A stretch of 40,116 nucleotides of DNA from a bacterium. GTDB taxonomy: Bacteria; Patescibacteriota; Doudnabacteria; UBA920; VMFF01. Within the stretch, counting starts at the first letter, position 1. Each line of letters opens with the position of its first letter. Shown one piece after another: positions 1-40,116 of this stretch. The notes beneath the pieces were generated by a model, which had not been told where the DNA came from, did no database searches, and saw only the letters and a program-made list of their open reading frames with translations. The translations under genes and the position numbers were made by a program. Where the stretch lies: assembly GCA_021842385.1 (NCBI GenBank), contig JAKCAE010000011.1, positions 1-40,116 of the forward strand, read 5' to 3'.

Positions 1-2917
1 CCGGATGAGGAAAATGAGGTGGGGCAGGAGGTGTTTCTCCGCTAGATGAAACTGGTATCCCCTTAGCTTTCATATCAACCAATAATTTTTCCTCTAAACG
101 CTTCTGGCTAGTGCCAACCAAAGAGAAGTTTGCTAATTCCGCTTCACTAAGCCCCGCTTCTTGTCCATTTTGATCTAAACGGTAGTATACATTTTTTCCA
201 CCAGAACCTTTTTTTCTGAAAATTACTCTCTTTTCCTCACCCGGCTTAACCAAGTTCTCTACCTCTGGTGGCAAGTAATCTTTATAATCCCTATGCCCAG
301 GGTTAACGTTACGAGCACGGTTATAGTATCTAATTGCTAAATCTCTATGATTCTGTATTAAGTATTTAAGCTTCTGAACTTGTTCGATATTCTTAAATCC
401 TCCGACCATACCAGTATTTTTATCAACCAAAGAACCCATACTGTCTTCCATCGTTGATTGACTAAGGGGCACATTCCTTTCTTCCATCTTTTTAATAAAC
501 GCTTCGTAAACTCGATTAATTTTTGGTGAACCGTCGGAATTTCTTTCGCCATACTTATCAAAGAACTCCATACCCTTTGTACTAATCTTAGACAGGTCTT
601 CAGTACTAAAATTTTCCAATTGAGCAAGAAGTCTCTCTTCTCTTGCAGCAGTAATCTCCTTAACCTGCTTACCAAGCCTTCGCACCTCTGAATTCACCTC
701 TGGATTATTATATATATCAGCATCACTAAATCCTTGGCTACGTAACTTAGCAACTTCAGAATCAAAAGCACTATCCGCTGCCTGAAATTCTTTTAGATCA
801 ACAAGTTGTAGACCAATCCCCAAAGGATTTTTATTCTTCTTTGCAATATCATTAAGAGTATCTTGCAGTCTTGTTTGATCATGTTCACCATTCAAAACTT
901 GTGACAAAAACCTATAATTCCCTTGTGTGGAAAATTTACTACCATCGCCACCTAGCGCAACAGAATTGTATTCATCATACAACTTCCTCTGTTTGTTATT
1001 CATGTATGTAGCCTGCAGCAAGGAGTTGATTTGTTCTTGAGTTTCATGGTTTGGTTTGGTAGCCATTTTAGCCATCAGGCGTCTAAGTATTTTTGCATTT
1101 TCAGCTGGGGACTTAGTAAGGTATTGAGAAAGATATTCCTGCTCTTGCTTCTCTATTGCAGTTTTCATGCCTTCATTAATCTCGCCTGTTTCCCAATAAT
1201 GTTGCTGTTCTTGAGCTGCTCCTTTTATCACATCTTTTGCTTTCTCTTCATGGTGATGCTGTGCTTCCCAATACTTCTCTGCGACAATATCAGCATTCAA
1301 AGCGCTAAACCCAATTTTCTTAGCCAAACCCTTAACACCTCTAGCAAAATTGAGACCACCTTTGCGCTCTCCTGTTATTGGATCACGGTCGTAAAAAGTT
1401 TCCCCTCTGGCATTAGTAAGCGGCGAACTCCAGTTTGCCGTTGCTCTTCGCTTGTACTTTTGTGCTCTTGAATATGCACTCTCTAATCCCATCTCTATTG
1501 GTTTAACGCCAACAAAGTGTGTTGCTTTCTCCACAGCTCCGGTAATAGCCCCCGCTCCGAAGGTACCCAGCTCTTTGGCAACTTCAAGTCCTGCCATTAA
1601 ACAAACAAGCAACAAAATGCTCGACAGCGAGTTATACGCAAATTGAGCTGCAGTGTTTACTCCACCTGTAGTTAAAGATGTGTTTTCTGTTGCTTTGGCA
1701 AGAAACTTTGACTGAGAAACAGCAATTACAGCACAAAGATGTAAAAAGAATCCTAAGATTGGCGTCTGAAAAGCATACTTTAAGAAATTACTCCACCACT
1801 TCATTGCTTCGTGATGTGTATCAGGTAAAATCATGCCAACATAGGCAATTGGAGATAACATTAACAAAAGCCAAAGAGCAACAATTCGAATTACCAAAAA
1901 AGCGGCAATGGCTGCAAAAACAAAGAATGTCCCAACCGCGAATATGAAATATACAAGGGTTGCGATTAAATCAGCAAAGCTGCCATGGAAAACACCCTTA
2001 GAAATATTCTGAAGAGGAGAAACCATCAATTGATGCGCGAGAGCATTTAAAACGTCCTTGTTGTTTGGTAGAAACTGCGTTTGGAAAGTATCTGCAACCC
2101 CAAGAATAAGCTGTGCTACCACTAAGCTAAAATTAACAGCAATAGCCATTAAAACCAGCTCAGGAATCAAATGTTTGTAGTTATACTTTTCAACACGCAA
2201 AAGCGTTGCCATGCCAAGAATTATCATGGCAATAATGAAAAGAATGTTCGCAACATTCCTGACAAAAACCCAACCAACTAATATAACTGCGGAAAATGAA
2301 GCATCGTGTGGCTGAATAGTTAAAAGAACCTGAATTATCGGAATGATGATACTATTCAACAAGAAATATAAAAGCCCAACTATACCAAAAGCCAAAGTTT
2401 GTAAAATCTTATTTACGATCCCAAAAAGCGGATCAAGAATGGTATCAGCAACAGTTTTTCCTGTGCCTTCGATAGCAGGAGGGGTTGTTACTGCTTTTGC
2501 CTCACTAATTTTACCCTGAGCTTGATACGAAGTATTTGCTTGAAGATCTTTTACAATCACCTTAACAACACTGCCATCAGAAGCAGCAAATTGGATGGGA
2601 TTTTTGTTGTCATATCTGGTGACCTGGGCCTTGTCATCAAAGTTCCAATGGATTTCAAACCTATTTGTATTACAGGAGTTGTTAGCACAGGAAATTGGAT
2701 TGCTGTTAAACAATACTGTCGCAAAATAGTCCATAACAGCGGCATTTACTGCTCCTGTCTGCTTAAATTCAACCTTTAAAGATATGGTATCAGCTGCGGA
2801 AACCTGTGCGTTTGGCGTTAAAAACCCTAAAAAACTAAAGACCAAAGCAAAAAATAGCCCAGCCATTCTTTTTTTACTGCTCTGCTTTTTGTGGATTATT
2901 TTTGTTTCGGAAATCAA
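1..2917 (-). CDS. VirB6/TrbL-like polytopic membrane protein with long C-terminal soluble tail (runs off window start; >970 aa)
   Basis: Not in ORF track. Manual translation shows an open frame from TTG 2917 (alternative ATG 2866) to the window edge: N-terminal signal/TM, then GWVFVRNVANILFIIAMIILGMATLLRVEKYNYKHLIPELVLMAIAVNFSLVVAQLILG and IRIVALWLLLMLSPIAYVGMILP..WWSNF, typical of CPR VirB6-like proteins. Confidence 0.8.
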   Translation of the reverse strand, partial: MISETKIIHKKQSSKKRMAGLFFALVFSFLGFLTPNAQVSAADTISLKVEFKQTGAVNAAVMDYFATVLFNSNPISCANNSCNTNRFEIHWNFDDKAQVTRYDNKNPIQFAASDGSVVKVIVKDLQANTSYQAQGKISEAKAVTTPPAIEGTGKTVADTILDPLFGIVNKILQTLAFGIVGLLYFLLNSIIIPIIQVLLTIQPHDASFSAVILVGWVFVRNVANILFIIAMIILGMATLLRVEKYNYKHLIPELVLMAIAVNFSLVVAQLILGVADTFQTQFLPNNKDVLNALAHQLMVSPLQNISKGVFHGSFADLIATLVYFIFAVGTFFVFAAIAAFLVIRIVALWLLLMLSPIAYVGMILPDTHHEAMKWWSNFLKYAFQTPILGFFLHLCAVIAVSQSKFLAKATENTSLTTGGVNTAAQFAYNSLSSILLLVCLMAGLEVAKELGTFGAGAITGAVEKATHFVGVKPIEMGLESAYSRAQKYKRRATANWSSPLTNARGETFYDRDPITGERKGGLNFARGVKGLAKKIGFSALNADIVAEKYWEAQHHHEEKAKDVIKGAAQEQQHYWETGEINEGMKTAIEKQEQEYLSQYLTKSPAENAKILRRLMAKMATKPNHETQEQINSLLQATYMNNKQRKLYDEYNSVALGGDGSKFSTQGNYRFLSQVLNGEHDQTRLQDTLNDIAKKNKNPLGIGLQLVDLKEFQAADSAFDSEVAKLRSQGFSDADIYNNPEVNSEVRRLGKQVKEITAAREERLLAQLENFSTEDLSKISTKGMEFFDKYGERNSDGSPKINRVYEAFIKKMEERNVPLSQSTMEDSMGSLVDKNTGMVGGFKNIEQVQKLKYLIQNHRDLAIRYYNRARNVNPGHRDYKDYLPPEVENLVKPGEEKRVIFRKKGSGGKNVYYRLDQNGQEAGLSEAELANFSLVGTSQKRLEEKLLVDMKAKGIPVSSSGETPPAPPHFPHP

Positions 2918-2990
2918 GTTATTTTTATTAACTTTCTCAAAATTATTATCTCATAAATCCAAGCAAAAGACAAATTTTGTCAAACTAAGT

Positions 2991-3015
2991 TTAAAGGCGG
3001 CAAAGCCGCCTTTAA
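2991..3015. terminator. Hairpin, probable intrinsic terminator of the 3029-5648 genes
   Basis: ttaaaggcggc-aaa-gccgcctttaa perfect inverted repeat. Confidence 0.7.
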
Positions 3016-3028
3016 GGATCATTAAAAA

Positions 3029-4012
3029 CTAAAACTGGAAATCGTTGGGATTAAAGTCCACCCCTTCCTTAGAGACATCTTCTTGCAAGGAATTTGGACT
3101 ATCTTTAATCGTATCACCGATTTTTTGAGAAGTTGTTTTCTTTCCGCCGAGAAGCATTTTGATAAACTGCTGCATGACATCAACATGGTCTAGTGGCTTT
3201 AACTGTTCCCCGAAGATTTTATCGATCTTGGTGTCAATTTGATCAGAAACAAACTTTGCCGAATTTTTGATGTTACAAACAAGGTTTCCTTTGTTATCTT
3301 TACTGCTGCAATCAAGCTGGTCTTTGTTGCCCTGACTATTTTGTATGTTTGCTGCTGCTCCTGACTGAGCTTTTAGCCAATCTGTTTCTGCTTGAGCTTC
3401 ATAAACGAGCTTTTGTCCTTGTGGCGTAGAAACTAAAGGATCTTCTAAAACACTTGCCGCAGCATTTCCAGCTGCTGTATACACTTGAGAAAAATCAACT
3501 GCGTTTATAGCTTTTTTCTTGTATACGGGTTTTAAATCAAGAGTCTTTATGCTCTTGTCTGTTGCTGAAAGGATTCTTTGAATATTAGCTTTAGTCAAAA
3601 AGACATCACCAGCTTCTCTGTTTTTAAGCTGCTTGGAAAGATACAAAGTATTAGCAAGGTTCTTTTGATATCCTAAATAATCTGAAATTTTATACTTCTT
3701 CATGACATCATTAACGTAATTTAGCGTGTATTTATGATTTTCTGCGCGAATCATATCAGCGACACAGCTTTTCAAAAGCTCGGTTGCGTTTGCTTTCTTG
3801 TCATCTGTAGGAACTTCAGGAGCACCAAACAATGAAGCCAAAAACCCTGTGGCAAGGCTGGTTAAATATCTGCCAGTCGCGCCTGAAATTCCACCGCAAA
3901 GACTTGTTAAACTAATAGCTTGGGTTTGTTTAGGCAAAAAAACAATACTGCTGGTTGTACCCAGAGCAATTATTAAGAAAAGAGAGGCTATGATTTTTTG
4001 TTTGACTTGCAT
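3029..4012 (-). CDS. Secreted/membrane-anchored hypothetical protein, possibly associated with the T4SS-like cluster
   Basis: Likely start MQVKQ at 4012; N-terminal hydrophobic signal; paired Cys; co-oriented with the VirB6-like gene. Confidence 0.7.
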   Translation of the reverse strand: MQVKQKIIASLFLIIALGTTSSIVFLPKQTQAISLTSLCGGISGATGRYLTSLATGFLASLFGAPEVPTDDKKANATELLKSCVADMIRAENHKYTLNYVNDVMKKYKISDYLGYQKNLANTLYLSKQLKNREAGDVFLTKANIQRILSATDKSIKTLDLKPVYKKKAINAVDFSQVYTAAGNAAASVLEDPLVSTPQGQKLVYEAQAETDWLKAQSGAAANIQNSQGNKDQLDCSSKDNKGNLVCNIKNSAKFVSDQIDTKIDKIFGEQLKPLDHVDVMQQFIKMLLGGKKTTSQKIGDTIKDSPNSLQEDVSKEGVDFNPNDFQF

Positions 4013-4013
4013 A

Positions 4014-5000
4014 TTATTGCACCTCCGGAGCATTCTTAATAATATTTGCGGCTTGAGTCACAGAATCTGTGATTTGAGCAATGGTATCACCCAAAGATGA
4101 ATAGACGCTGTAAATCTGATTTGATTCTTCAGAAGCAGCCTGAGTTGCCGGGTCAAGATTAAAAGAAACTTGAGAAACAAAGTCAAGATACTGCTGGTAT
4201 GCCTTAACATAGAGCTGACTTAAACCTAGCAAAGCAGAAGGAACTGAAACTTTTTTAACAGCATCCAAAACTTGGTTTGCTTGAGCTATGTATATATCAA
4301 GACCGGCTGTACTTTGTGCGTCAAAAATATCTCTGGTTGTTGTGTCATCATGCACGATATCAAACCTCTTGGTTGCATCTGAAAGCTCAGTGATGTATTT
4401 AGTCATTGTGCTCTTGTTGTTATCAGGCGTTAAAACAAACATGGTCACATCAATTTCTGGAATCAAAGGCAAACTCTCACGAGCAGACAAGCTGTCTGTG
4501 GAAATGATGACATCATCACCACCTAAACTTCCTGTATTAATACTTTGCACTGTTGATGCTCCATAATATTTATTTATGAAATCCATTGTTGGCATATTGT
4601 AGTCAGCAAGCTCTCTTTGTTCCAAAGGAGTATACCCAGAAGGATCAACAACTTGCTTGTAATTACCGTTTGCATCAGGAATCAACCCTTGATTTATAGC
4701 TGTCTGGTAATCATCAAAGGCTGGCACATTAGCAGCTGTAACAATAGGCTCATCAGAGCGCGGCGTAATTGTTGCAAAAGGCTTTGTCGGATCAACAACA
4801 ACTTTAAACTCGCCCCTGCCTAAACCCGCAGGACTTGGTGTTACAGAAACAAAACCACCAGTTCCTGTTGTTGTGTTATCAGTTGTTCCTGGTTGATTTG
4901 TGTTCGGTTTATTTGATGCCAAAATGGCGATCAAAACGATCGCCAAAAGTGCGGCTATTCCGCCTATGATCAATGTTGTTTTCTTGCTTAAGCCAAACAT
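4014..5000 (-). CDS. Membrane-anchored hypothetical protein
   Basis: 328 aa ORF; N-terminal TM, Thr/Gly linker, helical C-terminus with ..VSVPSALLGL.. Confidence 0.75.
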   Translation of the reverse strand: MFGLSKKTTLIIGGIAALLAIVLIAILASNKPNTNQPGTTDNTTTGTGGFVSVTPSPAGLGRGEFKVVVDPTKPFATITPRSDEPIVTAANVPAFDDYQTAINQGLIPDANGNYKQVVDPSGYTPLEQRELADYNMPTMDFINKYYGASTVQSINTGSLGGDDVIISTDSLSARESLPLIPEIDVTMFVLTPDNNKSTMTKYITELSDATKRFDIVHDDTTTRDIFDAQSTAGLDIYIAQANQVLDAVKKVSVPSALLGLSQLYVKAYQQYLDFVSQVSFNLDPATQAASEESNQIYSVYSSLGDTIAQITDSVTQAANIIKNAPEVQ

Positions 5001-5024
5001 TTGTTTGTATTTTCAATCTCTGCA

Positions 5025-5648
5025 CTATGGCAGAAACAATTGCACGCTGTTATAAAATCCTTGCTTGATATTTGAAAGTTGATTTCTAACTGCTGACAAA
5101 ACCGCATCAATATCTGATTCAGAAACTCCCTCAAAAGTTGCCCCTTGTTTTTGGGAAAATTCTAAATTGTATTCTGCAAGCAACAAGCGATGGTAGTCTT
5201 CAAAAACACTTGGTACGACTAGATTCCCAAGGTCAACCAAAAGCTTATCCTGTTTTTCTAATAGATCCGGAGTCTGCTTAGCAAAAATTAAACCCGCCGC
5301 ATTTTCGCTGTCTATAATTGTTCTAACCTGATTTGCATATTCTGCTAAAGCAGTACTTGAATTATTAGCAGAAAGAGTCACTTTAATGTTTGAAAACTCC
5401 TTGGCAATGTTTGGATTATACTCCGTAGCTCCCAAAACCTGGGCTCCGGTAGAATTACCGCCAATATTTCCTGCAAGCGGCTGATTATTCCAAGATAAAC
5501 CATATTCTTTAGAAGCAAGACGCATCGGACTCTGCACAAAAGCAAAAGAAATCAAAAGAATAGCCACAAAAACAATAAGTGCTACATTCTTAACTCCAAA
5601 ATCCTTTATTTTTGTTTCCACTTGATTTTCCAAGATATTGAGGTCCAT
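5025..5648 (-). CDS. Membrane-anchored hypothetical protein
   Basis: 207 aa ORF; N-terminal TM, QVLGA motif, ..LVVPSVFEDYH.. resembling the neighbouring gene. Confidence 0.75.
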   Translation of the reverse strand: MDLNILENQVETKIKDFGVKNVALIVFVAILLISFAFVQSPMRLASKEYGLSWNNQPLAGNIGGNSTGAQVLGATEYNPNIAKEFSNIKVTLSANNSSTALAEYANQVRTIIDSENAAGLIFAKQTPDLLEKQDKLLVDLGNLVVPSVFEDYHRLLLAEYNLEFSQKQGATFEGVSESDIDAVLSAVRNQLSNIKQGFYNSVQLFLP

Positions 5649-5715
5649 AAATTTCTCTTAAGTTATTTAAACCCCCACAAAAATCAACGTATTCTTCCCC
5701 CCGATTATATCATAA

Positions 5716-6579
5716 TTAAGAGGCTTTCGCAAGAAAATCTTTAAGACTCATATATAGCTTAAACCACTGTTCCAAAGAAAGCTCCTGTGGCCTTGCTTTT
5801 GAGTCCACCAAAGAGGCCTCTAACGCCTTTAAAAGAGTTGTTTCTTCCAATCCCAGGTTGTTTTTAAGAGTATTATGGATTTGTTTTCTCTTGCCAGCAA
5901 AAGCTGCTTTAACAAGCCTGAAAAACTCTTTTTCTGAAACATTGAATTTAGGTTTTGCAAGCATGTCTAAGACGAGAATCGCTGAATCAACTTTTGGAGA
6001 TGGAAAAAAGTCTGACTTTGGAACAAAACCTACGATCCTGGGGTTAGAAAAAAGCTGTACTGAAATTGCCAAAATGCTTAAATCCCCTGCTTTTGCTGTA
6101 ATCCTTTGAGCAACCTCTTTCTGCATCAGCAAAACAATCTTAGAAGGTCTGTTTTTAGCAGTGAGTAACATTTCAACAATCTTTCCAGTAATGTAGTATG
6201 GAATATTAGCAACAACTTTGTAACCAGGCTTTAATTCTTGCTGAAAATTAAAATGAGTGATGTCTGCAAAAACTAACTTAACGTTGGCTTTTGATTTCGG
6301 AGTTTTAGAATGCGTTTGTAAATGCTCCCCTAACTGATCTTTTAAAATCGGAAAGTATCGTTGATCCTTTTCTACTGCCAAAACATTAGCTCCTGTTTCA
6401 GAAAGGAGTTTTGTTAAATTTCCAATCCCAGAACCAATCTCTAAAACATCATCACCAGCAGAAAGTTCAGCAGCTGAAACTATTTCCCTCAAAGCATCTT
6501 CATTGATTAAAAAATTCTGTCCTAAAAGGTCATTTGGTCTAAACTTGTACTTTGCAAGCAGTTCCTTAATCTCTCTCAT
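5716..6579 (-). CDS. rsmA: 16S rRNA m6,2A dimethyltransferase
   Basis: LGQNFL, VLEIGSGIG, VVANIPYYIT, FFPSPKVDSA motifs. Confidence 0.97.
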   Translation of the reverse strand: MREIKELLAKYKFRPNDLLGQNFLINEDALREIVSAAELSAGDDVLEIGSGIGNLTKLLSETGANVLAVEKDQRYFPILKDQLGEHLQTHSKTPKSKANVKLVFADITHFNFQQELKPGYKVVANIPYYITGKIVEMLLTAKNRPSKIVLLMQKEVAQRITAKAGDLSILAISVQLFSNPRIVGFVPKSDFFPSPKVDSAILVLDMLAKPKFNVSEKEFFRLVKAAFAGKRKQIHNTLKNNLGLEETTLLKALEASLVDSKARPQELSLEQWFKLYMSLKDFLAKAS

Positions 6580-7121
6580 ATTTCTACAGTCCTTACTTCC
6601 AAATTAGAAATGTTTCCTATGAGCACACCGGTGATATAGAAATACAGGACGCGTATAACGCCCTCACTTGTAACTAACAAAATAGGCTTGTCGTTACCGG
6701 CATTTTCAAGTTTAACACGTTCCAAAAATTCAACGACTCTTCTTGTGAAATGCTTAACATTTTCTCCACCAATATCTGAATAGTCAAACTGCAGGGCATA
6801 ATCTTTTTCCAAAGTATGACCGGGATATTTTTCTTCTGCCTCTTTCCAACTTAAACCAGAACAATCTCCGTAATCGCGCTCATTAACATCAGAATCGTAA
6901 ACAACAGGAAGATTTAATGTTTCATTAATCAAAGCAACGGTTTGTTTAACCCGCAGCAAATCTCCACCATATATTTTAACAATATCCTTAGGTAATCTCT
7001 TGCCCAAATCACGCACTAAATCAGCACCCTTAGGATCCAAGGGTTCATTTGAACGAATACCGTTTAAAAGACCTTTTTCGTTCATCTTTGTCAGTCCATG
7101 TCTAACCATTATTAACTGCAT
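6576..7121 (-). CDS. Histidine phosphatase (phosphoglycerate mutase-like) family protein
   Basis: Start re-assigned to MQLIMVRHG (7121); RHG, NERDYG, GGE motifs; the track's upstream extension overlaps a terminator and the tRNA-like gene. Confidence 0.88.
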   Translation of the reverse strand: MQLIMVRHGLTKMNEKGLLNGIRSNEPLDPKGADLVRDLGKRLPKDIVKIYGGDLLRVKQTVALINETLNLPVVYDSDVNERDYGDCSGLSWKEAEEKYPGHTLEKDYALQFDYSDIGGENVKHFTRRVVEFLERVKLENAGNDKPILLVTSEGVIRVLYFYITGVLIGNISNLEVRTVEI

Positions 7122-7137
7122 ACATACATCATACCAA

Positions 7138-7170
7138 ATACAAAACCGCCTGTAGAGGCGGCTTTTTGTA
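7138..7170 (-). terminator. Intrinsic terminator downstream of the tRNA-like gene
   Basis: aaaaccgcct-gtag-aggcggcttttt inverted repeat with A/T tracts. Confidence 0.7.
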
Positions 7171-7240
7171 TTCTTTGGGGTAATTCCCCGGAAACAGCTT
7201 ACCATTAACACAATACCAAGAAGAATTAAAATAGTCAAAG

Positions 7241-7316
7241 TGGTGGACGGGAGGAGAATCGAACTCCCAAAGAAACAGATGGTAAGCCATTTCCACACAC
7301 CAGTGTTAGCCCGCCC
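7241..7316 (-). tRNA. Non-canonical tRNA / tRNA-like RNA, 76 nt, Ala-type acceptor
   Basis: GGGCGGG/CCCGTCC acceptor with G3-U70, A73 and encoded CCA; T arm GGGAG-TTCGATT-CTCCT; D arm ACAC-TGGT-GTGT; no 7-nt anticodon loop. Confidence 0.75.
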
Positions 7317-7361
7317 ATAACCGACAAGCTAACACATCAAGATTAAACAAAGATTAACTAA

Positions 7362-9467
7362 TTAAAACCTTCCCACGATCTTGAAATCGATCTTTTCTTC
7401 TGGCAATGCTTTTAATATTCTGGATGGCGGAAAACTTTGTACTTGTCCAAAGAGTCTTCTTGATTGCGCATAGATTAAATACAGGTTTCTTCTGGCTCTG
7501 GTCATGCCAACATATGCCAAACGAACCTCCTCTGAAAGCTCTGATGGATTTAACAAGGAACGCGAATGCGGCAAGATTCCTTCTTCCAAACCAATCAAAA
7601 ATACTGTATCAAACTCCAAACCCTTTGCTTGATGCAAACTCATGAAAGTAACAGCGTCCTTGTTGTCCTTCATGTTATCAATCTCTGTCATCAGGGCTAC
7701 TTCTTCTAAAAACTGCTCCAAACCTTCCTGCCAATTTAAGTTCTGATATTTTGCAGCAACGTTAAAAAGTTCTTCAATGTTCTGCCAGCGATTCTCACCC
7801 TCTTCAGTACCATCACGCAACCATGCTTCATAGCCGCTTTTTTTCAAAACCAAACGCATCAAAGAAAGAATGTTTTCAGAAACATCAAACAAAGTAAATT
7901 CTTCAAGAAGCAAAAAAAAGCCTTGTACTGCGTTGAATTGTTTTGGCGGCAAGATAATATCTGCAAGATCAACTCTAAACTTCGCTAAATCCCCTTCTGA
8001 ATTAAAAACAAAATCTTTCAAAACCTGGTATGACTTTTCACCAATGCCTCTTGCTGGTTCATTAATAACCCGCTTTAAAGAGACAAGGTCGCGATAGTTG
8101 CTGACAAGCCTTAAATATGCCACAGCGTCCTTAATTTCCTTGCGCTGATAGAACTTAAGACCGCCAACAATCTGATACGGAATTTCTGCCTGCAAAAAGA
8201 CTTCCTCTAAAGCCCTTGATTGAGCGTGTGTTCTGTACAAAACCGCATACTTGTTCAAAGTATCATGATCCTTAGAAAGCCTGGGTACTGAAAACATGTT
8301 AATCGGGGTTCGCGCTGAAAGCTTTTGTTTCTTTAAAAAATGATCCAGGATTGAATATGTTTTAACAGGTTCTTCAAAATCAGGGATGCTTTCAGATTCA
8401 TAAACCAGATCATCTTTTGAATTGCCGCCTGCTTTTGCAATGATTGTTTTTGCAACGATTTTTGCTTCCTCAACCTCATCCTCTACTTCTAAAAGCTTAG
8501 TCTTTGCGCCCTCTTCATTTTCTGTCCACAAAGTTTTTGGTTTCTGTTCCTTGTTAATCTGTATGACCTCAGAAGCAACAGAAAGAATATTCTTTGTTGA
8601 CCTATAATTTTGTTCAAGCTTAACAATTAAAGCATCAGGAAAACTCTCTTCAAAACTCAAAATGTTCCTTAAATTAGAACCCCTGAAACCATAGATTGCT
8701 TGAGCATCATCACCAACAACAAACAGATTCCTTAAAGCAACATTTTTCTTTGTACCAATAGCCAACAAAAAAAGAAGCATAAACTGAGCATGGTTTGTAT
8801 CCTGATATTCATCAACAAGAATGTATTTAAAAATACTTTGATATTTAGACAAGACCTCTGGAAAGTTCTGTAAAATCTTAACAGTGAGCATTAACAAGTC
8901 ATCAAAATCCAAAGAGTTTTGCTTGAAAAGATAATTCTGGTATTCAAGATATACCTCAGAAACCATATTCAAAACATATTTATCAATCCCCAAATCAAGT
9001 TCTTCTGGGGTCTGTAAAACATTTTTAGCTGCAGAAATATAGTTTTTAAAAAAGTTGGGAGGAAACTTTGCGCCAAAGTTTTTTTGAACACATATCTCTT
9101 TCAATATTTTGTTTTGATCATCATCATCAACAATGACAAACCCTTTTGTGTAACCAAGCGCTTGAATCTCTTGTCTTAAAATCCTGGCGCAAACTGAATG
9201 AAATGTTCCCATTGTTGGCATACCAATATTCGGAAACAAACTTTGAACCCTGCCTTGCATTTCTTTTGCAGCCTTGTTTGTAAAAGTCAAAGCAAGAATA
9301 TTTTCAGACTTGAACAACCCTTCAGAAATTAAATACGCGATGCGATGCGTTAAGACCTTAGTCTTACCGCTGCCTGCGCCTGCCAAAACTAAAACCGGCC
9401 CTGCTGGGGCGGTAACTGCTTGTTTCTGCCGATCATTTAAACCCTGCAAAATTTTTTCTGATTTCAT
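7362..9467 (-). CDS. pcrA: ATP-dependent DNA helicase PcrA/UvrD
   Basis: AGAGSGKT, TFTNKAA, VDEYQD, VGDDAQAIYGFRG, QNYRST, HQAKGLEF, YVGMTRAR. Confidence 0.95.
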   Translation of the reverse strand: MKSEKILQGLNDRQKQAVTAPAGPVLVLAGAGSGKTKVLTHRIAYLISEGLFKSENILALTFTNKAAKEMQGRVQSLFPNIGMPTMGTFHSVCARILRQEIQALGYTKGFVIVDDDDQNKILKEICVQKNFGAKFPPNFFKNYISAAKNVLQTPEELDLGIDKYVLNMVSEVYLEYQNYLFKQNSLDFDDLLMLTVKILQNFPEVLSKYQSIFKYILVDEYQDTNHAQFMLLFLLAIGTKKNVALRNLFVVGDDAQAIYGFRGSNLRNILSFEESFPDALIVKLEQNYRSTKNILSVASEVIQINKEQKPKTLWTENEEGAKTKLLEVEDEVEEAKIVAKTIIAKAGGNSKDDLVYESESIPDFEEPVKTYSILDHFLKKQKLSARTPINMFSVPRLSKDHDTLNKYAVLYRTHAQSRALEEVFLQAEIPYQIVGGLKFYQRKEIKDAVAYLRLVSNYRDLVSLKRVINEPARGIGEKSYQVLKDFVFNSEGDLAKFRVDLADIILPPKQFNAVQGFFLLLEEFTLFDVSENILSLMRLVLKKSGYEAWLRDGTEEGENRWQNIEELFNVAAKYQNLNWQEGLEQFLEEVALMTEIDNMKDNKDAVTFMSLHQAKGLEFDTVFLIGLEEGILPHSRSLLNPSELSEEVRLAYVGMTRARRNLYLIYAQSRRLFGQVQSFPPSRILKALPEEKIDFKIVGRF

Positions 9468-9507
9468 AACTTCTTAAACATTATATATCAAAGCTAAAAC
9501 AAACTGA

Positions 9508-9537
9508 AACGACGCCCTGCGGTTGCAAAGCGTCGTT
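9508..9537 (-). terminator. Hairpin downstream of GC-rich cassette 1
   Basis: aacgacgc...gcgtcgtt inverted repeat. Confidence 0.55.
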
Positions 9538-9554
9538 CTAGTCAAACGTTGTTG

Positions 9555-10055
9555 TTAGCAAAGACTGTCGCTGATGTCAGCGGTGGTACCGACCAGGACA
9601 GCATCGTGATCGCCATCGCCATTCGGCGACGCGACAGCTGCCTCGAAGGTTCGAGGCGCACTGCGCCGTGACGTCAGCAGACGCACTACCCGAACATACC
9701 AGGTGTCGTGGATGGTGCCGTCTGGCTCTTCGACTGTCATGATCTCGACACTGACCCAGTCATACCAGGCCGGACCATGGTGGTTTTCCGGCCTGGGATC
9801 GATCCTGGCCAAGACAGCCTTGATTTGGTCAGTGATGCTGAGATTGGCTGGCCCGCATTCCATGAGCCAGCTCTCAGCTTCAATGGTGCCTTGGCTGAGC
9901 CCGGCGTTTTGGAAGACCGTCATCCAGCTCTTCTTGGGCTGGTGCAGATCTTGAGAGATCTGATCCACAACGATACGGCCAACCACGAGAATGGCCAAAA
10001 CCACCACGACGAAGCCTAATGCCAGAACAACTAGGATGCTCATGTCCGAGCCCAT
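9555..10055 (-). CDS. GC-rich orphan membrane-anchored protein (cassette 1)
   Basis: Probable ATG 10055 (MGSDMSIL) with GGAGG at 10064-10068; N-terminal TM; 39/60 G+C counted in 9601-9660. Confidence 0.65.
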   Translation of the reverse strand: MGSDMSILVVLALGFVVVVLAILVVGRIVVDQISQDLHQPKKSWMTVFQNAGLSQGTIEAESWLMECGPANLSITDQIKAVLARIDPRPENHHGPAWYDWVSVEIMTVEEPDGTIHDTWYVRVVRLLTSRRSAPRTFEAAVASPNGDGDHDAVLVGTTADISDSLC

Positions 10056-10216
10056 AACCACAGCCTCCGCGAAGGGGTACAGACCACGTGCGTGAACTAT
10101 TCCACCAAGCGCACCTTGCGCTTTCAAACAACGAATATTAACCCTTCTTTAAACTGTTGTATATATTCCCATAAAATATAGATAAAATCAAGGGATAGGT
10201 TTACTCCTCCCCATAA

Positions 10217-10284
10217 TGGCTTATCTAAGCCAAATGTGGAAAAAAAACCGCATATCTAAGCCATTTTTTGGCTTAGATTAGCCA
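10217..10284. promoter_or_regulatory. Three 16-bp palindromic boxes, consensus TGGCTTA-nn-TAAGCCA
   Basis: 10217-10232 TGGCTTATCTAAGCCA; 10248-10263 CCGCATATCTAAGCCA; 10269-10284 TGGCTTAGATTAGCCA. Confidence 0.7.
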
Positions 10285-10290
10285 AAAACC

Positions 10291-10319
10291 TTGATTTTGA
10301 TGTTCATAGCTGGTAGTAT
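10291..10319 (+). promoter_or_regulatory. Sigma70-type promoter for the LysM/CHAP gene
   Basis: TTGATT-17 bp-TAGTAT with extended TG. Confidence 0.6.
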
Positions 10320-10607
10320 GTGTTAGTTCGGAGTAAACATTAAACCAAGTATTTAGGTTTATTTTCATTTCAGGATACCTTTGCCAAAAGGCTTGCAGAA
10401 CGATAAAAAATACGCCAAACACTTGGAATCGGGGTATATATAAAAGGGTACGTAAACACGCTCAAGCAGTTTCTCCAGAAAGCTTTTGAAACACAGAAAA
10501 GCAAACTGCCTGAAGCTAAAAAATCTGCAAGCAGATACGTCAAAGTTGTTAGCTCCAGCGTTGAAAAGCATTTCAACTCATTCCATGCCCTACACTCACC
10601 TTTAAAG

Positions 10608-11684
10608 ATGGGGCGTTTGGACTATACTTTCAAATTCAGCACAGAACTCATTGTTGCTGGTCTTTCAGTTATTGTCATATCAGGAAATATCTTTGCCGGA
10701 GCACACTTTACTCAAGCAACCAACTCATTTACAAAACTGCTCTCCTACCACCCAGATCAAAACCCCGCTCTCTACAACAAAGCAACAACAGTAAAAACAG
10801 TAATTGCTCAAAATAACAATACAATCATCCCTTCCGCATCTGCTCAAGTAGTTTTGGCATCAAACGATGCATTAGCCAACACTATTCAAGCAAATGAAAA
10901 CGCCACAGCCTCAGTAATCACAGAAAACACCATTCAGAAGGAAAACCCAGACAACATCAAAAAGCTTGTTGTTGATCAAATCAAAGTATATGACACTGTT
11001 AAAGGTGATACCTTAAAAACAATAGCTGACAAATTTGGTATTAGCTCTGAAACAATCATCTGGGCAAACAATTTACCAAGCTCAACTATAAAGCCTGGCT
11101 GGAACCTTGTAATCTTGCCAACTAGCGGTGTTTTGCATAAAGTCACAAACAACGATACTCTTCCTGACATTGCTAAAAAATACAAGGTTGATATAGACAA
11201 AATAATCGCCTACAACGGATTAGAGGATGACTCTGACATTGAACCAGGCGATCTTTTAATTATCCCTGGTGGCGTAATTATTACTCCTGCTAAACCAAAA
11301 CCAGCAATTAAACATACTCTTCCGGGGAATGTTTCAGTATATGAACCACAAATCGGCGGCAATGATAGCGATGAGCATATCTTCCCATGGGGACAGTGCA
11401 CCTGGTATGTTGCTTCCAGAAGAAAAATTACGTTTGGCGGAAATGCTAAAAACTGGCTAACTAATGCCCGTGCCGCAGGATACTCAACAGGAAACTACCC
11501 AACAGTCGGATCTGTAGTCGTTACAACAGAAAACAGACGCTATGGACACGTTGCCTATGTTGAAAAGGTTGATGAGGAAGAAGGCACCATAACAGTTTCT
11601 GAATCAAACTACATAAGAAAAGGGTTCATTGATACAAGAAAGATAGACATGGGAAGTAAAGTAATTCGCGGATATATATATTAA
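10608..11684 (+). CDS. LysM-LysM-CHAP peptidoglycan hydrolase
   Basis: Two LysM repeats (YDTVKGDTLKTIADKFGIS, HKVTNNDTLPDIAKKYKV); CHAP motifs WGQCTWYV, YGHVAYVE, VSESNY. Confidence 0.92.
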   Translation: MGRLDYTFKFSTELIVAGLSVIVISGNIFAGAHFTQATNSFTKLLSYHPDQNPALYNKATTVKTVIAQNNNTIIPSASAQVVLASNDALANTIQANENATASVITENTIQKENPDNIKKLVVDQIKVYDTVKGDTLKTIADKFGISSETIIWANNLPSSTIKPGWNLVILPTSGVLHKVTNNDTLPDIAKKYKVDIDKIIAYNGLEDDSDIEPGDLLIIPGGVIITPAKPKPAIKHTLPGNVSVYEPQIGGNDSDEHIFPWGQCTWYVASRRKITFGGNAKNWLTNARAAGYSTGNYPTVGSVVVTTENRRYGHVAYVEKVDEEEGTITVSESNYIRKGFIDTRKIDMGSKVIRGYIY

Positions 11685-11695
11685 AGAAACAATAC

Positions 11696-11726
11696 AAAAG
11701 ACCGGCTAAGTTAAGCCGGTCTTTTT
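11696..11726. terminator. Bidirectional terminator between convergent genes
   Basis: aaaagaccggct-aagtta-agccggtctttt. Confidence 0.85.
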
Positions 11727-11734
11727 AAATATCC

Positions 11735-13501
11735 CTACTTAATTCCACCCACTGTATTAGGATCATTTGCTGTTGTAATATCATCAGCAGTTAAATTAAC
11801 AGGAACTGCCACAAACGAATCTGTACCGTTAAAAACAATATTGCTTACCAAAGTCATCTGAGATCCTCTGTTAGTTGTACCCGGCGTAATACTTACATTA
11901 AACTGCAAATTTCTGCTAGGCACAAACTCCCCGGCATGCGCAGGAACTGAACCGATATTCCAAACAAGTTTTTTAATACTCTGGTCATAGGAAACATTAG
12001 CAACCTCTTCAGGATTTAAAGACTTAGTATCAAAAGAAGAAGAATTAGGAAGATTTAAAGTTAACTTAGAACCAGAAATGTCATTTGTTGAATTGCTTAA
12101 AGCAATATTAACCTGATATGTTGTAACACTGCCGACTTTAGCAGGTTTTGCTCCACTGTAATATGTTAAGGAAGTTGAAAGATCAGCATCAGTCAAAACC
12201 TTTAAAATACTGCTTTGGCCCTTAAAAGGCTGTGTGTTTTCATTACTTCTAATCTCAGAAGCAACTGAAACAGAAATATTTTTTTGACTTGTCCTGGTTA
12301 TGGGACTTTTCAAAGAAACAGTAAACCTTAAATCACCGCCATCTCCTGGAGCAAGTGCTGCTAACTTAGAAATCTGCGCTCCATCCCATGAAACCACGTT
12401 ATTATCAACAACAGCACCCTCTGCACGAATTGATTCAAGGTCATATGCTGCACTTGGTGCAAGAGTTGCGCTTAGATGCACTCCTGTTGCTACAAAACTA
12501 CTATTATTCTTGTAACTAACTTTGTAAATTAGGTGGTCCCCTGCTTTAACATAGTTTGCGTTTGAGGTTGCATCAATACTAACATCTGCAGAAAGCGGCT
12601 GACTTGAAATATCAACAAAAAGCTGGGCAGCTGTTAGAGCAAAGCTTGGATCCCCTTTTATAGAACCATTAGCTTGCACAGAAATTGTTAACTGATCCCC
12701 TGTATGCGCACCTTTAAAATTACCAAGGAGCTTAATTTGACCGCTTTGATTTGCTTTAAGATCCCCAATATTCCAGGTGCTATTAAAATTAGCCTTAGGC
12801 TCTGAAGACAAAACATTAAACTCCTTAGGCAGGGTTGCTGAAATGGAAAAACTTGAAATAGTTTCTGTCGTAAAATTAGAATATGAGACAATATATGTCA
12901 CATCCTCTGAGGCATTAACACTTCCCGGTCCGTCAATTTGTATGGCTACATCTGCGGTCTTAATCTGTGTTTGACTTTGTGCTGAAGCAACGAACTCAGA
13001 GGTGTTGGTGTTAGAAAAACGGTAATGCATTATGGCATTTAAAGTCTTAGTTTCTGAAGCATTACCAACAACGTCTCCTTTAATCATAATCGTTGTTTCC
13101 TGACTTGGGTCAAGCGGCGGCAAACCAAACTGGGTACCGTTTAACTTTGTTGGTTTTGGCACGCTGTCTAAAAAAGTAAACCCTTGAGGATATACTAAAT
13201 CCAAACTGATATTTTTGATGCTGTCTGAATCGTTGTTTTTAACGCGAACTTTGTATATTAACTCAGAACCCGTGGCAACTGTCTGGGGAGCATCAATGCT
13301 TAAGGTGACTTTTGGTTGAATGTTTTTAGAAGAGCTGGGTGTACGAAAGATGAAATATATTGCAACTGAAAGCACGAGTACAGAAGCCACAATAGTCCAG
13401 ATTGCCCATTTGTTCTGCTTGTAAAAAGAAACCGGAGCCTCTGGCTCTGTTGCTGGTATATTGGGCTGTTTTGGCGTTGTTTGTATTTGTATTTCTGTCA
13501 T
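11735..13501 (-). CDS. Membrane-anchored multi-Ig-like (DUF11-like) protein
   Basis: N-terminal TM; about four beta-sandwich repeats (GSELIYKVRVKN, DVTYIVSYSN, GDHLIYKVSYKN, GSVTTYQVNIALSN). Confidence 0.75.
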   Translation of the reverse strand: MTEIQIQTTPKQPNIPATEPEAPVSFYKQNKWAIWTIVASVLVLSVAIYFIFRTPSSSKNIQPKVTLSIDAPQTVATGSELIYKVRVKNNDSDSIKNISLDLVYPQGFTFLDSVPKPTKLNGTQFGLPPLDPSQETTIMIKGDVVGNASETKTLNAIMHYRFSNTNTSEFVASAQSQTQIKTADVAIQIDGPGSVNASEDVTYIVSYSNFTTETISSFSISATLPKEFNVLSSEPKANFNSTWNIGDLKANQSGQIKLLGNFKGAHTGDQLTISVQANGSIKGDPSFALTAAQLFVDISSQPLSADVSIDATSNANYVKAGDHLIYKVSYKNNSSFVATGVHLSATLAPSAAYDLESIRAEGAVVDNNVVSWDGAQISKLAALAPGDGGDLRFTVSLKSPITRTSQKNISVSVASEIRSNENTQPFKGQSSILKVLTDADLSTSLTYYSGAKPAKVGSVTTYQVNIALSNSTNDISGSKLTLNLPNSSSFDTKSLNPEEVANVSYDQSIKKLVWNIGSVPAHAGEFVPSRNLQFNVSITPGTTNRGSQMTLVSNIVFNGTDSFVAVPVNLTADDITTANDPNTVGGIK

Positions 13502-13516
13502 AGATTCAGTGTATAT

Positions 13517-14251
13517 TTAAAGTTTACCTAATAACTCCGAGGCATTCAAATCGCGTTCTAAAATATGCTTTGCAAAAGACACAACTAAACGATGGATCTC
13601 AGCCGAAAACTCTGCCCCTTCTTGATCAATTTCTTCAAAATCTTTTTGCTGGCTTTGTAAATTAGCGTGCTTTGAAACAAGGGTATATACAGAATTACTG
13701 ACTTTCAAAGCATCAGAAATCTTTAAAGCGCAGGACTCGCAGACAAAACCTCCTCTTCTGTTGCTAAAAGAAACATTTTCTGAAAGTTTCTTGCCGCAAA
13801 GCACACAGTTTTTTGCACTCAAAGCATAACCTGACAAAGCCAAAAGCTCTAAAACAAAAATATCTGTACAAACATGCTTTGAAACAGCGGAAACGTCAAG
13901 ATGTCGCAAAAGCTCTAAAAACAAATCAAAGATTTCAGAGTTTTCTTCCTGATCAGCGGTTGATTTTAACAAAACCTCTAAAGCATACAAAGCATAGGAA
14001 GCTTTTTGCGGATTTGAATATATGTTCTGAAAAACCTCCAAGGATTTTACTCCCGTAACTGTTGGTAGTTTTTTGTTGGGTAATAGCTCGAGCTCTGTTA
14101 AAAAAAAGGTTTGCAAGGCATGAGAAAGTTTGCTCTTTGGTGACTTCACTGAACGCGCAAGCGCGCGAACCTTGCCAAGTTCGCGCGTATATATTGTTAA
14201 TATCTCGCTGCCTTCAGAAAAAAGGCTTTTCTTCAGAACTATCGCTTTCAT
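13517..14251 (-). CDS. recO: DNA repair protein RecO
   Basis: MKAIVLK..EGSEILTIYTRELGKV..ARSVKSPKSKL; C4 zinc motif CVLC..GGFVCESC; ATGA overlap with the ileS stop. Confidence 0.93.
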   Translation of the reverse strand: MKAIVLKKSLFSEGSEILTIYTRELGKVRALARSVKSPKSKLSHALQTFFLTELELLPNKKLPTVTGVKSLEVFQNIYSNPQKASYALYALEVLLKSTADQEENSEIFDLFLELLRHLDVSAVSKHVCTDIFVLELLALSGYALSAKNCVLCGKKLSENVSFSNRRGGFVCESCALKISDALKVSNSVYTLVSKHANLQSQQKDFEEIDQEGAEFSAEIHRLVVSFAKHILERDLNASELLGKL

Positions 14252-17232
14252 ACTTTTTGAATTCCCAGCCAAATTGCTTTGTCTTCAATCAAAAGCTGTG
14301 CTTCAATTTCAGGCTCTACCTCTAACTCTTTTTTAACCTGAACGACAAATGTTTTCTTGCGATCAAACTTGTTGATTAAAGCCATCTCCAAACTAACAGC
14401 TTGGGTGTTGTAATACAAATCAATCAAATCTCCAACTTTCAAGCCATTTTTCTTGCGCAGATCCTGAACTTGTCTTTCTAACTCTCTGGCATAGCCTTCT
14501 TCTTTTAATTCAGGGGTTAACTTTGTGCTTAAAAGAATCTGAAACTCAGAATTTTCTTTGAAAACTGTTTCTGGCATTTCTGAAATCTCCGGACTTTGAT
14601 GAACCTCTTTAACATTAAGTTCCTCTGAAAGGATTGCCGAAAGCTCAATAGAAAACTCCAAAGTGCCTGTCTTTGATTTGTAAGCAACATATTCCAAAGG
14701 CTGCCTTACTTTAATATTAGCCTCTTTTCTTGCAGACAAACCAAGCTCAACTATATCCCTTAGAGTCTGCATTTGTACGATGAGGGCTTTTTCTGATTCT
14801 GAAAGTTCAGAAACATTAACATTCCAAGATGCTAAATGCACGCTTTCATTGCCTGTCAAATCACGGTAGATGGTTTCTGAAATGAACGGCATAATCGGAG
14901 CAAGCAACTTTGAAAGTTCCATTAAAACATAACCCAAAACATGCAAAGATGTTTTTGCTTGATCATCACTGCTCTTAAAACGATCTCTGCTTCTTCTGAC
15001 ATACCAGGTTGAAAGGTCGTTGATGAAGCGCAAAACCGGTTTTGTTGCTCTGACCGTGTCATAGGCGTCCATTTGTTTTGTTACTTCAAGCTGCAATTCC
15101 TTCAAGAGCGCAAGAATCCAAAGATCCAAAACGTTTTCTGAAGAAGGAACAGAACCAGGATCAGATATTTTTTCGCTGCTGTACATCCTTAAAAAGCTAT
15201 GCACGTTTCCCAAAAGCAGGGTTATCTTCTTGTATATTTCATCCAAATCTTTTTCTGAAAAAGAAAGATTCTCTCCCTGCATCACAGGAGAAGACATCAA
15301 GTAAAAACGCAATGCATCAGCGCCATACTTGTCAAAGATCAACCAAGGATCAGGAAAGTTCTTTTTAGACTTTGACATTTTCTGGCCGTCTTCTGCCAGA
15401 ACAACTCCTGTAGTGACAACGTTTTCAAAAGGAGCCTGATCCCACAAAATCGCACTCATCACATGCATGACATAGAACCAGGCGCGGGTTTGATTGATGT
15501 ACTCTGCAACAAATTGCGCTGGTCTTCTTTGCTGCACTGCTTCTTTGTTTTCAAAAGGATAATGAAACTCAGCAAAAGGCATGCTTGCTGATTCCACCCA
15601 GCAATCAACAACCTCAGGAACTCTTTGCATGTCATGGCCGCAAACACCGCAAGACATCTTGATCTGGTCAATATATGGCTTATGCAAATCAACCTCAGAT
15701 ATATTTTCTGACTTGTAAACCTCATTGTAATTCAAAGCTTTTTCTGAAAGCTCTTTTAATGACCCTATGCAAATTGATCTGCCGCAGCTTTTGCTGCTGC
15801 ACTTCCAAAACGGCAGTGGTGTTGCCCAGTACCTGTTCCTTGAAATATTCCAATCAGGGGCGCTTTCCAAACCCTTTTTAAAACGTCCTTCTTTTAGATG
15901 CTCTGGATACCAATTAATATTTTCATTCAGCTCTAAAAGCCTTGGTTTAATCTTTTGGATATTAATAAACCAGGAAGGAAGAGCGCTGTAATACAACCTG
16001 GTGCCGCAACGCCAGCAAAAAGGAACTGAGTGTGTGTATACCTCTTTTTTAAAGAGAAGATTGTTTTCTTCTAGGGCTTTAACAATTTCAGGCTCTGTAT
16101 CTTTGTAAAACTTACCCTTTAAAAAATTAGGTGCTTGCTCATTAAACACTCCCTGAGCATTAAGCAGCTGAACTGCAGGCAGCCCAACTTTTAATCCAAG
16201 CTCGTAATCTTCTTCGCCATACATCACAGCAGTATGCACAATACCAGTGCCATCCTCTATGGTCACAAAGTCAGCTGCATAGACTTTAAAAGACTTTTCA
16301 GATTGCAAAACAGGAACCTCAAAAAGCGGCTTGTAAGCTAGACCAACAAGCTCTGAACCTTTAAACTCTTTTTCAACCTTTGGATTATTAAACAAAACCT
16401 CAGCTTTTGCTTTTTCAAGAATATACAAAGCATCTTCAATTCCATCTTCCAAATCCCCTGCACCTGGCTTAACCAAAACATAATCAATATTAGGACCTAC
16501 TGCCATGGCAACATTCCCAGGCAATGTCCAAGGCGTTGTTGTCCAGGCAAGCAAATATGTTTTTGCACCAAACTTGCTGTTTAAAACCTCCGCCTTAACA
16601 ATGACGGAGTCTTCTGAAACATCATCATATGAATTGTCAGAAGCAACCTCAAAATTTGAAACAGGAGTTTCACAACGCGGACAATACATCAAAACTTTAC
16701 GACCTTCATAGATCAAACCCTTGTCCCAGGTTTGTTTCAAAGCCCACCAAACAGATTCCATGTATGCAGAATCCATGGTTTTGTAGGAATCATCAAAATC
16801 AACAAAACGTGCCATTCTTCTGACAGTTTTTCGCCACTCTTCAACATACCTTAAAACATCAGTACGGCATTTGTTGTTGAAAGTATCAACACCGATTTTT
16901 TCAATTTCTTTTTTTCCGGAAATTCCAAGCTCTTGCTCAACAAGCTGTTCAATCGGCAAACCATGACAATCCCAACCCCAGCGTCTTCTGACAAAACGTC
17001 CTTTCATTGTCCAATATCTGCCAAAAACATCCTTTGCCGTAGAACCTAAAATATGTCCGTAATGAGGAAGACCTGTGGCAAAAGGAGGACCATCGTAGAA
17101 AACATACGGCGGATTAGCTTCATTCTGCTTTAAAGACTTTTCAAAAATCTTTTCTTTGTCCCAATATTCTAAAAGACTAACTTCTTTCAAAGCAGCACTT
17201 TGTTTTTCTGTGTTTTGTTCTTGTTCTGTCAT
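14248..17232 (-). CDS. ileS: Isoleucyl-tRNA synthetase (IleRS2-type)
   Basis: DGPPFATGLPHYGH, WDCHGLP, WTTTPWTLP, ISRNRYW, KMSKS; C-terminus without the IleRS1 zinc finger. Confidence 0.96.
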   Translation of the reverse strand: MTEQEQNTEKQSAALKEVSLLEYWDKEKIFEKSLKQNEANPPYVFYDGPPFATGLPHYGHILGSTAKDVFGRYWTMKGRFVRRRWGWDCHGLPIEQLVEQELGISGKKEIEKIGVDTFNNKCRTDVLRYVEEWRKTVRRMARFVDFDDSYKTMDSAYMESVWWALKQTWDKGLIYEGRKVLMYCPRCETPVSNFEVASDNSYDDVSEDSVIVKAEVLNSKFGAKTYLLAWTTTPWTLPGNVAMAVGPNIDYVLVKPGAGDLEDGIEDALYILEKAKAEVLFNNPKVEKEFKGSELVGLAYKPLFEVPVLQSEKSFKVYAADFVTIEDGTGIVHTAVMYGEEDYELGLKVGLPAVQLLNAQGVFNEQAPNFLKGKFYKDTEPEIVKALEENNLLFKKEVYTHSVPFCWRCGTRLYYSALPSWFINIQKIKPRLLELNENINWYPEHLKEGRFKKGLESAPDWNISRNRYWATPLPFWKCSSKSCGRSICIGSLKELSEKALNYNEVYKSENISEVDLHKPYIDQIKMSCGVCGHDMQRVPEVVDCWVESASMPFAEFHYPFENKEAVQQRRPAQFVAEYINQTRAWFYVMHVMSAILWDQAPFENVVTTGVVLAEDGQKMSKSKKNFPDPWLIFDKYGADALRFYLMSSPVMQGENLSFSEKDLDEIYKKITLLLGNVHSFLRMYSSEKISDPGSVPSSENVLDLWILALLKELQLEVTKQMDAYDTVRATKPVLRFINDLSTWYVRRSRDRFKSSDDQAKTSLHVLGYVLMELSKLLAPIMPFISETIYRDLTGNESVHLASWNVNVSELSESEKALIVQMQTLRDIVELGLSARKEANIKVRQPLEYVAYKSKTGTLEFSIELSAILSEELNVKEVHQSPEISEMPETVFKENSEFQILLSTKLTPELKEEGYARELERQVQDLRKKNGLKVGDLIDLYYNTQAVSLEMALINKFDRKKTFVVQVKKELEVEPEIEAQLLIEDKAIWLGIQKV

Positions 17233-17245
17233 ATTTTAAATATAT

Positions 17246-17390
17246 TAAAAACACCGTAACTGAAGAGCCCTTTCTTAGGACGGTACCATCTTCATTGGTG
17301 CTTGATTATGCTTTTTACGCAAAGCTTGCGGACTGGTCTACTTAATATTTCTTCAGTCAGCTCCCTGATTGATGTATCAGGTCAAACGCT
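17246..17390 (-). promoter_or_regulatory. ileS T-box riboswitch with ultrashort Stem I (specifier AUC)
   Basis: Minus strand: GCGTTTGA-CCTGAT-ACATCA-ATCAGG-GAGC; Stem II GACTGAAGAA..AGTAGACCAGTC; antiterminator GAAGA-TGGTACC-GTCC..GGGC-TCTTC; alternative TACCGT..ACGGTG-TTTTT. Confidence 0.85.
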
Positions 17391-17499
17391 TTTCTTTAGT
17401 ATACCAGAAAAACAAATATTCTCCAAAAAACAACTAAGGCTGTCGAAATCATCATGACTTCGAACAGCCCTAGTGCGTAACCCCTCAACTTCCTCCTAA

Positions 17500-18036
17500 C
17501 TATTCTGCAAGCAGCTCCTTCAGCTTGACCTGGCCGGTCATCAAGGCTTTGGCTGCGCGATACACCTTGTAGACGAACACGCGAATCGGCCCGCGCGTGT
17601 ACCACTGGACCGAGTAAGGATCGTATGGCACCTGAACCTCGGCTCGAGAGATCCAGGAGTGCTTGATTCCGCGCTCAGCGAGCTGCCGTCTTAGCAACAT
17701 ACGGCAGAAACGGTAGTGCTCTTCTTTGCAGAGAAGCACGAAGTTTACCTTGCTGAGATTGAAACCACGCTCGACAAGCCCGTCGAGATGACCTTTCACG
17801 ATGAGATGAGAATCGCGCGAGTACTTGCGCTCGTGCGCTATCCCTTCGACAACACATTGGGACCAGAACCCGTTTAGCTCGACGATGTAGTTAATCTCCT
17901 TCTGAAAGGAACGATGCACGAACTCGTTCCAATGTGCAATTGCCCACCAGGCCATAACCTGGTTGCTGTAGCCTGGTTCCCAACTCGAGCCTTTTCTCCG
18001 AAAACCCCAGGAGAAGCCCAGCAGTACCTGCTCCAT
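17500..18036 (-). CDS. GC-rich orphan protein (cassette 2)
   Basis: 178 aa ORF; GGAGG at 18041-18045; TTGACA-17-CAAGAT upstream; hairpin ~17438-17469 downstream; 37/60 G+C in 17581-17640. Confidence 0.7.
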   Translation of the reverse strand: MEQVLLGFSWGFRRKGSSWEPGYSNQVMAWWAIAHWNEFVHRSFQKEINYIVELNGFWSQCVVEGIAHERKYSRDSHLIVKGHLDGLVERGFNLSKVNFVLLCKEEHYRFCRMLLRRQLAERGIKHSWISRAEVQVPYDPYSVQWYTRGPIRVFVYKVYRAAKALMTGQVKLKELLAE

Positions 18037-18166
18037 CCCGCCTCCGTATCAACAGTGTGGTATAGAAAAGCAATATTGCGAGACTAAACATCTTGCCATT
18101 ATCAAGACTCCTTGTCAACGGGGTATTAAAAAAACACCCACACTTGTGGGTATTAAAAAAACAAAA

Positions 18167-19906
18167 CTACATTTGCTCCACTGTTTTAATTCCAAGCAAA
18201 GATAACCCGTGCTTCAAAACATTAGCAACAGCAGACAACAAAACCAAGCGCTGTTGTTTCTTTTCTTCTGTCTCTGCCTGCAACACTGAAACTTGATCAT
18301 AGAAAGCGTTAAACTTAGAAGCAAGCTCAAAAAGATAGCTGCAAACTGCTGTTGGTCTGAAATCTCTAGTTGCATTAACCACTGTTTCGTCATAGTGCAA
18401 CAAATGCCGCAGCAAACTTTGTTCTGTATTCTCTGTTAATTCAGATGGTGCTTCCTTAGAAAGACCCCCTGCCTTAGCAAGAATGCTTTTAATACGCGCG
18501 TAAGTGTATTGCAAATACGGTCCGGTGTTTCCCTCAATGGCTGCTGTTTCTTCCAAATCAAAATATATTTTCGTATTCCTGTCATATTTCAAGTATCCGT
18601 ACTTTATGGCACCATATGCAATGGTTTCAAGCAAAGCATCATCATCTGCAGAACCTTTAACTTTCTGAGATGCTTTCATGACCTCAGCAACGCGTTGTTT
18701 GGTTTGAACAAGCAAATCATCTGCAGAAACTGTATTACCTAAACGAGAAGACATCTTTTCTTTTCCTAAATACACATGCTCATATGGCAGGTGCTTAAAA
18801 CTTCCTGCCCAAGGAAACTTCATTAACTCAAAAAGCTTTGACAAGACCTGAAAGTGATATGCTTGTTCTGAAGATGTTGTCACAACAGCTTCCTCAGGCT
18901 TGTGCTTTTCATTCCTTAAATACCAAAGATACAAATCCTGGGTAATGTATATGGTTGTGCCGTCTTTCCTTAAAAGATACTTCTTGTCCAAGCCCTGCTC
19001 TGTTAAATCAACAGAAACACTACCATCCGCTTCTTTAACAAAAATGCCCATATCTACGCCTTTCATAACTAGGTCCCGGCCTTTGTCATACAACTCGCTT
19101 TCGTGCTGAACCTCATCAAAACTTGATCCTTCCGAAAGATATGTTTGTTTAACTCCTTCATAAAACCAGTTATTCATCCTCTGCCACAAAGCTCTGGTCT
19201 CAGAATCCCCTGCTTCCCACTTGCGTAAAAGCTCTTGAGCTTCTTCTTCCAAAGGAGTTGGTTTGTCGTCTACTTTCTTCTGATTTTCTTTTTCAAACAT
19301 GGCATAGAATCTGCCAACAAAATGATCTGGTTTTTCCCCTTCGCTTTCCGGAGTTTCTCCATTACCATGCTTTAAATACATGAGCATGCTTTTCATAATA
19401 TGGATACCGCGATCATTTATGACCTCGCAGGAAATCACATCGTGACCTGTTGCTCTCAACAAATTAATACAAGCCATGCCAAAAACATCGTTCCTGGTGT
19501 GTCCAATATGCAAAGGCTTGTTAGTATTAGGAGAAGAATATTCAAAAACAACTTTTCTACCTAAACCAATTGGATCAATCTTAATCTCTCCTGTTAAATC
19601 TAAAACATTTTGTGCTACTGCTTCCTTTGAAACAAAAATATTAACAAAACCGCCCACTACCTTGACCTGAGAAATCTTTTTACCGCCTTTTGCATCAAGC
19701 TCAGAAAGAGCGCGGGCAATAATCTCTGCAACATCAGGTGCTTGAAACTTTCCTTCTGCAGCAATAATCATAGCAACATTGGTGCTGTAATCTCCGAAGC
19801 TTTCTTTGGGAATATTAAAATTAAAAGCAGGCAATGCCGATATTTGCCCGTTTTCAAACATAGTGCCTAAAACTTCCGAAAGAAGCTTTTCCAAATACCT
19901 TTTCAT
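18167..19906 (-). CDS. argS: Arginyl-tRNA synthetase
   Basis: FGDYSTN, EYSSPNTNKPLHIGH, KMSSR, GNTGPYLQYTYARIKSIL. Confidence 0.97.
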   Translation of the reverse strand: MKRYLEKLLSEVLGTMFENGQISALPAFNFNIPKESFGDYSTNVAMIIAAEGKFQAPDVAEIIARALSELDAKGGKKISQVKVVGGFVNIFVSKEAVAQNVLDLTGEIKIDPIGLGRKVVFEYSSPNTNKPLHIGHTRNDVFGMACINLLRATGHDVISCEVINDRGIHIMKSMLMYLKHGNGETPESEGEKPDHFVGRFYAMFEKENQKKVDDKPTPLEEEAQELLRKWEAGDSETRALWQRMNNWFYEGVKQTYLSEGSSFDEVQHESELYDKGRDLVMKGVDMGIFVKEADGSVSVDLTEQGLDKKYLLRKDGTTIYITQDLYLWYLRNEKHKPEEAVVTTSSEQAYHFQVLSKLFELMKFPWAGSFKHLPYEHVYLGKEKMSSRLGNTVSADDLLVQTKQRVAEVMKASQKVKGSADDDALLETIAYGAIKYGYLKYDRNTKIYFDLEETAAIEGNTGPYLQYTYARIKSILAKAGGLSKEAPSELTENTEQSLLRHLLHYDETVVNATRDFRPTAVCSYLFELASKFNAFYDQVSVLQAETEEKKQQRLVLLSAVANVLKHGLSLLGIKTVEQM

Positions 19907-19942
19907 ATCTCAAATTATACCATAAACTACAGGTAGGAAGTC

Positions 19943-20386
19943 ATGAAAATACTCGTAAACAACAGAAAAGCAGCCTTTGATTACAACATTTCTAATGAAA
20001 TGATTGCGGGTTTAGTATTGTCAGGATCTGAGGTTAAAAGCCTGAAAGCCTCGCAAGCCTCCCTAAAAGGCGCGTACATATCCATACGTCACAGTCCAAA
20101 CCCTGAAGCATACCTTGTTAAAGCGCATATCACCCCTTACAAATATGCTGGCATTAAAAATCCTGATCCTGAAAAAGAGAGGAAGCTTCTTTTAAACAAA
20201 AAAGAAATCTCTTCATTAATCGGCAAAGAAAAAGGAACTGTCATCATTCCCTTAGAAATCTTTGTCGGAACAAAAGGATTAATTAAGTTAAAAATCGGTG
20301 TTGGTAAAGGTAAAAAGAAATACGACAAAAGAAGTAGTATAAAAAAGAGGGAGATTGAAAGAAGAATTAAACGACAGGAAGATTAA
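19943..20386 (+). CDS. smpB: SsrA-binding protein
   Basis: NRKAAFDY, AGLVLSGSEVKSL, RKLLLNKKEI, GKGKKKYDKR. Confidence 0.96.
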   Translation: MKILVNNRKAAFDYNISNEMIAGLVLSGSEVKSLKASQASLKGAYISIRHSPNPEAYLVKAHITPYKYAGIKNPDPEKERKLLLNKKEISSLIGKEKGTVIIPLEIFVGTKGLIKLKIGVGKGKKKYDKRSSIKKREIERRIKRQED

Positions 20387-20387
20387 C

Positions 20388-21254
20388 ATGGCTACAGAAA
20401 GACCGGGCTTTGGCGAAGAGCAAAGCAGTAAAATTGAGTATCTGCAAGAAAGAAGCGCTGAGTTTAACGAAGCGCTAAACGGTCTTGATCTTGAATTAAT
20501 TAAACGCCTAATCCAAGAGGAAGCTCTTAAATCTGGCCGCGAAAAAGGCAGCAACTTAAACTTTCTGGATCAAGGAAGGATTGGAGAAATAGAGGCAAGG
20601 GGTCATGAAAGCTCTATGCCCATCTCCTTTTACAACTCCGCAACAAATGAAATAGAGGTGGATTTTAACGGCTTAGCAGAACAAGCAGAAAGACAAAACC
20701 CTTTCTTAACCAAAGAAGGTCTTAAAGCATACCTCGTAGCAGTTCTCATTCATGAAGAACTTCACGCGGCCACAGAGCTGCAAGCCTTGGGGTATGTTGG
20801 CTACCAACATTTTCGCAGCTATCAGGTTTGGAACGAAGGCGTTACAGAAAAACTGGCCCGCGAATTAACGGAAAAATACTACAAAACAACAGCAGACTTT
20901 TCACAATACGACCAATCAAAAAGCTACAATTACGAAAGCGCTGTCCTGCTTTTAGATGTGGTCATTGCAAAGCTTTCTGCGGCTACTGGCTTTGACCAAC
21001 AAACAGTATGGAATGCCATAAAAAGAGGGATGTTTGAAAACACCAGCCTAGAAAGCAAAGAACTTCAAGAACTCTTTGAACAAACACTTCCTGCAGATTT
21101 CTTTAAAAATCTCAGGACCGCAAATCCTTTAAACGAAACAGAAATACATACATTAATTGAAAAGATGAATCAGGGATCACTGGAAAAAATAGTTACCAGA
21201 CTAATTAAGTTCCTGCATTTTGAAAAGCCTACTGATTCTCGAAAAGCCGCTTAA
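20388..21254 (+). CDS. Putative zinc metallopeptidase (HExxH)
   Basis: LIHEELH...WNEGVTEKLA gluzincin-like arrangement; likely ATG 20388. Confidence 0.7.
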   Translation: MATERPGFGEEQSSKIEYLQERSAEFNEALNGLDLELIKRLIQEEALKSGREKGSNLNFLDQGRIGEIEARGHESSMPISFYNSATNEIEVDFNGLAEQAERQNPFLTKEGLKAYLVAVLIHEELHAATELQALGYVGYQHFRSYQVWNEGVTEKLARELTEKYYKTTADFSQYDQSKSYNYESAVLLLDVVIAKLSAATGFDQQTVWNAIKRGMFENTSLESKELQELFEQTLPADFFKNLRTANPLNETEIHTLIEKMNQGSLEKIVTRLIKFLHFEKPTDSRKAA

Positions 21255-21774
21255 AAATCCTTAAATACTGCTTTCTAATCCCCTCAACTCTGCCAATTTC
21301 CAAAACCTCATCATTGTAAACTGCCGCAGAAACCGTATAGTTAAAACTCCCTGAAGCATAAGCTTTGTCTGTAACCAACATCTTAATATGCATTAAACCG
21401 CTTTCCTTTGGCACTATCTTTAGAACAATGCCGTATTTTTTTAATTTATTAACCCAAGGTTTTTCTTCTGGAATTTCAACCTGATTAGAATCCAAAACTC
21501 CTAAGACTTCCAGCCCACGAAGCTTTGCCGCTATCAAAGCATTAACAATATTCTCCTTGGTGATTGTGTACACCGCAAAATAGACGAACTTTTCAGCTTG
21601 CTGAATTTCTGAAACCAACGCCTCGTCTATACCCTCCTCCATTGAATACAAAACCTTGGTCTGAGCATAGGCATTCTCATAAAGCCTTGTTTCCAAAGAA
21701 AGGTTTCTGAAAAGCAAGAAAATAAAAACAAGAGGGGTTAATATGGTTATGCTTAAACGAAAAAATCTGGACAT
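21229..21774 (-). CDS. Phospholipase D superfamily (single HKD, Nuc-like) protein
   Basis: MHIKMLVTD..SGSFNYT..YNDE; N-terminal signal/TM. Confidence 0.85.
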   Translation of the reverse strand: MSRFFRLSITILTPLVFIFLLFRNLSLETRLYENAYAQTKVLYSMEEGIDEALVSEIQQAEKFVYFAVYTITKENIVNALIAAKLRGLEVLGVLDSNQVEIPEEKPWVNKLKKYGIVLKIVPKESGLMHIKMLVTDKAYASGSFNYTVSAAVYNDEVLEIGRVEGIRKQYLRIFKRLFENQ

Positions 21775-21812
21775 TTATCCAGATTAACACAAAGAAATTA
21801 AATATATATTAA

Positions 21813-22031
21813 CTACTGAGAAACATTAATTGGTGCGGGCTTTTTCTTGAAAATACCAAAAGATGTTTTCTTTTCACGAGCATTTCTTAACATCTGAATG
21901 GTTTGCATATCAACAGATTCTGCTAAAGCATATTGCTGATCAACAAAACTGTTGTAAGCAATGTAAAAAACAAGACCTCCGGCTAAAACAAAAAGCAAAG
22001 ATATTACAATGGTTACACGACTTAAAAACAT
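21813..22031 (-). CDS. Small single-pass membrane protein
   Basis: Start MFLSRV at 22031, preceded by TATTAT-6 nt; TM segment. Confidence 0.6.
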   Translation of the reverse strand: MFLSRVTIVISLLFVLAGGLVFYIAYNSFVDQQYALAESVDMQTIQMLRNAREKKTSFGIFKKKPAPINVSQ

Positions 22032-22137
22032 AAGGGAATAATAATAGAAAAAGAACAAACTGGCAAAAAAACATATCCACAAACACCAGCGCCCGCTGAC
22101 CAGAAAGGATCAAACGGGCGCTCAGTAGTTCTTGGTG

Positions 22138-22263
22138 CTATCGCGGCACAACAGGCAGCGACGCTGCCATCATGCTGATGAACCACAGCGCAAAGATACC
22201 CAAAAGACACAAGAATACCTGCACTGCGGCTCGAAACAACCGACGCAGAACAACCAGGTTCAT
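22138..22263 (-). CDS. 41-aa hydrophobic peptide (cassette 3, second gene; not in ORF track)
   Basis: GGAGG-ATTT-ATG; MNLVVLRRLFRAAVQVFLCLLGIFALWFISMMAASLPVVPR*; followed by hairpin agcgcccg...cgggcgct (~22088-22122). Confidence 0.5.
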   Translation of the reverse strand: MNLVVLRRLFRAAVQVFLCLLGIFALWFISMMAASLPVVPR

Positions 22264-22271
22264 AAATCCTC

Positions 22272-22736
22272 CTATGGTCTCCTTTTGGACACATCAACTA
22301 CTCTCCAACGAGCATCAGCTTCTGAACGCTTGGCAGACCAGTGCCAGGTCCCATTCAGCCAAAAGAGAAAGAAGCCGAAGCTTTCGTGACTTGAAAGCAC
22401 TGCACTGTCTCTTCCCAAAACCTCGATCTTACGCAGCTCAGAGCTTGAACGGGTAAAACGAGGCCTGCTCCGCAATCTGCAAGATCTGGAAAGGTCAGCC
22501 CTGATCGTATCAAGGACAACCCCTCCAAAAAAGCGCGGGAGCAAAGCCTGAGAAGCTGAGTCGCAAGGGTTTTTTGCAAAAACCGGCTTCAGCTTCAAAA
22601 CCTCAAAAACAAGGTTTCTAAGCTCAAATTCAACCAATGCTGACTCAGAGAGCGTTGAGTCCTGTTTGCCCAATCCTTGTCCCTGCAAGGACAAAGCAAA
22701 CAGACTGCTAATTGCAAACAACAAAATCCGCTGCAT
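22272..22736 (-). CDS. GC-richer orphan secreted protein (cassette 3)
   Basis: GGAGGG-GCAG-ATG; signal peptide MQRILLFAISSLFALSLQG; TTGACC-17-TAATTT upstream. Confidence 0.6.
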   Translation of the reverse strand: MQRILLFAISSLFALSLQGQGLGKQDSTLSESALVEFELRNLVFEVLKLKPVFAKNPCDSASQALLPRFFGGVVLDTIRADLSRSCRLRSRPRFTRSSSELRKIEVLGRDSAVLSSHESFGFFLFWLNGTWHWSAKRSEADARWRVVDVSKRRP

Positions 22737-22815
22737 CTGCCCCTCCAAGGTTAAGGAAATACTCTGACTGCGGATTAAAAGACAAATTAACACAAAAAAA
22801 GAAAATGGTCAAAAG

Positions 22816-22845
22816 AAAAACACCCCAAATTTCTTGGGGTGTTTT
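22816..22845 (-). terminator. Intrinsic terminator
   Basis: aaaacacccca-aatttct-tggggtgtttt. Confidence 0.75.
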
Positions 22846-22859
22846 AATGTTTGTCTAAA

Positions 22860-23381
22860 CTACTTTACTTCAATATTTAGCGCAGTCAAATCATCTGCTA
22901 CTAAAGCCACAACAAACTGTTTTGTTTTCAAAGATGAGAGAGGAATCTCAGAACCTTCTGACAAAATTACAGTCTGTGCTGATGTATAGATGGTTTGTTG
23001 TTCTCCGGAGTTATCATTTAGAGTAATCTCATTTCCATTAATGCTTGCAATGGTTCCAGAAATTCTCGTTCCTGCTGTCATCATTCCGCCTCTGCCAAAA
23101 GAGTACATCATGTTAGTCCCTTTGTTTGACCAAGAATCAGCATCTCTAGAAAAAGTAACAAAACCATTACCCATCATTGCCCTAAAACCAGAGCCATACA
23201 TACCGATACCAATTCCAATTTTAAAAACCAACAAAATAACTAGTGCAATTAGCAAAATCTTGGCAATGCGCCAAAAAGGATTGCGATGAAAATATCCGTG
23301 GTCACCACAGCAATATTTTCCATTGCAATAGCAGTTGTCGTTGTTTGGAGTATTTTTTTCCATATTTTTCCTTTGTTTCAT
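22860..23381 (-). CDS. Membrane protein with C-terminal DUF5666-like (OB-like) domain
   Basis: Cys/His-rich N-terminus, TM, Gly/Met-rich linker, ISGTIASINGNEITL motif; exact start uncertain. Confidence 0.65.
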   Translation of the reverse strand: MKQRKNMEKNTPNNDNCYCNGKYCCGDHGYFHRNPFWRIAKILLIALVILLVFKIGIGIGMYGSGFRAMMGNGFVTFSRDADSWSNKGTNMMYSFGRGGMMTAGTRISGTIASINGNEITLNDNSGEQQTIYTSAQTVILSEGSEIPLSSLKTKQFVVALVADDLTALNIEVK

Positions 23382-23542
23382 TATATTTTTAATATATAGA
23401 TATTTTAACAATTCTTAAAAGAAAAAACAAATCAAAAGCAACAAAAAAAGGATGCCTCCCAACATCCCTTGCCCTCTTTGTTCTCCCCGTCCCAGTAAGG
23501 GACGGGTTTCTTTGATCCTCCGTTTCAGAACTCCACCAGCTA

Positions 23543-24139
23543 TCAGGCAACTGCTTGAGCAAGCAGCAAACGCGCCCGATGCAGACGCATCTTTACTGCT
23601 CCTTCGTTGACATTCAAGGCCTTGGCAATATCCTTGTACTTCATCTCCTCAAAACAAGCAAGATATACAACCTGAGAAAGGGGTCTGGAAAGACTGTTCA
23701 GACATCTCAGCAACAGTTCATTCTCTTCCTTGAGAATGAGTTGTTCCAGTGGGTCCAGCGAAGAATCAGCAGGACACCACTCCTCAAACTCAACATTTCC
23801 AGGCACCTGCTCGCAATGCTTGTATTCGCCCTTCTTGAACTGGTCTTTGAAAAGGTTGTACAACATCCGCGAAACCCAGCCATCAAAGGTCCCGCTACCG
23901 TTAAAACCACGGATATTCCGCAGAACCTTGAGCCAGCAAACTTCCACGATCTCCTCAGCAGCATCAGCATCGCCATTGAAAAGCTTGAGTGCTGTCTTAA
24001 AGAGCCAGCCATAGTGTCTGCTGTAAAGCTCGTTGAAAGCTGACTCCTCGCCGCCGAGAAACCTCTGGATCAACTCCGAATCGCTAGGTCCTAAAACCAC
24101 AGCGTCGGAGCCGTTAAAACGTACCGAACGTTTTGCCAT
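23543..24139 (-). CDS. ECF sigma factor (GC-richer, cassette 4)
   Basis: GGAGG-CGCA-ATG 24139; SDSELI..AFNELYSRH, FDGWVSRM, YKDIAKALNVNEGAVKMRLHRAR. Confidence 0.88.
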   Translation of the reverse strand: MAKRSVRFNGSDAVVLGPSDSELIQRFLGGEESAFNELYSRHYGWLFKTALKLFNGDADAAEEIVEVCWLKVLRNIRGFNGSGTFDGWVSRMLYNLFKDQFKKGEYKHCEQVPGNVEFEEWCPADSSLDPLEQLILKEENELLLRCLNSLSRPLSQVVYLACFEEMKYKDIAKALNVNEGAVKMRLHRARLLLAQAVA

Positions 24140-24223
24140 TGCGCCTCCGCGCCAAAGGAAAAGGAACCTGCTAACATCTAAATTATTCCATCCTGCAAAA
24201 AAAGAGTCAAACAAAACCTCTAG

Positions 24224-24994
24224 CTAATCTGTCTGCCCCGTTTCTTCGTTATCCCTTTCTCTGTGGGAAGCTCTTTGAGCTCTTTGTTTTAATTCTCTGA
24301 TTACTTGTTTTGAGTCCATATCTTCTTTACCACGCTTTAATTTCAGGTGTTTTTCATTCTTTATCTCTGAATCTTCTGAAACCTCTGTTTGTTCAGGGAT
24401 CTCTATTTCTTTTGAAAGCTCGTCTAAAACCTCTGTGTGTTTTCCTAAAGAAACATCCAACTTCTCATCCAAATCCGCAGCCTTAATTTTGCTTTCATTT
24501 TCACTTACTTCAGTTATTCTTTTTTTAACTTCGTCATTATATTTTGTTAAATTTTGAGTAATCTCTGCTTTCCTAACTTCATCAAGGTGTCCTCTTTTAG
24601 ACAAGACTTCTGCTTCTTTCAATCTTTTAAGGGTCAACTCTGAAGCAACCCTTGCTTTTTGTTCAGAAGTTAAAGCAAAAGAAGTTTGTAGTCTTTCATT
24701 AACCTGAGTTTTAACAGGGTACAAAAAATCACCGGGAAGAGATTGTTCCGCGGCACGGGAAATTCCTGCTGTTGAAAATATCAAAACCAAAAGAGAAAGC
24801 GTTGCCACCATTCTCTTGTTCAAAAAAAGATGCAAAGAAAATCTAAAAAAAGATGTTGCCTTCTGATCCTTCCTCAATCTCTCTTCTGCAATGGCATATC
24901 TAATACCCTTAAGCATCTCATCTTTCTCGGCTCTGCTTAAACTTTGGGACTTAAAGGTTGCTATTAATTTTTCAAATTTATCTCTCTTCATCAT
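24224..24994 (-). CDS. DUF5667-like putative anti-sigma membrane protein
   Basis: TM followed by AAEQSLPGDFLYPVKTQVNE..KRLKEA; overlaps the end of the ECF sigma gene. Confidence 0.75.
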   Translation of the reverse strand: MMKRDKFEKLIATFKSQSLSRAEKDEMLKGIRYAIAEERLRKDQKATSFFRFSLHLFLNKRMVATLSLLVLIFSTAGISRAAEQSLPGDFLYPVKTQVNERLQTSFALTSEQKARVASELTLKRLKEAEVLSKRGHLDEVRKAEITQNLTKYNDEVKKRITEVSENESKIKAADLDEKLDVSLGKHTEVLDELSKEIEIPEQTEVSEDSEIKNEKHLKLKRGKEDMDSKQVIRELKQRAQRASHRERDNEETGQTD

Positions 24995-25484
24995 ATTCTT
25001 CTAAATTTAACTTCTTCTTTAACATCTTAACCCCTCTGTGCAACAGGACAGAGGCTGAGTTTTCAGAAATACCGACTGTTTTAGCAATATCCCCGGGTGA
25101 GGCATCTTCAATATATCTCAGGGTTAAAACCTTTTGATATTTTTCAGGCAACTGTCGCATTTCCTTCAAAACCCACTGAAGTTCCATAAAGTCGATGGTT
25201 TCTTCACCCTCCTTGACGAAATCAAAGCCGTTTTCTTTCAAAAGATCCAAAGAAACTTCTTTGTGCTTTCTGTAATAGTCTATAACCAGGTTTGTTGCAA
25301 CCCGATACAAAAAAGCTTTTATGTTCTCTATTTGTTTGCCTTTTTCAAGAGAATTCCATGTTCTAATGAAGGTTTCCTGGGTTAAATCCTTAGCAACTTC
25401 CCTATTTGATACACGGAAAAAACAATATCTGAAAATATGATCTGCGTACTCATTATATATCTTTTCAAAATCTGTATCTTTCAT
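24978..25484 (-). CDS. ECF RNA polymerase sigma factor
   Basis: AKDLTQETFIRTW, KAFLYRVATNLVIDYYRK, DIAKTVGISENSASVLLHRG. Confidence 0.93.
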   Translation of the reverse strand: MKDTDFEKIYNEYADHIFRYCFFRVSNREVAKDLTQETFIRTWNSLEKGKQIENIKAFLYRVATNLVIDYYRKHKEVSLDLLKENGFDFVKEGEETIDFMELQWVLKEMRQLPEKYQKVLTLRYIEDASPGDIAKTVGISENSASVLLHRGVKMLKKKLNLEEYDEER

Positions 25485-25513
25485 TAAAACAAAGTATACA
25501 CCAAAAAACAGAT

Positions 25514-25542
25514 TGTAAGAAAGTTTCCCTGACAGCGTCTAA
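25514..25542 (+). promoter_or_regulatory. Putative ECF-sigma promoter
   Basis: TGTAAG-16 bp-CGTCTAA upstream of the DUF5666 gene. Confidence 0.55.
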
Positions 25543-25612
25543 TCTACTGAAAGGTCGAAAAGACTGATTAAAACTAAACACAAAGAAAACATTTAAACGA
25601 AAGGAAAATTAC

Positions 25613-26257
25613 ATGCTAAAACTAACAAAATATATAGCTACAGGAGCCATGGCACTAAGTATCCTCCCTTTTATGGCTTCAGCACATGGATTTGATGAGG
25701 ACAAAGGTGAAAGAACAGAAATGAAAGCCTACTTTGGCGAACATCTAAACCAAGGCCTACAATATGAACATAGGGCATTCACTGGTTTGGTGACAGCGCT
25801 AAGCACAACAGGCTTTACTCTAAAAGACGCTAATGGAACTGTCTACACAGTTGTTACAGCTGACGCAAGACTTGTAAGACCATTTACAGGAAGCATTGTT
25901 CTTTCTGATATAAAGGTCAATGACAAAGCTGTTGTCAAAGGGGAACTAAAAGATAACAACACCATAGAAGCAAAATCCGTTCAAATAATGCCGGCAAATA
26001 CTCACCCGGCACTAACTAACGGAACTATCACAGCGGTCAACGGCAATACCCTAACTCTTCAAAACACACATCTAGGAGTTGTCAGCAATGTAAATATAAA
26101 GACAGATGCTAACACTCAAGTTACAAAAGACGGACAAGCGGCAACATTAGCAGATGCCACTGTTGGAACGAGAGTTAGAATAAAGGGTCTTTGGGATGAA
26201 ACACTAAACATCCTAAATGCAATTAGAATCAATATCAGAACAGCGCTAAACAAATAA
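25613..26257 (+). CDS. Secreted DUF5666-repeat protein
   Basis: Signal peptide ending ASA; two repeats (GLVTAL..LSDIKVNDKAVVKG; GTITAVNGNTLTL..LADATVGTRVRIKG). Confidence 0.78.
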   Translation: MLKLTKYIATGAMALSILPFMASAHGFDEDKGERTEMKAYFGEHLNQGLQYEHRAFTGLVTALSTTGFTLKDANGTVYTVVTADARLVRPFTGSIVLSDIKVNDKAVVKGELKDNNTIEAKSVQIMPANTHPALTNGTITAVNGNTLTLQNTHLGVVSNVNIKTDANTQVTKDGQAATLADATVGTRVRIKGLWDETLNILNAIRINIRTALNK

Positions 26258-26299
26258 CTTAATAACGGATAAAATCAGTTGATATGCCAACTGAAACAC

Positions 26300-26324
26300 A
26301 AACCACCCCGCAAGGGGTGGTTTT
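26300..26324 (+). terminator. Intrinsic terminator
   Basis: aaaccacccc-gcaa-ggggtggtttt. Confidence 0.85.
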
Positions 26325-26339
26325 AATATTGTTCAATTC

Positions 26340-26445
26340 TTGACCTTAGTTAAAAACTAAGATATACTGGATATGTCTTTCGGTTTGTCATAAACTGAAA
26401 GGGTATTACATCCTAGAATCACCCTTCGCAAGGAGGGTGATTTTT
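26340..26445 (+). ncRNA. Candidate small-RNA unit (promoter + ~70-nt structured RNA) convergent on the NYN gene
   Basis: TTGACC(26340)-17-TATACT(26363-68); stem TCTTTCGGTTT/AAACTGAAAGG; terminator AATCACCCT..AGGGTGATTTTT ending in the NYN stop codon. Confidence 0.6.
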
Positions 26446-27013
26446 ATATCCCCTTCGACTTTCGATGTTGCAATGCCTTACCCCAAATATGTTCACCTAA
26501 ATCTAAAATTTCAAAATACCCATCAGCGCCAGTTCTTAATTCTTGCGAAATATTATTTTTCGAAGAAAAAATGTACACTTTTTTGCCTCGTCTGCGCAAA
26601 TATGAAACTAGAGCCAAGAAATCAGAATCACCAGTGAAAAATATGGCGATATCATAGTTTTGAAAAAAATGTACGGCATCTATCGTCATTTCAACATCCA
26701 TATTACCTTTTTCTTGAATCGATTCACCAAACTCATCAACTATACTTATCCTCTTAAGCTCTTTTTTTACAACTTCAAATTTTAAACCTTTTTTCAAAAA
26801 TGTAAAAAATTTATGTTTGGCATCTAAGCTGTATCTCCTGGTTCCCTCTGCTGGGTAGGCAGTATAATAGAATACCTTTACCTTATTTAACCTAAACTGT
26901 CTCTTTATATGTTCAAATAATTGCTGATAATCCAGGAACCTTCCTTTAGATTTCTGAGCTTGCCAAAGATTAGATGCATCAATGAAGACATAAATTGTTT
27001 TGTTGATATTCAT
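26444..27013 (-). CDS. NYN (LabA/DUF88, PIN-like) domain putative RNase
   Basis: FIDASNL, EKGNMDVEM, TGDSDF, SQELRTGAD motifs. Confidence 0.9.
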   Translation of the reverse strand: MNINKTIYVFIDASNLWQAQKSKGRFLDYQQLFEHIKRQFRLNKVKVFYYTAYPAEGTRRYSLDAKHKFFTFLKKGLKFEVVKKELKRISIVDEFGESIQEKGNMDVEMTIDAVHFFQNYDIAIFFTGDSDFLALVSYLRRRGKKVYIFSSKNNISQELRTGADGYFEILDLGEHIWGKALQHRKSKGI

Positions 27014-27107
27014 AGACTTAAAATAACAAGGAACACATGGAAAGAACCTAAAATATTATTAGTATATTTATAAATCCTCTTTAATACAAAAAACTTTTTT
27101 GGTCAAA

Positions 27108-27132
27108 CAAAAACCGCCAAGAGGCGGTTTTG
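27108..27132 (-). terminator. tmRNA terminator
   Basis: aaaaccgcc-aaga-ggcggtttt. Confidence 0.8.
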
Positions 27133-27143
27133 GAAACAATATC

Positions 27144-27528
27144 TGGTGGAGATGGCGGGAGTTAAACCCGCGTCCAGAAAAGGTTCCCTTAACAATTATT
27201 CACAAGCTTAGCGCGCTTTAAAGCCTTGTAGCAACAAACGCGCGAACTAACCACAAGGTTTAGTTTACAAAGATTCTTTCAGACGCGTAAACCAAACATC
27301 TGAATATATCCTGCAAATGAGGTGCGTGATCTTTTGTCGCAGGAAAACAAAAGGCGCACGTTCTTACCTAAAGATTAAGCAAGAACAAGTGAAGGAAACG
27401 CAAAAGCGTTCTTCACCTTAGCAATGAAATTGCCAATTATGATTGTGCTCAAGAATATTACGAGATTTTGAGCATACTCGGCTTGCATATTTTTAAAGGT
27501 CACTTCCCTGTCAAAATCCGGCATCCCC
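27144..27528 (-). ncRNA. ssrA: tmRNA (385 nt); tag (A)GNFIAKVKNAFAFPSLVLA*
   Basis: 5' GGGGATG..TTTTGACAG; 3' GCGGG-TTTAACT-CCCGC-CATCTCC-A-CCA with G3-U70; tag ORF 27434-27375 after ATAATT; smpB present in window. Confidence 0.93.
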
Positions 27529-27602
27529 TTAAATTACTTGCCCTTTTAGAGCAAAGACTAGTATGACACAAAAAAAGCCTTTTTTCAAGGCTTTAAATAG
27601 TG

Positions 27603-27767
27603 CTAAGCATGAAAGAAAATCCCAAAGGTTTTGTTAACCAGCATCGCTATATACATCCTAAAAAACCCCCAGATGCCGTGATGTTTGTAACCTTCAATTA
27701 AAGCCTCCCTGTAAAGCAGTCCCATTATGATGATAACAAGGAGAACAAAAAGAATTGCTGATGTCAT
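27603..27767 (-). CDS. 54-aa small membrane protein (not in ORF track)
   Basis: MTSAILFVLLVIIIMGLLYREALIEGYKHHGIWGFFRMYIAMLVNKTFGIFFHA*; TGcTATACT 6 nt before ATG; hairpin downstream. Confidence 0.55.
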   Translation of the reverse strand: MTSAILFVLLVIIIMGLLYREALIEGYKHHGIWGFFRMYIAMLVNKTFGIFFHA

Positions 27768-27785
27768 ATATATAGTATAGCACCT

Positions 27786-27814
27786 TTGACTTCTGACCTG
27801 AAAATAGATATAAT
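27786..27814 (+). promoter_or_regulatory. Sigma70 promoter of the infC operon
   Basis: TTGACT-17 bp-TATAAT. Confidence 0.8.
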
Positions 27815-27862
27815 CTATTTGATCTAAAATTAAATTAGGATCAAAAGGACTACTTTAATAGT

Positions 27863-28369
27863 TTGTTAAAAACTAGAACAAACAACCAAATACGCGTCCC
27901 AGAAGTCCGGGTTATTGATGAAGACGGGCAGCAGCTCGGAGTCATGAAAACCTCTGAGGCTTTAAGCCTGGCGCAAGAGCGAGAACTTGATTTGGTGGAA
28001 GTGTCTCCCCAAGCACTACCGCCCGTAGTTAAACTCATTAACTTTGACAAGTACCGCTATCACCAGAAAAAGCTAGAGCAACAGCAAAAAAAGAAAATCA
28101 AGAAGATTGACGTTAAAGGAGTTCGCCTTTCCCTGCGCATTTCAGAACATGATATGAGCATTAAGGCTAAAAAGGCTTCTGAATTTCTTGAAGAAGGACA
28201 CAAGGTAAAAGTAGATCTCTTAATGCGCGGCAGAGAACAAGCACACCCGGAAATGGGTTTTGAAGTCATCAAAAAGTTTCTAAACTTTGTGCCCAACTAT
28301 GCCACAGAAGTTCCGGCAAAACGCCAGGGACCATTTATCTCAATACTAATAACTAAAAAAACAGCTTAA
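27863..28369 (+). CDS. infC: Translation initiation factor IF-3 (TTG start)
   Basis: [44 protein letters not shown]. Confidence 0.96.
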
Positions 28370-28370
28370 C

Positions 28371-28565
28371 ATGCCTAAAATGAAGACCCACAAAGGAGCC
28401 TCCAAGCGTTTCAAGAAAACTGGCTCCGGAAAAATTGTTTACCGCAAAGCTGGACAAGATCACTTCAACTCCAGGGAAAGCGGAAAAACAACCAAGAACA
28501 AGAGACGCGACATGACTTTAACTAAGTCAAACCCAGGAATCGGAATTTTAATCACACATAAATAA
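28371..28565 (+). CDS. rpmI: 50S ribosomal protein L35
   Basis: [21 protein letters not shown]. Confidence 0.96.
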
Positions 28566-28566
28566 C

Positions 28567-28911
28567 ATGACAAGAATAAAACGCGGAGTAGCCGCATCTA
28601 AAAGAAGAAAGAACTTACTAAAAAGAGCAAAAGGTTTTGAAAACAGAAGAAGCACAAACTTTGTCGCAGCAAGAGAAGCGCTCCTGCATGCAGACAAATA
28701 TGCTTACAGAGACAGAAGAAACAAGAAGCGCGACATGCGCGCACTCTGGCTCATTAGATTAAACGCTGCTTTAAGAGACAATGGCACAACCTACAGTAAA
28801 TTCGCCGGAGCCTTAAAGAAAGCAAAGATTAACCTCAACAGAAAGACTCTTTCTGAACTGGCAATCAAAAGCCCGGAAGCATTTGAAGCATTAGTAAAAC
28901 AGGTTAAATAA
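28567..28911 (+). CDS. rplT: 50S ribosomal protein L20
   Basis: MTRIKRG..AKGF..AYRDRRNKKRDMRALWLIRLNAA. Confidence 0.97.
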   Translation: MTRIKRGVAASKRRKNLLKRAKGFENRRSTNFVAAREALLHADKYAYRDRRNKKRDMRALWLIRLNAALRDNGTTYSKFAGALKKAKINLNRKTLSELAIKSPEAFEALVKQVK

Positions 28912-28918
28912 TAAGAAT

Positions 28919-28946
28919 AAAACACCCGCCGTTTGGCGGGTGTTTT
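28919..28946. terminator. Bidirectional terminator
   Basis: aaaacacccgcc-gttt-ggcgggtgtttt. Confidence 0.88.
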
Positions 28947-28967
28947 CTTTGGCCTTAAAACTAAAAG

Positions 28968-29546
28968 TTATTTAGTTGGGGCTGGGGTCTGAGTTGCTGG
29001 AGGAGTTGTTGCTGGTGTTTGTGCTGCTGGAGTTTGAGTTCCTGCATTTGCATTAGCACCGTTCTTCTTGTATTCCTCAATTGCTTGAGCAACACGTCCG
29101 TCTGCTTTCAATTCTTCAAAGAACAAAATTTGATCTCTGTTGATTTGCATAACGTCATCAGGACCGTGCAACTCATTACCTAATTTAACCAAGGACAACT
29201 GTGGCTGTTGGTTTTGGGTTTGGGTTGCTGGCTGACCAGATTGCAACTGTTCTTGCTGGTTAACCTGGAGGTAATAAATATCTTTCAAGGTTACATATTT
29301 ATCTCTCATATCAGAAACTTTACCAAAGTAAACCTGACCATTGGTTAGGAATACTGCCTGATAACCGGAAAGCTTTGTCTGGGACTTTGAACCCATACCA
29401 AGCTTGTCTCTAAACAAGAAACCTAAAACTGCTAAAACTACAACTACCACAATTACCAATACAACCCAAGGAGCGCGTGAGCCCCCCTGTGCTGGCATTG
29501 GTTGTGCCGAACCCATTTGAGGTTGGCCGTTCATCATTTGATTCAT
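28968..29546 (-). CDS. Conserved CPR-type membrane-anchored hypothetical protein
   Basis: TM followed by YQAVFLTNGQVYFGK..DIYYLQ..LVKLGNELHGP..INRDQILFFE. Confidence 0.8.
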   Translation of the reverse strand: MNQMMNGQPQMGSAQPMPAQGGSRAPWVVLVIVVVVVLAVLGFLFRDKLGMGSKSQTKLSGYQAVFLTNGQVYFGKVSDMRDKYVTLKDIYYLQVNQQEQLQSGQPATQTQNQQPQLSLVKLGNELHGPDDVMQINRDQILFFEELKADGRVAQAIEEYKKNGANANAGTQTPAAQTPATTPPATQTPAPTK

Positions 29547-29600
29547 ATGTTTATATATAACTATTAATTAATACCTAAAACTTTAAACCTCCGATATTTT

Positions 29601-30233
29601 TTAACAACGCAAGATCTCAAAAAGAACACTATTAACAACAAGCACAGAATCCTTTGGTTTAAAACCAAGAGATTCAGAAGAGTAGGATGTTTCTAAAACA
29701 TCACCTATTGCCTGAGAAAATTCGTAACCAAAACCATTTGAAGAAACGATGGCAACTTCTTGTTTAGTATTTGAACTTACTAAACCAAACCGTGCTATCT
29801 TTGGCGTTTCTTTAAAAACCAAAATATGTCCGACAGATGAGTTTGTAAGATTATTTACTGCCAGAGTTTCCTGATATGAAAAAGAGCCGACATTCAAAGA
29901 AAGAGAAAAACAATTAAGCTCCTGATTCAAACTAAAAGTATTCTGCAACTTTGGAATATATATTGCCCGTCCTGCAACTTCCGTATTACAGCTATCCAAT
30001 GCAGTTGCCTTAGCAACAAAACGTTTTTCAACAAAAACACCGCTACTATCAATTGCCGTAACATACTGGATATTCTTTGTCTCTAAAACAAAGCTATCTA
30101 CTGCAACAGGAGTAATTGCGGCGTAGGAAAAAGCCTCTACTCTAAGACCATAACTAAGTATGGCCAAAAGCGCAAAAATACTGTAAAAAACCGTGAATAA
30201 TTTGAACTTTTGTATGGATTTCATTAGGCTCAC
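29601..30233 (-). CDS. Hypothetical exported protein
   Basis: 210 aa ORF; signal-like N-terminus; TATAAT 6 nt before GTG. Confidence 0.6.
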   Translation of the reverse strand: MSLMKSIQKFKLFTVFYSIFALLAILSYGLRVEAFSYAAITPVAVDSFVLETKNIQYVTAIDSSGVFVEKRFVAKATALDSCNTEVAGRAIYIPKLQNTFSLNQELNCFSLSLNVGSFSYQETLAVNNLTNSSVGHILVFKETPKIARFGLVSSNTKQEVAIVSSNGFGYEFSQAIGDVLETSYSSESLGFKPKDSVLVVNSVLFEILRC

Positions 30234-30387
30234 TTAACGATTATATTATACCACGTTTAAGGTCTTTTTCCAAAAGAAACAAGACTCCCCTGTGGACAAG
30301 TTTAGAACATAAATTGTTAAGAAAAAAGTTAATCTGAAATTAATGTTGATCTGTTAAACTTTGTAAAACCATTAAAACTCAACAAAG

Positions 30388-30789
30388 ATGTTTTCTGATT
30401 ATACAACAGCTTTCAAAAACTGGTGCAGGTTAAAAATCAAGCTTTGGAACAGGCCCAAAACGACGGTTTTCAAGCAAGGAGATATTTGGTGGTGTAGCTT
30501 AGGAATGAATTTGGGTGAAGAAATCTTTGGCAAGGGTGAAAAACTTACCCGTCCGGTTTTAATCTTTAGAAAATTCACATCTAATTCTTTTCTAGGCTTA
30601 CCGTTAACTACCCAAGAAAAACAAGGTAGTTGGTATGTAGAAACAGAACTTAAAGGAGTCAAAAGATGGGCTATGCTCAACCAAGCTCGTATATTAGACA
30701 AAAAGCGCCTGACTAGCCGAGTCGGGGCGCTTGATAACGGACAATTAAATAGGGTTAAGAGACACTTCTTAGAGCTCTATTCTTCCTAA
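30388..30789 (+). CDS. MazF/PemK-family endoribonuclease toxin, solitary
   Basis: KQGDIWWCSLGMNLGEEIFGKG..RPVLIF..GLPLTT..NQARILDKKRL. Confidence 0.88.
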   Translation: MFSDYTTAFKNWCRLKIKLWNRPKTTVFKQGDIWWCSLGMNLGEEIFGKGEKLTRPVLIFRKFTSNSFLGLPLTTQEKQGSWYVETELKGVKRWAMLNQARILDKKRLTSRVGALDNGQLNRVKRHFLELYSS

Positions 30790-30878
30790 AAATCGTCACC
30801 CCGCCTTTTAAGGGGCGGGGCTCAGTGGGAAATCCCAAATTGTGTATATACAATATCAAAAGATTAAAAGTTTGTCAA
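30788..30878 (-). ncRNA. Candidate small-RNA unit (promoter + ~55-nt structured RNA) convergent on the MazF/PemK gene
   Basis: Minus strand TTGACA(30878-73)-17-TATTGT(30855-50), then ACAATTTGGGATTTCCCACTGAG-CCCCGCC-CCTTAAAA-GGCGGGG-TGACGATTTTT ending at the toxin stop codon. Confidence 0.6.
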
Positions 30879-30913
30879 AAATGAGCGAACTCATACAGAG
30901 TTCGTCCCATTGT

Positions 30914-33900
30914 CTACGGTGTTGTTGTGCCTGTATCCCCTGTTGCAACTGTTCCTGATGTGTCAGCTGCTGCTGTTGGCGTATCGCTTACTGTAGGAAC
31001 AGCACTAGGTGCAGGTTCTGTCACAGTTATGGTTTGATCGGTGGTTGCTGCTGTATCAGTTGAAACGGTTGAGCTTGTGTCTGTTGAGCTTGCTGTCGTA
31101 TCAGTTGGTGTTGTTGTTGCGTCAACAGGTGTTGTTGCAGTGTCAGAGCCTGTGCTTTGAGTTGTTGTTGTATCTGGGGAAACAGAAGAGCCCGAAGAAG
31201 CAGCGGGAGCGCTTGTTGTGTTCGTTGGTTCTGCATTACCACTAACATAACTGTTATTAATCATCAACAATACTCTTACTTTTCCTGATCCAGAAACCAA
31301 GCCATCCAAAGCTATACCAATTACAGGCATTCCGCTTTCATTTGGCTTTAATTTTCTTGCATGCCCTGAGACATCAGAGATTGTTAACTTGTCACCAGGC
31401 AATATTGAATTTTGAGTCAAACCATCCCCTGCTTCCACATTAATCATTCCAAATGTTCCAGAAGTAACAACATTCATAAACTCACCCTTAGGAATTACTG
31501 TGTTGCTTGAGGCTTTGGAAACAGGAGCTCCAGGGATGTCAAAATCTGACATGTTTCTGTCAGCAACACCGACAACGATTGTTGCTTTGATAACTTGGGA
31601 GTCGCCACTTGGAGATGTTACTTCTGCTAAACCGTTTGTTTCAGAGGCTAAAGATGTGTCTGCTTTAGAAACACTTAATATTGGGTTATTACCGACGATT
31701 GTTTCACTTTCAACACCTCTTAAGACCACAACATCACCTTGAGCAATATCTACATCACCAATATTTCTGGCAAGAATTGCGGTTGAACCAAGAACTTGTC
31801 CTAAAGCAACTAAGTCTTTCTTAACAATTAAGCTTGCGCCAAGAACTGCTCCGCCCTTTGCCCTGATGACAAATTGCTCAATGCCGTTGTTTCTAATGAC
31901 AAAGATGTTCTTTCCGGAATCCAACGCAATGCTTGTGTTGATACTGATAGCGCCGTTTGAGGCAATCATGAAGCGATTTACTTTTCCAGACTGCACTTGC
32001 AAGATGTCAGCATTAACTGCGGCTGTTGTGTTTGCAGTATCTGTAGCATTTACTGTTGTATTCACAGCTTGTCTGATGACAAAGGTTAGGGATGAGCTGG
32101 AAGAAGCAATTGATTCTGCAACATCTGCAGAACCTTGGGTGGTTGCAGAATCACCAGATGCAATCTGTTGAGCAGTTAAGGCTGCAATATCGTCATTTCC
32201 CAAAACAAAGGTGTTGTTAATTTGCTCGTATGCTGTTCTTAAGGAAACAAGGACCTTGCCTGTATGGATTGTTAAACCATTAACAACTTGCGAATTTTCT
32301 GAAGCATTAAAACCTGCCAAAGCCTGACCGACAACTCTTCCTGAAACTGTCGCGCGCATCGCAAATCCAGGGATTGATGAAGATGCTGTTAAGAAATCGC
32401 CTCTGGAAACAGGACCATTTTCATCAGTAATGTTTACCAAAGTTGTACCACTGTATGCCACGCTCTTTATGGCATCAACCGAATTAACAACCTCACCGTC
32501 TCTTGGCATACCTAAGACAAAGCCGCCTTTTTCAACTATCACACCAAAGATTGAAGAATCATATGGCTTAGTTGCTTTTGAAATATTTGCACCGATTATG
32601 GCAACAACATCTCCTGAAGAAGCATCGTCTGAGATGACAAATTCCTGAGTATATGTGGAAGCGCCGGTTGTAATGAACTGTCCACCAATTGTTATGGATC
32701 CTGAAACAAACATGTTTCCTTCAGTTGTAACTCTTAACTGGGTTGTAGAAACACCGCCAACCTCTGCCACTATCCTGAAGATGTCCGCAGCAACTCCTTC
32801 GGCAAAGTCAGCGGTTGATTGAATTGTTAAGCCTACCACTGCATCTGTGCTGTCGTCTGAAATATGAACTCTGGTTTCAGGAGTGCTTGTGCCAAAACCA
32901 ACATTGCCGTTTGTAACAATCAAACCATAATGCTTAACACCAGTTGCACCCATGTCATTAAAGATTGGGTTAATTAAGACTGCGGTTAAGGATGTTGCTG
33001 TTTGGGTTGTTCCGTCTGCTAAGGTTTTAACAGCATTCAATCCGCTTGCAATCTCAAAGGCAGCGCTTGGTGCTTCTGTGCCAAAACCAACATTGCCGTT
33101 TTCATCAAAGACAAATTGTGCTGGAGCTGTGTAGTACTGAGGGCGGATCAAAACACGAATTGTTGTAACAACAACTTTTGGATCAGCAGCAACAGGGTTA
33201 CCTAAAGCATCTAAAGGCGCATCTTTTGCCGCAATTGCCTGAGCTTGTTCTAAGCTGTAACCTTCCATAGCTACACCAACAACATATCCGGAAGAGGTTG
33301 CTTTTTTACCAACACCAGCAACAGAAGAAACTGTGATGTAATCACCAGGCTTAATCTCTCCGCCGTCAAGATTTACTTTTACCGACAACTGTCCAATCAA
33401 ACCAACAAGGGTGTTGTATGACGCAAAATGTGCATCGCAATCACTATCATCAACTTTACAAATTGGACCGTTTCCAACGAAGCCGGCGTTGTTAGAAACA
33501 ACACCAACTATCGGAGCAACAGAGCTGGTGGCTTTCTTAACAGTTTTTCCGGAAGAAACATCAAAGGCAACGATTTCTGAATCCTCTAGCTTGTTATTTG
33601 CGTCAGCATCTAAGAACCATTCTGCCAAGTCAGCACCAGTTGTGGTGTAAGCAACAGCAGAAGCACCACCTTGAATCTTACCTGCAACTGTTCCATCTGC
33701 TGTAGCAAAACCAATGAAGTAGTTATTAGCGTTTCTGCTACCATTTGCAATACCCAAGCTAATTAACAAACCATCTGCAGTTGTGCTTGTGTTTGTGTTA
33801 TTTATCCTTGCAACATACGTTGAAGCTTGAGAATCCTGAACAATGAGCTTGTAGCTAGAAGTAGCACTGGTTCCGAAAGCAATATTTCCGTTGTTTGCGA

Positions 33901-36900
33901 TATTTAATGATTTGTTCAAAGTCGTATCAGTTGCATAAGTTCCAACTATGCTCTGTCCGGTAGAATTATTATAGTAAAAATTCAGGAAAGATGTTGAAGA
34001 CAAAGCAGTGCTTGATATATATACGCCTAAAGTAACAGAAAAATCTATTTTGGTTCCAAAGCTTAAAACAGTGCTTGAAGATATTGTTCCTGTAACTGAA
34101 TATCCATTAAAGGTTGATGCGTCAGCGTAAGAAATGGCAAAGTTAGTAGCATCTAACATGGCAACTGCTGTGTGTATTGCATTATCTGTAGTAAAGTAAT
34201 ACTTAGACCCGAATGTGATTGTGTTTCCTGAATATGTCGCAGCAGCAGCAGCACCGTAAGATGAATTTCCTGTATCCTGGAATGAAACAATGAATCCTGT
34301 TGTTGATATGGCATCCATAGAAATCCAGGCAGTGTTCAATGAATTAAATGTAACAGCAGTTCCAAAGGTGATTGTAGTACCTGCGGTAACATCACCAATT
34401 ATAGATCTGCCGGTAGTTGCAGAAAGATAGCTTACCACAAATTTTGTTGAGGAAAGTGCTTTAACAACATTGTAGCTTGCTGGAGTTGCGGAAGCAGTAT
34501 AGTTTACTGCTGTGCCGTATGATGAAATTGTTGTGCCGGAAACAACACCGACTCTTGCCTGACCTCTGTTGTTTACACTGTCATTGTAGACTATGACAAA
34601 GTGCGTTGAATCTAAAGCCGCAACAGAAACATAATAGTTGTTAGTTGCATTTCCTGGAGTAACCGCAGCGCCACAACTAAATGTATTCCCTGAAATGGAA
34701 CAGACTTTTGCATAAATGACGGCGCCAGCTGAAGAAACCCAACCAACTACTATGTGTGTGCTATCAAGCACAGAAACACTGACCTGACCATGCAGAACCG
34801 TACCAGATGTTTCTATAGCTATTGATCCTGGCGTAGCACCCCATGAAATTGTATTACCCACGTACGTTCCAATGTTTACAGTAACAGCGTCAGCAGGACC
34901 TCCGTTATCGTAAACATACGCAGCAACAACATGGCTTGCATCCAACTTTACTAAAGACGTTGCTTGAACTGCTGCAGCAATAAACTGAGTTTGGGTGCCA
35001 AAGGAAGATGTGTATGTTGTGGCACTTGCCGGAATTGTTCCAATTATACTCTGCCCGGTAGATGTTGAGCGTCCGTATATATTCAAAAATCTAGTAGAAG
35101 AAAGCGCTGCATTTGATATATTTAGATTTTGGACTGATGCTTCTATGGCAACTTTTGTTCCAAAACTTAAAACAGTACTTGAAGATATTGTTCCTGTAAC
35201 TGAATATCCATAGCTGCTGGTCCCAGAAAATGTAATAGCAATATTTGTAGAATCTAACATGGAAACAGCTGTGTATGTCACAGCATCTGTTGTGAAGTAA
35301 TACTTAGACCCAAAGGTGATTGTGTTTCCTGAATATGTCGCAGCAATTGCAGCACCATTTTGTCCGTTTCCTGCGTCTTGATAGGTAACAATGAATCCTG
35401 TAGTAGATATTGTATCCATAGAAATCCAAGGAGTATTTGCTGAATTAAATGTAACAGCTGTCCCAAAGGTAATTGTTGTACCAGCTGTAACATCACCGAT
35501 TATTGATTTTCCTGTAGAAGAAGCTGTATGACTGACCACGAATTTTGTTGAAGAAAGCGCTTTAACAACATTGTAATTTGCTGTTGTTGAAGTTGCTGTG
35601 TAGTTGACTGCTGTGCCGTAGGATGAGATTGTTGTGCCGGAAACAACACCGACTCTTGCCTGACCTCTGTTGTTTACACTGTCATTGTAGACTATGACAA
35701 AGTGCGTTGAATCTAAAGCCGCAACTGAAATGGAATAGCTTGTACCAACAGTTGCAGGACTGTTAGAAGCGCCACAACTAAACGTTGTTCCAGAAATTGA
35801 ACACACTCTAGCGCTTATGGCACCGCCAACTGTTGTACTCCAAGCAACAACAATGTGCGTGCTATCTAATGCAGAAACACTAATATATCCTTGAGAAATA
35901 GCTCCTGTTGAATCATTAACCAAGTTTGACCCTGTAGCCCAAGCAATGGAATCATTAACATATGTTCCAACTTGCACATAAACCGAGGCATTTACACCAT
36001 CGTCGTAAACATATGCAGCAACAACATGAGTTGAATCCAATTTGACAAGAGATGTTGCTGCGGCATTGCCGCCCAAAAACTGTGTTTGTGTTCCAAAAGT
36101 AATAGGATTTCCCGGTCCATTTACGGCAAAGAGTGCGCTTGTGCTTACAGTTGTCTGAGAAATCTGAGCATTGCCTAAAACATCCAAGGCCTGAGTTGGG
36201 TTTGTCCCAACACCAAGCCAACCTGCTGAGCTAACTGTTGTAAGTGCTGTCCCTGCAGAATTCTGAACCTCAAAGAGATTTGCGCTCTGACTTGGAGCAG
36301 CTTGTACTACCAAAGGCTTATCATTTGCATCAATGGAGGAGATGAACTCACCACCGTTTGAAACTAAACCTCTATTTGCAGCAACTGTTGAAGCGGTTGT
36401 TCTGGCATAAACTTCAGGCACTGTATCTTGAACTAACTGCGCGCCCCAAGCAATGATTGTTCCGGTTGAACCATTTCCAGGCAAGATAACGGCTTTAATA
36501 TTTGAAGGCGTTCCTGTAAAGTTTTGAGTCACTGAAAATCTTTGCCAGGTTGTTGTTGCGGTATATGTTGTGGCTGTTCCTGTTGTTGGGGTTGCACCTG
36601 TTGAATCAATTCTTAATCCTGTTGTTACAGTTCCAGAGGTTGTTTTTGCCCAGAAGGAGAAAGTATAGTTGCCATTTGTTGTTGTGGTGTATGTTTGAAT
36701 GAGTGAGCTTGCGCCGGTTCCTGCAAGAGTATCACCAGTTGTAGTTCCATCAGGAGCTGCCGTTGAATTAGCAGTAACTGTAATACCAGTTGCAGCCCAT
36801 GCTGCGTTATCCAACTGCTCTGAGTATGTTAACAAGTTCTGGAATCTTCCTAACCCACCAAACCCGTTATTCAAGTTACCAGTGAACTCCTGATCACCAG

Positions 36901-39900
36901 CTGCTGTTACTCTCAAAGTATTTGCACCAGTAGAATCTTGAATCTGTAATGAATCAGCTGTTGCAGATGCAATCTGCTTTATCTTCGCACCAACGTTTCC
37001 AACAGCAGTTTGGTTTACATCTAATTGTGCGGTTGGAGTGCTATCTGTACCAATACTTACTTTTCTTCCTGACAAAATCATGGTGTTTTGAACGCCAGTA
37101 CCATCTCCAGTGACTTGTCTAAAATAGATATCTGCATTTTCTGCTGTACTTGTGTGCGATGTATTCTTAACACCAATCTGTGCTGCGCTGTACAAAGCAG
37201 CCACTGAGTTATTTGTCTGGAAAGACATCAACATTCCGTTATTTGCTGTAGTATCTAAGTTTCTAACAGAAAGCTGTGGGAAACCACTAAATGGAGATGT
37301 ACTTGTATTGTCATACCTTGTAATCAAAGCATAATCAGCAGCAGTTTGAGTAACGTCTAATTTGGCTGCAGGTGTTACCGTCCCAATACCGACATACCCA
37401 TTTCCATCTAACACCATTTGTGCTGTGGCAGAATTATTAGCAAAACCAAGTAGTCTTGTGGCTGCGCTAGAACCAGTTATATATCCGATATACGCGTTTG
37501 CTGTAACTCCATCTGTTAATCTCAAGGCTGACCATGTGGTTGTTCCACCAGTAGTTCCTAAAGCCAAAGTATTTGCGGTGTTGATTGCAGCTCCTCCTGC
37601 TGTCTCTATTTCTAATTTTCCAAGTGTTGGACCGGACACGCCGATACCAACGTTGCCACTACCGGCATTGATAATAGTGTTGTTGCCCTGGTTATTTAGC
37701 TGCAAAGGCTTGGAAGCCCAAGATTGAATATATGCATAAGTAGCATCTGAACCGACGGTTAAATTGGTTGTGCCCTGGTTAGCCAAAGCAATACCATAAG
37801 TTCCAGGTGTTCCAACCGTAACATTTGCCGATTGATTAGATGTCAACAAATTAGCTGGACTTACAGTGCCTACTCCCAAATTCCCGCCATTGAAATATGA
37901 AGAGCCGCCGCCGTTAATAACAGCGTTGGTGCCAAAGGTTCCAGTGCCAGCTGTTTTGAAATTACCCGTGTTTGAAGAAAGTTCCGCTACAATCGAAGGA
38001 GTTGTTGATGATATAGTTCCAGACTCCCAAGTCCAACCATAACCTGCAACGTTTTCAATGAAGCTTCGCAAGCCCCAGCTTGTAACATATGTACCAGTAG
38101 GAGCTGTAATATTTCCGGTTGGTCCTAAACTTGTACCGGCAGCAGGTCCCATATATTCAGCCCAAGCATTATAGGTCCCGATGTTATACCAGCTTATACC
38201 AGAAGCTGCATTAGCGCTTCTCGCAATCGCAATCTTAGGAAGAGTCGCTATGCCTGTTCCAGAGTTCATAGCAAGACTTCCAGTAATATTTGTTGTGTCT
38301 GTTGCGTAATTTCTATCAATCCACCTGGATGGTGTGCCAGCGTTCCATATCAAAAGACCTGCTTGTGGTGAACTCCCATTCCACGTTTCCATAGAAACAC
38401 CAAAACCAGTCGTGAATTGCGATCTGAAACCATAGTTCGTAGTTATTGTTGCAGGATCAGCCGTAGTAGCGCCAGCACTTTCGGGAGACCTAAATGATCC
38501 TGTATTCGCAGCACCATTTCTTACTCCTGAACTTGAATAATATATAGGAGTAGTTACAGAGGTGCCAATGACGGGTGCTGCGGAGAATGAAGGAGCACCT
38601 GCATTAGCAACGAGCACTGTGTTAGCAGCACCTTGAGCTGTGGCTTGTATTGCTCCTGTGCCATTACCATAGAGAACTCCGTTAGAAGTAAGGGTGGTTG
38701 CTCCAGTACCGCCATACGGCACTGTTACTGTAGAACCATTCCAAGTGCCTGTAGTAATTACACCAGTGTTTGCAGTAACAATTAATCCATTGTATGAAGC
38801 AGCTCCTGTGATTGCACCGGCAGCTGAGATGTTGATGCTTCCTGATGTTAAAATATTATCCCAACCAGTTCCAACATTAATTGCATTTTCGGTTCCTGCT
38901 CCACCAGTAATCGCGTCAAGCTTGATTCCATTTTCTGTAACACCAGAAGCAGCGGTGCTTCCTACTAATCTTAGACCACTCCATGTTCCACCTGTAGTAC
39001 CGCCTGCTGTTAAATCTACTCTCATGGCAGAAGCTTCCACAGCAGCTGCGCCTCCTACATATGTAACAGCAAGTGCATTTACTCCGGCAGTAGTGACAGC
39101 TTGTCCGGTATTTGTAATTTGTACCATATCAGTAGTAGGAACGGCTGAAGCTTGGAACTTAGCAATACCGGCTCCCACTAGATTAAAGGTTGCTCCAGCT
39201 GTTCCTGAATTAAAGACCAACCCTGTTGCGCCTGTGGTGTTACCAATTGTAATTGTTTTGGCATTAGCCCCTGTTCCTATATTGAGCGCATTAGTTGTGG
39301 CTGAATCAACCGAGAGTGTTCCCGTTGAAGTAAGAATCGGTGTTGTAACCGAAGTTGAGAATCCGCCAGTACCCACAACCTGCAAATTATACGAGGTAGG
39401 GCTTGTTGTACCGATACCAACGTTGCTGCCTAAAAATGTCATTATGTCTGTCATTGTGCCTACATTATCTGTCAGACCCATCGTGGCGATTGCCGTATTG
39501 CCAATTTGTCTGCCTCCTTTCACGAAAAAGCCTCGATCATTGTTGTGGTTAACACGTAACACACCGTAAGTATTATCAGAGTCCGCGCCTCCCTCAAAAC
39601 GCGCGACCTCGACATTGCCGGTACCACCGCTTACCTTTACATGAAACTGTGTGGCAGCGGCCGTGTCATCGATTGAATATGGCGTCGTTGTCCCAATCCC
39701 AACATTTCCATTGCCAAGTACTGAGAGTCTGGTTCCTCCAACAAGGGTGTAGGCTGCTCCTGAGTTTGTTCCTGTCCAAGCATCTGTTGTTAGGGAGGTG
39801 TTTGATGCAATTGCAGAGATTGTTCTTGTTTCTGCATTTACTGTGATGGTATCACCTACTTTGAAGGTGTTAAGGAACTGGGTACCTACACCTGTTACTG

Positions 39901-40116
39901 TGGTTAGTGTTGCTGTTGTTGATACTGTTCCTGCTCCTGTTGTTCCTTGGGCTACCTGGAGATTTGCTGTTGGAGCTGTGGTACCTATACCGACGTTGCC
40001 AGAATTTAAGATAACCATTCTTTTTGCCGGAACATAATTAACTCCGACGGTAAGACCTGTGTCATTCCAAAATTCTGTAGAACCATCTTGACGAAAATTT
40101 ATTCCGGAAGCTGCTG
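30914..40116 (-). CDS. Giant surface fibre/adhesin-like protein (5' end outside window, >3060 aa)
   Basis: Frame remains open from 40018 to the window end; many GNVGIGTTxP repeats, tandem beta-propeller-like domains, GADLAEWF chaperone-like motif, Thr/Pro-rich tail. Confidence 0.85.
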   Translation of the reverse strand, partial: AASGINFRQDGSTEFWNDTGLTVGVNYVPAKRMVILNSGNVGIGTTAPTANLQVAQGTTGAGTVSTTATLTTVTGVGTQFLNTFKVGDTITVNAETRTISAIASNTSLTTDAWTGTNSGAAYTLVGGTRLSVLGNGNVGIGTTTPYSIDDTAAATQFHVKVSGGTGNVEVARFEGGADSDNTYGVLRVNHNNDRGFFVKGGRQIGNTAIATMGLTDNVGTMTDIMTFLGSNVGIGTTSPTSYNLQVVGTGGFSTSVTTPILTSTGTLSVDSATTNALNIGTGANAKTITIGNTTGATGLVFNSGTAGATFNLVGAGIAKFQASAVPTTDMVQITNTGQAVTTAGVNALAVTYVGGAAAVEASAMRVDLTAGGTTGGTWSGLRLVGSTAASGVTENGIKLDAITGGAGTENAINVGTGWDNILTSGSINISAAGAITGAASYNGLIVTANTGVITTGTWNGSTVTVPYGGTGATTLTSNGVLYGNGTGAIQATAQGAANTVLVANAGAPSFSAAPVIGTSVTTPIYYSSSGVRNGAANTGSFRSPESAGATTADPATITTNYGFRSQFTTGFGVSMETWNGSSPQAGLLIWNAGTPSRWIDRNYATDTTNITGSLAMNSGTGIATLPKIAIARSANAASGISWYNIGTYNAWAEYMGPAAGTSLGPTGNITAPTGTYVTSWGLRSFIENVAGYGWTWESGTISSTTPSIVAELSSNTGNFKTAGTGTFGTNAVINGGGSSYFNGGNLGVGTVSPANLLTSNQSANVTVGTPGTYGIALANQGTTNLTVGSDATYAYIQSWASKPLQLNNQGNNTIINAGSGNVGIGVSGPTLGKLEIETAGGAAINTANTLALGTTGGTTTWSALRLTDGVTANAYIGYITGSSAATRLLGFANNSATAQMVLDGNGYVGIGTVTPAAKLDVTQTAADYALITRYDNTSTSPFSGFPQLSVRNLDTTANNGMLMSFQTNNSVAALYSAAQIGVKNTSHTSTAENADIYFRQVTGDGTGVQNTMILSGRKVSIGTDSTPTAQLDVNQTAVGNVGAKIKQIASATADSLQIQDSTGANTLRVTAAGDQEFTGNLNNGFGGLGRFQNLLTYSEQLDNAAWAATGITVTANSTAAPDGTTTGDTLAGTGASSLIQTYTTTTNGNYTFSFWAKTTSGTVTTGLRIDSTGATPTTGTATTYTATTTWQRFSVTQNFTGTPSNIKAVILPGNGSTGTIIAWGAQLVQDTVPEVYARTTASTVAANRGLVSNGGEFISSIDANDKPLVVQAAPSQSANLFEVQNSAGTALTTVSSAGWLGVGTNPTQALDVLGNAQISQTTVSTSALFAVNGPGNPITFGTQTQFLGGNAAATSLVKLDSTHVVAAYVYDDGVNASVYVQVGTYVNDSIAWATGSNLVNDSTGAISQGYISVSALDSTHIVVAWSTTVGGAISARVCSISGTTFSCGASNSPATVGTSYSISVAALDSTHFVIVYNDSVNNRGQARVGVVSGTTISSYGTAVNYTATSTTANYNVVKALSSTKFVVSHTASSTGKSIIGDVTAGTTITFGTAVTFNSANTPWISMDTISTTGFIVTYQDAGNGQNGAAIAATYSGNTITFGSKYYFTTDAVTYTAVSMLDSTNIAITFSGTSSYGYSVTGTISSSTVLSFGTKVAIEASVQNLNISNAALSSTRFLNIYGRSTSTGQSIIGTIPASATTYTSSFGTQTQFIAAAVQATSLVKLDASHVVAAYVYDNGGPADAVTVNIGTYVGNTISWGATPGSIAIETSGTVLHGQVSVSVLDSTHIVVGWVSSAGAVIYAKVCSISGNTFSCGAAVTPGNATNNYYVSVAALDSTHFVIVYNDSVNNRGQARVGVVSGTTISSYGTAVNYTASATPASYNVVKALSSTKFVVSYLSATTGRSIIGDVTAGTTITFGTAVTFNSLNTAWISMDAISTTGFIVSFQDTGNSSYGAAAAATYSGNTITFGSKYYFTTDNAIHTAVAMLDATNFAISYADASTFNGYSVTGTISSSTVLSFGTKIDFSVTLGVYISSTALSSTSFLNFYYNNSTGQSIVGTYATDTTLNKSLNIANNGNIAFGTSATSSYKLIVQDSQASTYVARINNTNTSTTADGLLISLGIANGSRNANNYFIGFATADGTVAGKIQGGASAVAYTTTGADLAEWFLDADANNKLEDSEIVAFDVSSGKTVKKATSSVAPIVGVVSNNAGFVGNGPICKVDDSDCDAHFASYNTLVGLIGQLSVKVNLDGGEIKPGDYITVSSVAGVGKKATSSGYVVGVAMEGYSLEQAQAIAAKDAPLDALGNPVAADPKVVVTTIRVLIRPQYYTAPAQFVFDENGNVGFGTEAPSAAFEIASGLNAVKTLADGTTQTATSLTAVLINPIFNDMGATGVKHYGLIVTNGNVGFGTSTPETRVHISDDSTDAVVGLTIQSTADFAEGVAADIFRIVAEVGGVSTTQLRVTTEGNMFVSGSITIGGQFITTGASTYTQEFVISDDASSGDVVAIIGANISKATKPYDSSIFGVIVEKGGFVLGMPRDGEVVNSVDAIKSVAYSGTTLVNITDENGPVSRGDFLTASSSIPGFAMRATVSGRVVGQALAGFNASENSQVVNGLTIHTGKVLVSLRTAYEQINNTFVLGNDDIAALTAQQIASGDSATTQGSADVAESIASSSSSLTFVIRQAVNTTVNATDTANTTAAVNADILQVQSGKVNRFMIASNGAISINTSIALDSGKNIFVIRNNGIEQFVIRAKGGAVLGASLIVKKDLVALGQVLGSTAILARNIGDVDIAQGDVVVLRGVESETIVGNNPILSVSKADTSLASETNGLAEVTSPSGDSQVIKATIVVGVADRNMSDFDIPGAPVSKASSNTVIPKGEFMNVVTSGTFGMINVEAGDGLTQNSILPGDKLTISDVSGHARKLKPNESGMPVIGIALDGLVSGSGKVRVLLMINNSYVSGNAEPTNTTSAPAASSGSSVSPDTTTTQSTGSDTATTPVDATTTPTDTTASSTDTSSTVSTDTAATTDQTITVTEPAPSAVPTVSDTPTAAADTSGTVATGDTGTTTP
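33930..36100 (-). repeat. Tandem intragenic duplication (~365 codons per unit)
   Basis: 98-nt identical blocks at 34527-34624 and 35628-35725 (offset 1101); both units begin FGTQTQF. Confidence 0.9.

What the first reader, a model, noticed from the sequence alone, without database searches (positions are those of the whole stretch)
7241..7316. 76-nt tRNA-like gene with alanine identity but a non-canonical cloverleaf
Seen (minus strand): GGGCGGG CUA ACAC-UGGU-GUGU GGAAAUGG-CUUACCAU-CUGUUUCU UU GGGAG-UUCGAUU-CUCCU CCCGUCC A CCA. Acceptor and T arms are intact and CCA is encoded. However U8 is absent, the D loop is 4 nt, the anticodon arm is an 8-bp stem with an 8-nt loop (or AUGG/CCAU with a 4-nt loop), and the variable region is 2 nt. 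Established: G3-U70 plus A73 specify AlaRS charging. It is distinct from the tmRNA ends at 27144-27528. Inference: a non-decoding Ala carrier (cell-wall/lipid aminoacylation or ribosome rescue), a tRNA decoy, or a frameshift-type tRNA. The preserved pairing argues against simple decay.
Basis: partly seen in the sequence, partly recalled or inferred. Interest (0 to 1): 0.75.

Follow-up and report, generated by a model that had tools for sequence, protein, structure and literature searches.

The report
Alanine tRNA mimic with antisense partner
This 76-base gene is one copy of an apparently undescribed family of alanine-tRNA-shaped small RNAs in Saccharibacteria, each encoded beside its own small antisense RNA that can pair with and open its anticodon arm, which suggests an RNA-only control or toxin-antidote pair.

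Summary
Window 7241-7316 (-) encodes a 76-nt cloverleaf with G3:U70, A73 and an encoded CCA. It has a 4-bp/4-nt D hairpin, an 8-bp stem with an 8-nt loop, and a 2-nt variable region. ARAGORN and Rfam do not call it.

It is not a decaying tRNA. I collected 98 distinct relatives. 95.0% of structure cells pair, against 42-60% in slid controls, and G3:U70 is kept in 95 of 98. This 565-kb genome holds six copies.

Directly after ACCA lies a near-consensus promoter. It would start a ~69-nt terminator-ended small RNA whose 5' end is complementary to that copy's own loop plus the 5' strand of its anticodon stem. The pairing covaries position by position, and 95 of 98 elements have such a partner. In other classes the partner lies convergently on the opposite strand. 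Two congeners have lost the tRNA-like gene at this locus but kept the small RNA.

No conserved protein neighbour was found, and no paper on the family. The distribution is patchy (at least 43 of 146 genomes of the order).

Best reading (about 0.4): an alanine-accepting tRNA derivative whose activity is held in check by a cognate "anti-anticodon" RNA, in the manner of a toxin-antitoxin pair. The function is untested.

The parts
7241..7316 (-). tRNA-Ala-like RNA (TLE), 76 nt: acceptor stem with G3:U70, A73, encoded CCA; 4-bp D hairpin; 8-bp 'anticodon' stem with the 8-nt loop CUUACCAU; canonical T arm with G49:U65
   Evidence: Sequence; fold; covariance models R1 and R2 score it 106.8 and 84.9 bits; family covariation
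7317..7361 (-). Leader between the pcrA stop codon and the TLE. U at -1. The stretch GUGUUAGC could pair with TLE positions 7-14. No near-consensus sigma-70 promoter was found here
   Evidence: Sequence; U at -1 in 92 of 98 family members; the best promoter match upstream of the TLEs averages 7.6 of 12, against 7.2 in shuffles
7210..7238 (-). Promoter-like site P2 directly after ACCA: -35 TTGACT (7238-7233), 17-nt spacer, TG-extended -10 TATTGT (7215-7210)
   Evidence: Consensus scan. The same layout is seen family-wide: mean 10.1 of 12 consensus matches in 91 modules, and the -10 ends 5-8 nt before the complementary stretch in 79 of 91
7189..7205 (-). 5' seed of the partner small RNA, AUGGUAAGCUGUUUCCG. 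It gives 17 contiguous pairs (including G-U) with TLE positions 22-38, that is the 5' strand of the anticodon stem plus the loop
   Evidence: the seed is unpaired in the predicted fold of the small RNA alone; position-by-position covariation in 75 modules
7177..7189 (-). Small hairpin of the partner RNA (GGGGAAUUACCCC)
   Evidence: Sequence and fold; identical in G004
7136..7165 (-). Intrinsic terminator of the partner RNA (A-tract, GCCGCC/GGCGGC stem, U tail). The predicted small RNA spans about 7205-7136 (about 70 nt)
   Evidence: Terminator scan; a terminator-like site follows the seed in 85 of 91 modules, and the median predicted RNA is 69 nt
7362..9467 (-). Upstream gene, a UvrD/PcrA-type helicase (context only)
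   Evidence: ORF list; Pfam UvrD_C 4.7e-72 on its C-terminal 484 aa
6576..7121 (-). Downstream gene, a histidine phosphatase (context only). The likely start is at 7121 or 7109 (MQLIMVRHG). The longer ORF to 7298 that overlaps the RNA genes is taken as spurious
   Evidence: ORF list; Pfam His_Phos_1 2.5e-32; alignment with G002, G003 and G004

Best explanation
Shown by comparison: the element is the first gene of a two-gene, RNA-only module. Gene 1 is a derivative of tRNA-Ala. It keeps everything AlaRS reads (G1-C72, G2-C71, G3:U70, A73, CCA) and a tRNA elbow (T loop, GG in the D loop), but its lower half is rebuilt into a mini D hairpin and a 7-9-bp stem, usually with an 8-nt loop. Gene 2 starts from a strong promoter that abuts ACCA. 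It is a ~69-nt terminator-ended small RNA whose single-stranded 5' end is complementary to the loop and the 5' strand of the stem of its own gene 1. The loop carries a U-turn (UNR) motif of the kind that speeds antisense pairing.

Inferred: the small RNA docks on the loop and zips down the stem. This opens the anticodon arm and so inactivates the tRNA-like RNA or marks it for RNase III. The tRNA-like RNA is charged with alanine, and when unmasked it acts on translation as a missense or frameshifting decoder of GUY, GAY or GGY codons. The small RNA therefore behaves as its antidote, as in a toxin-antitoxin pair or a conditional mistranslation switch.
For: Module architecture:
- Of 98 distinct family members, 95 have a cognate duplex of -15 kcal/mol or better in the trailer. 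It starts 35-40 nt after ACCA in 65 of those 95. Only 2 members with intact identity elements lack one.
- In 75 modules with 8-nt loops, the 13 positions from stem -7 to loop position 6 pair in 66-75 of 75, with 2-6 pair types per position. With swapped partners the freely varying positions pair in only 39-61%.
- The longest contiguous own duplex averages 14.75 nt, against 8.66 nt across loci (24 modules, 546 cross pairs).
- Promoter P2 averages 10.1 of 12 consensus matches against 7.2 in shuffles. It has a TG extension in 55 of 91, and its -10 ends 5-8 nt before the seed in 79 of 91. In the window it is TTGACT-17-TATTGT, followed by a terminator.
- The partner is an independent transcription unit. 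In other classes it lies on the opposite strand, convergent on a shared terminator, with its own promoter (L267, L266).

Alanine identity: G3:U70 in 95, A73 in 94 and CCA in 97 of 98. AlaRS and RNase III genes are present in this genome.

Toxin-antitoxin-like logic:
- The region upstream of the tRNA-like gene matches the promoter consensus no better than background (7.6 of 12), whereas the antisense promoter is near consensus.
- At this very locus G002 and G003 lost the tRNA-like gene but kept the promoter and small RNA, and no partner was found elsewhere in those genomes.
- There are six mutually distinct modules in one 565-kb genome.
- Distribution is patchy. R2 hits at E<=1e-9 occur in 36 of 146 genomes of the order (my count from the table). 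Two 100%-complete genomes of the richest genus have none at that threshold.
- The 41 flanking ORFs scanned show no conserved protein neighbour.

Anticodon-like constraint: in 79 loops of 8 nt, U2 occurs in 75, R4 in 79, C6 in 74 and A7 in 77. The triplet before A is GAC 23, GUC 21, ACC 17, and the middle base is G (which would give an alanine anticodon) in only 4 of 79. Yeast mt-tRNA-Thr(UAG) decodes with an 8-nt anticodon loop (passage of PMC7609411).

Other support: the U-turn motif as an accelerator of sense/antisense pairing is described in passages of PMC6562991. The predicted heterodimer is -61.6 kcal/mol against -51.4 for the two RNAs apart.
Against: - There is no expression, charging or toxicity data. 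No RNA run was listed for this DNA.
- Loop size varies: 8 nt in 79 members, 9 in 11, 7 in 7 and 10 in 1. The lower half is non-canonical, so entry into the ribosome is unproven.
- The conserved C6-A7 of the loop could simply mirror a preferred start (U/G) of the small RNA rather than an anticodon context.
- Some modules sit at the same locus in different species, for example S20-PolA in L034, L043 and L044. This fits vertical inheritance of a useful gene as well as it fits a selfish pair.
- The orphan small RNA is a single event seen in two related genomes.
- The family members are related to one another, so the counts are not independent.
- An obligate two-RNA complex with a benign function would equally explain why nearly every tRNA-like gene has its partner.
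Confidence: 0.4

Rival explanations
1. A benign alanine carrier for a non-ribosomal reaction, such as a Fem-type peptidoglycan transferase. It would be kept off the ribosome by its odd lower half, with the small RNA acting as a regulator of its supply.
For: The alanine identity set is strictly kept while the anticodon arm is free to vary. A FemAB-family gene is present in this genome. A dedicated non-proteinogenic tRNA-Gly exists in staphylococci (recalled, not checked here). The T-stem pair 49:65 is G:U or A:U in 89 of 99 rows.
Against: FemAB homologues occur in 141 of 146 genomes of the order. The tRNA-like family reaches E<=1e-9 in only 36 of those 146 and in none of the families f3, f5 and f6. 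The transferase therefore does not depend on it. This reading explains neither six orthogonal copies per genome, nor a dedicated antisense RNA for each, nor the restricted loop triplets.
Confidence: 0.2
2. The small RNA is the effector, a base-pairing regulator. The tRNA-shaped RNA would then be its sponge, decoy or a stabilising and processing scaffold.
For: The small RNA has the anatomy of a trans-acting sRNA: a free 5' seed, a hairpin and a terminator. It has the stronger promoter. It survives alone in G002 and G003.
Against: Seeds differ freely between copies and species and always track their own partner, which is not expected if mRNA targets constrained them. In G000 the five seeds tested have only isolated 12-nt matches elsewhere: five sites in the genome, and I did not work out a chance expectation. 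They show no consistent pairing to the anticodon arms of canonical tRNAs. This reading also does not explain why a sponge should keep a perfect AlaRS identity set.
Confidence: 0.12
3. A tmRNA-like rescue RNA without a coding part (tRNA-like domain only). It would work with SmpB on stalled ribosomes, and the small RNA would pair to it as a second piece.
For: It has alanine identity, a T arm and a reduced D region, as in the tRNA-like domain of tmRNA. Some copies share the acceptor stem of the genome's tmRNA, for example GGGGAUG...CAUCUCCACCA in the contig C15 copy.
Against: No tmRNA model matches it. The next-best hits of its own covariance models are canonical tRNA-Ala genes, not tmRNA. A relative in another class keeps a normal tRNA D arm (L266). 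By eye I found no consistent reading frame ending in a stop codon in the partner RNAs. The genome already has a complete tmRNA. Six copies with different loops are not expected for ribosome rescue.
Confidence: 0.08
4. A feature at the DNA level: an imperfect inverted repeat that serves a recombinase or marks a mobile element, with the RNA folds incidental.
For: The seed is the reverse complement of part of the tRNA-like gene, so the locus is an inverted repeat. Copy number and position vary between genomes.
Against: The complementarity relies on G-U pairs, which work only in RNA. A consensus promoter is placed to start exactly at the seed, and a terminator follows. The four-helix cloverleaf covaries. 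No recombinase is a regular neighbour.
Confidence: 0.03
5. A decaying tRNA-Ala pseudogene or the remnant of an integration site.
For: tRNA finders do not call it. Its 3' part resembles tRNA-Ala.
Against: All four helices are maintained by compensatory changes in 98 distinct relatives. The identity elements are nearly invariant and a partner gene co-evolves with it. The genome keeps three normal tRNA-Ala genes.
Confidence: 0.02

Closest known systems
Sense/antisense RNA pairs of type I toxin-antitoxin and plasmid or transposon control systems (hok/Sok, bsrG/SR4, RNA-IN/RNA-OUT of IS10)
   Same: There are two small transcription units with extended complementarity. A structured RNA presents a loop with a U-turn (YUNR/UNR) motif to a single-stranded partner (passages of PMC6562991). 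The antisense gene has the stronger promoter. Several orthogonal copies occur in one genome.
   Different: The target is not an mRNA for a toxic peptide but a tRNA-shaped, presumably alanine-charged RNA. The antisense RNA is not transcribed from the opposite strand of its target; it comes from a separate gene that is tandem or convergent. The comparison with RNA-IN/RNA-OUT (a 5' end pairing into a loop) is recalled, not checked here.
Canonical tRNA-Ala and natural or engineered tRNA-Ala variants with non-alanine anticodons (mistranslating tRNAs)
   Same: It has G3:U70, A73, CCA, the acceptor/T minihelix and the elbow. Its own covariance models find ordinary tRNA-Ala as the nearest relatives. 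The loop triplets are one base away from alanine anticodons.
   Different: It has a mini D hairpin, a 7-9-bp stem, mostly 8-nt loops and a 2-4-nt variable region. It is not called by ARAGORN or Rfam. It has a dedicated antisense partner. The literature on mistranslating tRNA-Ala variants is recalled; only the review PMC7609411 was seen, as passages.
tRNA-like domain of tmRNA, including tmRNAs without a coding part
   Same: An alanine-identity acceptor stem, a T arm and a reduced D region. Some copies share the tmRNA's acceptor sequence.
   Different: No match to the tmRNA models. It has a closed anticodon-like hairpin instead of helix 2 and the pseudoknots. No tag reading frame is present. It is multi-copy and paired with an antisense RNA.
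Non-proteinogenic tRNA-Gly of staphylococci (donors for Fem transferases)
   Same: These are extra tRNA-type genes with a normal identity set that may be kept away from translation. A Fem-family gene is present in this genome.
   Different: The staphylococcal species are normal cloverleaves with a glycine anticodon and no antisense partner. Here Fem homologues are near-universal while the family is patchy. The staphylococcal facts are recalled.
RNA-only (type VIII) toxin-antitoxin pairs such as SdsR/RyeA and CreT/CreA
   Same: If the best explanation holds, both toxin and antidote are RNAs and translation is the target (CreT sequesters a tRNA).
   Different: There is no sequence or structural likeness, and no CRISPR link. 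Here the putative toxin would itself be a tRNA mimic. These systems are recalled from memory and were not read here.

Membership tests
Canonical elongator tRNA-Ala (Rfam RF00005 type) | 7-bp acceptor stem, 5-bp T stem with a T-loop, G3:U70, A73, 3' CCA | tested here: met
   Family-wide: G3:U70 in 95, A73 in 94 and CCA in 97 of 98. Acceptor helix 99.4% and T helix 99.0% of cells paired.
Canonical elongator tRNA-Ala (Rfam RF00005 type) | Standard lower half: U8, a D arm with an 8-11-nt loop, a 5-bp anticodon stem, a 7-nt loop with U33 and a purine at 37, and a 4-5-nt variable region. The element should be recognised by tRNA finders. | tested here: not met
   C at position 8, a 4-nt D loop, an 8-bp stem, an 8-nt loop and a 2-nt variable region. 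No ARAGORN call. Nothing at Rfam gathering score. The best permissive match is tRNA-Sec at 31.1 bits against a gathering score of 47.
Canonical elongator tRNA-Ala (Rfam RF00005 type) | Alanine anticodon (NGC) | tested here: not met
   The loop is CUUACCAU. In the family the middle base of the triplet before A is G in only 4 of 79 loops of 8 nt.
Canonical elongator tRNA-Ala (Rfam RF00005 type) | Charged by AlaRS and used by EF-Tu and the ribosome | not testable with these tools
   Only the presence of an AlaRS gene was shown.
tmRNA, or a tmRNA reduced to its tRNA-like domain | Match to the tmRNA covariance models; helix 2 closed by distant 5' and 3' segments; a tag reading frame (absent in the reduced forms) | tested here: not met
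   The only tmRNA match in the window is at 27144-27528. tmRNA_permuted scores 9.6 bits, E 5.8, across the trailer. The element has a local hairpin in place of helix 2.
tmRNA, or a tmRNA reduced to its tRNA-like domain | Binding of SmpB | not testable with these tools
   Not tested. An SmpB gene lies next to one module (L042), but this is not a regular neighbourhood.
Type I-like sense/antisense RNA toxin-antitoxin pair | Two RNAs with extended, co-evolving complementarity and a U-turn recognition loop | tested here: met
   UNR occurs in 97 and YUNR in 75 of 98 loops.
Type I-like sense/antisense RNA toxin-antitoxin pair | The target RNA encodes a small toxic protein | tested here: not met
   The target is a 70-76-nt cloverleaf. 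The ORFs that overlap it in the window (7129-7296 and 6576-7298) are extensions of or overlaps with the downstream gene and are not conserved as such.
Type I-like sense/antisense RNA toxin-antitoxin pair | Toxicity of the target when the antisense RNA is absent; a labile antidote | not testable with these tools
   Only indirect signs are available: a stronger antisense promoter, an orphan small RNA in G002 and G003, and 2 identity-intact elements without a partner out of 98 elements in all.
Non-proteinogenic aminoacyl-tRNA donors for Fem transferases | Co-occurrence with, and use by, a Fem-family transferase | tested here: inconclusive
   FemAB is present in G000, but also in 141 of 146 genomes of the order, whether or not they carry the family. 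Use by the enzyme cannot be tested here.

The most novel reading that the evidence does not exclude
Saccharibacteria and some other Patescibacteria carry sets of orthogonal RNA-only toxin-antidote pairs. In each pair the toxin is an alanine-charged missense or frameshifting tRNA that reads Val, Asp or Gly codons (GUY, GAY, GGY). The antidote is a dedicated 'anti-anticodon' small RNA that masks and unzips its anticodon arm. Loss of transcription, for example during phage attack or starvation, would then unleash proteome-wide mistranslation.
Probability: 0.3. Interest if true: 0.92.

Novelty: categorically new. Interest (0 to 1): 0.82.

Why it matters
If the module works as inferred, it would be the first case of a cell encoding a tRNA-type RNA together with a dedicated antisense RNA against its anticodon arm, and possibly the first tRNA-shaped RNA toxin.

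Even without a settled function, three points stand:
- It is a large, strongly conserved, multi-copy non-coding RNA family: six modules in a 565-kb genome. It occurs in a phylum where a 2022 preprint on TM7x states that no small RNAs had been validated (passage of 10.1101/2022.03.25.485537).
- It matters for annotation. ARAGORN calls one copy in this genome "tRNA-Val(CAC)".
- It offers natural sets of orthogonal RNA pairs built on an anticodon-independent aminoacylation scaffold.

The literature searches found no description of the family. Subscription-only papers and closed supplements were not searchable.

Tried and rejected
- Expression: no RNA holder was listed for window 6600-8200. The five listed holders are on record as DNA.
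- Literature: searches on Saccharibacteria or Patescibacteria with tRNA-like, on non-canonical tRNA terms, on TM7x small RNA, and on tRNA-like with antisense and toxin-antitoxin found nothing on this family. From PMC7609411, the TM7x preprint and PMC6562991 I saw only passages returned by term searches.
Of the 80 loci fetched, only records titled Candidatus Saccharibacteria gave family-type hits: six of 70-74 nt at 39 bits or more, and one weaker. It therefore says little about the full range.
- MAFFT alignment A1 of three sequences misaligned the indel-rich middle and was dropped in favour of model-based alignments.
- Conserved protein partner: none among the 41 flanking ORFs. Three toxin-antitoxin-type genes (Gp49, ParE-like, PemK) are near three loci, two of which are related.
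- Long antisense ORFs across the element in L046, L052 and L053 have no Pfam match and were taken as spurious.
- Partner RNA as regulator of real tRNAs: there is no consistent complementarity to the anticodon arms of the 37 ARAGORN tRNAs of G000.
- Trans targets: only scattered 12-mers were found.
- Antisense reach beyond the anticodon arm: complementarity to the D arm is modestly above swapped controls (-11.4 against -9.2 kcal/mol). Complementarity to the acceptor strand is not. Whole-length RNAduplex spans are therefore not used as evidence.
- RqcH-type alanine tailing: no NFACT_N match above cut-off in G000, a genome estimated 90% complete.
- A tag reading frame in the partner RNA, as in a two-piece tmRNA: looked for by eye only, and none was consistent.
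- A T-box-like reading (the terminator controlling a downstream gene) was rejected, because in many loci the gene that follows lies on the opposite strand and the neighbouring genes are unrelated.
Full report
**1. The observation**

RNAfold returns this cloverleaf as the minimum-free-energy and centroid structure (-26.4 kcal/mol). Against shuffles the energy is only mildly unusual: z = -1.87, and 9 of 200 shuffles fold as well. ARAGORN reports one gene in the window, the tmRNA at 27144-27528, and nothing here. Rfam at gathering thresholds reports only that tmRNA. A permissive scan of 7150-7420 gives tRNA-Sec at 31.1 bits (gathering 47) as the best match and tmRNA_permuted at 9.6 bits.

The element lies in a 254-nt gap between a UvrD/PcrA-type helicase gene (7362-9467, minus) and a histidine-phosphatase gene. 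The likely start of the phosphatase is 7121 or 7109.

**2. The organism**

The window is contig C3 of a 565,066-bp, 45-contig genome, estimated 90% complete. ARAGORN finds 37 tRNA genes in it, including three ordinary tRNA-Ala genes (CGC, GGC, UGC), all with encoded CCA. In a pattern scan of titled public genomes, the records that gave family-type hits are labelled Candidatus Saccharibacteria. DNA holders of the locus are mine-drainage metagenomes.

**3. It is a family, not a one-off**

BLAST in 61 relatives found a full-length match only in G004 of the same genus (95% identity). A 48-nt match in G028 belongs to another family of the order. G004 differs by C8U, by a compensatory A11-U22 to G-C change in the D stem, and by U28C, which turns a U-G pair into C-G. 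G028 has a compensatory change at 5:68 and a 9-bp stem with the loop CUCACCAU.

A covariance model built from the two close copies (R1) found relatives in many genomes of the order. A second model built from 26 of them (R2) raised the set further. After fetching the places that scored about 50 bits or more and re-aligning, I had 98 distinct family members plus one ordinary tRNA-Gly.

- On the 26-row alignment, 96.2% of cells pair, against 47-64% when partners are slid by 1-3 columns.
- On the 99 distinct rows, 95.0% pair against 42-60% in slid controls. 21 of 24 pairs show changes on both sides, and 0 of 500 shuffles reach any observed measure.

Both alignments were fitted to the model and the members are related, so these figures lean towards the structure. 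The contrast with the slid controls is large nonetheless.

Identity and elbow elements are nearly fixed:

| Feature | Count |
|---|---|
| G1-C72 | 97 of 98 |
| G2-C71 | 97 of 98 |
| G3:U70 | 95 of 98 |
| A73 | 94 of 98 |
| CCA | 97 of 98 |
| GG in the D loop | 89 of 99 rows |
| Pair 49:65 is G:U / A:U | 66 / 23 of 99 rows |
| U at position -1 | 92 of 98 |

Lengths are 70-76 nt.

The window's own genome holds six copies: C3:7241-7316, C11:28185-28257, C42:9908-9977, C15:15536-15607, C13:27247-27317 and C4:1254-1325. ARAGORN labels the C4 copy tRNA-Val(CAC).

**4. The partner gene**

In every locus first inspected, the sequence after ACCA has the same layout: a TTGACA/TTGAAA box within a few bases of ACCA, about 17 nt, a TATAAT-like box, and 5-8 nt later a stretch complementary to that copy's own loop and the 5' strand of its long stem. 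A small hairpin, an A-rich linker and an intrinsic terminator follow.

In the window these are:
- TTGACT at 7238-7233 and TG-extended TATTGT at 7215-7210.
- The seed AUGGUAAGCUGUUUCCG at 7205-7189, giving 17 contiguous pairs with element positions 22-38.
- The hairpin GGGGAAUUACCCC at 7189-7177.
- A terminator at 7165-7142 with a U tail.

Family-wide figures:
- The best promoter match between ACCA and the seed averages 10.1 of 12 consensus positions in 91 modules, against 7.2 after shuffling. A TG extension is present in 55 of 91, and the -10 ends 5-8 nt before the seed in 79 of 91. The equally long region upstream of the tRNA-like gene averages 7.6.
- A terminator-like site follows the seed in 85 of 91 modules, giving a predicted RNA of median 69 nt (range 52-82).
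- Of the 98 elements, 95 have a duplex of -15 kcal/mol or better between the anticodon-arm 5' strand plus loop and the trailer. It starts 35-40 nt after ACCA in 65 of those 95. Only 2 elements with intact identity lack one, and for one of these a 16-nt match lies further downstream.
- The longest contiguous duplex with the own trailer averages 14.75 nt in the first 24 modules, against 8.66 nt for 546 cross-locus pairs.
- In register, in the 75 modules with 8-nt loops, stem position -7 to loop position 6 pair in 66-75 of 75. The freely varying positions show 4-6 different pair types. With swapped partners those positions pair in only 39-61%.
- G-U pairs are part of this complementarity, so it acts in RNA.

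The predicted fold of the window's small RNA leaves the seed single-stranded. The predicted heterodimer is -61.6 kcal/mol, against -51.4 for the two RNAs apart.

Complementarity sometimes extends into the D arm (own -11.4 against swapped -9.2 kcal/mol). It does not measurably extend to the acceptor strand.

**5. The partner is an independent gene**

A sample of 151 genomes drawn evenly from the phylum gave family-level hits in a few genomes outside the order.
- In G174 the module is tandem, as here.
- In G175 (L267) and G229 (L266) the tRNA-like gene is followed by a terminator. The complementary RNA is encoded on the opposite strand, converging on that terminator, with its own -35/-10 placed just before the seed.
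- The G229 element keeps a normal tRNA D arm but has the 8-nt loop CUAGUCAC. This points to descent from tRNA-Ala rather than from tmRNA.

The conserved relation is therefore between two RNAs. It is not a fold within one read-through transcript, and it is not a DNA repeat.

**6. Distribution and turnover**

From the table I count R2 hits at E<=1e-9 in 36 of 146 genomes of the order: 4 in family f1, 32 in f2, and none in f3, f4, f5 or f6. Seven further genomes have hits between 1e-9 and 1.1e-8 that proved on inspection to be family-shaped. That gives at least 43 of 146. Ordinary tRNA-Ala genes score up to about 50 bits, so the boundary is not sharp.

In the richest genus, 20 of 26 genomes reach the threshold. 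Two genomes rated 100% complete do not.

At the pcrA locus itself, G004 has the full module. G002 and G003 lack the tRNA-like gene but keep a promoter, a small RNA and the terminator. That small RNA is complementary over about 30 nt to an ancestral element (D arm plus anticodon arm). A 3-mismatch pattern search found no partner elsewhere in those genomes.

Flanking genes are unrelated housekeeping genes: Pth, a class II aminoacyl-tRNA synthetase, MreB, UvrB, PolA, RsgA, SmpB, ArgRS, SecY, RelA/SpoT, NDK and others. Three of the 41 ORFs scanned are toxin-antitoxin-type genes. There is no conserved protein partner.

**7. The loop**

Among the 98 elements the loop is 8 nt in 79, 9 in 11, 7 in 7 and 10 in 1.

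In the 79 loops of 8 nt:

| Loop position | Base | Count |
|---|---|---|
| 2 | U | 75 |
| 4 | purine | 79 |
| 6 | C | 74 |
| 7 | A | 77 |

A UNR motif is present in 97 of 98 loops and YUNR in 75 of 98. Such U-turn loops, first seen in tRNA anticodon loops, are known to speed sense/antisense pairing, for example in hok/Sok (passages of PMC6562991).

The three bases before the A are GAC (23), GUC (21), ACC (17), GCC (4), AUC (4), AGC (3) and a few others. The middle base is A in 28, U in 25, C in 22 and G in only 4.

Read as anticodons with one extra base after U33, these would match Val, Asp and Gly codons. Each is one base away from alanine codons, and alanine anticodons themselves are rare. 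An 8-nt anticodon loop that still decodes triplets is known from yeast mt-tRNA-Thr(UAG) (passage of PMC7609411). An alternative is that C6-A7 simply mirrors a preferred U/G start of the small RNA. I cannot separate the two.

**8. Mechanism**

Shown by comparison: there are two co-evolving RNA genes. One is a tRNA-Ala derivative with a conserved AlaRS identity set and elbow. The other is a strongly promoted, terminator-ended RNA whose free 5' end is antisense to the first one's loop and stem.

Inferred: the 5' end docks on the U-turn loop and the helix propagates down the stem, displacing its 3' strand. This destroys the anticodon arm and perhaps creates an RNase III substrate; an RNase III gene is present.

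Further inferred: the tRNA-like RNA is charged by AlaRS (gene present), since AlaRS reads only the acceptor stem (established knowledge). When unmasked it does something the cell must keep in check.

Five features resemble toxin-antitoxin pairs:
- the near-obligate presence of the partner;
- the asymmetry in promoter strength;
- the orphan partner in G002 and G003;
- several orthogonal copies per genome;
- the patchy distribution.

Together with the anticodon-like loop, I rate "alanine-charged miscoding tRNA plus anti-anticodon antidote" as the most likely single reading, at about 0.4.

The rivals are:
- A regulated alanine donor for a non-ribosomal reaction. A FemAB homologue is present, but the family is found in 141 of 146 genomes regardless of the modules.
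- The small RNA as the effector with the tRNA mimic as its sponge. The free co-variation of seeds argues against this, as does the lack of other targets.
- A tmRNA-like rescue RNA. No model match and no reading frame were found, and a full tmRNA is present.
- A DNA-level repeat.
- A pseudogene.

An RqcH-type alanine-tailing role is unlikely, because no NFACT_N match reaches the cut-off.

**9. What is known**

Full-text searches found no description of this family. A TM7x transcriptome preprint states that no small RNAs had been validated in that organism (passage). Rfam 15 has no matching family.

Earlier notes of this scan on other Saccharibacteria genomes describe ~70-nt alanine-type tRNA- or tmRNA-like genes. 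One of them is "paired with its own small antisense RNA" (e1-1882650). These are unchecked AI notes. My analysis was done before I saw them and confirms and generalises that point. I did not test their tmRNA comparison beyond the model searches above.

**10. Limits**

- There is no transcript, charging, binding or phenotype evidence, and no RNA run was listed.
- Family members are phylogenetically related, so counts overstate independence.
- The alignments used for pair counts were model-fitted.
- The promoter and terminator calls are consensus matches.
- The 5' promoter of the tRNA-like gene is not identified.
- The collection scan for wider distribution was truncated, and the phylum search was a sample.

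**Verdict**

What is there is one module of a widespread, apparently undescribed pairing of an alanine-identity tRNA mimic with a cognate antisense small RNA.

Noticed in passing
G000 contigs C11:28185-28257(+), C42:9908-9977(-), C15:15536-15607(-), C13:27247-27317(+), C4:1254-1325(+): Five further modules of the same kind lie in the window's own genome. Each has its own loop, promoter, complementary small RNA and terminator. ARAGORN annotates the C4 copy as tRNA-Val(CAC), which is probably a mis-annotation.
   Followed up: yes
L189 (G003:C15) and L190 (G002:C6), between the pcrA stop codon and the histidine-phosphatase gene: At the orthologous locus in two congeners the tRNA-like gene is gone. 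A promoter, a small RNA with about 30 nt of antisense to an ancestral element, and the terminator remain. No partner was found elsewhere in those genomes.
   Followed up: yes
L267 (G175:C2) and L266 (G229:C11): In other classes of the phylum the antisense small RNA is encoded convergently on the opposite strand and shares a bidirectional terminator. The G229 element keeps a canonical D arm.
   Followed up: partly
L262 (G224:C8), about 50-90 nt after the element: After the terminator lies a sense fragment that ends in ...GGTCCACCA, like the 3' end of a tRNA-Ala-type gene. It may be a displaced 3' fragment left by an integration event.
   Followed up: no
Spacers between ACCA and the seed in loci of genus g6 (e.g. 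L032, L033, L041, L043, L047, L053): By eye, two small hairpins seem to covary. One is built on CTTGAAAAAG at the -35 box. The other encloses the -10 box, and its 3' strand runs into the seed. They would exist only in read-through transcripts, or as DNA structure. Their role is unknown.
   Followed up: no
window 27144-27528 (-): A complete one-piece tmRNA (133.8 bits) with the predicted tag GNFIAKVKNAFAFPSLVLA. Its acceptor stem (GGGGAUG...CAUCUCCACCA) is identical to that of the tRNA-like copy on contig C15.
   Followed up: partly
G000:C38:45000-46376 (+): The AlaRS homologue sits in an open frame of only 628 aa, which is short compared with the roughly 870-aa enzymes of model bacteria (a recalled figure). 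It may lack the C-terminal domain.
   Followed up: no
L046, L052, L053 (G102, G060, G112): Long ORFs of 570-782 aa run antisense across the whole module. None has a Pfam match. They were taken as spurious, but this was not examined further.
   Followed up: partly
G000 genome-wide tRNA list: ARAGORN finds no tRNA-Asp, Asn, Met, Glu(UUC) or Gln(UUG) in the 45 contigs. They probably lie in unassembled parts of a genome estimated 90% complete, but this was not checked.
   Followed up: no

What the first reader, a model, noticed from the sequence alone, without database searches (positions are those of the whole stretch)
26340..30878. One architecture recurring with two unrelated nuclease folds within 4.5 kb
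Seen: a PIN-like and a MazF-like gene each show stop codon / terminator hairpin / small hairpin / -10 / 17 bp / -35 in reverse orientation, and the two RNAs share no obvious sequence. Inference: a general, compact 'orphan RNase + convergent cognate sRNA' system in streamlined genomes, which would explain apparently antitoxin-less toxins.
Basis: inference. Interest (0 to 1): 0.78.

Follow-up and report, generated by a model that had tools for sequence, protein, structure and literature searches.

The report
RNase genes paired with convergent sRNAs
Two small RNase genes each sit tail-to-tail with their own conserved small-RNA gene, a pairing that recurs across many ultra-small (CPR) bacteria and probably represents an undescribed way of keeping toxin-like nucleases in check with RNA.

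Summary
A NYN gene (26444-27013, -) and a PemK/MazF gene (30388-30789, +) are each followed by a reverse-strand promoter, a small hairpin and a terminator hairpin whose U-tract runs into the stop codon.

- **Close relatives:** the RNA bodies are 69/70 and 53/54 identical while the genes are about 86% identical. Both promoter hexamers are kept and the spacers drift.
- **sRNA1:** it lies convergent to 80 of 80 NYN homologue loci examined. 12 of 19 pairs show compensatory changes, and G·U pairs mark the antisense strand.
- **Motif-first scans:** 84 of 92 sRNA1 copies have the NYN gene beside them.
- **sRNA2:** it accompanies 13 of 14 MazF homologues.
- **Other cases:** divergent NYN and MazF paralogues carry different RNAs in the same position. 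The same genome holds two more such modules, on a DUF3800 gene and on a 136-aa protein with a weak RelE-like fold match.
- **Databases and literature:** neither RNA matches Rfam, no protein antitoxin gene is present, and six literature searches found no description.

I read these as RNA-antitoxin-like modules. That function is inferred, not shown, and no RNA-seq data were found. Promoter motifs alone are not enriched in this genome.

The parts
26340..26368 (+). Promoter of sRNA1: -35 TTGACC, 17-nt spacer, -10 TATACT
   Evidence: Against the same-genus genome G003, both hexamers are 6/6 identical and the spacer 12/17. Across 80 homologue loci, -10 T1 is kept in 80/80, A2 in 79/80 and T6 in 78/80. 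The -35 TTG is kept in 76-79 of 80. The -10 ends 6 nt before the conserved GUCU in 73/80.
26374..26446 (+). sRNA1 (about 72 nt; start inferred). It comprises hairpin 26377-26401, a conserved single-stranded linker from 26402, and terminator hairpin 26415-26444 with a U-tract overlapping the NYN stop codon
   Evidence: Fold z -5.35. 69/70 identical to G003 while the CDS is 489/570. In alignment A3 of 81 sequences, 97.7% of cells are paired, 12 of 19 pairs show compensatory change, and 0 of 500 shuffles reach this. RNAalifold finds the same two hairpins on its own. There is no Rfam match even at E<=10.
26444..27013 (-). NYN-domain (PIN-like) predicted RNase gene, 189 aa
   Evidence: PF01936, E 5.9e-25. 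PADLOC NYN model, E 1.7e-12. Nearest solved structure is 2qip. 213 relatives were found in genome contigs, and the best 80 are 65-92% identical.
30388..30789 (+). PemK/MazF-family predicted endoribonuclease gene, 133 aa, with no adjacent protein antitoxin gene
   Evidence: PF02452, E 1.6e-13. Nearest solved structure is B. subtilis EndoA/YdcE, E 4.8e-4. PHROG 'MazF-like growth inhibitor', E 4.7e-17. No ORF of 30 aa or more lies in the 30234-30387 gap on the gene's strand. No conserved upstream ORF appears in 11 homologue loci.
30788..30843 (-). sRNA2 (about 55 nt; start inferred). It comprises small hairpin 30837-30826, a conserved CCCAC-GA / UGAC flank, hairpin 30821-30798, and U-tract 30792-30788 overlapping the MazF stop codon
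   Evidence: 53/54 identical to G004 while the CDS is 349/402. In alignment A4 of 23 sequences, 97.2% of cells are paired and 4 of 7 pairs of hairpin 2 show compensatory change. Hairpin 1 changes GGG/CCC to GGC/GCC in distant copies. There is no Rfam match.
30850..30878 (-). Promoter of sRNA2: -35 TTGACA, 17-nt spacer, TG-extended -10 TATTGT
   Evidence: Against G004, both hexamers are 6/6 identical and the spacer 14/17. Homology collapses just beyond the -35, at 7/35. TTGACA-type promoters sit at the same place in the other loci.

Best explanation
Each locus is a compact two-gene module. It holds a small, solitary, horizontally mobile nuclease gene of toxin type (NYN; MazF/PemK) and a family-specific small RNA.

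The small RNA is transcribed from its own strong promoter on the opposite strand and ends in a terminator that abuts the nuclease's stop codon. I propose that it is the nuclease's antidote, an RNA antitoxin made in excess.

The route I favour is direct binding of the structured RNA to the protein, as in type III systems. Unavoidable pairing with the read-through 3' end of the nuclease mRNA (type I-like) may act as a second layer.

What is shown:
- the anatomy of both loci;
- the conservation of promoter, structure and sequence;
- which strand is functional;
- the gene-RNA association;
- the absence of a protein antitoxin gene.

What is inferred: transcription, toxicity, neutralisation and the binding mode.
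For: 1. **Selection on the RNA.** The RNA bodies are 69/70 and 53/54 identical where the CDSs are about 86% identical. Promoter hexamers are kept while spacers drift.
2. **Structure and strand.** 12 of 19 pairs (sRNA1) and 4 of 11 pairs (sRNA2) show compensatory changes. G·U is the commonest state at sRNA1 pair 17-35 (GU 39, GC 27, AU 14). That pair would be an A·C mismatch on the mRNA strand.
3. **Association, gene-first.** 80 of 80 NYN loci and 13 of 14 MazF loci carry the RNA.
4. **Association, RNA-first.** 84 of 92 and 14 of 18. With covariance model R2, 13 of 19 hits in the order lie beside a MazF-like gene or its remnant.
5. **Asymmetry typical of antidote dependence.** Intact RNAs stand beside frameshifted, truncated or deleted nuclease genes: L192, L196, L216, L218; L141, L143; L294, L300. 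Some stand alone. No intact close homologue lacked its RNA.
6. **Toxin-type folds without a protein antitoxin.** These are MazF, NYN, DUF3800 (RNase H2-like per PMC7736814) and a 136-aa protein whose best fold matches are RelE/ParE toxins (Z 5.1 down to 3.4, weak).
7. **Mobility.** In G003 the homology block runs exactly from the -35 to 58 nt upstream of NYN, and both flanks differ. Occurrence is patchy: sRNA1 strongly in 3 of 146 genomes of the order, sRNA2 in 15 of 146. In Niastella vici the module lies beside a large serine recombinase.
8. **Sequence invariance of unpaired stretches.** The sRNA1 linker and the sRNA2 flanks are invariant. A purely cis-antisense RNA would not need this, so it points to protein or trans recognition.
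9. **Tandem RNA copies.** L308/L311 hold two sRNA2 genes. The RNA of the 136-aa family occurs as 2-3 units in L280, L282, L284 and L285. This recalls type III repeat arrays.
Against: - No expression data exist. All 12 runs that hold the stretch are DNA, so transcription, RNA ends and strand are predictions.
- No test of toxicity, RNase activity or binding was possible.
- NYN (PF01936) proteins are not established toxins; their function is listed as unknown in PMC5499597. The second NYN gene of this genome has no such RNA.
- The layout differs from every characterised RNA-antitoxin type. It is a single copy, convergent and downstream, not tandem repeats upstream as in type III. The toxins are not the small hydrophobic peptides of type I.
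- Several sRNA2 copies lack a U-tract (L132, L138, L140), so the 3' hairpin is not always a terminator.
- Orphan sRNA2 copies are fairly common: 6 of 19 model hits. One sits beside a macro-domain gene, so the RNA may have a role independent of MazF.
- Promoter motifs alone are not enriched behind stop codons in this genome.
Confidence: 0.5

Rival explanations
1. Pure cis-antisense control, type I-like. The sRNA acts only by pairing with the 3' end of the nuclease mRNA, or by convergent transcription and RNAP collision. The mRNA has no terminator of its own before the sRNA gene and must read through it. The outcome would be duplex cleavage or lower expression, with no RNA-protein contact.
For: - The two genes are perfectly complementary by construction.
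- On the mRNA strand neither hairpin is followed by a U-tract, so read-through is expected.
- The RNA's 3' end lies within a 9-nt window of the stop codon in 70 of 80 loci.
- In L142 a convergent promoter sits directly at the stop codon, so its RNA would run into the CDS.
- Convergent 3'-overlapping RNA antitoxins are known in Bacillus subtilis (txpA/RatA, bsrG/SR4; recalled, not read here).
Against: - Cis-antisense pairing is automatic, so it does not explain invariant unpaired stretches kept across lineages in which the proteins have diverged to 60-70%, or to 33% for MazF.
- It also does not explain tandem RNA copies, or orphan copies kept with intact promoters.
- If the terminator works, the RNA overlaps the CDS by only 0-3 nt.
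- The sRNA1 linker shows no pairing with its own 5' region: mean z +0.2, and 2 of 78 below -2.
- The abstract of PMC5367252 takes up the proposal that antisense-regulated systems are less mobile than direct-binding ones and reports a narrower distribution for type I. These modules occur across many CPR classes and one Bacteroidota genome.
Confidence: 0.2
2. The sRNA is a partner rather than an antidote. It could be a cofactor, guide, scaffold or dedicated substrate that forms an RNP with the nuclease for RNA processing or anti-phage defence. This would be the same kind of unexplained gene-RNA partnership as the DUF3800-associated motifs.
For: - There is strong one-to-one association, and each protein subfamily has its own RNA.
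- Single-stranded stretches are invariant.
- Weinberg et al. 2017 describe 11 unrelated RNA motifs, several terminator-ended, tied to DUF3800 genes in either orientation, with no function assigned (PMC5737381, passages).
- The NYN protein matches PADLOC candidate-defence models.
- The sRNA1 linker holds UACAU and sRNA2 begins near UACAA. These resemble MazF-type recognition sites (recalled), so they could be substrate or decoy sites.
Against: - A cofactor would be lost together with the enzyme. Instead, intact RNAs persist beside broken or missing nuclease genes, while intact genes were not seen without the RNA.
- No 14-mer of either RNA core has a better-than-chance match or complement elsewhere in the genome. 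3 and 1 hits at 2 mismatches were found, against about 3.6 expected by my arithmetic. No guide target is therefore evident.
Confidence: 0.2
3. The conserved element acts as DNA or on the mRNA strand, and the promoter is incidental. Candidates are a 3'-UTR stabiliser, a bidirectional terminator, or a recombination or end site of a mobile cassette.
For: - In G003 the homology block begins 1 nt before the -35, so the element marks the edge of the mobile unit.
- Hairpins at gene ends are common terminators; the region has 19 terminator-like sites against 8.4 expected.
Against: - The -35 and -10 hexamers and their distance to the RNA start are conserved in 80 loci while the spacers vary.
- G·U pairs favour the antisense strand.
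- U-tracts follow the hairpins on the antisense strand only.
- Linker sequence conservation is not a terminator property.
- Weak R1 hits that are mere terminators lack the rest of the motif.
Confidence: 0.05

Closest known systems
Type III toxin-antitoxin systems (ToxIN, CptIN, TenpIN)
   Same: An endoribonuclease toxin is held in check by a structured non-coding RNA rather than a protein. The modules are mobile. Some relatives here have tandem RNA units. ToxN is recalled to share the Kid/MazF fold. The abstract start of PMC8860590 (listing) states that the toxin is an endoribonuclease and the antitoxin is multiple RNA repeats forming a cyclic complex.
   Different: Here the RNA gene is usually a single copy, has its own promoter, and lies downstream and convergent. 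It ends at the toxin's stop codon instead of forming an upstream same-strand repeat array. The proteins are PemK, NYN and DUF3800, not the ToxN family. Binding and processing are untested.
Type I toxin-antitoxin systems with convergent 3'-overlapping antisense RNAs (B. subtilis txpA/RatA, bsrG/SR4; recalled)
   Same: The gene pair is tail-to-tail, the antitoxin RNA is made from its own promoter, and it is complementary to the 3' part of the toxin transcript.
   Different: Type I toxins are small hydrophobic peptides, whereas these are 133-192-aa nucleases. The RNA lies almost wholly outside the CDS. Its unpaired sequence is conserved across phylum-level distances.
DUF3800-associated RNA motifs, DUF3800-I to -XI (Weinberg et al. 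2017, PMC5737381; passages read)
   Same: These are family-specific structured RNAs. Several have 3' terminators and are tied to one protein family, and different RNAs go with different subgroups. This genome has a DUF3800 gene with just such a convergent RNA (G000:C13).
   Different: [quoted passage not shown] Its main text does not mention NYN or pemK (0 occurrences); its supplements were not opened. The RNAs here match no Rfam family.
Type II MazEF/PemIK modules
   Same: The toxin belongs to the same Pfam family. NCBI names relatives 'type II toxin-antitoxin system PemK/MazF family toxin'.
   Different: No MazE/PemI-like gene lies upstream or downstream in the window or in 11 homologue loci. 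The conserved neighbour is an RNA gene.
pemK RNA motif of Firmicutes (recalled from memory; not read here)
   Same: It is an RNA element linked to pemK genes.
   Different: As recalled, it lies in the 5' UTR on the same strand and is thought to be cis-regulatory. The Rfam scan of 26200-31000 at E<=10 lists no such family.

Membership tests
NYN domain (Pfam PF01936) | Profile match above the curated cut-off | tested here: met
   88.9 bits against a cut-off of 24.2, E 5.9e-25, residues 7-168. The match was found again in the genome scan.
PemK/MazF toxin (Pfam PF02452) | Profile match above the curated cut-off | tested here: met
   51.2 bits against a cut-off of 23.1, E 1.6e-13. The nearest solved chains are EndoA/YdcE, E 4.8e-4.
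Type II MazEF toxin-antitoxin system | Adjacent co-oriented gene for a MazE/PemI-type protein antitoxin | tested here: not met
   No ORF of 30 aa or more lies on the gene's strand in 30234-30387. Upstream neighbours differ in all 11 homologue loci listed and no shared small ORF appears.
Type III toxin-antitoxin system | Antitoxin is an array of tandem RNA repeats upstream of the toxin gene on the same strand, separated from it by a terminator | tested here: not met
   The window holds a single RNA unit, downstream and convergent, with its own promoter. Tandem units occur only in some relatives, and there too they are convergent.
Type III toxin-antitoxin system | The RNA binds and inhibits the toxin protein, and the toxin processes the RNA | not testable with these tools
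   This needs co-expression, pull-down or structure work. The complex predictor here takes proteins and ligands only.
Type I toxin-antitoxin system | Toxin is a small (under about 60 aa) hydrophobic peptide | tested here: not met
   The proteins are 189 and 133 aa and carry nuclease domains.
Type I toxin-antitoxin system | The antisense RNA overlaps and pairs with the toxin mRNA | tested here: inconclusive
   The RNA is encoded opposite the region just 3' of the stop codon, and overlap requires mRNA read-through. No U-tract follows the hairpins on the mRNA strand, but transcript ends are unknown. No pairing with the 5' region was seen.
Any Rfam 15 RNA family (including tmRNA-like, pemK and DUF3800 motifs) | Covariance-model match at the gathering score | tested here: not met
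   Only tmRNA reaches the gathering score in the window. At E<=10 nothing overlaps sRNA1's body or sRNA2. Nothing relevant is found on the DUF3800 and 136-aa loci at E<=1.
RelE/ParE toxin fold (for the 136-aa protein of the fourth module, G000:C42) | Structural similarity of the predicted model to solved RelE/ParE toxins | tested here: inconclusive
   The model has pLDDT 94.9. Foldseek finds nothing at E<=0.001. In VIA-align the top rows are mostly RelE, YoeB, BrnT, ParE, MqsR and YafQ, with Z 5.1 to 3.4 over residues 46-136. These scores lie below the level the tool treats as secure.

The most novel reading that the evidence does not exclude
CPR bacteria, and occasionally other bacteria, may carry a previously unrecognised class of toxin-antitoxin-like modules. 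In it, a promoter-bearing, terminator-ended structured sRNA placed tail-to-tail against the stop codon directly inhibits a solitary nuclease.

The same solution would have been adopted independently by at least four folds: NYN, MazF, RNase H-like DUF3800 and RelE-like. Each subfamily would have evolved its own RNA.

This would assign a function to the long-unexplained DUF3800 RNA motifs. It would also explain 'antitoxin-less' toxins in streamlined genomes.
Probability: 0.35. Interest if true: 0.88.

Novelty: new variant of a known kind. Interest (0 to 1): 0.8.

Why it matters
- **New RNA families.** Two widespread, strongly conserved structured RNA families are defined that are absent from Rfam. 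One was found 92 times by exact motif alone.
- **Solitary toxins.** MazF, NYN, DUF3800 and possibly RelE-like genes in CPR genomes may not be orphans. They may be partnered with RNA genes that annotation pipelines do not see.
- **A testable function.** If the RNAs are antidotes, this is a new layout of RNA-based toxin control spanning several nuclease folds. It would also offer a testable function for the DUF3800 motifs, which have lacked one since 2017.
- **An experimental route.** The NYN module also occurs in a cultured bacterium, Niastella vici DJ57, so the idea can be tested directly.
- **Possible tools.** Natural RNA inhibitors of sequence-specific RNases could also be useful in the laboratory.

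Tried and rejected
- **Expression evidence.** No RNA holder is listed among the 12 runs that hold the stretch.
- **Trans pairing of the sRNA1 linker with its own 5' UTR or start region.** Mean z was +0.2, and 2 of 78 loci fell below -2. Rejected.
- **Decoy or guide target in the same genome.** Core 14-mers with up to 2 mismatches gave 3 and 1 extra hits, about chance.
- **Phage carriage.** Both exact motifs gave 0 hits in viral contigs.
- **Motif-level enrichment behind stop codons in G000.** 10 sites of 151 strong promoter-like sites qualify, against about 7.2 expected (my arithmetic). This is not informative. Of those 10, only 3 proved to be real modules (NYN, DUF3800, 136-aa). The MazF promoter fell below my strict threshold.
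- **Weak R1 model hits.** Four hits, E 1e-4 to 9e-4, are ordinary terminators behind pth, rplT and other genes. They were not counted.
- **Known RNA families.** None matched.
- **Earlier notes of this scan.** Nothing by place, sequence or words.
- **Literature.** Six searches listed no description of NYN- or MazF-linked convergent sRNAs. Subscription journals and supplements were not covered.
- **Alignment of the 136-aa family's RNA units.** This was not completed. The conservation and tandem units of that RNA therefore rest on reading by eye.
- **Complex prediction.** Not used, because it cannot take RNA.

Full report
**Setting**

The window is contig C3 of a 565-kb, 45-contig genome with 39% G+C and 90% estimated completeness. 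A same-genus genome (G004) carries a contig that is titled 'Patescibacteria group bacterium' in the public collection, so the organism belongs to the CPR. Between the two loci of the finding lie:
- a tmRNA gene at 27144-27528 on the - strand;
- three ORFs at 27863-28911 that I read as infC-rpmI-rplT (from the translations; no family search was run);
- two genes without Pfam matches.

**The observation**

*Locus 1*
- The NYN gene (PF01936, E 5.9e-25) runs 27013 to 26444 on the - strand.
- On the + strand lie TTGACC (26340), a 17-nt spacer and TATACT (to 26368).
- They are followed by an 11-bp hairpin (26377-26401), a single-stranded stretch, and a 13-bp G+C-rich hairpin (26415-26444).
- The U-tract of that hairpin overlaps the complement of the TAA stop codon.
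- The 73-nt RNA folds at -29.6 kcal/mol (z -5.35, 0 of 200 shuffles as good).

*Locus 2*
- The PemK/MazF gene (PF02452, E 1.6e-13) runs 30388-30789 on the + strand.
- On the - strand lie TTGACA (30878), a 17-nt spacer and a TG-extended TATTGT (to 30850).
- They are followed by a 4-bp hairpin (30837-30826) and an 8-bp hairpin (30821-30798).
- The U-tract (30792-30788) overlaps the stop codon.

Consensus motifs alone prove nothing. The region has 21 promoter-like sites against 19.4 expected.

**Close relatives show selection on the RNAs**

*NYN locus.* The NYN gene has a 92%-identical orthologue in same-genus genome G003. DNA homology between the two genomes is a 733-bp block, window 26339-27071. 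It starts 1 nt before the -35 and ends 58 nt upstream of the NYN start, and both flanks are unrelated. Identities within the block:

| Segment | Identical |
|---|---|
| -35 | 6/6 |
| spacer | 12/17 |
| -10 | 6/6 |
| RNA body | 69/70, plus a 2-nt insertion in the U-tract |
| CDS | 489/570 |

The single substitution in the RNA body turns a U·G pair of the terminator stem into C-G.

*MazF locus.* The MazF gene has an 85%-identical orthologue in G004. Identities:

| Segment | Identical |
|---|---|
| CDS | 349/402 |
| RNA body | 53/54 |
| -10 | 6/6 |
| spacer | 14/17 |
| -35 | 6/6 |
| next 35 nt | 7/35 |

RNA bodies more conserved than the neighbouring coding sequence, with hexamers kept and spacers drifting, are the signature of a working promoter and a functional transcript.

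**sRNA1 is widespread and tied to the NYN gene**

- The search for related loci found 213 relatives of the NYN protein in the species-representative genome collection and kept the best 80, at 65-92% identity. The other 133 were not examined.
- The 80 come from many CPR lineages. Titles name Jorgensen-, Adler-, Moran-, Falkow-, Azam-, Komeili- and Magasanikbacteria, among others. One comes from the cultured Bacteroidota Niastella vici DJ57 and one from a bin labelled Pacearchaeota.
- All 80 have the same RNA gene convergent behind the stop codon.
- In the 81-sequence alignment A3, my two-hairpin structure has 97.7% of cells paired. 12 of 19 pairs show compensatory changes, and 0 of 500 shuffles reach any of the five measures. 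Slid controls drop to 41-62% paired.
- RNAalifold predicts the same hairpins independently: 24 pairs, 13 with compensatory change.
- Pair 17-35 is G·U in 39 sequences, G-C in 27 and A-U in 14. U·G is also frequent at three terminator pairs. On the mRNA strand these would be A·C mismatches, so the functional strand is the one antisense to NYN.
- The promoter is conserved in sequence and register. -10 T1 is kept in 80/80, A2 in 79/80 and T6 in 78/80. The -35 TTG is kept in 76-79 of 80. The -10 ends 6 nt before the conserved GUCU in 73/80, and 69/80 loci score at least 9 of 12.
- The distance from the linker to the stop codon is 42-50 nt in 70 of 80 loci (44 in the window). In 4 loci the ORF runs into the RNA gene, and in 6 the gap is longer.
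- Between the hairpins, a stretch reading GGGUAUUACAUCC.AG is nearly invariant.

*Search starting from the RNA.* An exact-motif scan for the linker plus stem found 92 loci.
- 84 have a NYN match convergent 10-230 nt beyond the motif.
- Four of those 84 are degraded genes: L192 is N-terminally truncated, L196 and L218 are frameshifted, and L216 has an internal deletion.
- Of the 8 without a match, 3 had 300 nt or less of DNA on that side.
- L162 faces a 209-aa ORF with an HEIGH motif, which I read as ImmA/IrrE-like from recall. L182 faces an unknown 229-aa ORF. L169, L199 and L235 face nothing comparable.

**sRNA2 and the MazF gene**

- Of 14 MazF-relative loci (44-85% identity), 13 carry the RNA. 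In two of them the gene is only a fragment (L141 residues 1-73, L143 residues 4-65). In L131 a repeat-flanked insertion separates gene and RNA.
- L142, at 44% identity, lacks the RNA body but has a convergent TTGACA-17-TATCAT promoter ending 5 nt from the stop codon.
- A motif-first scan gave 18 loci. 14 have a MazF-like match convergent. L150 and L160 run off their contigs on that side. L154 faces an ORF that I read as a macro-domain gene (from its sequence motifs; no family search), and L158 faces nothing close.
- In alignment A4 (23 sequences), 97.2% of cells pair. 4 of the 7 pairs of hairpin 2 show compensatory change. The 4-bp hairpin 1 does not vary. One row, L140, is misaligned by three columns in the 3' half of the stem.
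- Covariance model R2 found 19 hits in 15 of 146 genomes of the order. Thirteen lie beside a MazF-like gene or remnant: the window's own, G004, and 11 by phmmer. These include proteins only about 33% identical. In them hairpin 1 has switched from GGG/CCC to GGC/GCC, which is the missing covariation for that stem. Six hits are orphans.
- L308 and L311 are two tandem sRNA2 genes, each with its own promoter, before one MazF gene.
- No conserved small ORF precedes the MazF gene in 11 loci.

**The arrangement is general**

- *Divergent NYN paralogues.* Those 25-37% identical, from genomes of the same order, have convergent TTGACA-type promoters and short hairpin RNAs ending at the stop codon, with quite different sequences, in 7 of the 17 loci for which a match was recovered (L004-L008, L019, L021). 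L005 and L006 share one RNA type, and L007 and L021 share another.
- *Divergent MazF homologues.* The same holds for 5 of 8 (L024, L025, L026, L028, L030).
- *Genome-wide scan.* A crude scan of the window's genome used 594 ORF-based genes and 151 sites with at least 5/6 in both hexamers. It found 10 sites convergent 40-130 nt from a stop. Inspection showed two further true modules.
  - A DUF3800 gene (PF12686, E 1.4e-7) lies at G000:C13:21738-22316, with a convergent RNA of about 100 nt.
  - A 136-aa gene without any family match lies at G000:C42:370-780, with a 55-nt RNA.
- Both RNAs are conserved behind homologues in other genomes of the order, in 21 and 10 loci listed (read by eye). The RNA of the 136-aa family occurs as two or three tandem units in L280, L282, L284 and L285.
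- Neither RNA matches Rfam at E<=1.
- The 136-aa protein gives a confident model (pLDDT 94.9). Foldseek finds nothing significant. The all-against-representatives aligner puts RelE, YoeB, BrnT, ParE, MqsR and YafQ toxins in most of the top rows, with Z 5.1 to 3.4 over residues 46-136. This is a lead, not proof.
- DUF3800 is described as RNase H2-like and as a retron type VII effector (PMC7736814, passages).
- The genome has no PF01850 PIN gene and one PemK gene. Its second NYN gene, a 223-aa paralogue, lacks any such RNA.

**What it most likely is**

The partners are toxin-type nucleases without protein antitoxins. The modules are patchy and mobile:
- the flanks differ in G003;
- only 3 of 146 genomes (sRNA1) and 15 of 146 (sRNA2) in the order have them;
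- a 547-aa serine recombinase gene lies directly beside the module in Niastella.

The decay pattern is one-sided. RNA genes survive beside broken or absent nuclease genes, whereas none of the intact close homologues lacked the RNA. That is what an antidote-poison pair predicts.

I therefore read the sRNAs as RNA antitoxins. Two routes are possible.

1. *Antisense pairing.* Pairing with the read-through 3' end of the mRNA is structurally unavoidable if both strands are transcribed.
2. *Direct protein recognition.* Antisense pairing does not explain the invariance of unpaired nucleotides over large evolutionary distances, the tandem copies, or the maintained orphans. These point to recognition of the RNA by the protein, as in type III systems.

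I could find no pairing of the sRNA1 linker with its own translation-initiation region and no other target in the genome.

A cofactor or guide role remains a serious rival. NYN proteins in particular have no established function (PMC5499597, passages).

**Comparison with what is known**

- The closest precedents are listed under Closest known systems.
- Weinberg et al. 2017 (PMC5737381; passages read) had already noticed that 11 unrelated, often terminator-ended RNAs associate with DUF3800 genes, and offered no function. Their main text mentions neither NYN nor pemK. I did not open their supplements, which may list related motifs.
- Six full-text searches listed no description of convergent sRNAs partnered with NYN or MazF genes. 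The library lacks most subscription journals.
- The features of B. subtilis type I systems, the ToxN fold and the pemK motif are recalled, not read here.

**Limits**

- No transcript has been seen; no RNA run is listed.
- TSS positions are inferred from promoter geometry.
- Gene-first samples are the best-scoring subsets: 80 of 213 for NYN.
- Related genomes are not independent, so the counts overstate the number of independent events.
- The fold assignment of the fourth protein is weak.
- The RNA alignments for the DUF3800 and 136-aa families were not quantified.

**Verdict**

This is a real and general gene-RNA partnership that appears to be undescribed. The antitoxin function is plausible but unproven.

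Noticed in passing
G000:C13:21738-22450 (locus L254 739-1451): Third module in the same genome. A DUF3800 gene (PF12686) has a convergent TTGACA-18-TATATT promoter and a structured RNA of about 100 nt whose terminator abuts the stop codon. The RNA core is conserved behind homologues down to about 40% identity, and a different RNA with a shared GAAUAGGC-like element lies behind more distant ones. No Rfam DUF3800 motif matches.
   Followed up: partly
G000:C42:282-780 (locus L255): Fourth module. A 136-aa protein has no family match, 386 homologues all labelled hypothetical, a confident model and weak RelE/ParE-like fold matches. It has a convergent TTGACA-17-TATTAT promoter and a 55-nt hairpin RNA. 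In some genomes the RNA is present as 2-3 tandem units.
   Followed up: partly
loci L050-L129, about 85 nt around and upstream of the sRNA1 -35 (not present in the window's copy): A DnaA-box-like 9-mer (TGTGGATAA or its complement, up to 1 mismatch) occurs near the sRNA1 promoter in 26 of 80 loci. About 2% is expected from its frequency in G000. It is also visible before several sRNA2 promoters. It may be a regulator site or a general CPR promoter element.
   Followed up: partly
window 7245-7316 (-): A tRNA-like element with a good acceptor stem, T-arm and CCA end, but an aberrant anticodon arm. ARAGORN misses it, and it scores below threshold for tRNA-Sec (31.1 bits against 47, E 2e-4).
   Followed up: partly
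window 27144-27528 (-): tmRNA gene (133.8 bits; tag peptide GNFIAKVKNAFAFPSLVLA) directly upstream of the NYN module. tmRNA genes are classic integration sites for mobile elements, which fits the module being an insertion here.
   Followed up: no
L023 (G004), upstream of its MazF gene; aligned to window 30200-30390: G004 carries an extra stretch of about 250 nt. It repeats the 5' end of the upstream gene and holds a tRNA-like 3' part (T-arm GGTTCGATTCC), which suggests a past insertion or rearrangement next to the module.
   Followed up: no
L131, L150, L142 (downstream of MazF genes): A short element bounded by inverted repeats beginning CCCCGTTAGAA is inserted between the MazF stop codon and sRNA2, or next to it. 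It looks like a miniature transposable element.
   Followed up: no
L114 2007-4346 (Niastella vici DJ57 contig14): A cultured Bacteroidota carries the NYN gene (65% identical) with sRNA1, immediately beside a 547-aa large serine recombinase gene. This is evidence of horizontal transfer and offers a tractable organism for experiments.
   Followed up: partly
window 30914-40018 (-): A 3034-aa ORF rich in Thr, Ser, Gly and Ala with internal repeats, probably a giant surface protein. It has its own terminator at 30904-30886, which is missing in G004.
   Followed up: no
L290 (G117:C7:2851-2951): A weak R1 hit behind an ORF that I read as a peptidyl-tRNA hydrolase gene (from its translation; no family search). 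It keeps a GGGGUAUUACAUAC stretch like the sRNA1 linker before a CCCUCC/GGAGGG terminator, so it may be a diverged orphan sRNA1.
   Followed up: no

Follow-up and report, generated by a model that had tools for sequence, protein, structure and literature searches.

The window analysed here is a 40,116-nt stretch of DNA (contig JAKCAE010000011.1, assembly GCA_021842385.1) from a bacterium of the Doudnabacteria (Patescibacteriota). On its reverse strand it encodes a LabA-type NYN nuclease and, tail to tail with it on the forward strand, a predicted small RNA; the two genes, with the region upstream of the NYN gene, make up a compact block (Table 1). Since the neighbours of the NYN gene are a DUF5666 gene and the tmRNA gene, no protein antitoxin gene lies beside it, as an earlier note on this DNA had stated. 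That note had also assigned the DUF5666 gene a terminator of its own, and a 10-pair hairpin is indeed found 3' of it. This hairpin and a terminator-like site on the opposite strand (together 26275..26323) could also stop the NYN transcript once it has passed the RNA gene.

Table 1. Features of the small RNA–NYN locus (positions in the window)
Feature	Position	Strand	Evidence or remark
DUF5666 gene	25613-26257	+	Pfam E 6e-10
Terminator-like site, then TTTTATCC	26294-26275	-	Sequence scan
Terminator-like hairpin of 10 pairs, 3' of the DUF5666 gene	26300-26323	+	Also candidate end of the NYN transcript
Two-gene module (small-RNA gene and NYN gene with upstream region)	26339..27071	.	Block common to the sister species G003
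Sigma-70-type promoter: TTGACC, 17-nt spacer, TATACT	26340..26368	+	10/12 consensus positions
Small hairpin within the promoter spacer, CTTAGTT-AAA-AACTAAG	26345..26361	+	Predicted intergenic fold
Small RNA, ~72 nt, from the G of GUCU into the U tract	26375..26447	+	Covariance model R1, 85.7 bits, E 1.9e-21
Helix P1, 10 covarying pairs (26377-26386 with 26392-26401), variable loop	26377..26401	+	Columns 5-14 with 24-33
Single-stranded linker, 14 nt: GGUAUUACAUCCUA in the window, family consensus GGUAUUACAUCCAA	26402..26415	+	Conservation
Helix P2, the intrinsic terminator, 12 pairs	26416..26443	+	Columns 48-59 with 64-75
Terminator U tract over the complement of the NYN stop codon (26444-26446)	26441..26448	+	
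NYN (LabA-type, PF01936) nuclease gene, 189 aa	26444..27013	-	Pfam NYN E 5.9e-25
tmRNA gene	27144-27528	-	Neighbour of the NYN gene

The start of the RNA is predicted at the G of GUCU on account of its fixed distance from the promoter. Eight sequencing runs were listed for positions 26250-27100; all of them are DNA contigs, from three studies, and none is an RNA run. The earlier note had described a self-contained unit of ~70 nt without a long ORF, composed of a promoter, an 11-bp stem and a second terminator whose U tract overlaps the NYN stop codon, and all of these elements were recovered: the promoter-to-terminator unit is in place, the predicted fold contains the stem (11 pairs) and the terminator hairpin (13 pairs), and the T tract (26441-26445) overlaps the complement of the stop codon. 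The 73-nt unit has a minimum free energy of -29.6 kcal/mol (z = -5.7), and none of 200 shuffled sequences was as stable. A peptide hidden in the RNA was considered and rejected, as the frames stop after 2-22 codons or, in 26 cases, remain open, and encode no conserved product; of the 80 sequences, 59 open with ATG, TTG or GTG. The region 25500-27600 contains no tandem repeats, and the window yields a single strong match to the R1 model, with one model hit per locus. The small hairpin within the promoter spacer is partly kept in the sister species G003 (CCTA-AAAGC-TAGG) and is not family-wide.

Taken alone, the promoter of the window, which the earlier note had read as TTGACC-17-TATACT and which agrees with the consensus as tabulated, is not beyond chance, a scan of 3 kb having found 13 promoter-like sites against 7.9 +/- 2.4 in shuffled sequences. 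We nevertheless judge it to be beyond chance because the promoter, both helices and the position of the stop codon recur in 80/80 related loci. These loci were gathered starting from the NYN protein (the best 80 of 213 NYN relatives, the other 133 lying outside the sample) and come from numerous lineages of Patescibacteria and from a single isolate of Niastella. In every one of them the RNA is present, convergent and set against the NYN stop codon; the earlier note had taken a lack of promoter and stem in NYN homologues as refuting its idea, and this check did not refute it, both being found in all 80. The promoter scores at least 9/12 in 70 of 79 related loci and at least 7/12 in all 79, in 74/79 the -10 element stops 6 nt short of the G of GTCT, and the NYN stop codon falls within -6 to +7 nt of one fixed point, in or beside the U tract, in 72/79. 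Read along the NYN strand, only one of 78 loci shows a terminator-like site ahead of the RNA gene's far end. In ~40% of loci a DnaA box adjoins the RNA promoter; the window has none.

The covariance analysis that the earlier note had proposed for the regions downstream of NYN homologues bears out the fold, since the two helices covary, with both-side changes in 13 of their 22 pairs, a number reached by 0/500 shuffles. Paired cells amount to 97.3%; shuffling lowers this to 88.0%, and sliding the partner columns to 41-65%. Helix P1 shows both-side changes in 6/10 pairs (94.9% of cells paired) and helix P2, the terminator, in 7/12 (99.4%). Within P2, the lower half covaries while the upper half (CCYUCC/GGAGGG) is nearly invariant. 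The frequent G-U pairs (columns 48/75 in all 80 sequences, 49/74 in 43 and 10/28 in 39), which would be mismatches if read on the NYN strand, place the RNA on the strand opposite the NYN gene. Conservation is distributed unevenly: mean pairwise identity is 0.90 in the linker, whose ACATC is invariant across the 80 sequences, and 0.94 in upper P2, against 0.64 in lower P2, 0.42 in the P1 loop (about neutral) and 0.43 at NYN third codon positions. With a promoter at a fixed distance, an intrinsic terminator and a covarying fold, the locus bears the marks expected of an independent bacterial small-RNA gene, and the comparison supports the view that it is a structured gene with a promoter of its own, dedicated to this NYN subfamily.

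The NYN gene itself is intact, and so are the acidic catalytic motifs that the earlier note had pointed out. The protein matches Pfam PF01936 over residues 7-168 (88.9 bits, cut-off 24.2) and the PADLOC NYN model (E 1.7e-12). Its AF2 model (pLDDT 86.9, pTM 0.82) adopts a PIN-like alpha/beta fold for which Foldseek returned 2qip as best match (E 1.9e-11, TM 0.69/0.80) and, at E about 1e-5, the NYN domains of MARF1 (5yaa, 6fdl). Six acidic residues (D12, D106, E108, D112, D129, and D131) and N15 are invariant in 30 NYN homologues; in PIN and NYN nucleases, such acidic residues act as metal ligands. In sequence, fold and catalytic residues the protein thus resembles other LabA-type NYN proteins (PF01936, COG1432; VPA0982, structure 2qip; the MARF1 NYN domain), from which it is set apart by the RNA, absent from the paralogues in the same genomes. 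Bacterial LabA-type NYN proteins are functionally unstudied, and the available part of the paper that classified them describes no RNA partner (PMC5499597). HEC-09, the only tested NYN defence candidate that our literature search found, gave no phage protection in E. coli according to the accessible text of the report (10.1101/2024.01.29.577857), and the window protein matches the HEC-09 model weakly (E 1e-7).

At gathering scores, Rfam 15 recognised only the tmRNA in the window and left the small RNA unmatched. When four loci were searched at E up to 10, the sole match on the RNA was a sub-threshold one to Phe_leader in the Niastella locus L096 (29.6 bits vs 55). Our literature search found no paper on this RNA. 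Mimicry of the 16S rRNA 3' end was set aside: a short motif gave no match in the window's own genome and 20 relatives, and the 16S end of G075 (RF00177) shares only CAAGG and the following hairpin, which we found unconvincing. No conserved site that could serve as a trans target was seen 5' of the NYN gene, where the sequences could not be aligned by eye across loci. Carriage of the module by phages or plasmids was also rejected, because two RNA patterns had 0 matches in viral contigs and the NYN relatives found there are distant (25-29% identical); phage records gave no match, and NYN relatives on plasmids are less than 60% identical in all 72 records (30-35% among the 15 listed).

The linkage between the two genes holds across genomes as well. 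Among 41 relatives, a close NYN gene occurs only in G000 and G003, the same two that have a strong RNA match, and among 151 phylum samples the RNA or this NYN occurs only in G000 and G075, the two genes being adjacent in the latter. By contrast, 38 of the 41 relatives contain distant NYN paralogues without the RNA, including a second copy in the genome of the window. In genomes without this NYN, matches to R1 are weak (26.7-32 bits, the two extremes both in G162) and terminator-like; one of 29.5 bits in G024, examined as a possible copy of the RNA, is an ordinary terminator without the linker. Because the RNA lies tail to tail with the NYN gene in every related locus examined, the two form an undescribed pair of RNA and nuclease.

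The reverse search, from the RNA in metagenomes, gave a different balance, with a NYN gene at 56/65 loci, none at 9, and fragments or frameshifted remnants of it at ~6. No NYN of this subfamily without the RNA was met in the 80 loci, the 41 relatives or the 151 phylum samples, an asymmetry (RNA sometimes without NYN, NYN never without RNA) that looks antitoxin-like. The orphan RNAs were, by the design of this search, pre-selected to look functional, because its pattern required an intact core. Their promoters score at least 9/12 in 10/10 loci without NYN and in 7/7 with a partial one. No convergent neighbour family recurs at the orphan loci, where we found Trypsin_2, a TnsA-like or restriction endonuclease, the PemK toxin and small unknown ORFs, and the nine orphan genes with good promoters could equally well be surviving antitoxins or encode an RNA that has a separate function.

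The module appears accessory in character. It is sparse (~1 in 150 sampled species), its NYN proteins are 65-73% identical across many lineages, and its placement differs between two species of one genus: in the window's genome and in G003 it lies on opposite sides of a DUF5667-sigma-DUF5666 block. This block (24406-26330) is 73% identical to that of G003 in blastn, compared with 85% for the module (26339-27071). In the alignment of G000 with G003, homology begins at the -35 hexamer, mean column identity over the whole is 87%, and the only differences between the RNAs are one substitution and, within the U tract, an indel of 2 nt. A conserved third gene was looked for on the upstream side and discarded, as the neighbours there belong to many unrelated families. 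Restriction-modification components account for 9 of 75 of these neighbours (a raw count), which also include AbiEii, Fic, GIY-YIG, and T5orf172.

On balance, we believe the module of ~730 bp to consist of a LabA-type NYN nuclease and a dedicated negative RNA partner, probably antitoxin-like at two levels. The earlier note had proposed that the RNA regulates or neutralises the nuclease, and the antisense overlap, the pattern of conservation and the occurrence of RNA without NYN all point that way. The sequences themselves establish the gene pair with its strict linkage and overlapping geometry, the strand and fold of the RNA, its promoter and terminator, and the intactness of the catalytic residues; that the RNA is transcribed, that NYN is toxic, in which direction control runs and that a protein binds the RNA are inferred. 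On the first level, the NYN transcript, which has no terminator of its own, would have to run through the RNA gene and would therefore carry, from its stop codon on, a perfect complement of ~70 nt. If abundant, the small RNA would pair with this mRNA to form a duplex for RNase III, whose cleavage would strip or destabilise the NYN mRNA 3' end. RNase III is encoded in the genome of the window; Hfq was not found in this genome (90% complete), which is neutral for the explanation. On the second level, the linker and upper terminator stem may offer a surface for recognition by a protein, most simply NYN itself, on which the folded RNA would act as a bound inhibitor or pseudo-substrate. Where a DnaA box adjoins the RNA promoter, as in ~40% of members and not in the window, it might couple antidote production to the replication initiator.

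Other readings share much of this evidence. An RNA acting purely in cis, which would pair with NYN mRNA at the 3' end in the style of type I systems and be recognised by no protein, would account for the convergent overlap in all 80 loci, the lack of any NYN-strand terminator up to the end of the RNA gene in 77/78, the presence of RNase III and a strong, near-consensus promoter. Such pairing, however, needs no particular sequence, so it leaves unexplained why the linker and upper P2 are 90-94% identical when neutral sites stand at 42-43%; nor does it explain strand-specific G-U pairs that keep the fold, or orphan RNAs that retain promoters and cores with no NYN mRNA to pair with. We regard antisense pairing as the whole explanation as rather improbable. 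The sequence-specific conservation and the single-copy, structured nature of the RNA could instead mean that it is a positive partner of the enzyme (a cofactor, scaffold or guide in an NYN ribonucleoprotein, or its dedicated processing substrate), both genes being needed. Their strict co-occurrence would fit this just as well as an antidote, and the lack of a known function for bacterial LabA-type NYN proteins in the available text of PMC5499597 leaves room for an RNA-dependent activity. Yet mutual dependence predicts that the loss of either gene frees the other, whereas an RNA with a good promoter outlives a lost or broken NYN (9 and ~6 of the 65 loci) and the reverse was not seen. The convergent overlap of the stop codon and the missing NYN terminator would also serve no purpose for a cofactor, and the nearly constant sequence of the RNA means that it cannot be a variable guide. 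A positive role therefore seems unlikely to us, although worth keeping in mind.

A looser association, in which the small RNA acts independently on a target elsewhere, or is simply a shared terminator, and is inherited with NYN as a compact block, would agree with the existence of orphan copies; linkage by descent costs nothing in so short a module, and the region supplies the only hairpins downstream of the NYN gene. Against it, the geometry is kept even though NYN third codon positions are near saturation and the neighbourhoods are unrelated, the sampled genomes without this NYN yielded only the weak terminator-like matches mentioned above, and a mere terminator needs neither a promoter at a fixed distance nor an invariant linker. 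We consider it very improbable.

In type III toxin-antitoxin systems (ToxIN, CptIN, TenpIN), an endoribonuclease is bound and inhibited by a structured RNA antitoxin encoded as tandem repeats upstream on the same strand, with a terminator between the two genes. The module described here resembles them in combining an endoribonuclease-type protein with the gene of a small structured RNA, which ends in a terminator of its own and codes for no protein antidote, in its accessory, patchy distribution and, under the antitoxin-like reading favoured here, in an RNA that would be recognised as a folded molecule, as its conservation suggests. It differs from them in that the RNA is a single unit and not a tandem repeat array, in 80/80 loci its gene lies 3' of the enzyme gene and converges with it, and the enzyme has an NYN/PIN-like fold, not that of ToxN. 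In the type I pairs txpA/RatA and bsrG/SR4 of Bacillus subtilis, an antisense RNA covers the 3' end of the toxin mRNA; the likeness lies in the tail-to-tail genes, a strong promoter for the RNA, a predicted 3' overlap, and an encoded RNase III. Unlike the membrane peptides of fewer than 60 aa in those systems, NYN is a soluble enzyme of 189 aa, and the RNA sequence is conserved far beyond what antisense pairing needs. PIN-superfamily toxins are also known from VapBC, where a PIN-domain toxin is paired with a protein antitoxin and the systems are accessory and often multi-copy or mobile. Both cases involve a metal-dependent nuclease of the PIN superfamily and a tightly linked partner gene; here, in contrast, the partner is an RNA and is not co-transcribed upstream, and the enzyme is of the NYN and not the VapC branch. 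SymR of Escherichia coli overlaps the 5' end of the SymE mRNA. The overlap at our locus is at the 3' end, the protein is an NYN enzyme, and a DnaA box is the signal at those promoters that have one. The likeness of SymE-SymR to the proposed module is that a cis-encoded small RNA governs how much is made of a toxic, nuclease-like protein, and not of a membrane peptide; according to the available text, SymE is a relative of the antitoxin MazE and is also repressed by LexA and Lon (PMC1891008). Type I systems have been reported, in the accessible part of one study, to be narrow in range (PMC5367252), whereas the present module extends across many classes.

To our knowledge, almost nothing is known about regulatory RNA in this phylum. 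The RNA described here is a well-supported new family, found at over 200 loci and absent from Rfam 15. As a strictly linked, covarying partner, it offers a testable lead on the bacterial LabA-type NYN proteins, unstudied according to the available part of their classification (PMC5499597), and experimental tests are feasible because one carrier, Niastella vici DJ57 (locus L096), is a cultured organism. Should the RNA be an antidote, a PIN-superfamily enzyme would join the toxins that have RNA antitoxins, with a hybrid mode of antisense pairing plus binding, and the DnaA box at the promoter may tie the module to replication control. A bolder reading, which we think doubtful, is that of a new class of conflict modules in which the RNA binds and so masks NYN, while antisense pairing at the 3' end trims the NYN mRNA; through the DnaA box at the promoter of ~40% of members, the supply of the RNA would report the state of DnaA. 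If this were true, replication arrest, or a phage or plasmid hijacking DnaA, would unleash the nuclease; the module would then provide the first mechanism for the large, unstudied bacterial LabA/NYN family, as well as a type of toxin-antitoxin system that combines the logic of types I and III.

The 186-bp spacer (26258-26443) between the convergent DUF5666 and NYN genes is predicted to fold into five hairpins (z = -7.2; see table). The elements described in an earlier note were all found, including the DUF5666 terminator, a promoter, an 11-pair stem and a second terminator over the NYN stop codon. The 73-nt RNA unit folds with z = -5.7, a value equalled by none of 200 shuffles. The "fresh" promoter of that note is present in sequence, but its match does not exceed chance when judged from the window alone (13 promoter-like sites per 3 kb versus 7.9 ± 2.4 expected). 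On the other side of NYN, directly upstream of it, lies a tmRNA gene that encodes the tag peptide GNFIAKVKNAFAFPSLVLA and is followed by a terminator of its own (~27108-27131); this neighbor is found in the window and not in G003, the sister species of the same genus.

Predicted features of the NYN locus and its surroundings, in window coordinates
Feature	Positions	Strand	Remarks
DUF5667 gene	24224-24994	-	Block common to window and G003; divergent from DUF5666
ECF-type sigma factor gene	24978-25484	-	Block common to window and G003
DUF5666 gene	25613-26257	+	Pfam E 6e-10
Terminator-like hairpin	26275-26294	-	Spacer fold
Hairpin, DUF5666 terminator	26300-26323	+	Spacer fold
Promoter TTGACC-17-TATACT	26340-26368	+	10/12 positions match
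Hairpin within promoter spacer, 7 pairs	26345-26361		Spacer fold
11-pair stem	26377-26401	+	Spacer fold
13-pair terminator	26415-26443	+	T tract overlaps complement of NYN stop codon (26444-26446)
NYN gene, 189 aa	26444-27013	-	Pfam NYN E 5.9e-25
tmRNA gene	27144-27528	-	Rfam 133.8 bits

A scan with one genome per species retrieved 213 NYN relatives, the best 80 of which (65-92% identity) were analysed. Record titles place these 80 in numerous Patescibacteria lineages (including Jorgensen-, Adler-, Vogel-, Komeili-, Falkow-, Nomura-, Giovannoni-, Moran-, Azam-, Magasanik-, Yanofsky-, Taylor-, Staskawicz-, Kerfeld-, Buchanan- and Lloydbacteria), and one carrier, Niastella vici DJ57 (L096), is an isolate of the Bacteroidota grown in culture. 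Some depositor labels ('Gammaproteobacteria', for instance) seem unreliable, and identical contig stretches (L102 and L103) are deposited once as Azambacteria and once as Flavobacteriaceae, both MAGs, indicating a binning or labelling conflict. The tail-to-tail arrangement claimed in the earlier note recurs in every homologous locus examined, the RNA unit being convergent to NYN in 80/80 (best 80 of 213). Relative to a set position where the U tract ends, the NYN stop codon lies at -6 to +7 nt in 72 of 79 loci; five others overlap further (by 36-43 nt in four cases and by 11 nt in the fifth), and two are separated, by 28 or 71 nt. The RNA is preceded by a sigma-70-type promoter, which matches at least 9/12 positions in 70/79 loci and no fewer than 7 in any. 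Its -10 element stops 6 nt before the G of GTCT in 74/79, a fixed distance that places the predicted RNA start at this G (window 26375).

For the structure of the RNA we aligned 80 sequences (the window and 79 loci, leaving out the duplicate L103). RNAalifold predicts a first helix (P1) of 10 pairs, a two-pair invariant element, and a terminator helix (P2) of 12 pairs. Cells of P1 and P2 are paired in 97.3% of cases, versus 88.0 ± 0.5% in shuffled alignments and 41-65% with partner columns slid; changes on both sides affect 13 of the 22 pairs, which 0/500 shuffles reach, and the covariation score is 0.392 against 0.208 in the control. G-U pairs occupy columns 48/75 in 80/80 sequences, 49/74 in 43 and 10/28 in 39, with U-G at 56/67 in 23; because these become A-C mismatches on the NYN strand, the selected fold belongs to the opposite strand. 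Mean pairwise identity (30 sequences) rises from 0.42 in the P1 loop through 0.64 in lower P2 and 0.75 in the P1 stem to 0.90 in the single-stranded linker joining both helices and 0.94 in upper P2 (CCYUCC/GGAGGG), with 0.73, 0.82 and 0.43 at NYN codon positions 1, 2 and 3, so that some parts of the RNA are constrained in structure only and others in sequence. No conserved peptide encoded in the RNA was found in the aligned loci, nor any matching family in Rfam 15. Opposite the linker (window 26405-26412, - strand), the NYN strand carries an ATG immediately followed by a stop codon in 71/79 loci, with GGAGGG 10-11 nt upstream, which may be a start-stop element in the NYN 3' UTR or a coincidence.

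A covariance model of the RNA (R1) matched strongly, among 41 relatives, only the window's own genome and G003 (85.7 and 85.9 bits), the same two genomes that have close NYN genes; some NYN gene occurs in 38 of the 41, the close copy only in G003 (92% amino acid identity; next best 40%). In an even sample of the phylum (151 genomes, searched with R1 and for NYN), R1 matches of at least 85 bits were limited to the window's genome and G075, as were NYN matches at E 1e-30 or better, and in G075 the RNA (C24:26211-26288, +) adjoins NYN (26304-26846, -). Weak R1 matches (27-32 bits) in G024 and G162 have no adjoining NYN gene; the G024 match was rejected as an RNA copy, being a plain terminator without linker. 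R1 detected no RNA at the second, distant NYN gene of the window's genome (contig C11). The 16S rRNA gene of G075 (L236 ~1033-1560) is interrupted close to its 3' end by several hundred inserted bases; the conserved helix of the 3' terminus follows ~470 nt after the break in normal 16S sequence.

The reverse survey started from the RNA, with a degenerate pattern of 27 letters that was drawn from linker and upper P2 sequence and pre-selects RNAs with intact cores; it matched at least 120 metagenome stretches, of which 80 were analysed, and no viral contigs. Where the sequence extends 620 nt or more past the motif (65 loci), NYN directly follows the RNA in 56, about six of these 56 being NYN fragments, frameshifted remnants or a distant NYN gene (L136, L137, L152, L174, L192, and L155, where a 39%-identical NYN lies 345 nt from the RNA). 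The other nine show no NYN match, one of them (L162) keeping an eroded C-terminal remnant, and partial NYN sequences occur in 14/15 shorter loci. Promoters of at least 9/12 precede the RNA in 10/10 NYN-less loci and 7/7 with partial NYN, and the convergent neighbors of orphan RNAs have nothing in common. In L179, which lacks NYN, the RNA copy has a degenerate P1, and its convergent neighbor, 122 nt away, is a PemK/MazF-type toxin gene. Taken together, the two surveys never encountered NYN without the RNA (best 80 of 213), and the RNA sometimes without NYN.

Comparison with G003 bears on the mobility of the pair. The counterpart of window 26339-27071 is 85% identical in DNA, with homology beginning at the -35 hexamer and a mean column identity of 87% over the whole alignment; the RNAs differ by one substitution, which turns a terminator U-G pair into C-G, and by a U-tract indel of 2 nt. 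The module lies on opposite sides of the DUF5667-sigma-DUF5666 block in the two genomes (73% identity for the equivalent of window 24406-26330), with a cold-shock-like gene beyond the RNA in G003. This relocation of a shared ~730-bp block implies that RNA and NYN move as one unit. The conserved block itself spans window 24224-26257 and positions 4824-6770 of stretch L250.

Genes upstream in 75 loci are heterogeneous, many of them housekeeping, with no conserved third gene, and NYN upstream regions do not align across loci. Restriction-modification components occur in 9/75 (a raw count), including a large N6_Mtase/Eco57I-type gene on the same strand directly upstream of NYN in L061, L073, L077, L093 and L101, a recurrent trio of restriction-modification enzyme, NYN and convergent RNA. 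Other upstream neighbors are AbiEii, Fic, GIY-YIG, T5orf172, SNase and two further NYN genes.

Many related loci carry, immediately 5' of the -35 hexamer of the RNA promoter, a 9-mer that fits the DnaA box TTATCCACA. Between -64 and -37 (28 nt), 148 distinct loci contain 30 exact and 27 one-mismatch boxes (57/148 with at most one mismatch, e.g., L053, L060, L065, L079, L150, and L175), starting at -45 to -60 from the RNA start in either orientation, versus 0 exact and 13 one-mismatch boxes in 2960 control windows of the same loci. This sequence pattern suggests DnaA control of the RNA promoter across much of the family. No box was found at window 26311-26338 or in G003; the hairpin within the promoter spacer, reduced to a 4-pair version in G003, might be an operator-like site standing in for it.

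Downstream of the NYN stop codon, terminator-like sites on the NYN strand occur before the RNA gene has been fully crossed in 1/78 loci, and within 400 nt past it in 17/78. Lacking a terminator of its own, the predicted NYN mRNA must continue through the RNA gene and contain a perfect complement of the RNA. The window's genome (90% complete) encodes RNase III, and Hfq was not found in it. The protein, a member of Pfam NYN, has a LabA-type NYN fold (AF2 model, pLDDT 86.9), with 2qip as top fold match (E 1.9e-11; E 1.2e-7 by sequence), followed by MARF1 NYN domains; residues D12, N15, D106, E108, D112, D129, and D131 are invariant in 30 homologues. NCBIfam gave only a sub-threshold TIGR00288 match, and PADLOC matched NYN (E 1.7e-12) and HEC-09 (E 1e-7), an NYN candidate for which 10.1101/2024.01.29.577857 reports testing with no phage defence seen. 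PMC5499597 notes that bacterial NYN domains lack functional studies, our full-text literature search found no paper on an NYN-associated bacterial small RNA, and neither PMC5737381 nor PMC11109978 mentions NYN or LabA.

The nuclease and RNA genes are shown by these data to form a dedicated pair, in which the RNA is, somewhat more probably than otherwise, antitoxin-like; we infer NYN toxicity, RNA-protein binding and which way the regulation runs. One-sided loss, relocation within the genus, partly defence-type neighbors and a sparse distribution (~1 in 150 sampled species, yet with high similarity across lineages) are habits of toxin-antitoxin and defence systems. That the RNA serves NYN as cofactor or substrate is unlikely, as the one-sided loss pattern weakens this reading. 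Since the 3' ends must overlap at the stop codon, an antisense route through the NYN mRNA would be open, as in 3'-overlapping type I systems; that the RNA acts by this route only is decidedly unlikely, however, given the orphan RNAs and the conserved sequence of the linker and upper P2. These invariant parts, unneeded for antisense pairing, call for sequence-specific recognition, for which NYN, as the only constant partner, would be the candidate. An independent RNA, tied to NYN by descent only, seems very improbable.

The antitoxin-like reading resembles type III systems in proposing an RNA antidote for an endoribonuclease. Theirs, however, consists of tandem repeats (none found at this locus) encoded upstream on the same strand, which is not the arrangement here, and their enzymes have the ToxN fold, which ours lacks. 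With 3'-overlapping type I systems the pair shares gene geometry, but its protein is an enzyme and theirs a small membrane peptide. The pair is filed under neither type I nor type III toxin-antitoxin systems.

Follow-up and report, generated by a model that had tools for sequence, protein, structure and literature searches.

In the window (by which we mean the whole stretch of DNA that was analysed, 40,116 nucleotides), a gene encoding a putative PemK/MazF-like toxin was identified, and directly behind it, on the opposite strand, a predicted gene for a small RNA. The features of this locus are the following:

29601..30233, minus strand: upstream gene, divergent from the toxin gene and separated from it by a 154-bp gap
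30388..30789, plus strand: predicted toxin gene, an ORF of 133 aa encoding a PemK/MazF-fold endoribonuclease according to Pfam and the predicted fold
30788..30843, minus strand: predicted small RNA of ~56 nt, composed of ACAAUUU, hairpin 1, a CUGAG linker, the terminator hairpin and UGACGAUUUUU, as delimited by folding and by covariance model R1
30788..30792, minus strand: U run of the terminator, overlapping the toxin stop codon TAA (30787..30789)
30798..30821, minus strand: terminator hairpin (8 bp in the predicted fold) with the tail GACGATTTTT; its 7-bp GC stem (CCCCGCC/GGCGGGG) and 8-nt loop occupy 30799..30820
30826..30837, minus strand: hairpin 1, with a 4-bp stem (UGGG/CCCA) and the loop AUUU, predicted by folding
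30850..30855, minus strand: -10 hexamer TATTGT, preceded by TG (extended -10) and placed 17 nt from the -35
30873..30878, minus strand: -35 hexamer TTGACA
30886..30904, minus strand: terminator of the giant gene, outside the module and ending just upstream of the small-RNA -35
30914..40114, convergent with the toxin gene: giant gene, an ORF of at least 3066 aa which runs past the end of the window

The product of the toxin gene matched the Pfam family PemK_toxin (PF02452) over residues 29-128 of its 133 aa, with an E value of 1.6e-13 and 51.2 bits against a cut-off of 23.1, and when the whole 565-kb genome (90% complete) was scanned with PF02452 the same lone match was obtained, that is, one toxin. 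No NCBIfam model matched the protein. In a profile search of the PDB the top hit was B. subtilis YdcE/EndoA (E 7.5e-8), with RPVL aligned on RPVL and PLT on AIT. In this alignment R55 (in TRPVL) corresponds to Arg25 and T74 (in PLT) to Thr48 of B. subtilis MazF, which we take to be the catalytic residues; R55 is invariant in 19 homologues and T74 nearly so (at least 90%). The AlphaFold2 model (pLDDT 75.4) consists of a helix at residues 3-20, strands and a helix at 117-132, and Foldseek placed the MazF proteins of S. aureus, B. subtilis and E. coli at the top (probability 1.00, TM 0.6-0.75). According to the model and the alignment of the 19 homologues, the basic helix at the N-terminus (residues ~3-20) is particular to this subfamily and is followed by the MazF barrel and the C-terminal helix; residues 1-28 carry a net charge of +5. 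By family, fold and catalytic residues the 133-aa protein is a MazF-type RNase, its toxicity and RNase activity being predicted from sequence and model. The subfamily has 1026 representatives among clusters at 50% identity (E up to 1e-10), and in the best 120 database clusters identity over the 133 aa is 62-86%.

A first reading of this DNA, made from the sequence only, had described the toxin as solitary and without any co-oriented neighbour. The ORF map agrees with this, giving a divergent gene upstream and a convergent one downstream. No MazE/PemI gene adjoins the toxin gene at any of 46 loci (0/46), and the MazE/AbrB domain (PF04014) found no match in the 565-kb, 90% complete genome from which the window comes. 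Moreover, no recurrent protein partner was found among 572 ORFs of at least 35 aa lying no more than 700 nt from the toxin at the 46 loci, a comparison in which frames overlying the RNA element and pairs from sister genomes were set aside.

The near-consensus promoter which the same reading had placed on the opposite strand, 3' of the toxin stop, is present at the expected coordinates and is conserved in all 33 aligned loci. Its hexamers match the consensus at 10 of 12 positions. Across the 33 loci TTGAC of the -35 is invariant and its sixth base is A in 25, while T1, A2 and T6 of the -10 are also invariant; the spacer between the two hexamers measures 16-18 nt and holds 0.26 bits per position. 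A regular expression found the promoter arrangement at its expected place in 40 of 49 sources. As the giant gene's own terminator ends before the -35, the small RNA should be a separate transcription unit and not the tail of the giant gene; at other loci, where the neighbours differ, this terminator is missing.

The RNA that would be made from this promoter has the structure originally described, namely ~55 nt with a UGGG-AUUU-CCCA hairpin, a GC-rich hairpin and a U tract at the toxin stop codon. Both of its ends are predictions, the start lying 7 nt past the -10 and the end within the U run. Contigs from three metatranscriptome runs of the same study gave no match over 30200..31100, a result that speaks neither for nor against expression. 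The minus strand folds over 61 nt with -22.5 kcal/mol (z -2.6), a stability equalled by 5 of 200 shuffles. The T run of the terminator tail is complementary to the run of A residues in which the toxin TAA lies. The U run begins 6 nt past the terminator stem (UGACGAUUUUU), which is not the form of a canonical intrinsic terminator, and the small RNA may for this reason read on into the toxin gene as a true antisense RNA. Between the toxin stop and the RNA gene no terminator was found on the plus strand, so the toxin mRNA, if it reads through, would carry the perfect complement of the RNA. When used on the genome of the window, model R1 gave 72.3 bits (E 1.9e-18) at 30788..30844 on the minus strand, the sole copy in 565 kb.

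The claim that no ORF fits the element also stands, since the only one over it, a 34-aa TTG frame (30755..30859, minus strand), is broken by indels among homologues. A peptide encoded by the small RNA was considered and rejected, as this frame is not kept and frames on the plus strand occur in only 4 of 46 loci, where they are explained as a by-product of nucleotide conservation.

The toxin and RNA unit was found at 49 genome loci belonging to many lineages of Patescibacteria, with differing neighbours and with upstream regions that are unrelated between loci. In an unfitted MAFFT alignment of 33 loci, 94.2% of the cells were paired, versus 84.1% in shuffles, and changes on both sides occurred in 7 of 11 pairs; none of 500 shuffles reached any of five covariation measures and slid controls paired in 48-61%. 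The stem of hairpin 1 is kept in 93% of the cells with compensatory changes from G-C to A-U and from G-C to C-G, and its loop is free to vary, being AUUU(U), of GNRA type or GUUA. In the terminator stem both partners have changed in 6 of 7 pairs with pairing retained (94.8% of cells paired in the unfitted alignment, 97.9% in the fitted one). The terminator lies on, over or abutting the toxin stop codon in almost every locus. In one locus (L016) ~110 nt are inserted between the toxin stop and the RNA gene, which is intact.

The covariance model R1, with a seed of 33 sequences, gave 42 matches in 50 sources, all of them on the opposite strand and abutting the toxin 3' end. Nine of the 42 come from outside the seed; two of these are marginal (L055, E 0.25, and L044, E 0.35) and one, in L036, adjoins a second toxin paralogue. 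The model missed 9 of the 50 sources, and under strict filters it matched in only 5 of 151 genomes. Two matches of 27-29 bits, one each in the genomes G147 and G127, fall within unrelated ORFs and were taken as chance. In distant toxin clades R1 matched at the right place in 9 of 19 loci, with only 11-24 bits because the model is too narrow; by visual judgement 17 of the 19 have the same layout.

These results bear on the simplest explanation, that an AT-rich intergenic stretch happens to resemble a promoter beside a terminator of the giant gene or of the toxin gene. Counting sites in the window alone would allow it, since 2 kb contain 3 promoter-like sites versus 4.5 expected from shuffles, which is no excess. 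The match rises above chance because the hexamers are invariant in 33 aligned loci while the spacer is random. Together with the covarying stems and the strict linkage to the toxin in dozens of loci with unrelated flanks, this refutes a chance origin, to which we leave a practically negligible probability.

The homologues, to which the sequence-only reading had looked for a decision, thus share the promoter, hairpin 1 and the terminator, with compensatory changes, and the element travels with the toxin. Conservation of promoter, stems and linkage amid unrelated contexts, with no protein partner and no repeats, defines a tail-to-tail genetic unit, and we consider it very probable that toxin and RNA are one functional unit. 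Of the tail-to-tail RNA-antitoxin module that had been proposed, it is the genetic unit that conservation, linkage and the lack of a protein partner support well.

The distribution of the unit is patchy, multi-copy and mobile, of the type seen in selfish modules. Of 151 Patescibacteria genomes sampled, 19 contain the toxin (15 with strong matches), and among the 131 that are at least 90% complete it occurs in 16. Three genomes (G082, G069 and G035) have 5, 5 and 3 toxin matches, which are matches and not copy numbers. At three loci (L047, L061 and L014) the RNA gene is intact (74.6, 71.3 and 54.6 bits) beside a toxin ORF from which the catalytic part is missing. Remote relatives of the toxin were found on plasmids of Campylobacter, Helicobacter and Nitratiruptor, which points to plasmid or locus maintenance. 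The possible anti-phage role suggested earlier found no backing: no PADLOC model matched at the locus and, in a scan of IMG/VR viral contigs, none of 150 pattern matches was confirmed as a relative.

It could be argued that the protein is no toxin and that, together with the RNA, it has a housekeeping role in these ultra-small bacteria, as a ribonucleoprotein or an RNA-processing pair. The unusually high conservation of the protein across distant lineages (in the 120 best clusters mentioned above) and the conserved RNA structure would fit such a role. A pair that is present in only 19 of 151 genomes, with several matches in some and none in most, that has differing neighbours, copies inactivated by deletion and remote relatives on plasmids, does not behave in this way, and we find a housekeeping function very improbable.

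A second alternative accepts the small RNA as real and linked to the toxin, although not as its antidote. It could be an insulator or roadblock, a trans regulator, or a substrate or cofactor of the nuclease, and the toxin would be restrained in another way, for instance through its N-terminal helix or through a host protein encoded elsewhere, the role that MrpC is reported to play for the solitary MazF-mx. Reports exist of solitary MazF genes whose control is unlinked (PMC4803016). The N-terminal helix, specific to the subfamily, and a 5' end of the RNA that shows seed-like conservation would also fit this reading. On the other hand, the helix is basic, whereas the tail of MazE is acidic. Strict linkage over unrelated hosts and the many copies speak for a self-contained pair and not for a host-specific control; the RNA gene is kept at loci where the toxin is deleted; and the genomes measure 0.6-1.6 Mb, with the lack of a protein partner being general for this toxin. 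We therefore regard a role other than that of antidote as improbable.

The small RNA is, in our opinion, probably the antidote of the toxin, the two forming a toxin-antitoxin module with an RNA antidote, as judged from sequence comparison. Such a module would have two genes, one for a MazF/PemK-fold endoribonuclease toxin and the other for an antidote RNA of ~55 nt, which would be made from its own strong sigma-70-type promoter toward the toxin gene and would end at the stop codon of the latter. If the module were lost, or synthesis of the RNA stopped, free RNase would arrest growth, and this would make the pair a self-maintaining and horizontally mobile element.

How the RNA would silence the toxin is more doubtful. 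Our tentative choice for the main mode, made with somewhat less than even confidence, is direct binding of the RNA to the toxin protein. This would follow a logic similar to that of type III systems, in which an abundant structured RNA would bind the toxin and block its RNA-binding groove. Binding would occur through the two rigid hairpins and a strand-specific GA(U)/UGA motif flanking the terminator helix at its base, and the basic N-terminal helix of the toxin would help to hold the RNA.

The other mode, slightly less preferred and which we consider rather unlikely, is that of a cis-encoded antisense RNA, similar to type I, acting on the 3' end of the toxin mRNA, which would hold its exact complement. 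The duplex would be cut by RNase III, which would take away the GC hairpin that follows the stop codon and protects the mRNA, and the mRNA would be degraded; with the RNA labile and the mRNA longer-lived, post-segregational killing would result. The tail-to-tail layout, with the RNA terminator on or over the stop codon in nearly all loci, would suit this mode. Its ingredients are also at hand, since the toxin mRNA, with no terminator found before the RNA gene, would contain the full complement and a gene for RNase III was found in the genome. In B. subtilis, txpA/RatA and bsrG/SR4 are type I pairs that act through 3' overlaps.

Several observations favour direct binding over this antisense mode. 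Conservation per position reaches 1.39 bits in the 5' end of the RNA, 1.40 in the linker and 1.28 in the 3' tail, against the 0.26 of the promoter spacer, and such constraint on unpaired segments is not needed by a cis-antisense RNA; part of it has trivial causes, namely the stop codon and A run in the 3' tail and promoter-proximal preferences at the 5' end. A near-invariant GA(U) stands ahead of the terminator stem and UGA behind it. From their sequence these could form tandem G.A pairs, on the minus-strand RNA only, and a motif confined to that strand would likewise be superfluous for an antisense RNA. Across loci many hairpin loops are tetraloops of the GNRA or UUCG type, stable structures that are ill-suited to loop-loop antisense contacts, and the overlap would span at most ~55 nt, with a tight fold on either strand. 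Complementarity to the toxin translation start was not in excess (mean z +0.24, with 1 of 30 loci below -2). The insertion in L016 has left the RNA gene intact at a distance from the stop codon. Finally, the toxin is a 133-aa RNase, whereas type I toxins are typically small membrane peptides. A conserved trans target at the toxin ribosome-binding site was also considered and rejected, as there is no excess pairing and the upstream regions have nothing in common between loci. Direct binding has in addition a precedent in ToxN, whose fold resembles Kid/MazF and which is inhibited by RNA, according to the passages of PMC5086642 that deal with it; the sequence-only reading, which had invoked this shared fold, agrees with that source.

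Some findings count against the mechanism that we favour. The G.A motif is not present in distant relatives, the Campylobacterota plasmid loci. The distance between U run and terminator stem would allow read-through into the toxin gene. The failure of R1 in 9 of 50 sources, with at most weak matches at distant loci, and its two weak matches inside unrelated ORFs of other genomes must also be placed on this side.

If the favoured mechanism is generalised, a wide and hitherto unrecognised class would emerge in which MazF/PemK RNases are directly neutralised by a single convergent RNA of ~55 nt and not by MazE. We hold this reading still more tentatively than direct binding at the present locus, and to the same degree its two further parts: that the RNA has no repeats, no processing by the toxin, its own transcription and a strand-specific G.A platform; and that the class follows a toxin subfamily of more than 1000 clusters at 50% identity, extending from Patescibacteria to plasmids of Campylobacterota.

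MazF toxins are the textbook example of type II systems, which are defined by a protein antidote. RNA antidotes occur in type I systems, against small membrane peptides, and in type III systems, where a repeat array accompanies a ToxN-like RNase. For a MazF-fold RNase with one small convergent RNA gene there is at most one described case, in Campylobacter, and it putatively belongs to the same family. Here the pairing proves to be a conserved, mobile and often multi-copy unit. Most members of the subfamily come from uncultured, ultra-small bacteria, about whose regulatory RNAs very little has been learned. If our interpretation is true, a little-known kind of toxin-antitoxin system would be common. 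On the wider reading given above, such systems would stand between type II and type III as a missing link, and many genes named as type II PemK/MazF toxins would be mis-typed. If the module is confirmed, the widespread 'type II' label of these genes would be corrected; a protein of 133 aa and an RNA of ~55 nt would offer a simple system for studying how RNA silences a MazF nuclease; a defined promoter, small RNA and terminator would be gained for Patescibacteria, and the new covariance model could be used in genome annotation.

The type II systems MazEF, PemIK and Kis-Kid share the fold, family and catalytic residues of the toxin described here. They have an adjacent, co-transcribed protein antitoxin, whereas here there is none and the toxin carries an extra basic N-terminal helix. 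Databases nonetheless annotate such genes as 'type II toxin-antitoxin system PemK/MazF family toxin'.

Among the type I systems, txpA/RatA and bsrG/SR4 have in common with the present module the tail-to-tail pair, the RNA promoter of its own and the overlap with the toxin 3' end. Their toxins are short hydrophobic peptides and their overlaps are longer; the small hydrophobic peptide toxin that marks type I was not found at this locus, where the product is a 133-aa soluble MazF-fold RNase. The RNA also differs from theirs in showing sequence constraint beyond complementarity.

In type III systems (ToxIN, CptIN, TenpIN; AbiQ), with roles in plasmid stabilisation and abortive infection, an RNase toxin is neutralised by a structured RNA; the fold of ToxN, one of these toxins, is related to that of the present one. 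There the RNA precedes the toxin gene on its own strand as an array of tandem repeats, is transcribed along with it and is cleaved by the toxin into units. The present RNA consists of one unit that lies behind the toxin gene on the opposite strand and has its own promoter and terminator. No ToxI-like tandem repeats were found in 29500..31500 except two inside the giant gene. As for the families ToxN/AbiQ, CptN and TenpN, only PemK_toxin was matched in Pfam and PADLOC gave no match.

Rfam lists a pemK RNA motif family, a conserved RNA named for nearby pemK genes. The comparison with Rfam that had been advised was made, and no family, pemK included, matches the element in the window (E up to 10) or in 20 related loci (E up to 1). 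Elsewhere in the region only eukaryotic miRNA and snoRNA models appeared, at chance level, and in the related loci, away from the element, one tRNA and one weak sRNA match.

The closest known system may be found on the plasmid pVir of C. jejuni 81-176. The cjrA/cjpT pair of this plasmid was reportedly described by Shen et al. in 2016 (Mol Microbiol 101:909), the type I label being the authors' own. It consists of an RNA antitoxin and a protein toxin and maintains the plasmid. pVir encodes a PemK homologue at 30630..31034 of NC_005012, which shares 39% identity with the present toxin over 74% of the query (E 8e-14). No antitoxin gene adjoins it, and in the incomplete gene table of PLSDB no other gene of the record has a TA annotation; several small ORFs without annotated function are also present on pVir. 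Downstream of the homologue, on the opposite strand, we found TTGATT-17-TATAAT with TG, hairpins and a GC hairpin at the stop codon, the same layout as in the window. The RNA of pVir, for which a minus-strand start near position 31,115 was computed, would be longer (~95 nt, with an extra hairpin) and has no sequence in common with the present element. In those passages of PMC10470494, PMC7826846 and 10.1101/2020.01.02.893479 that mention it, cjrA is an antisense small RNA and type I antitoxin on pVir. If cjrA belongs to the same family, this description is a precedent for the antisense mode and against direct binding. From the sequences, the chances appear roughly even that CjpT is the pVir PemK homologue, in which case cjrA/cjpT would be a remote member of the toxin and RNA family described here.

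The toxin gene of the window is flanked by a divergent and a convergent gene and faces, at its 3' end, a predicted small-RNA gene of about 56 nt (about 30843 to 30788, minus strand). Toxin, promoter, hairpins and neighbours, found here by ORF call, consensus scan and RNA folding, had been described accurately by the sequence-only reading:

29601..30233, minus strand: upstream gene, divergent, 154 bp from the toxin
30388..30789, plus strand: toxin ORF, 133 aa (ORF call and Pfam PemK_toxin)
30821..30798, minus strand: terminator-like GC hairpin, its T run complementing the A run that holds the toxin TAA (consensus scan)
30878..30850, minus strand: small-RNA promoter, TTGACA-17-TATTGT with TG (consensus scan)
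30904..30886, minus strand: terminator of the giant gene itself, farther upstream than the small-RNA promoter (consensus scan)
30914..40114, minus strand: giant ORF (3066 aa or more), convergent to the toxin and running off the window end

At -22.5 kcal/mol (z -2.6), the 61-nt minus-strand RNA folds into a 4-bp UGGG/CCCA hairpin (hairpin 1) and the GC hairpin; the element matched no Rfam family, and no tandem repeats were found near the toxin. The consensus scan gave three promoter-like sites where 4.5 were expected and, conservation aside, a lone site of this kind is unremarkable in AT-rich DNA. Housekeeping genes surround the module of toxin and small-RNA gene, with no obvious island, and the genes of ribosomal proteins L35 and L20 (28371..28911, plus strand; translations judged by eye) lie 1.5 kb upstream. 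The giant ORF, in which Thr, Gly and Ser abound, contains long repeats (a pair of roughly 370-aa segments starting FGTQTQF...LVKLD.SHVVAAYVYD) and probably encodes a surface protein of this ultra-small bacterium.

The toxin belongs to the PemK/MazF family. It scores 51.2 bits against Pfam PemK_toxin (cut-off 23.1), and none of the NCBIfam and PADLOC models matched it. With a profile of 19 homologues, among which R55 never varies and T74 hardly does, the closest solved structure is B. subtilis YdcE/EndoA (E 7.5e-8); RPVL of the toxin aligns to RPVL and PLT to AIT, corresponding to Arg25 and Thr48, which we take to be catalytic. The AlphaFold2 model (pLDDT 75.4) passes from a helix at residues 3-20 through the MazF strands to a C-terminal helix, and its top Foldseek matches are MazF structures only. 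The N-terminal helix is basic and peculiar to the subfamily; in an exhaustive search, the 150 best alignments include about 135 that begin at or before query residue 15. Among 50%-identity clusters, the same search gave 1826 representatives at E <=0.001, 1026 at <=1e-10 and 5 at <=1e-30.

A word-indexed search returned 331 proteins; the best 120 of them have 62-100% identity, are nearly all 131-135 aa long and, where the source is named, belong to Patescibacteria lineages. Two scans of species-representative genomes yielded 14 loci and then 49, which contain the 14. They include Sungbacteria, Paceibacterota, Saccharibacteria, Giovannonibacteria, Woesebacteria, Doudnabacteria, Nomurabacteria, Falkowbacteria, Magasanikbacteria and others, and also, at 34-43% identity, Arcobacter, Aliarcobacter and Sulfurimonas. 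Upstream of the toxin these loci are unrelated to one another, whereas the 100 nt 3' of the stop are plainly similar. In a phylum-wide sample of 151 genomes the toxin profile matched 19, 15 of them at E <=1e-23, with five matches each in genomes G082 and G069 and three in G035, matches not being equal to copy numbers. Loci and sample together indicate that the toxin is patchily present, that its neighbours vary and that many copies are possible, a pattern that would suit a selfish module; the source genome of the window (565,066 bases, 45 contigs, 90% complete) has one toxin and one RNA. Some genomes of 0.8-1.5 Mb, such as the three named, hold several paralogous modules with diverged RNAs, and these constitute a natural set for testing cognate toxin-RNA specificity. 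Loci L035 and L038 share one contig, and L036 has two copies 1.1 kb apart.

Conservation of the -35 and -10 elements downstream of the homologues' stops, which the sequence-only reading had put forward as a check, was borne out. A pattern of reversed -10, 16-18 nt and reversed -35 is found where it was expected in 40 of the 49 sources (no match in seven, matches only elsewhere in two). The minus-strand alignment covers 33 of the 49, chosen for alignability and including kin that are not independent; the 16 omitted (L034, L035, L037, L043-L045, L049-L051, L055-L060, L062) are divergent or have a coding sequence extending into the element. All 33 have TTGAC, and T, A and the final T of the -10 are likewise invariant; information per position is 0.26 bits in the spacer and 0.63 in the discriminator. 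A conserved ACAAUUU lies at a constant distance from the -10, so that the RNA start falls about 7 nt past the -10; both ends of the predicted RNA are inferred.

The covarying structure anticipated at this position was likewise confirmed. In a MAFFT alignment of the RNA only, fitted to no structure, 94.2% of cells in the two helices are paired (shuffles 84.1%), two-sided changes occur in 7 of 11 pairs, and 0 of 500 shuffles reached any of five pairing measures; slid-partner controls were 48-61% paired. RNAalifold unaided recovers the stem of the terminator and, in hairpin 1, two of the four pairs. An alignment of the 42 matches fitted to the model, and therefore biased towards structure, gives 96.2% of cells paired and double changes in 9 of 11 pairs. 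The loop of hairpin 1 is free to vary (of 42, about 22 have an AUUU(U)-type loop, about 8 a GNRA-type tetraloop and 5 GUUA), and terminator loops are frequently GAAA, GCAA or UUCG. GA(U) 5' of the terminator stem and UGA 3' of it are near-invariant (30821..30825 and 30794..30798 of the window, minus strand; alignment A5) and are absent from the Campylobacterota versions. They could extend the terminator helix by U.U and tandem sheared G.A pairs, in the minus-strand RNA only, and such an extension would be a platform of protein-binding type.

The covariance model of the small RNA, R1, gave 42 matches in 50 sources, each situated at the 3' end of a toxin on the opposite strand. Nine lie outside the seeds, two of them marginal (L055, E 0.25; L044, E 0.35) and one adjoining the second, 133-aa paralogue in L036; nine sources had no match (L035, L050, L051, L056-L060, L062). 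Under strict filters R1 matched 5 of the 151 genomes, and three of these matches adjoin a toxin (G000, G043, G082); two weak matches (27-29 bits), both inside unrelated ORFs, are probably due to chance. With filters off, weak matches were rightly placed in 9 of 19 more distant toxin copies, and by eye 17 of the 19 have the same order of GC hairpin at the stop, small hairpin, reversed -10 and reversed -35. A chance origin of the promoter and RNA element is excluded, and toxin and small RNA, judged from these comparisons, almost certainly form one unit. In L027, L045, L049, L051, L054, L056-L058, L076, L077 and L079 the toxin frame reads through the terminator hairpin or the whole small-RNA gene, so that RNA gene and coding-sequence 3' end overlap.

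The sequence-only reading had held that no MazE/PemI-type partner accompanies the toxin, and we agree. In 46 loci, 572 ORFs of 35 aa or longer lie no farther than 700 nt from the toxin. Families present in more than two loci were confined to plus-strand frames over the conserved element (four loci) and neighbours common to the Doudnabacteria-type sister loci L026 and L030, to which one Aliarcobacter ORF is also similar; these aside, no recurrent protein partner was found, nor was a MazE/AbrB domain in the window's own genome (90% complete).

The catalytic part of the toxin ORF is deleted in L047 (remaining ORF 2501-2782; residues 1-73 retained), L061 (remaining ORF 2501-2719; without residues about 49-108) and L014 (remaining ORF 1184-1381; without residues about 63-129), each beside an intact RNA gene and promoter (74.6, 71.3 and 54.6 bits). 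Loss of the toxin with retention of the RNA is the order of decay that would be expected if the RNA is an antidote, neutral decay being the alternative. MITE-like elements with inverted ends (CCCCGTTAGA... / ...TCTAACGGGG) occur in L016 (2792-2905), L051 (2887 onward), L002 and L013. One in L016 sits exactly between toxin stop and small-RNA gene, leaving the latter unharmed; others lie upstream of the toxin, and that of L051 is 3' of the small-RNA promoter.

Remote relatives (30-39% identity) were found on 15 plasmid records (Campylobacter 7, Helicobacter 6, Nitratiruptor 2), and the four loci inspected share the layout of convergent promoter and hairpins, in unrelated sequence. Plasmid pVir of C. 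jejuni 81-176 carries a PemK homologue at 30630..31034, the sole gene annotated as toxin-antitoxin for this record in the PLSDB gene table, which is incomplete. Shen et al. in 2016 reportedly termed the toxin partnered with the pVir RNA cjrA a 'proteic toxin' and named it cjpT; no use of that name was found in the literature searched, and we infer, at about even odds, that cjpT is the PemK homologue. Passages of three reports, crediting Shen et al. 2016, present cjrA, an antisense small RNA of pVir, as a validated type I antitoxin (PMC10470494; PMC7826846; bioRxiv 10.1101/2020.01.02.893479). On a Nitratiruptor plasmid the PemK homologue is followed downstream by a 62-aa ORF annotated as hypothetical (L092:1164-1352, plus strand), which has a good ribosome-binding site and begins directly past the promoter of the small RNA. 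Judged by eye, it resembles a ribbon-helix-helix protein; if it is one, it might serve that lineage as a protein antitoxin or in plasmid regulation.

The natural reading is that the small RNA would be the antidote, given the missing protein partner, the decay pattern, the plasmid relatives and the strong conserved RNA promoter as against the unconserved region upstream of the toxin. The RNA may bind the toxin protein directly, to which we give somewhat under an even chance. The data slightly favour such binding over antisense action, since nominally unpaired segments are constrained like the -10 (1.3-1.4 bits per position, spacer 0.26), the U.U and G.A extension is possible in the minus-strand RNA only, loops are often closed tetraloops, the L016 RNA gene is intact although parted from the stop, and no pairing with the toxin translation start was seen (mean z +0.24, 1 of 30 loci below -2). 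Antisense action, which we consider somewhat less likely, would agree with a terminator on the toxin stop codon almost everywhere, a toxin mRNA having no terminator ahead of the RNA gene, an RNase III encoded in the genome and the term antisense in the passages on the Campylobacter RNA; the U run, 6 nt from the terminator stem, was counted against direct binding. Some other role for the RNA is more doubtful still.

The tail-to-tail RNA-antitoxin module proposed by the sequence-only reading thus stands as to a conserved promoter and structure strictly linked to the toxin; its possible anti-phage role is unsupported, with no PADLOC match and no relative confirmed in a scan of IMG/VR viral contigs. 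The module would most naturally work like a toxin-antitoxin system with an RNA antidote. It differs from type II in missing the defining protein antitoxin, from type III in missing both the upstream same-strand repeat array and a ToxN-type toxin, and from type I in missing a small peptide toxin, and it has at most one published relative, possibly the Campylobacter cjrA pair.
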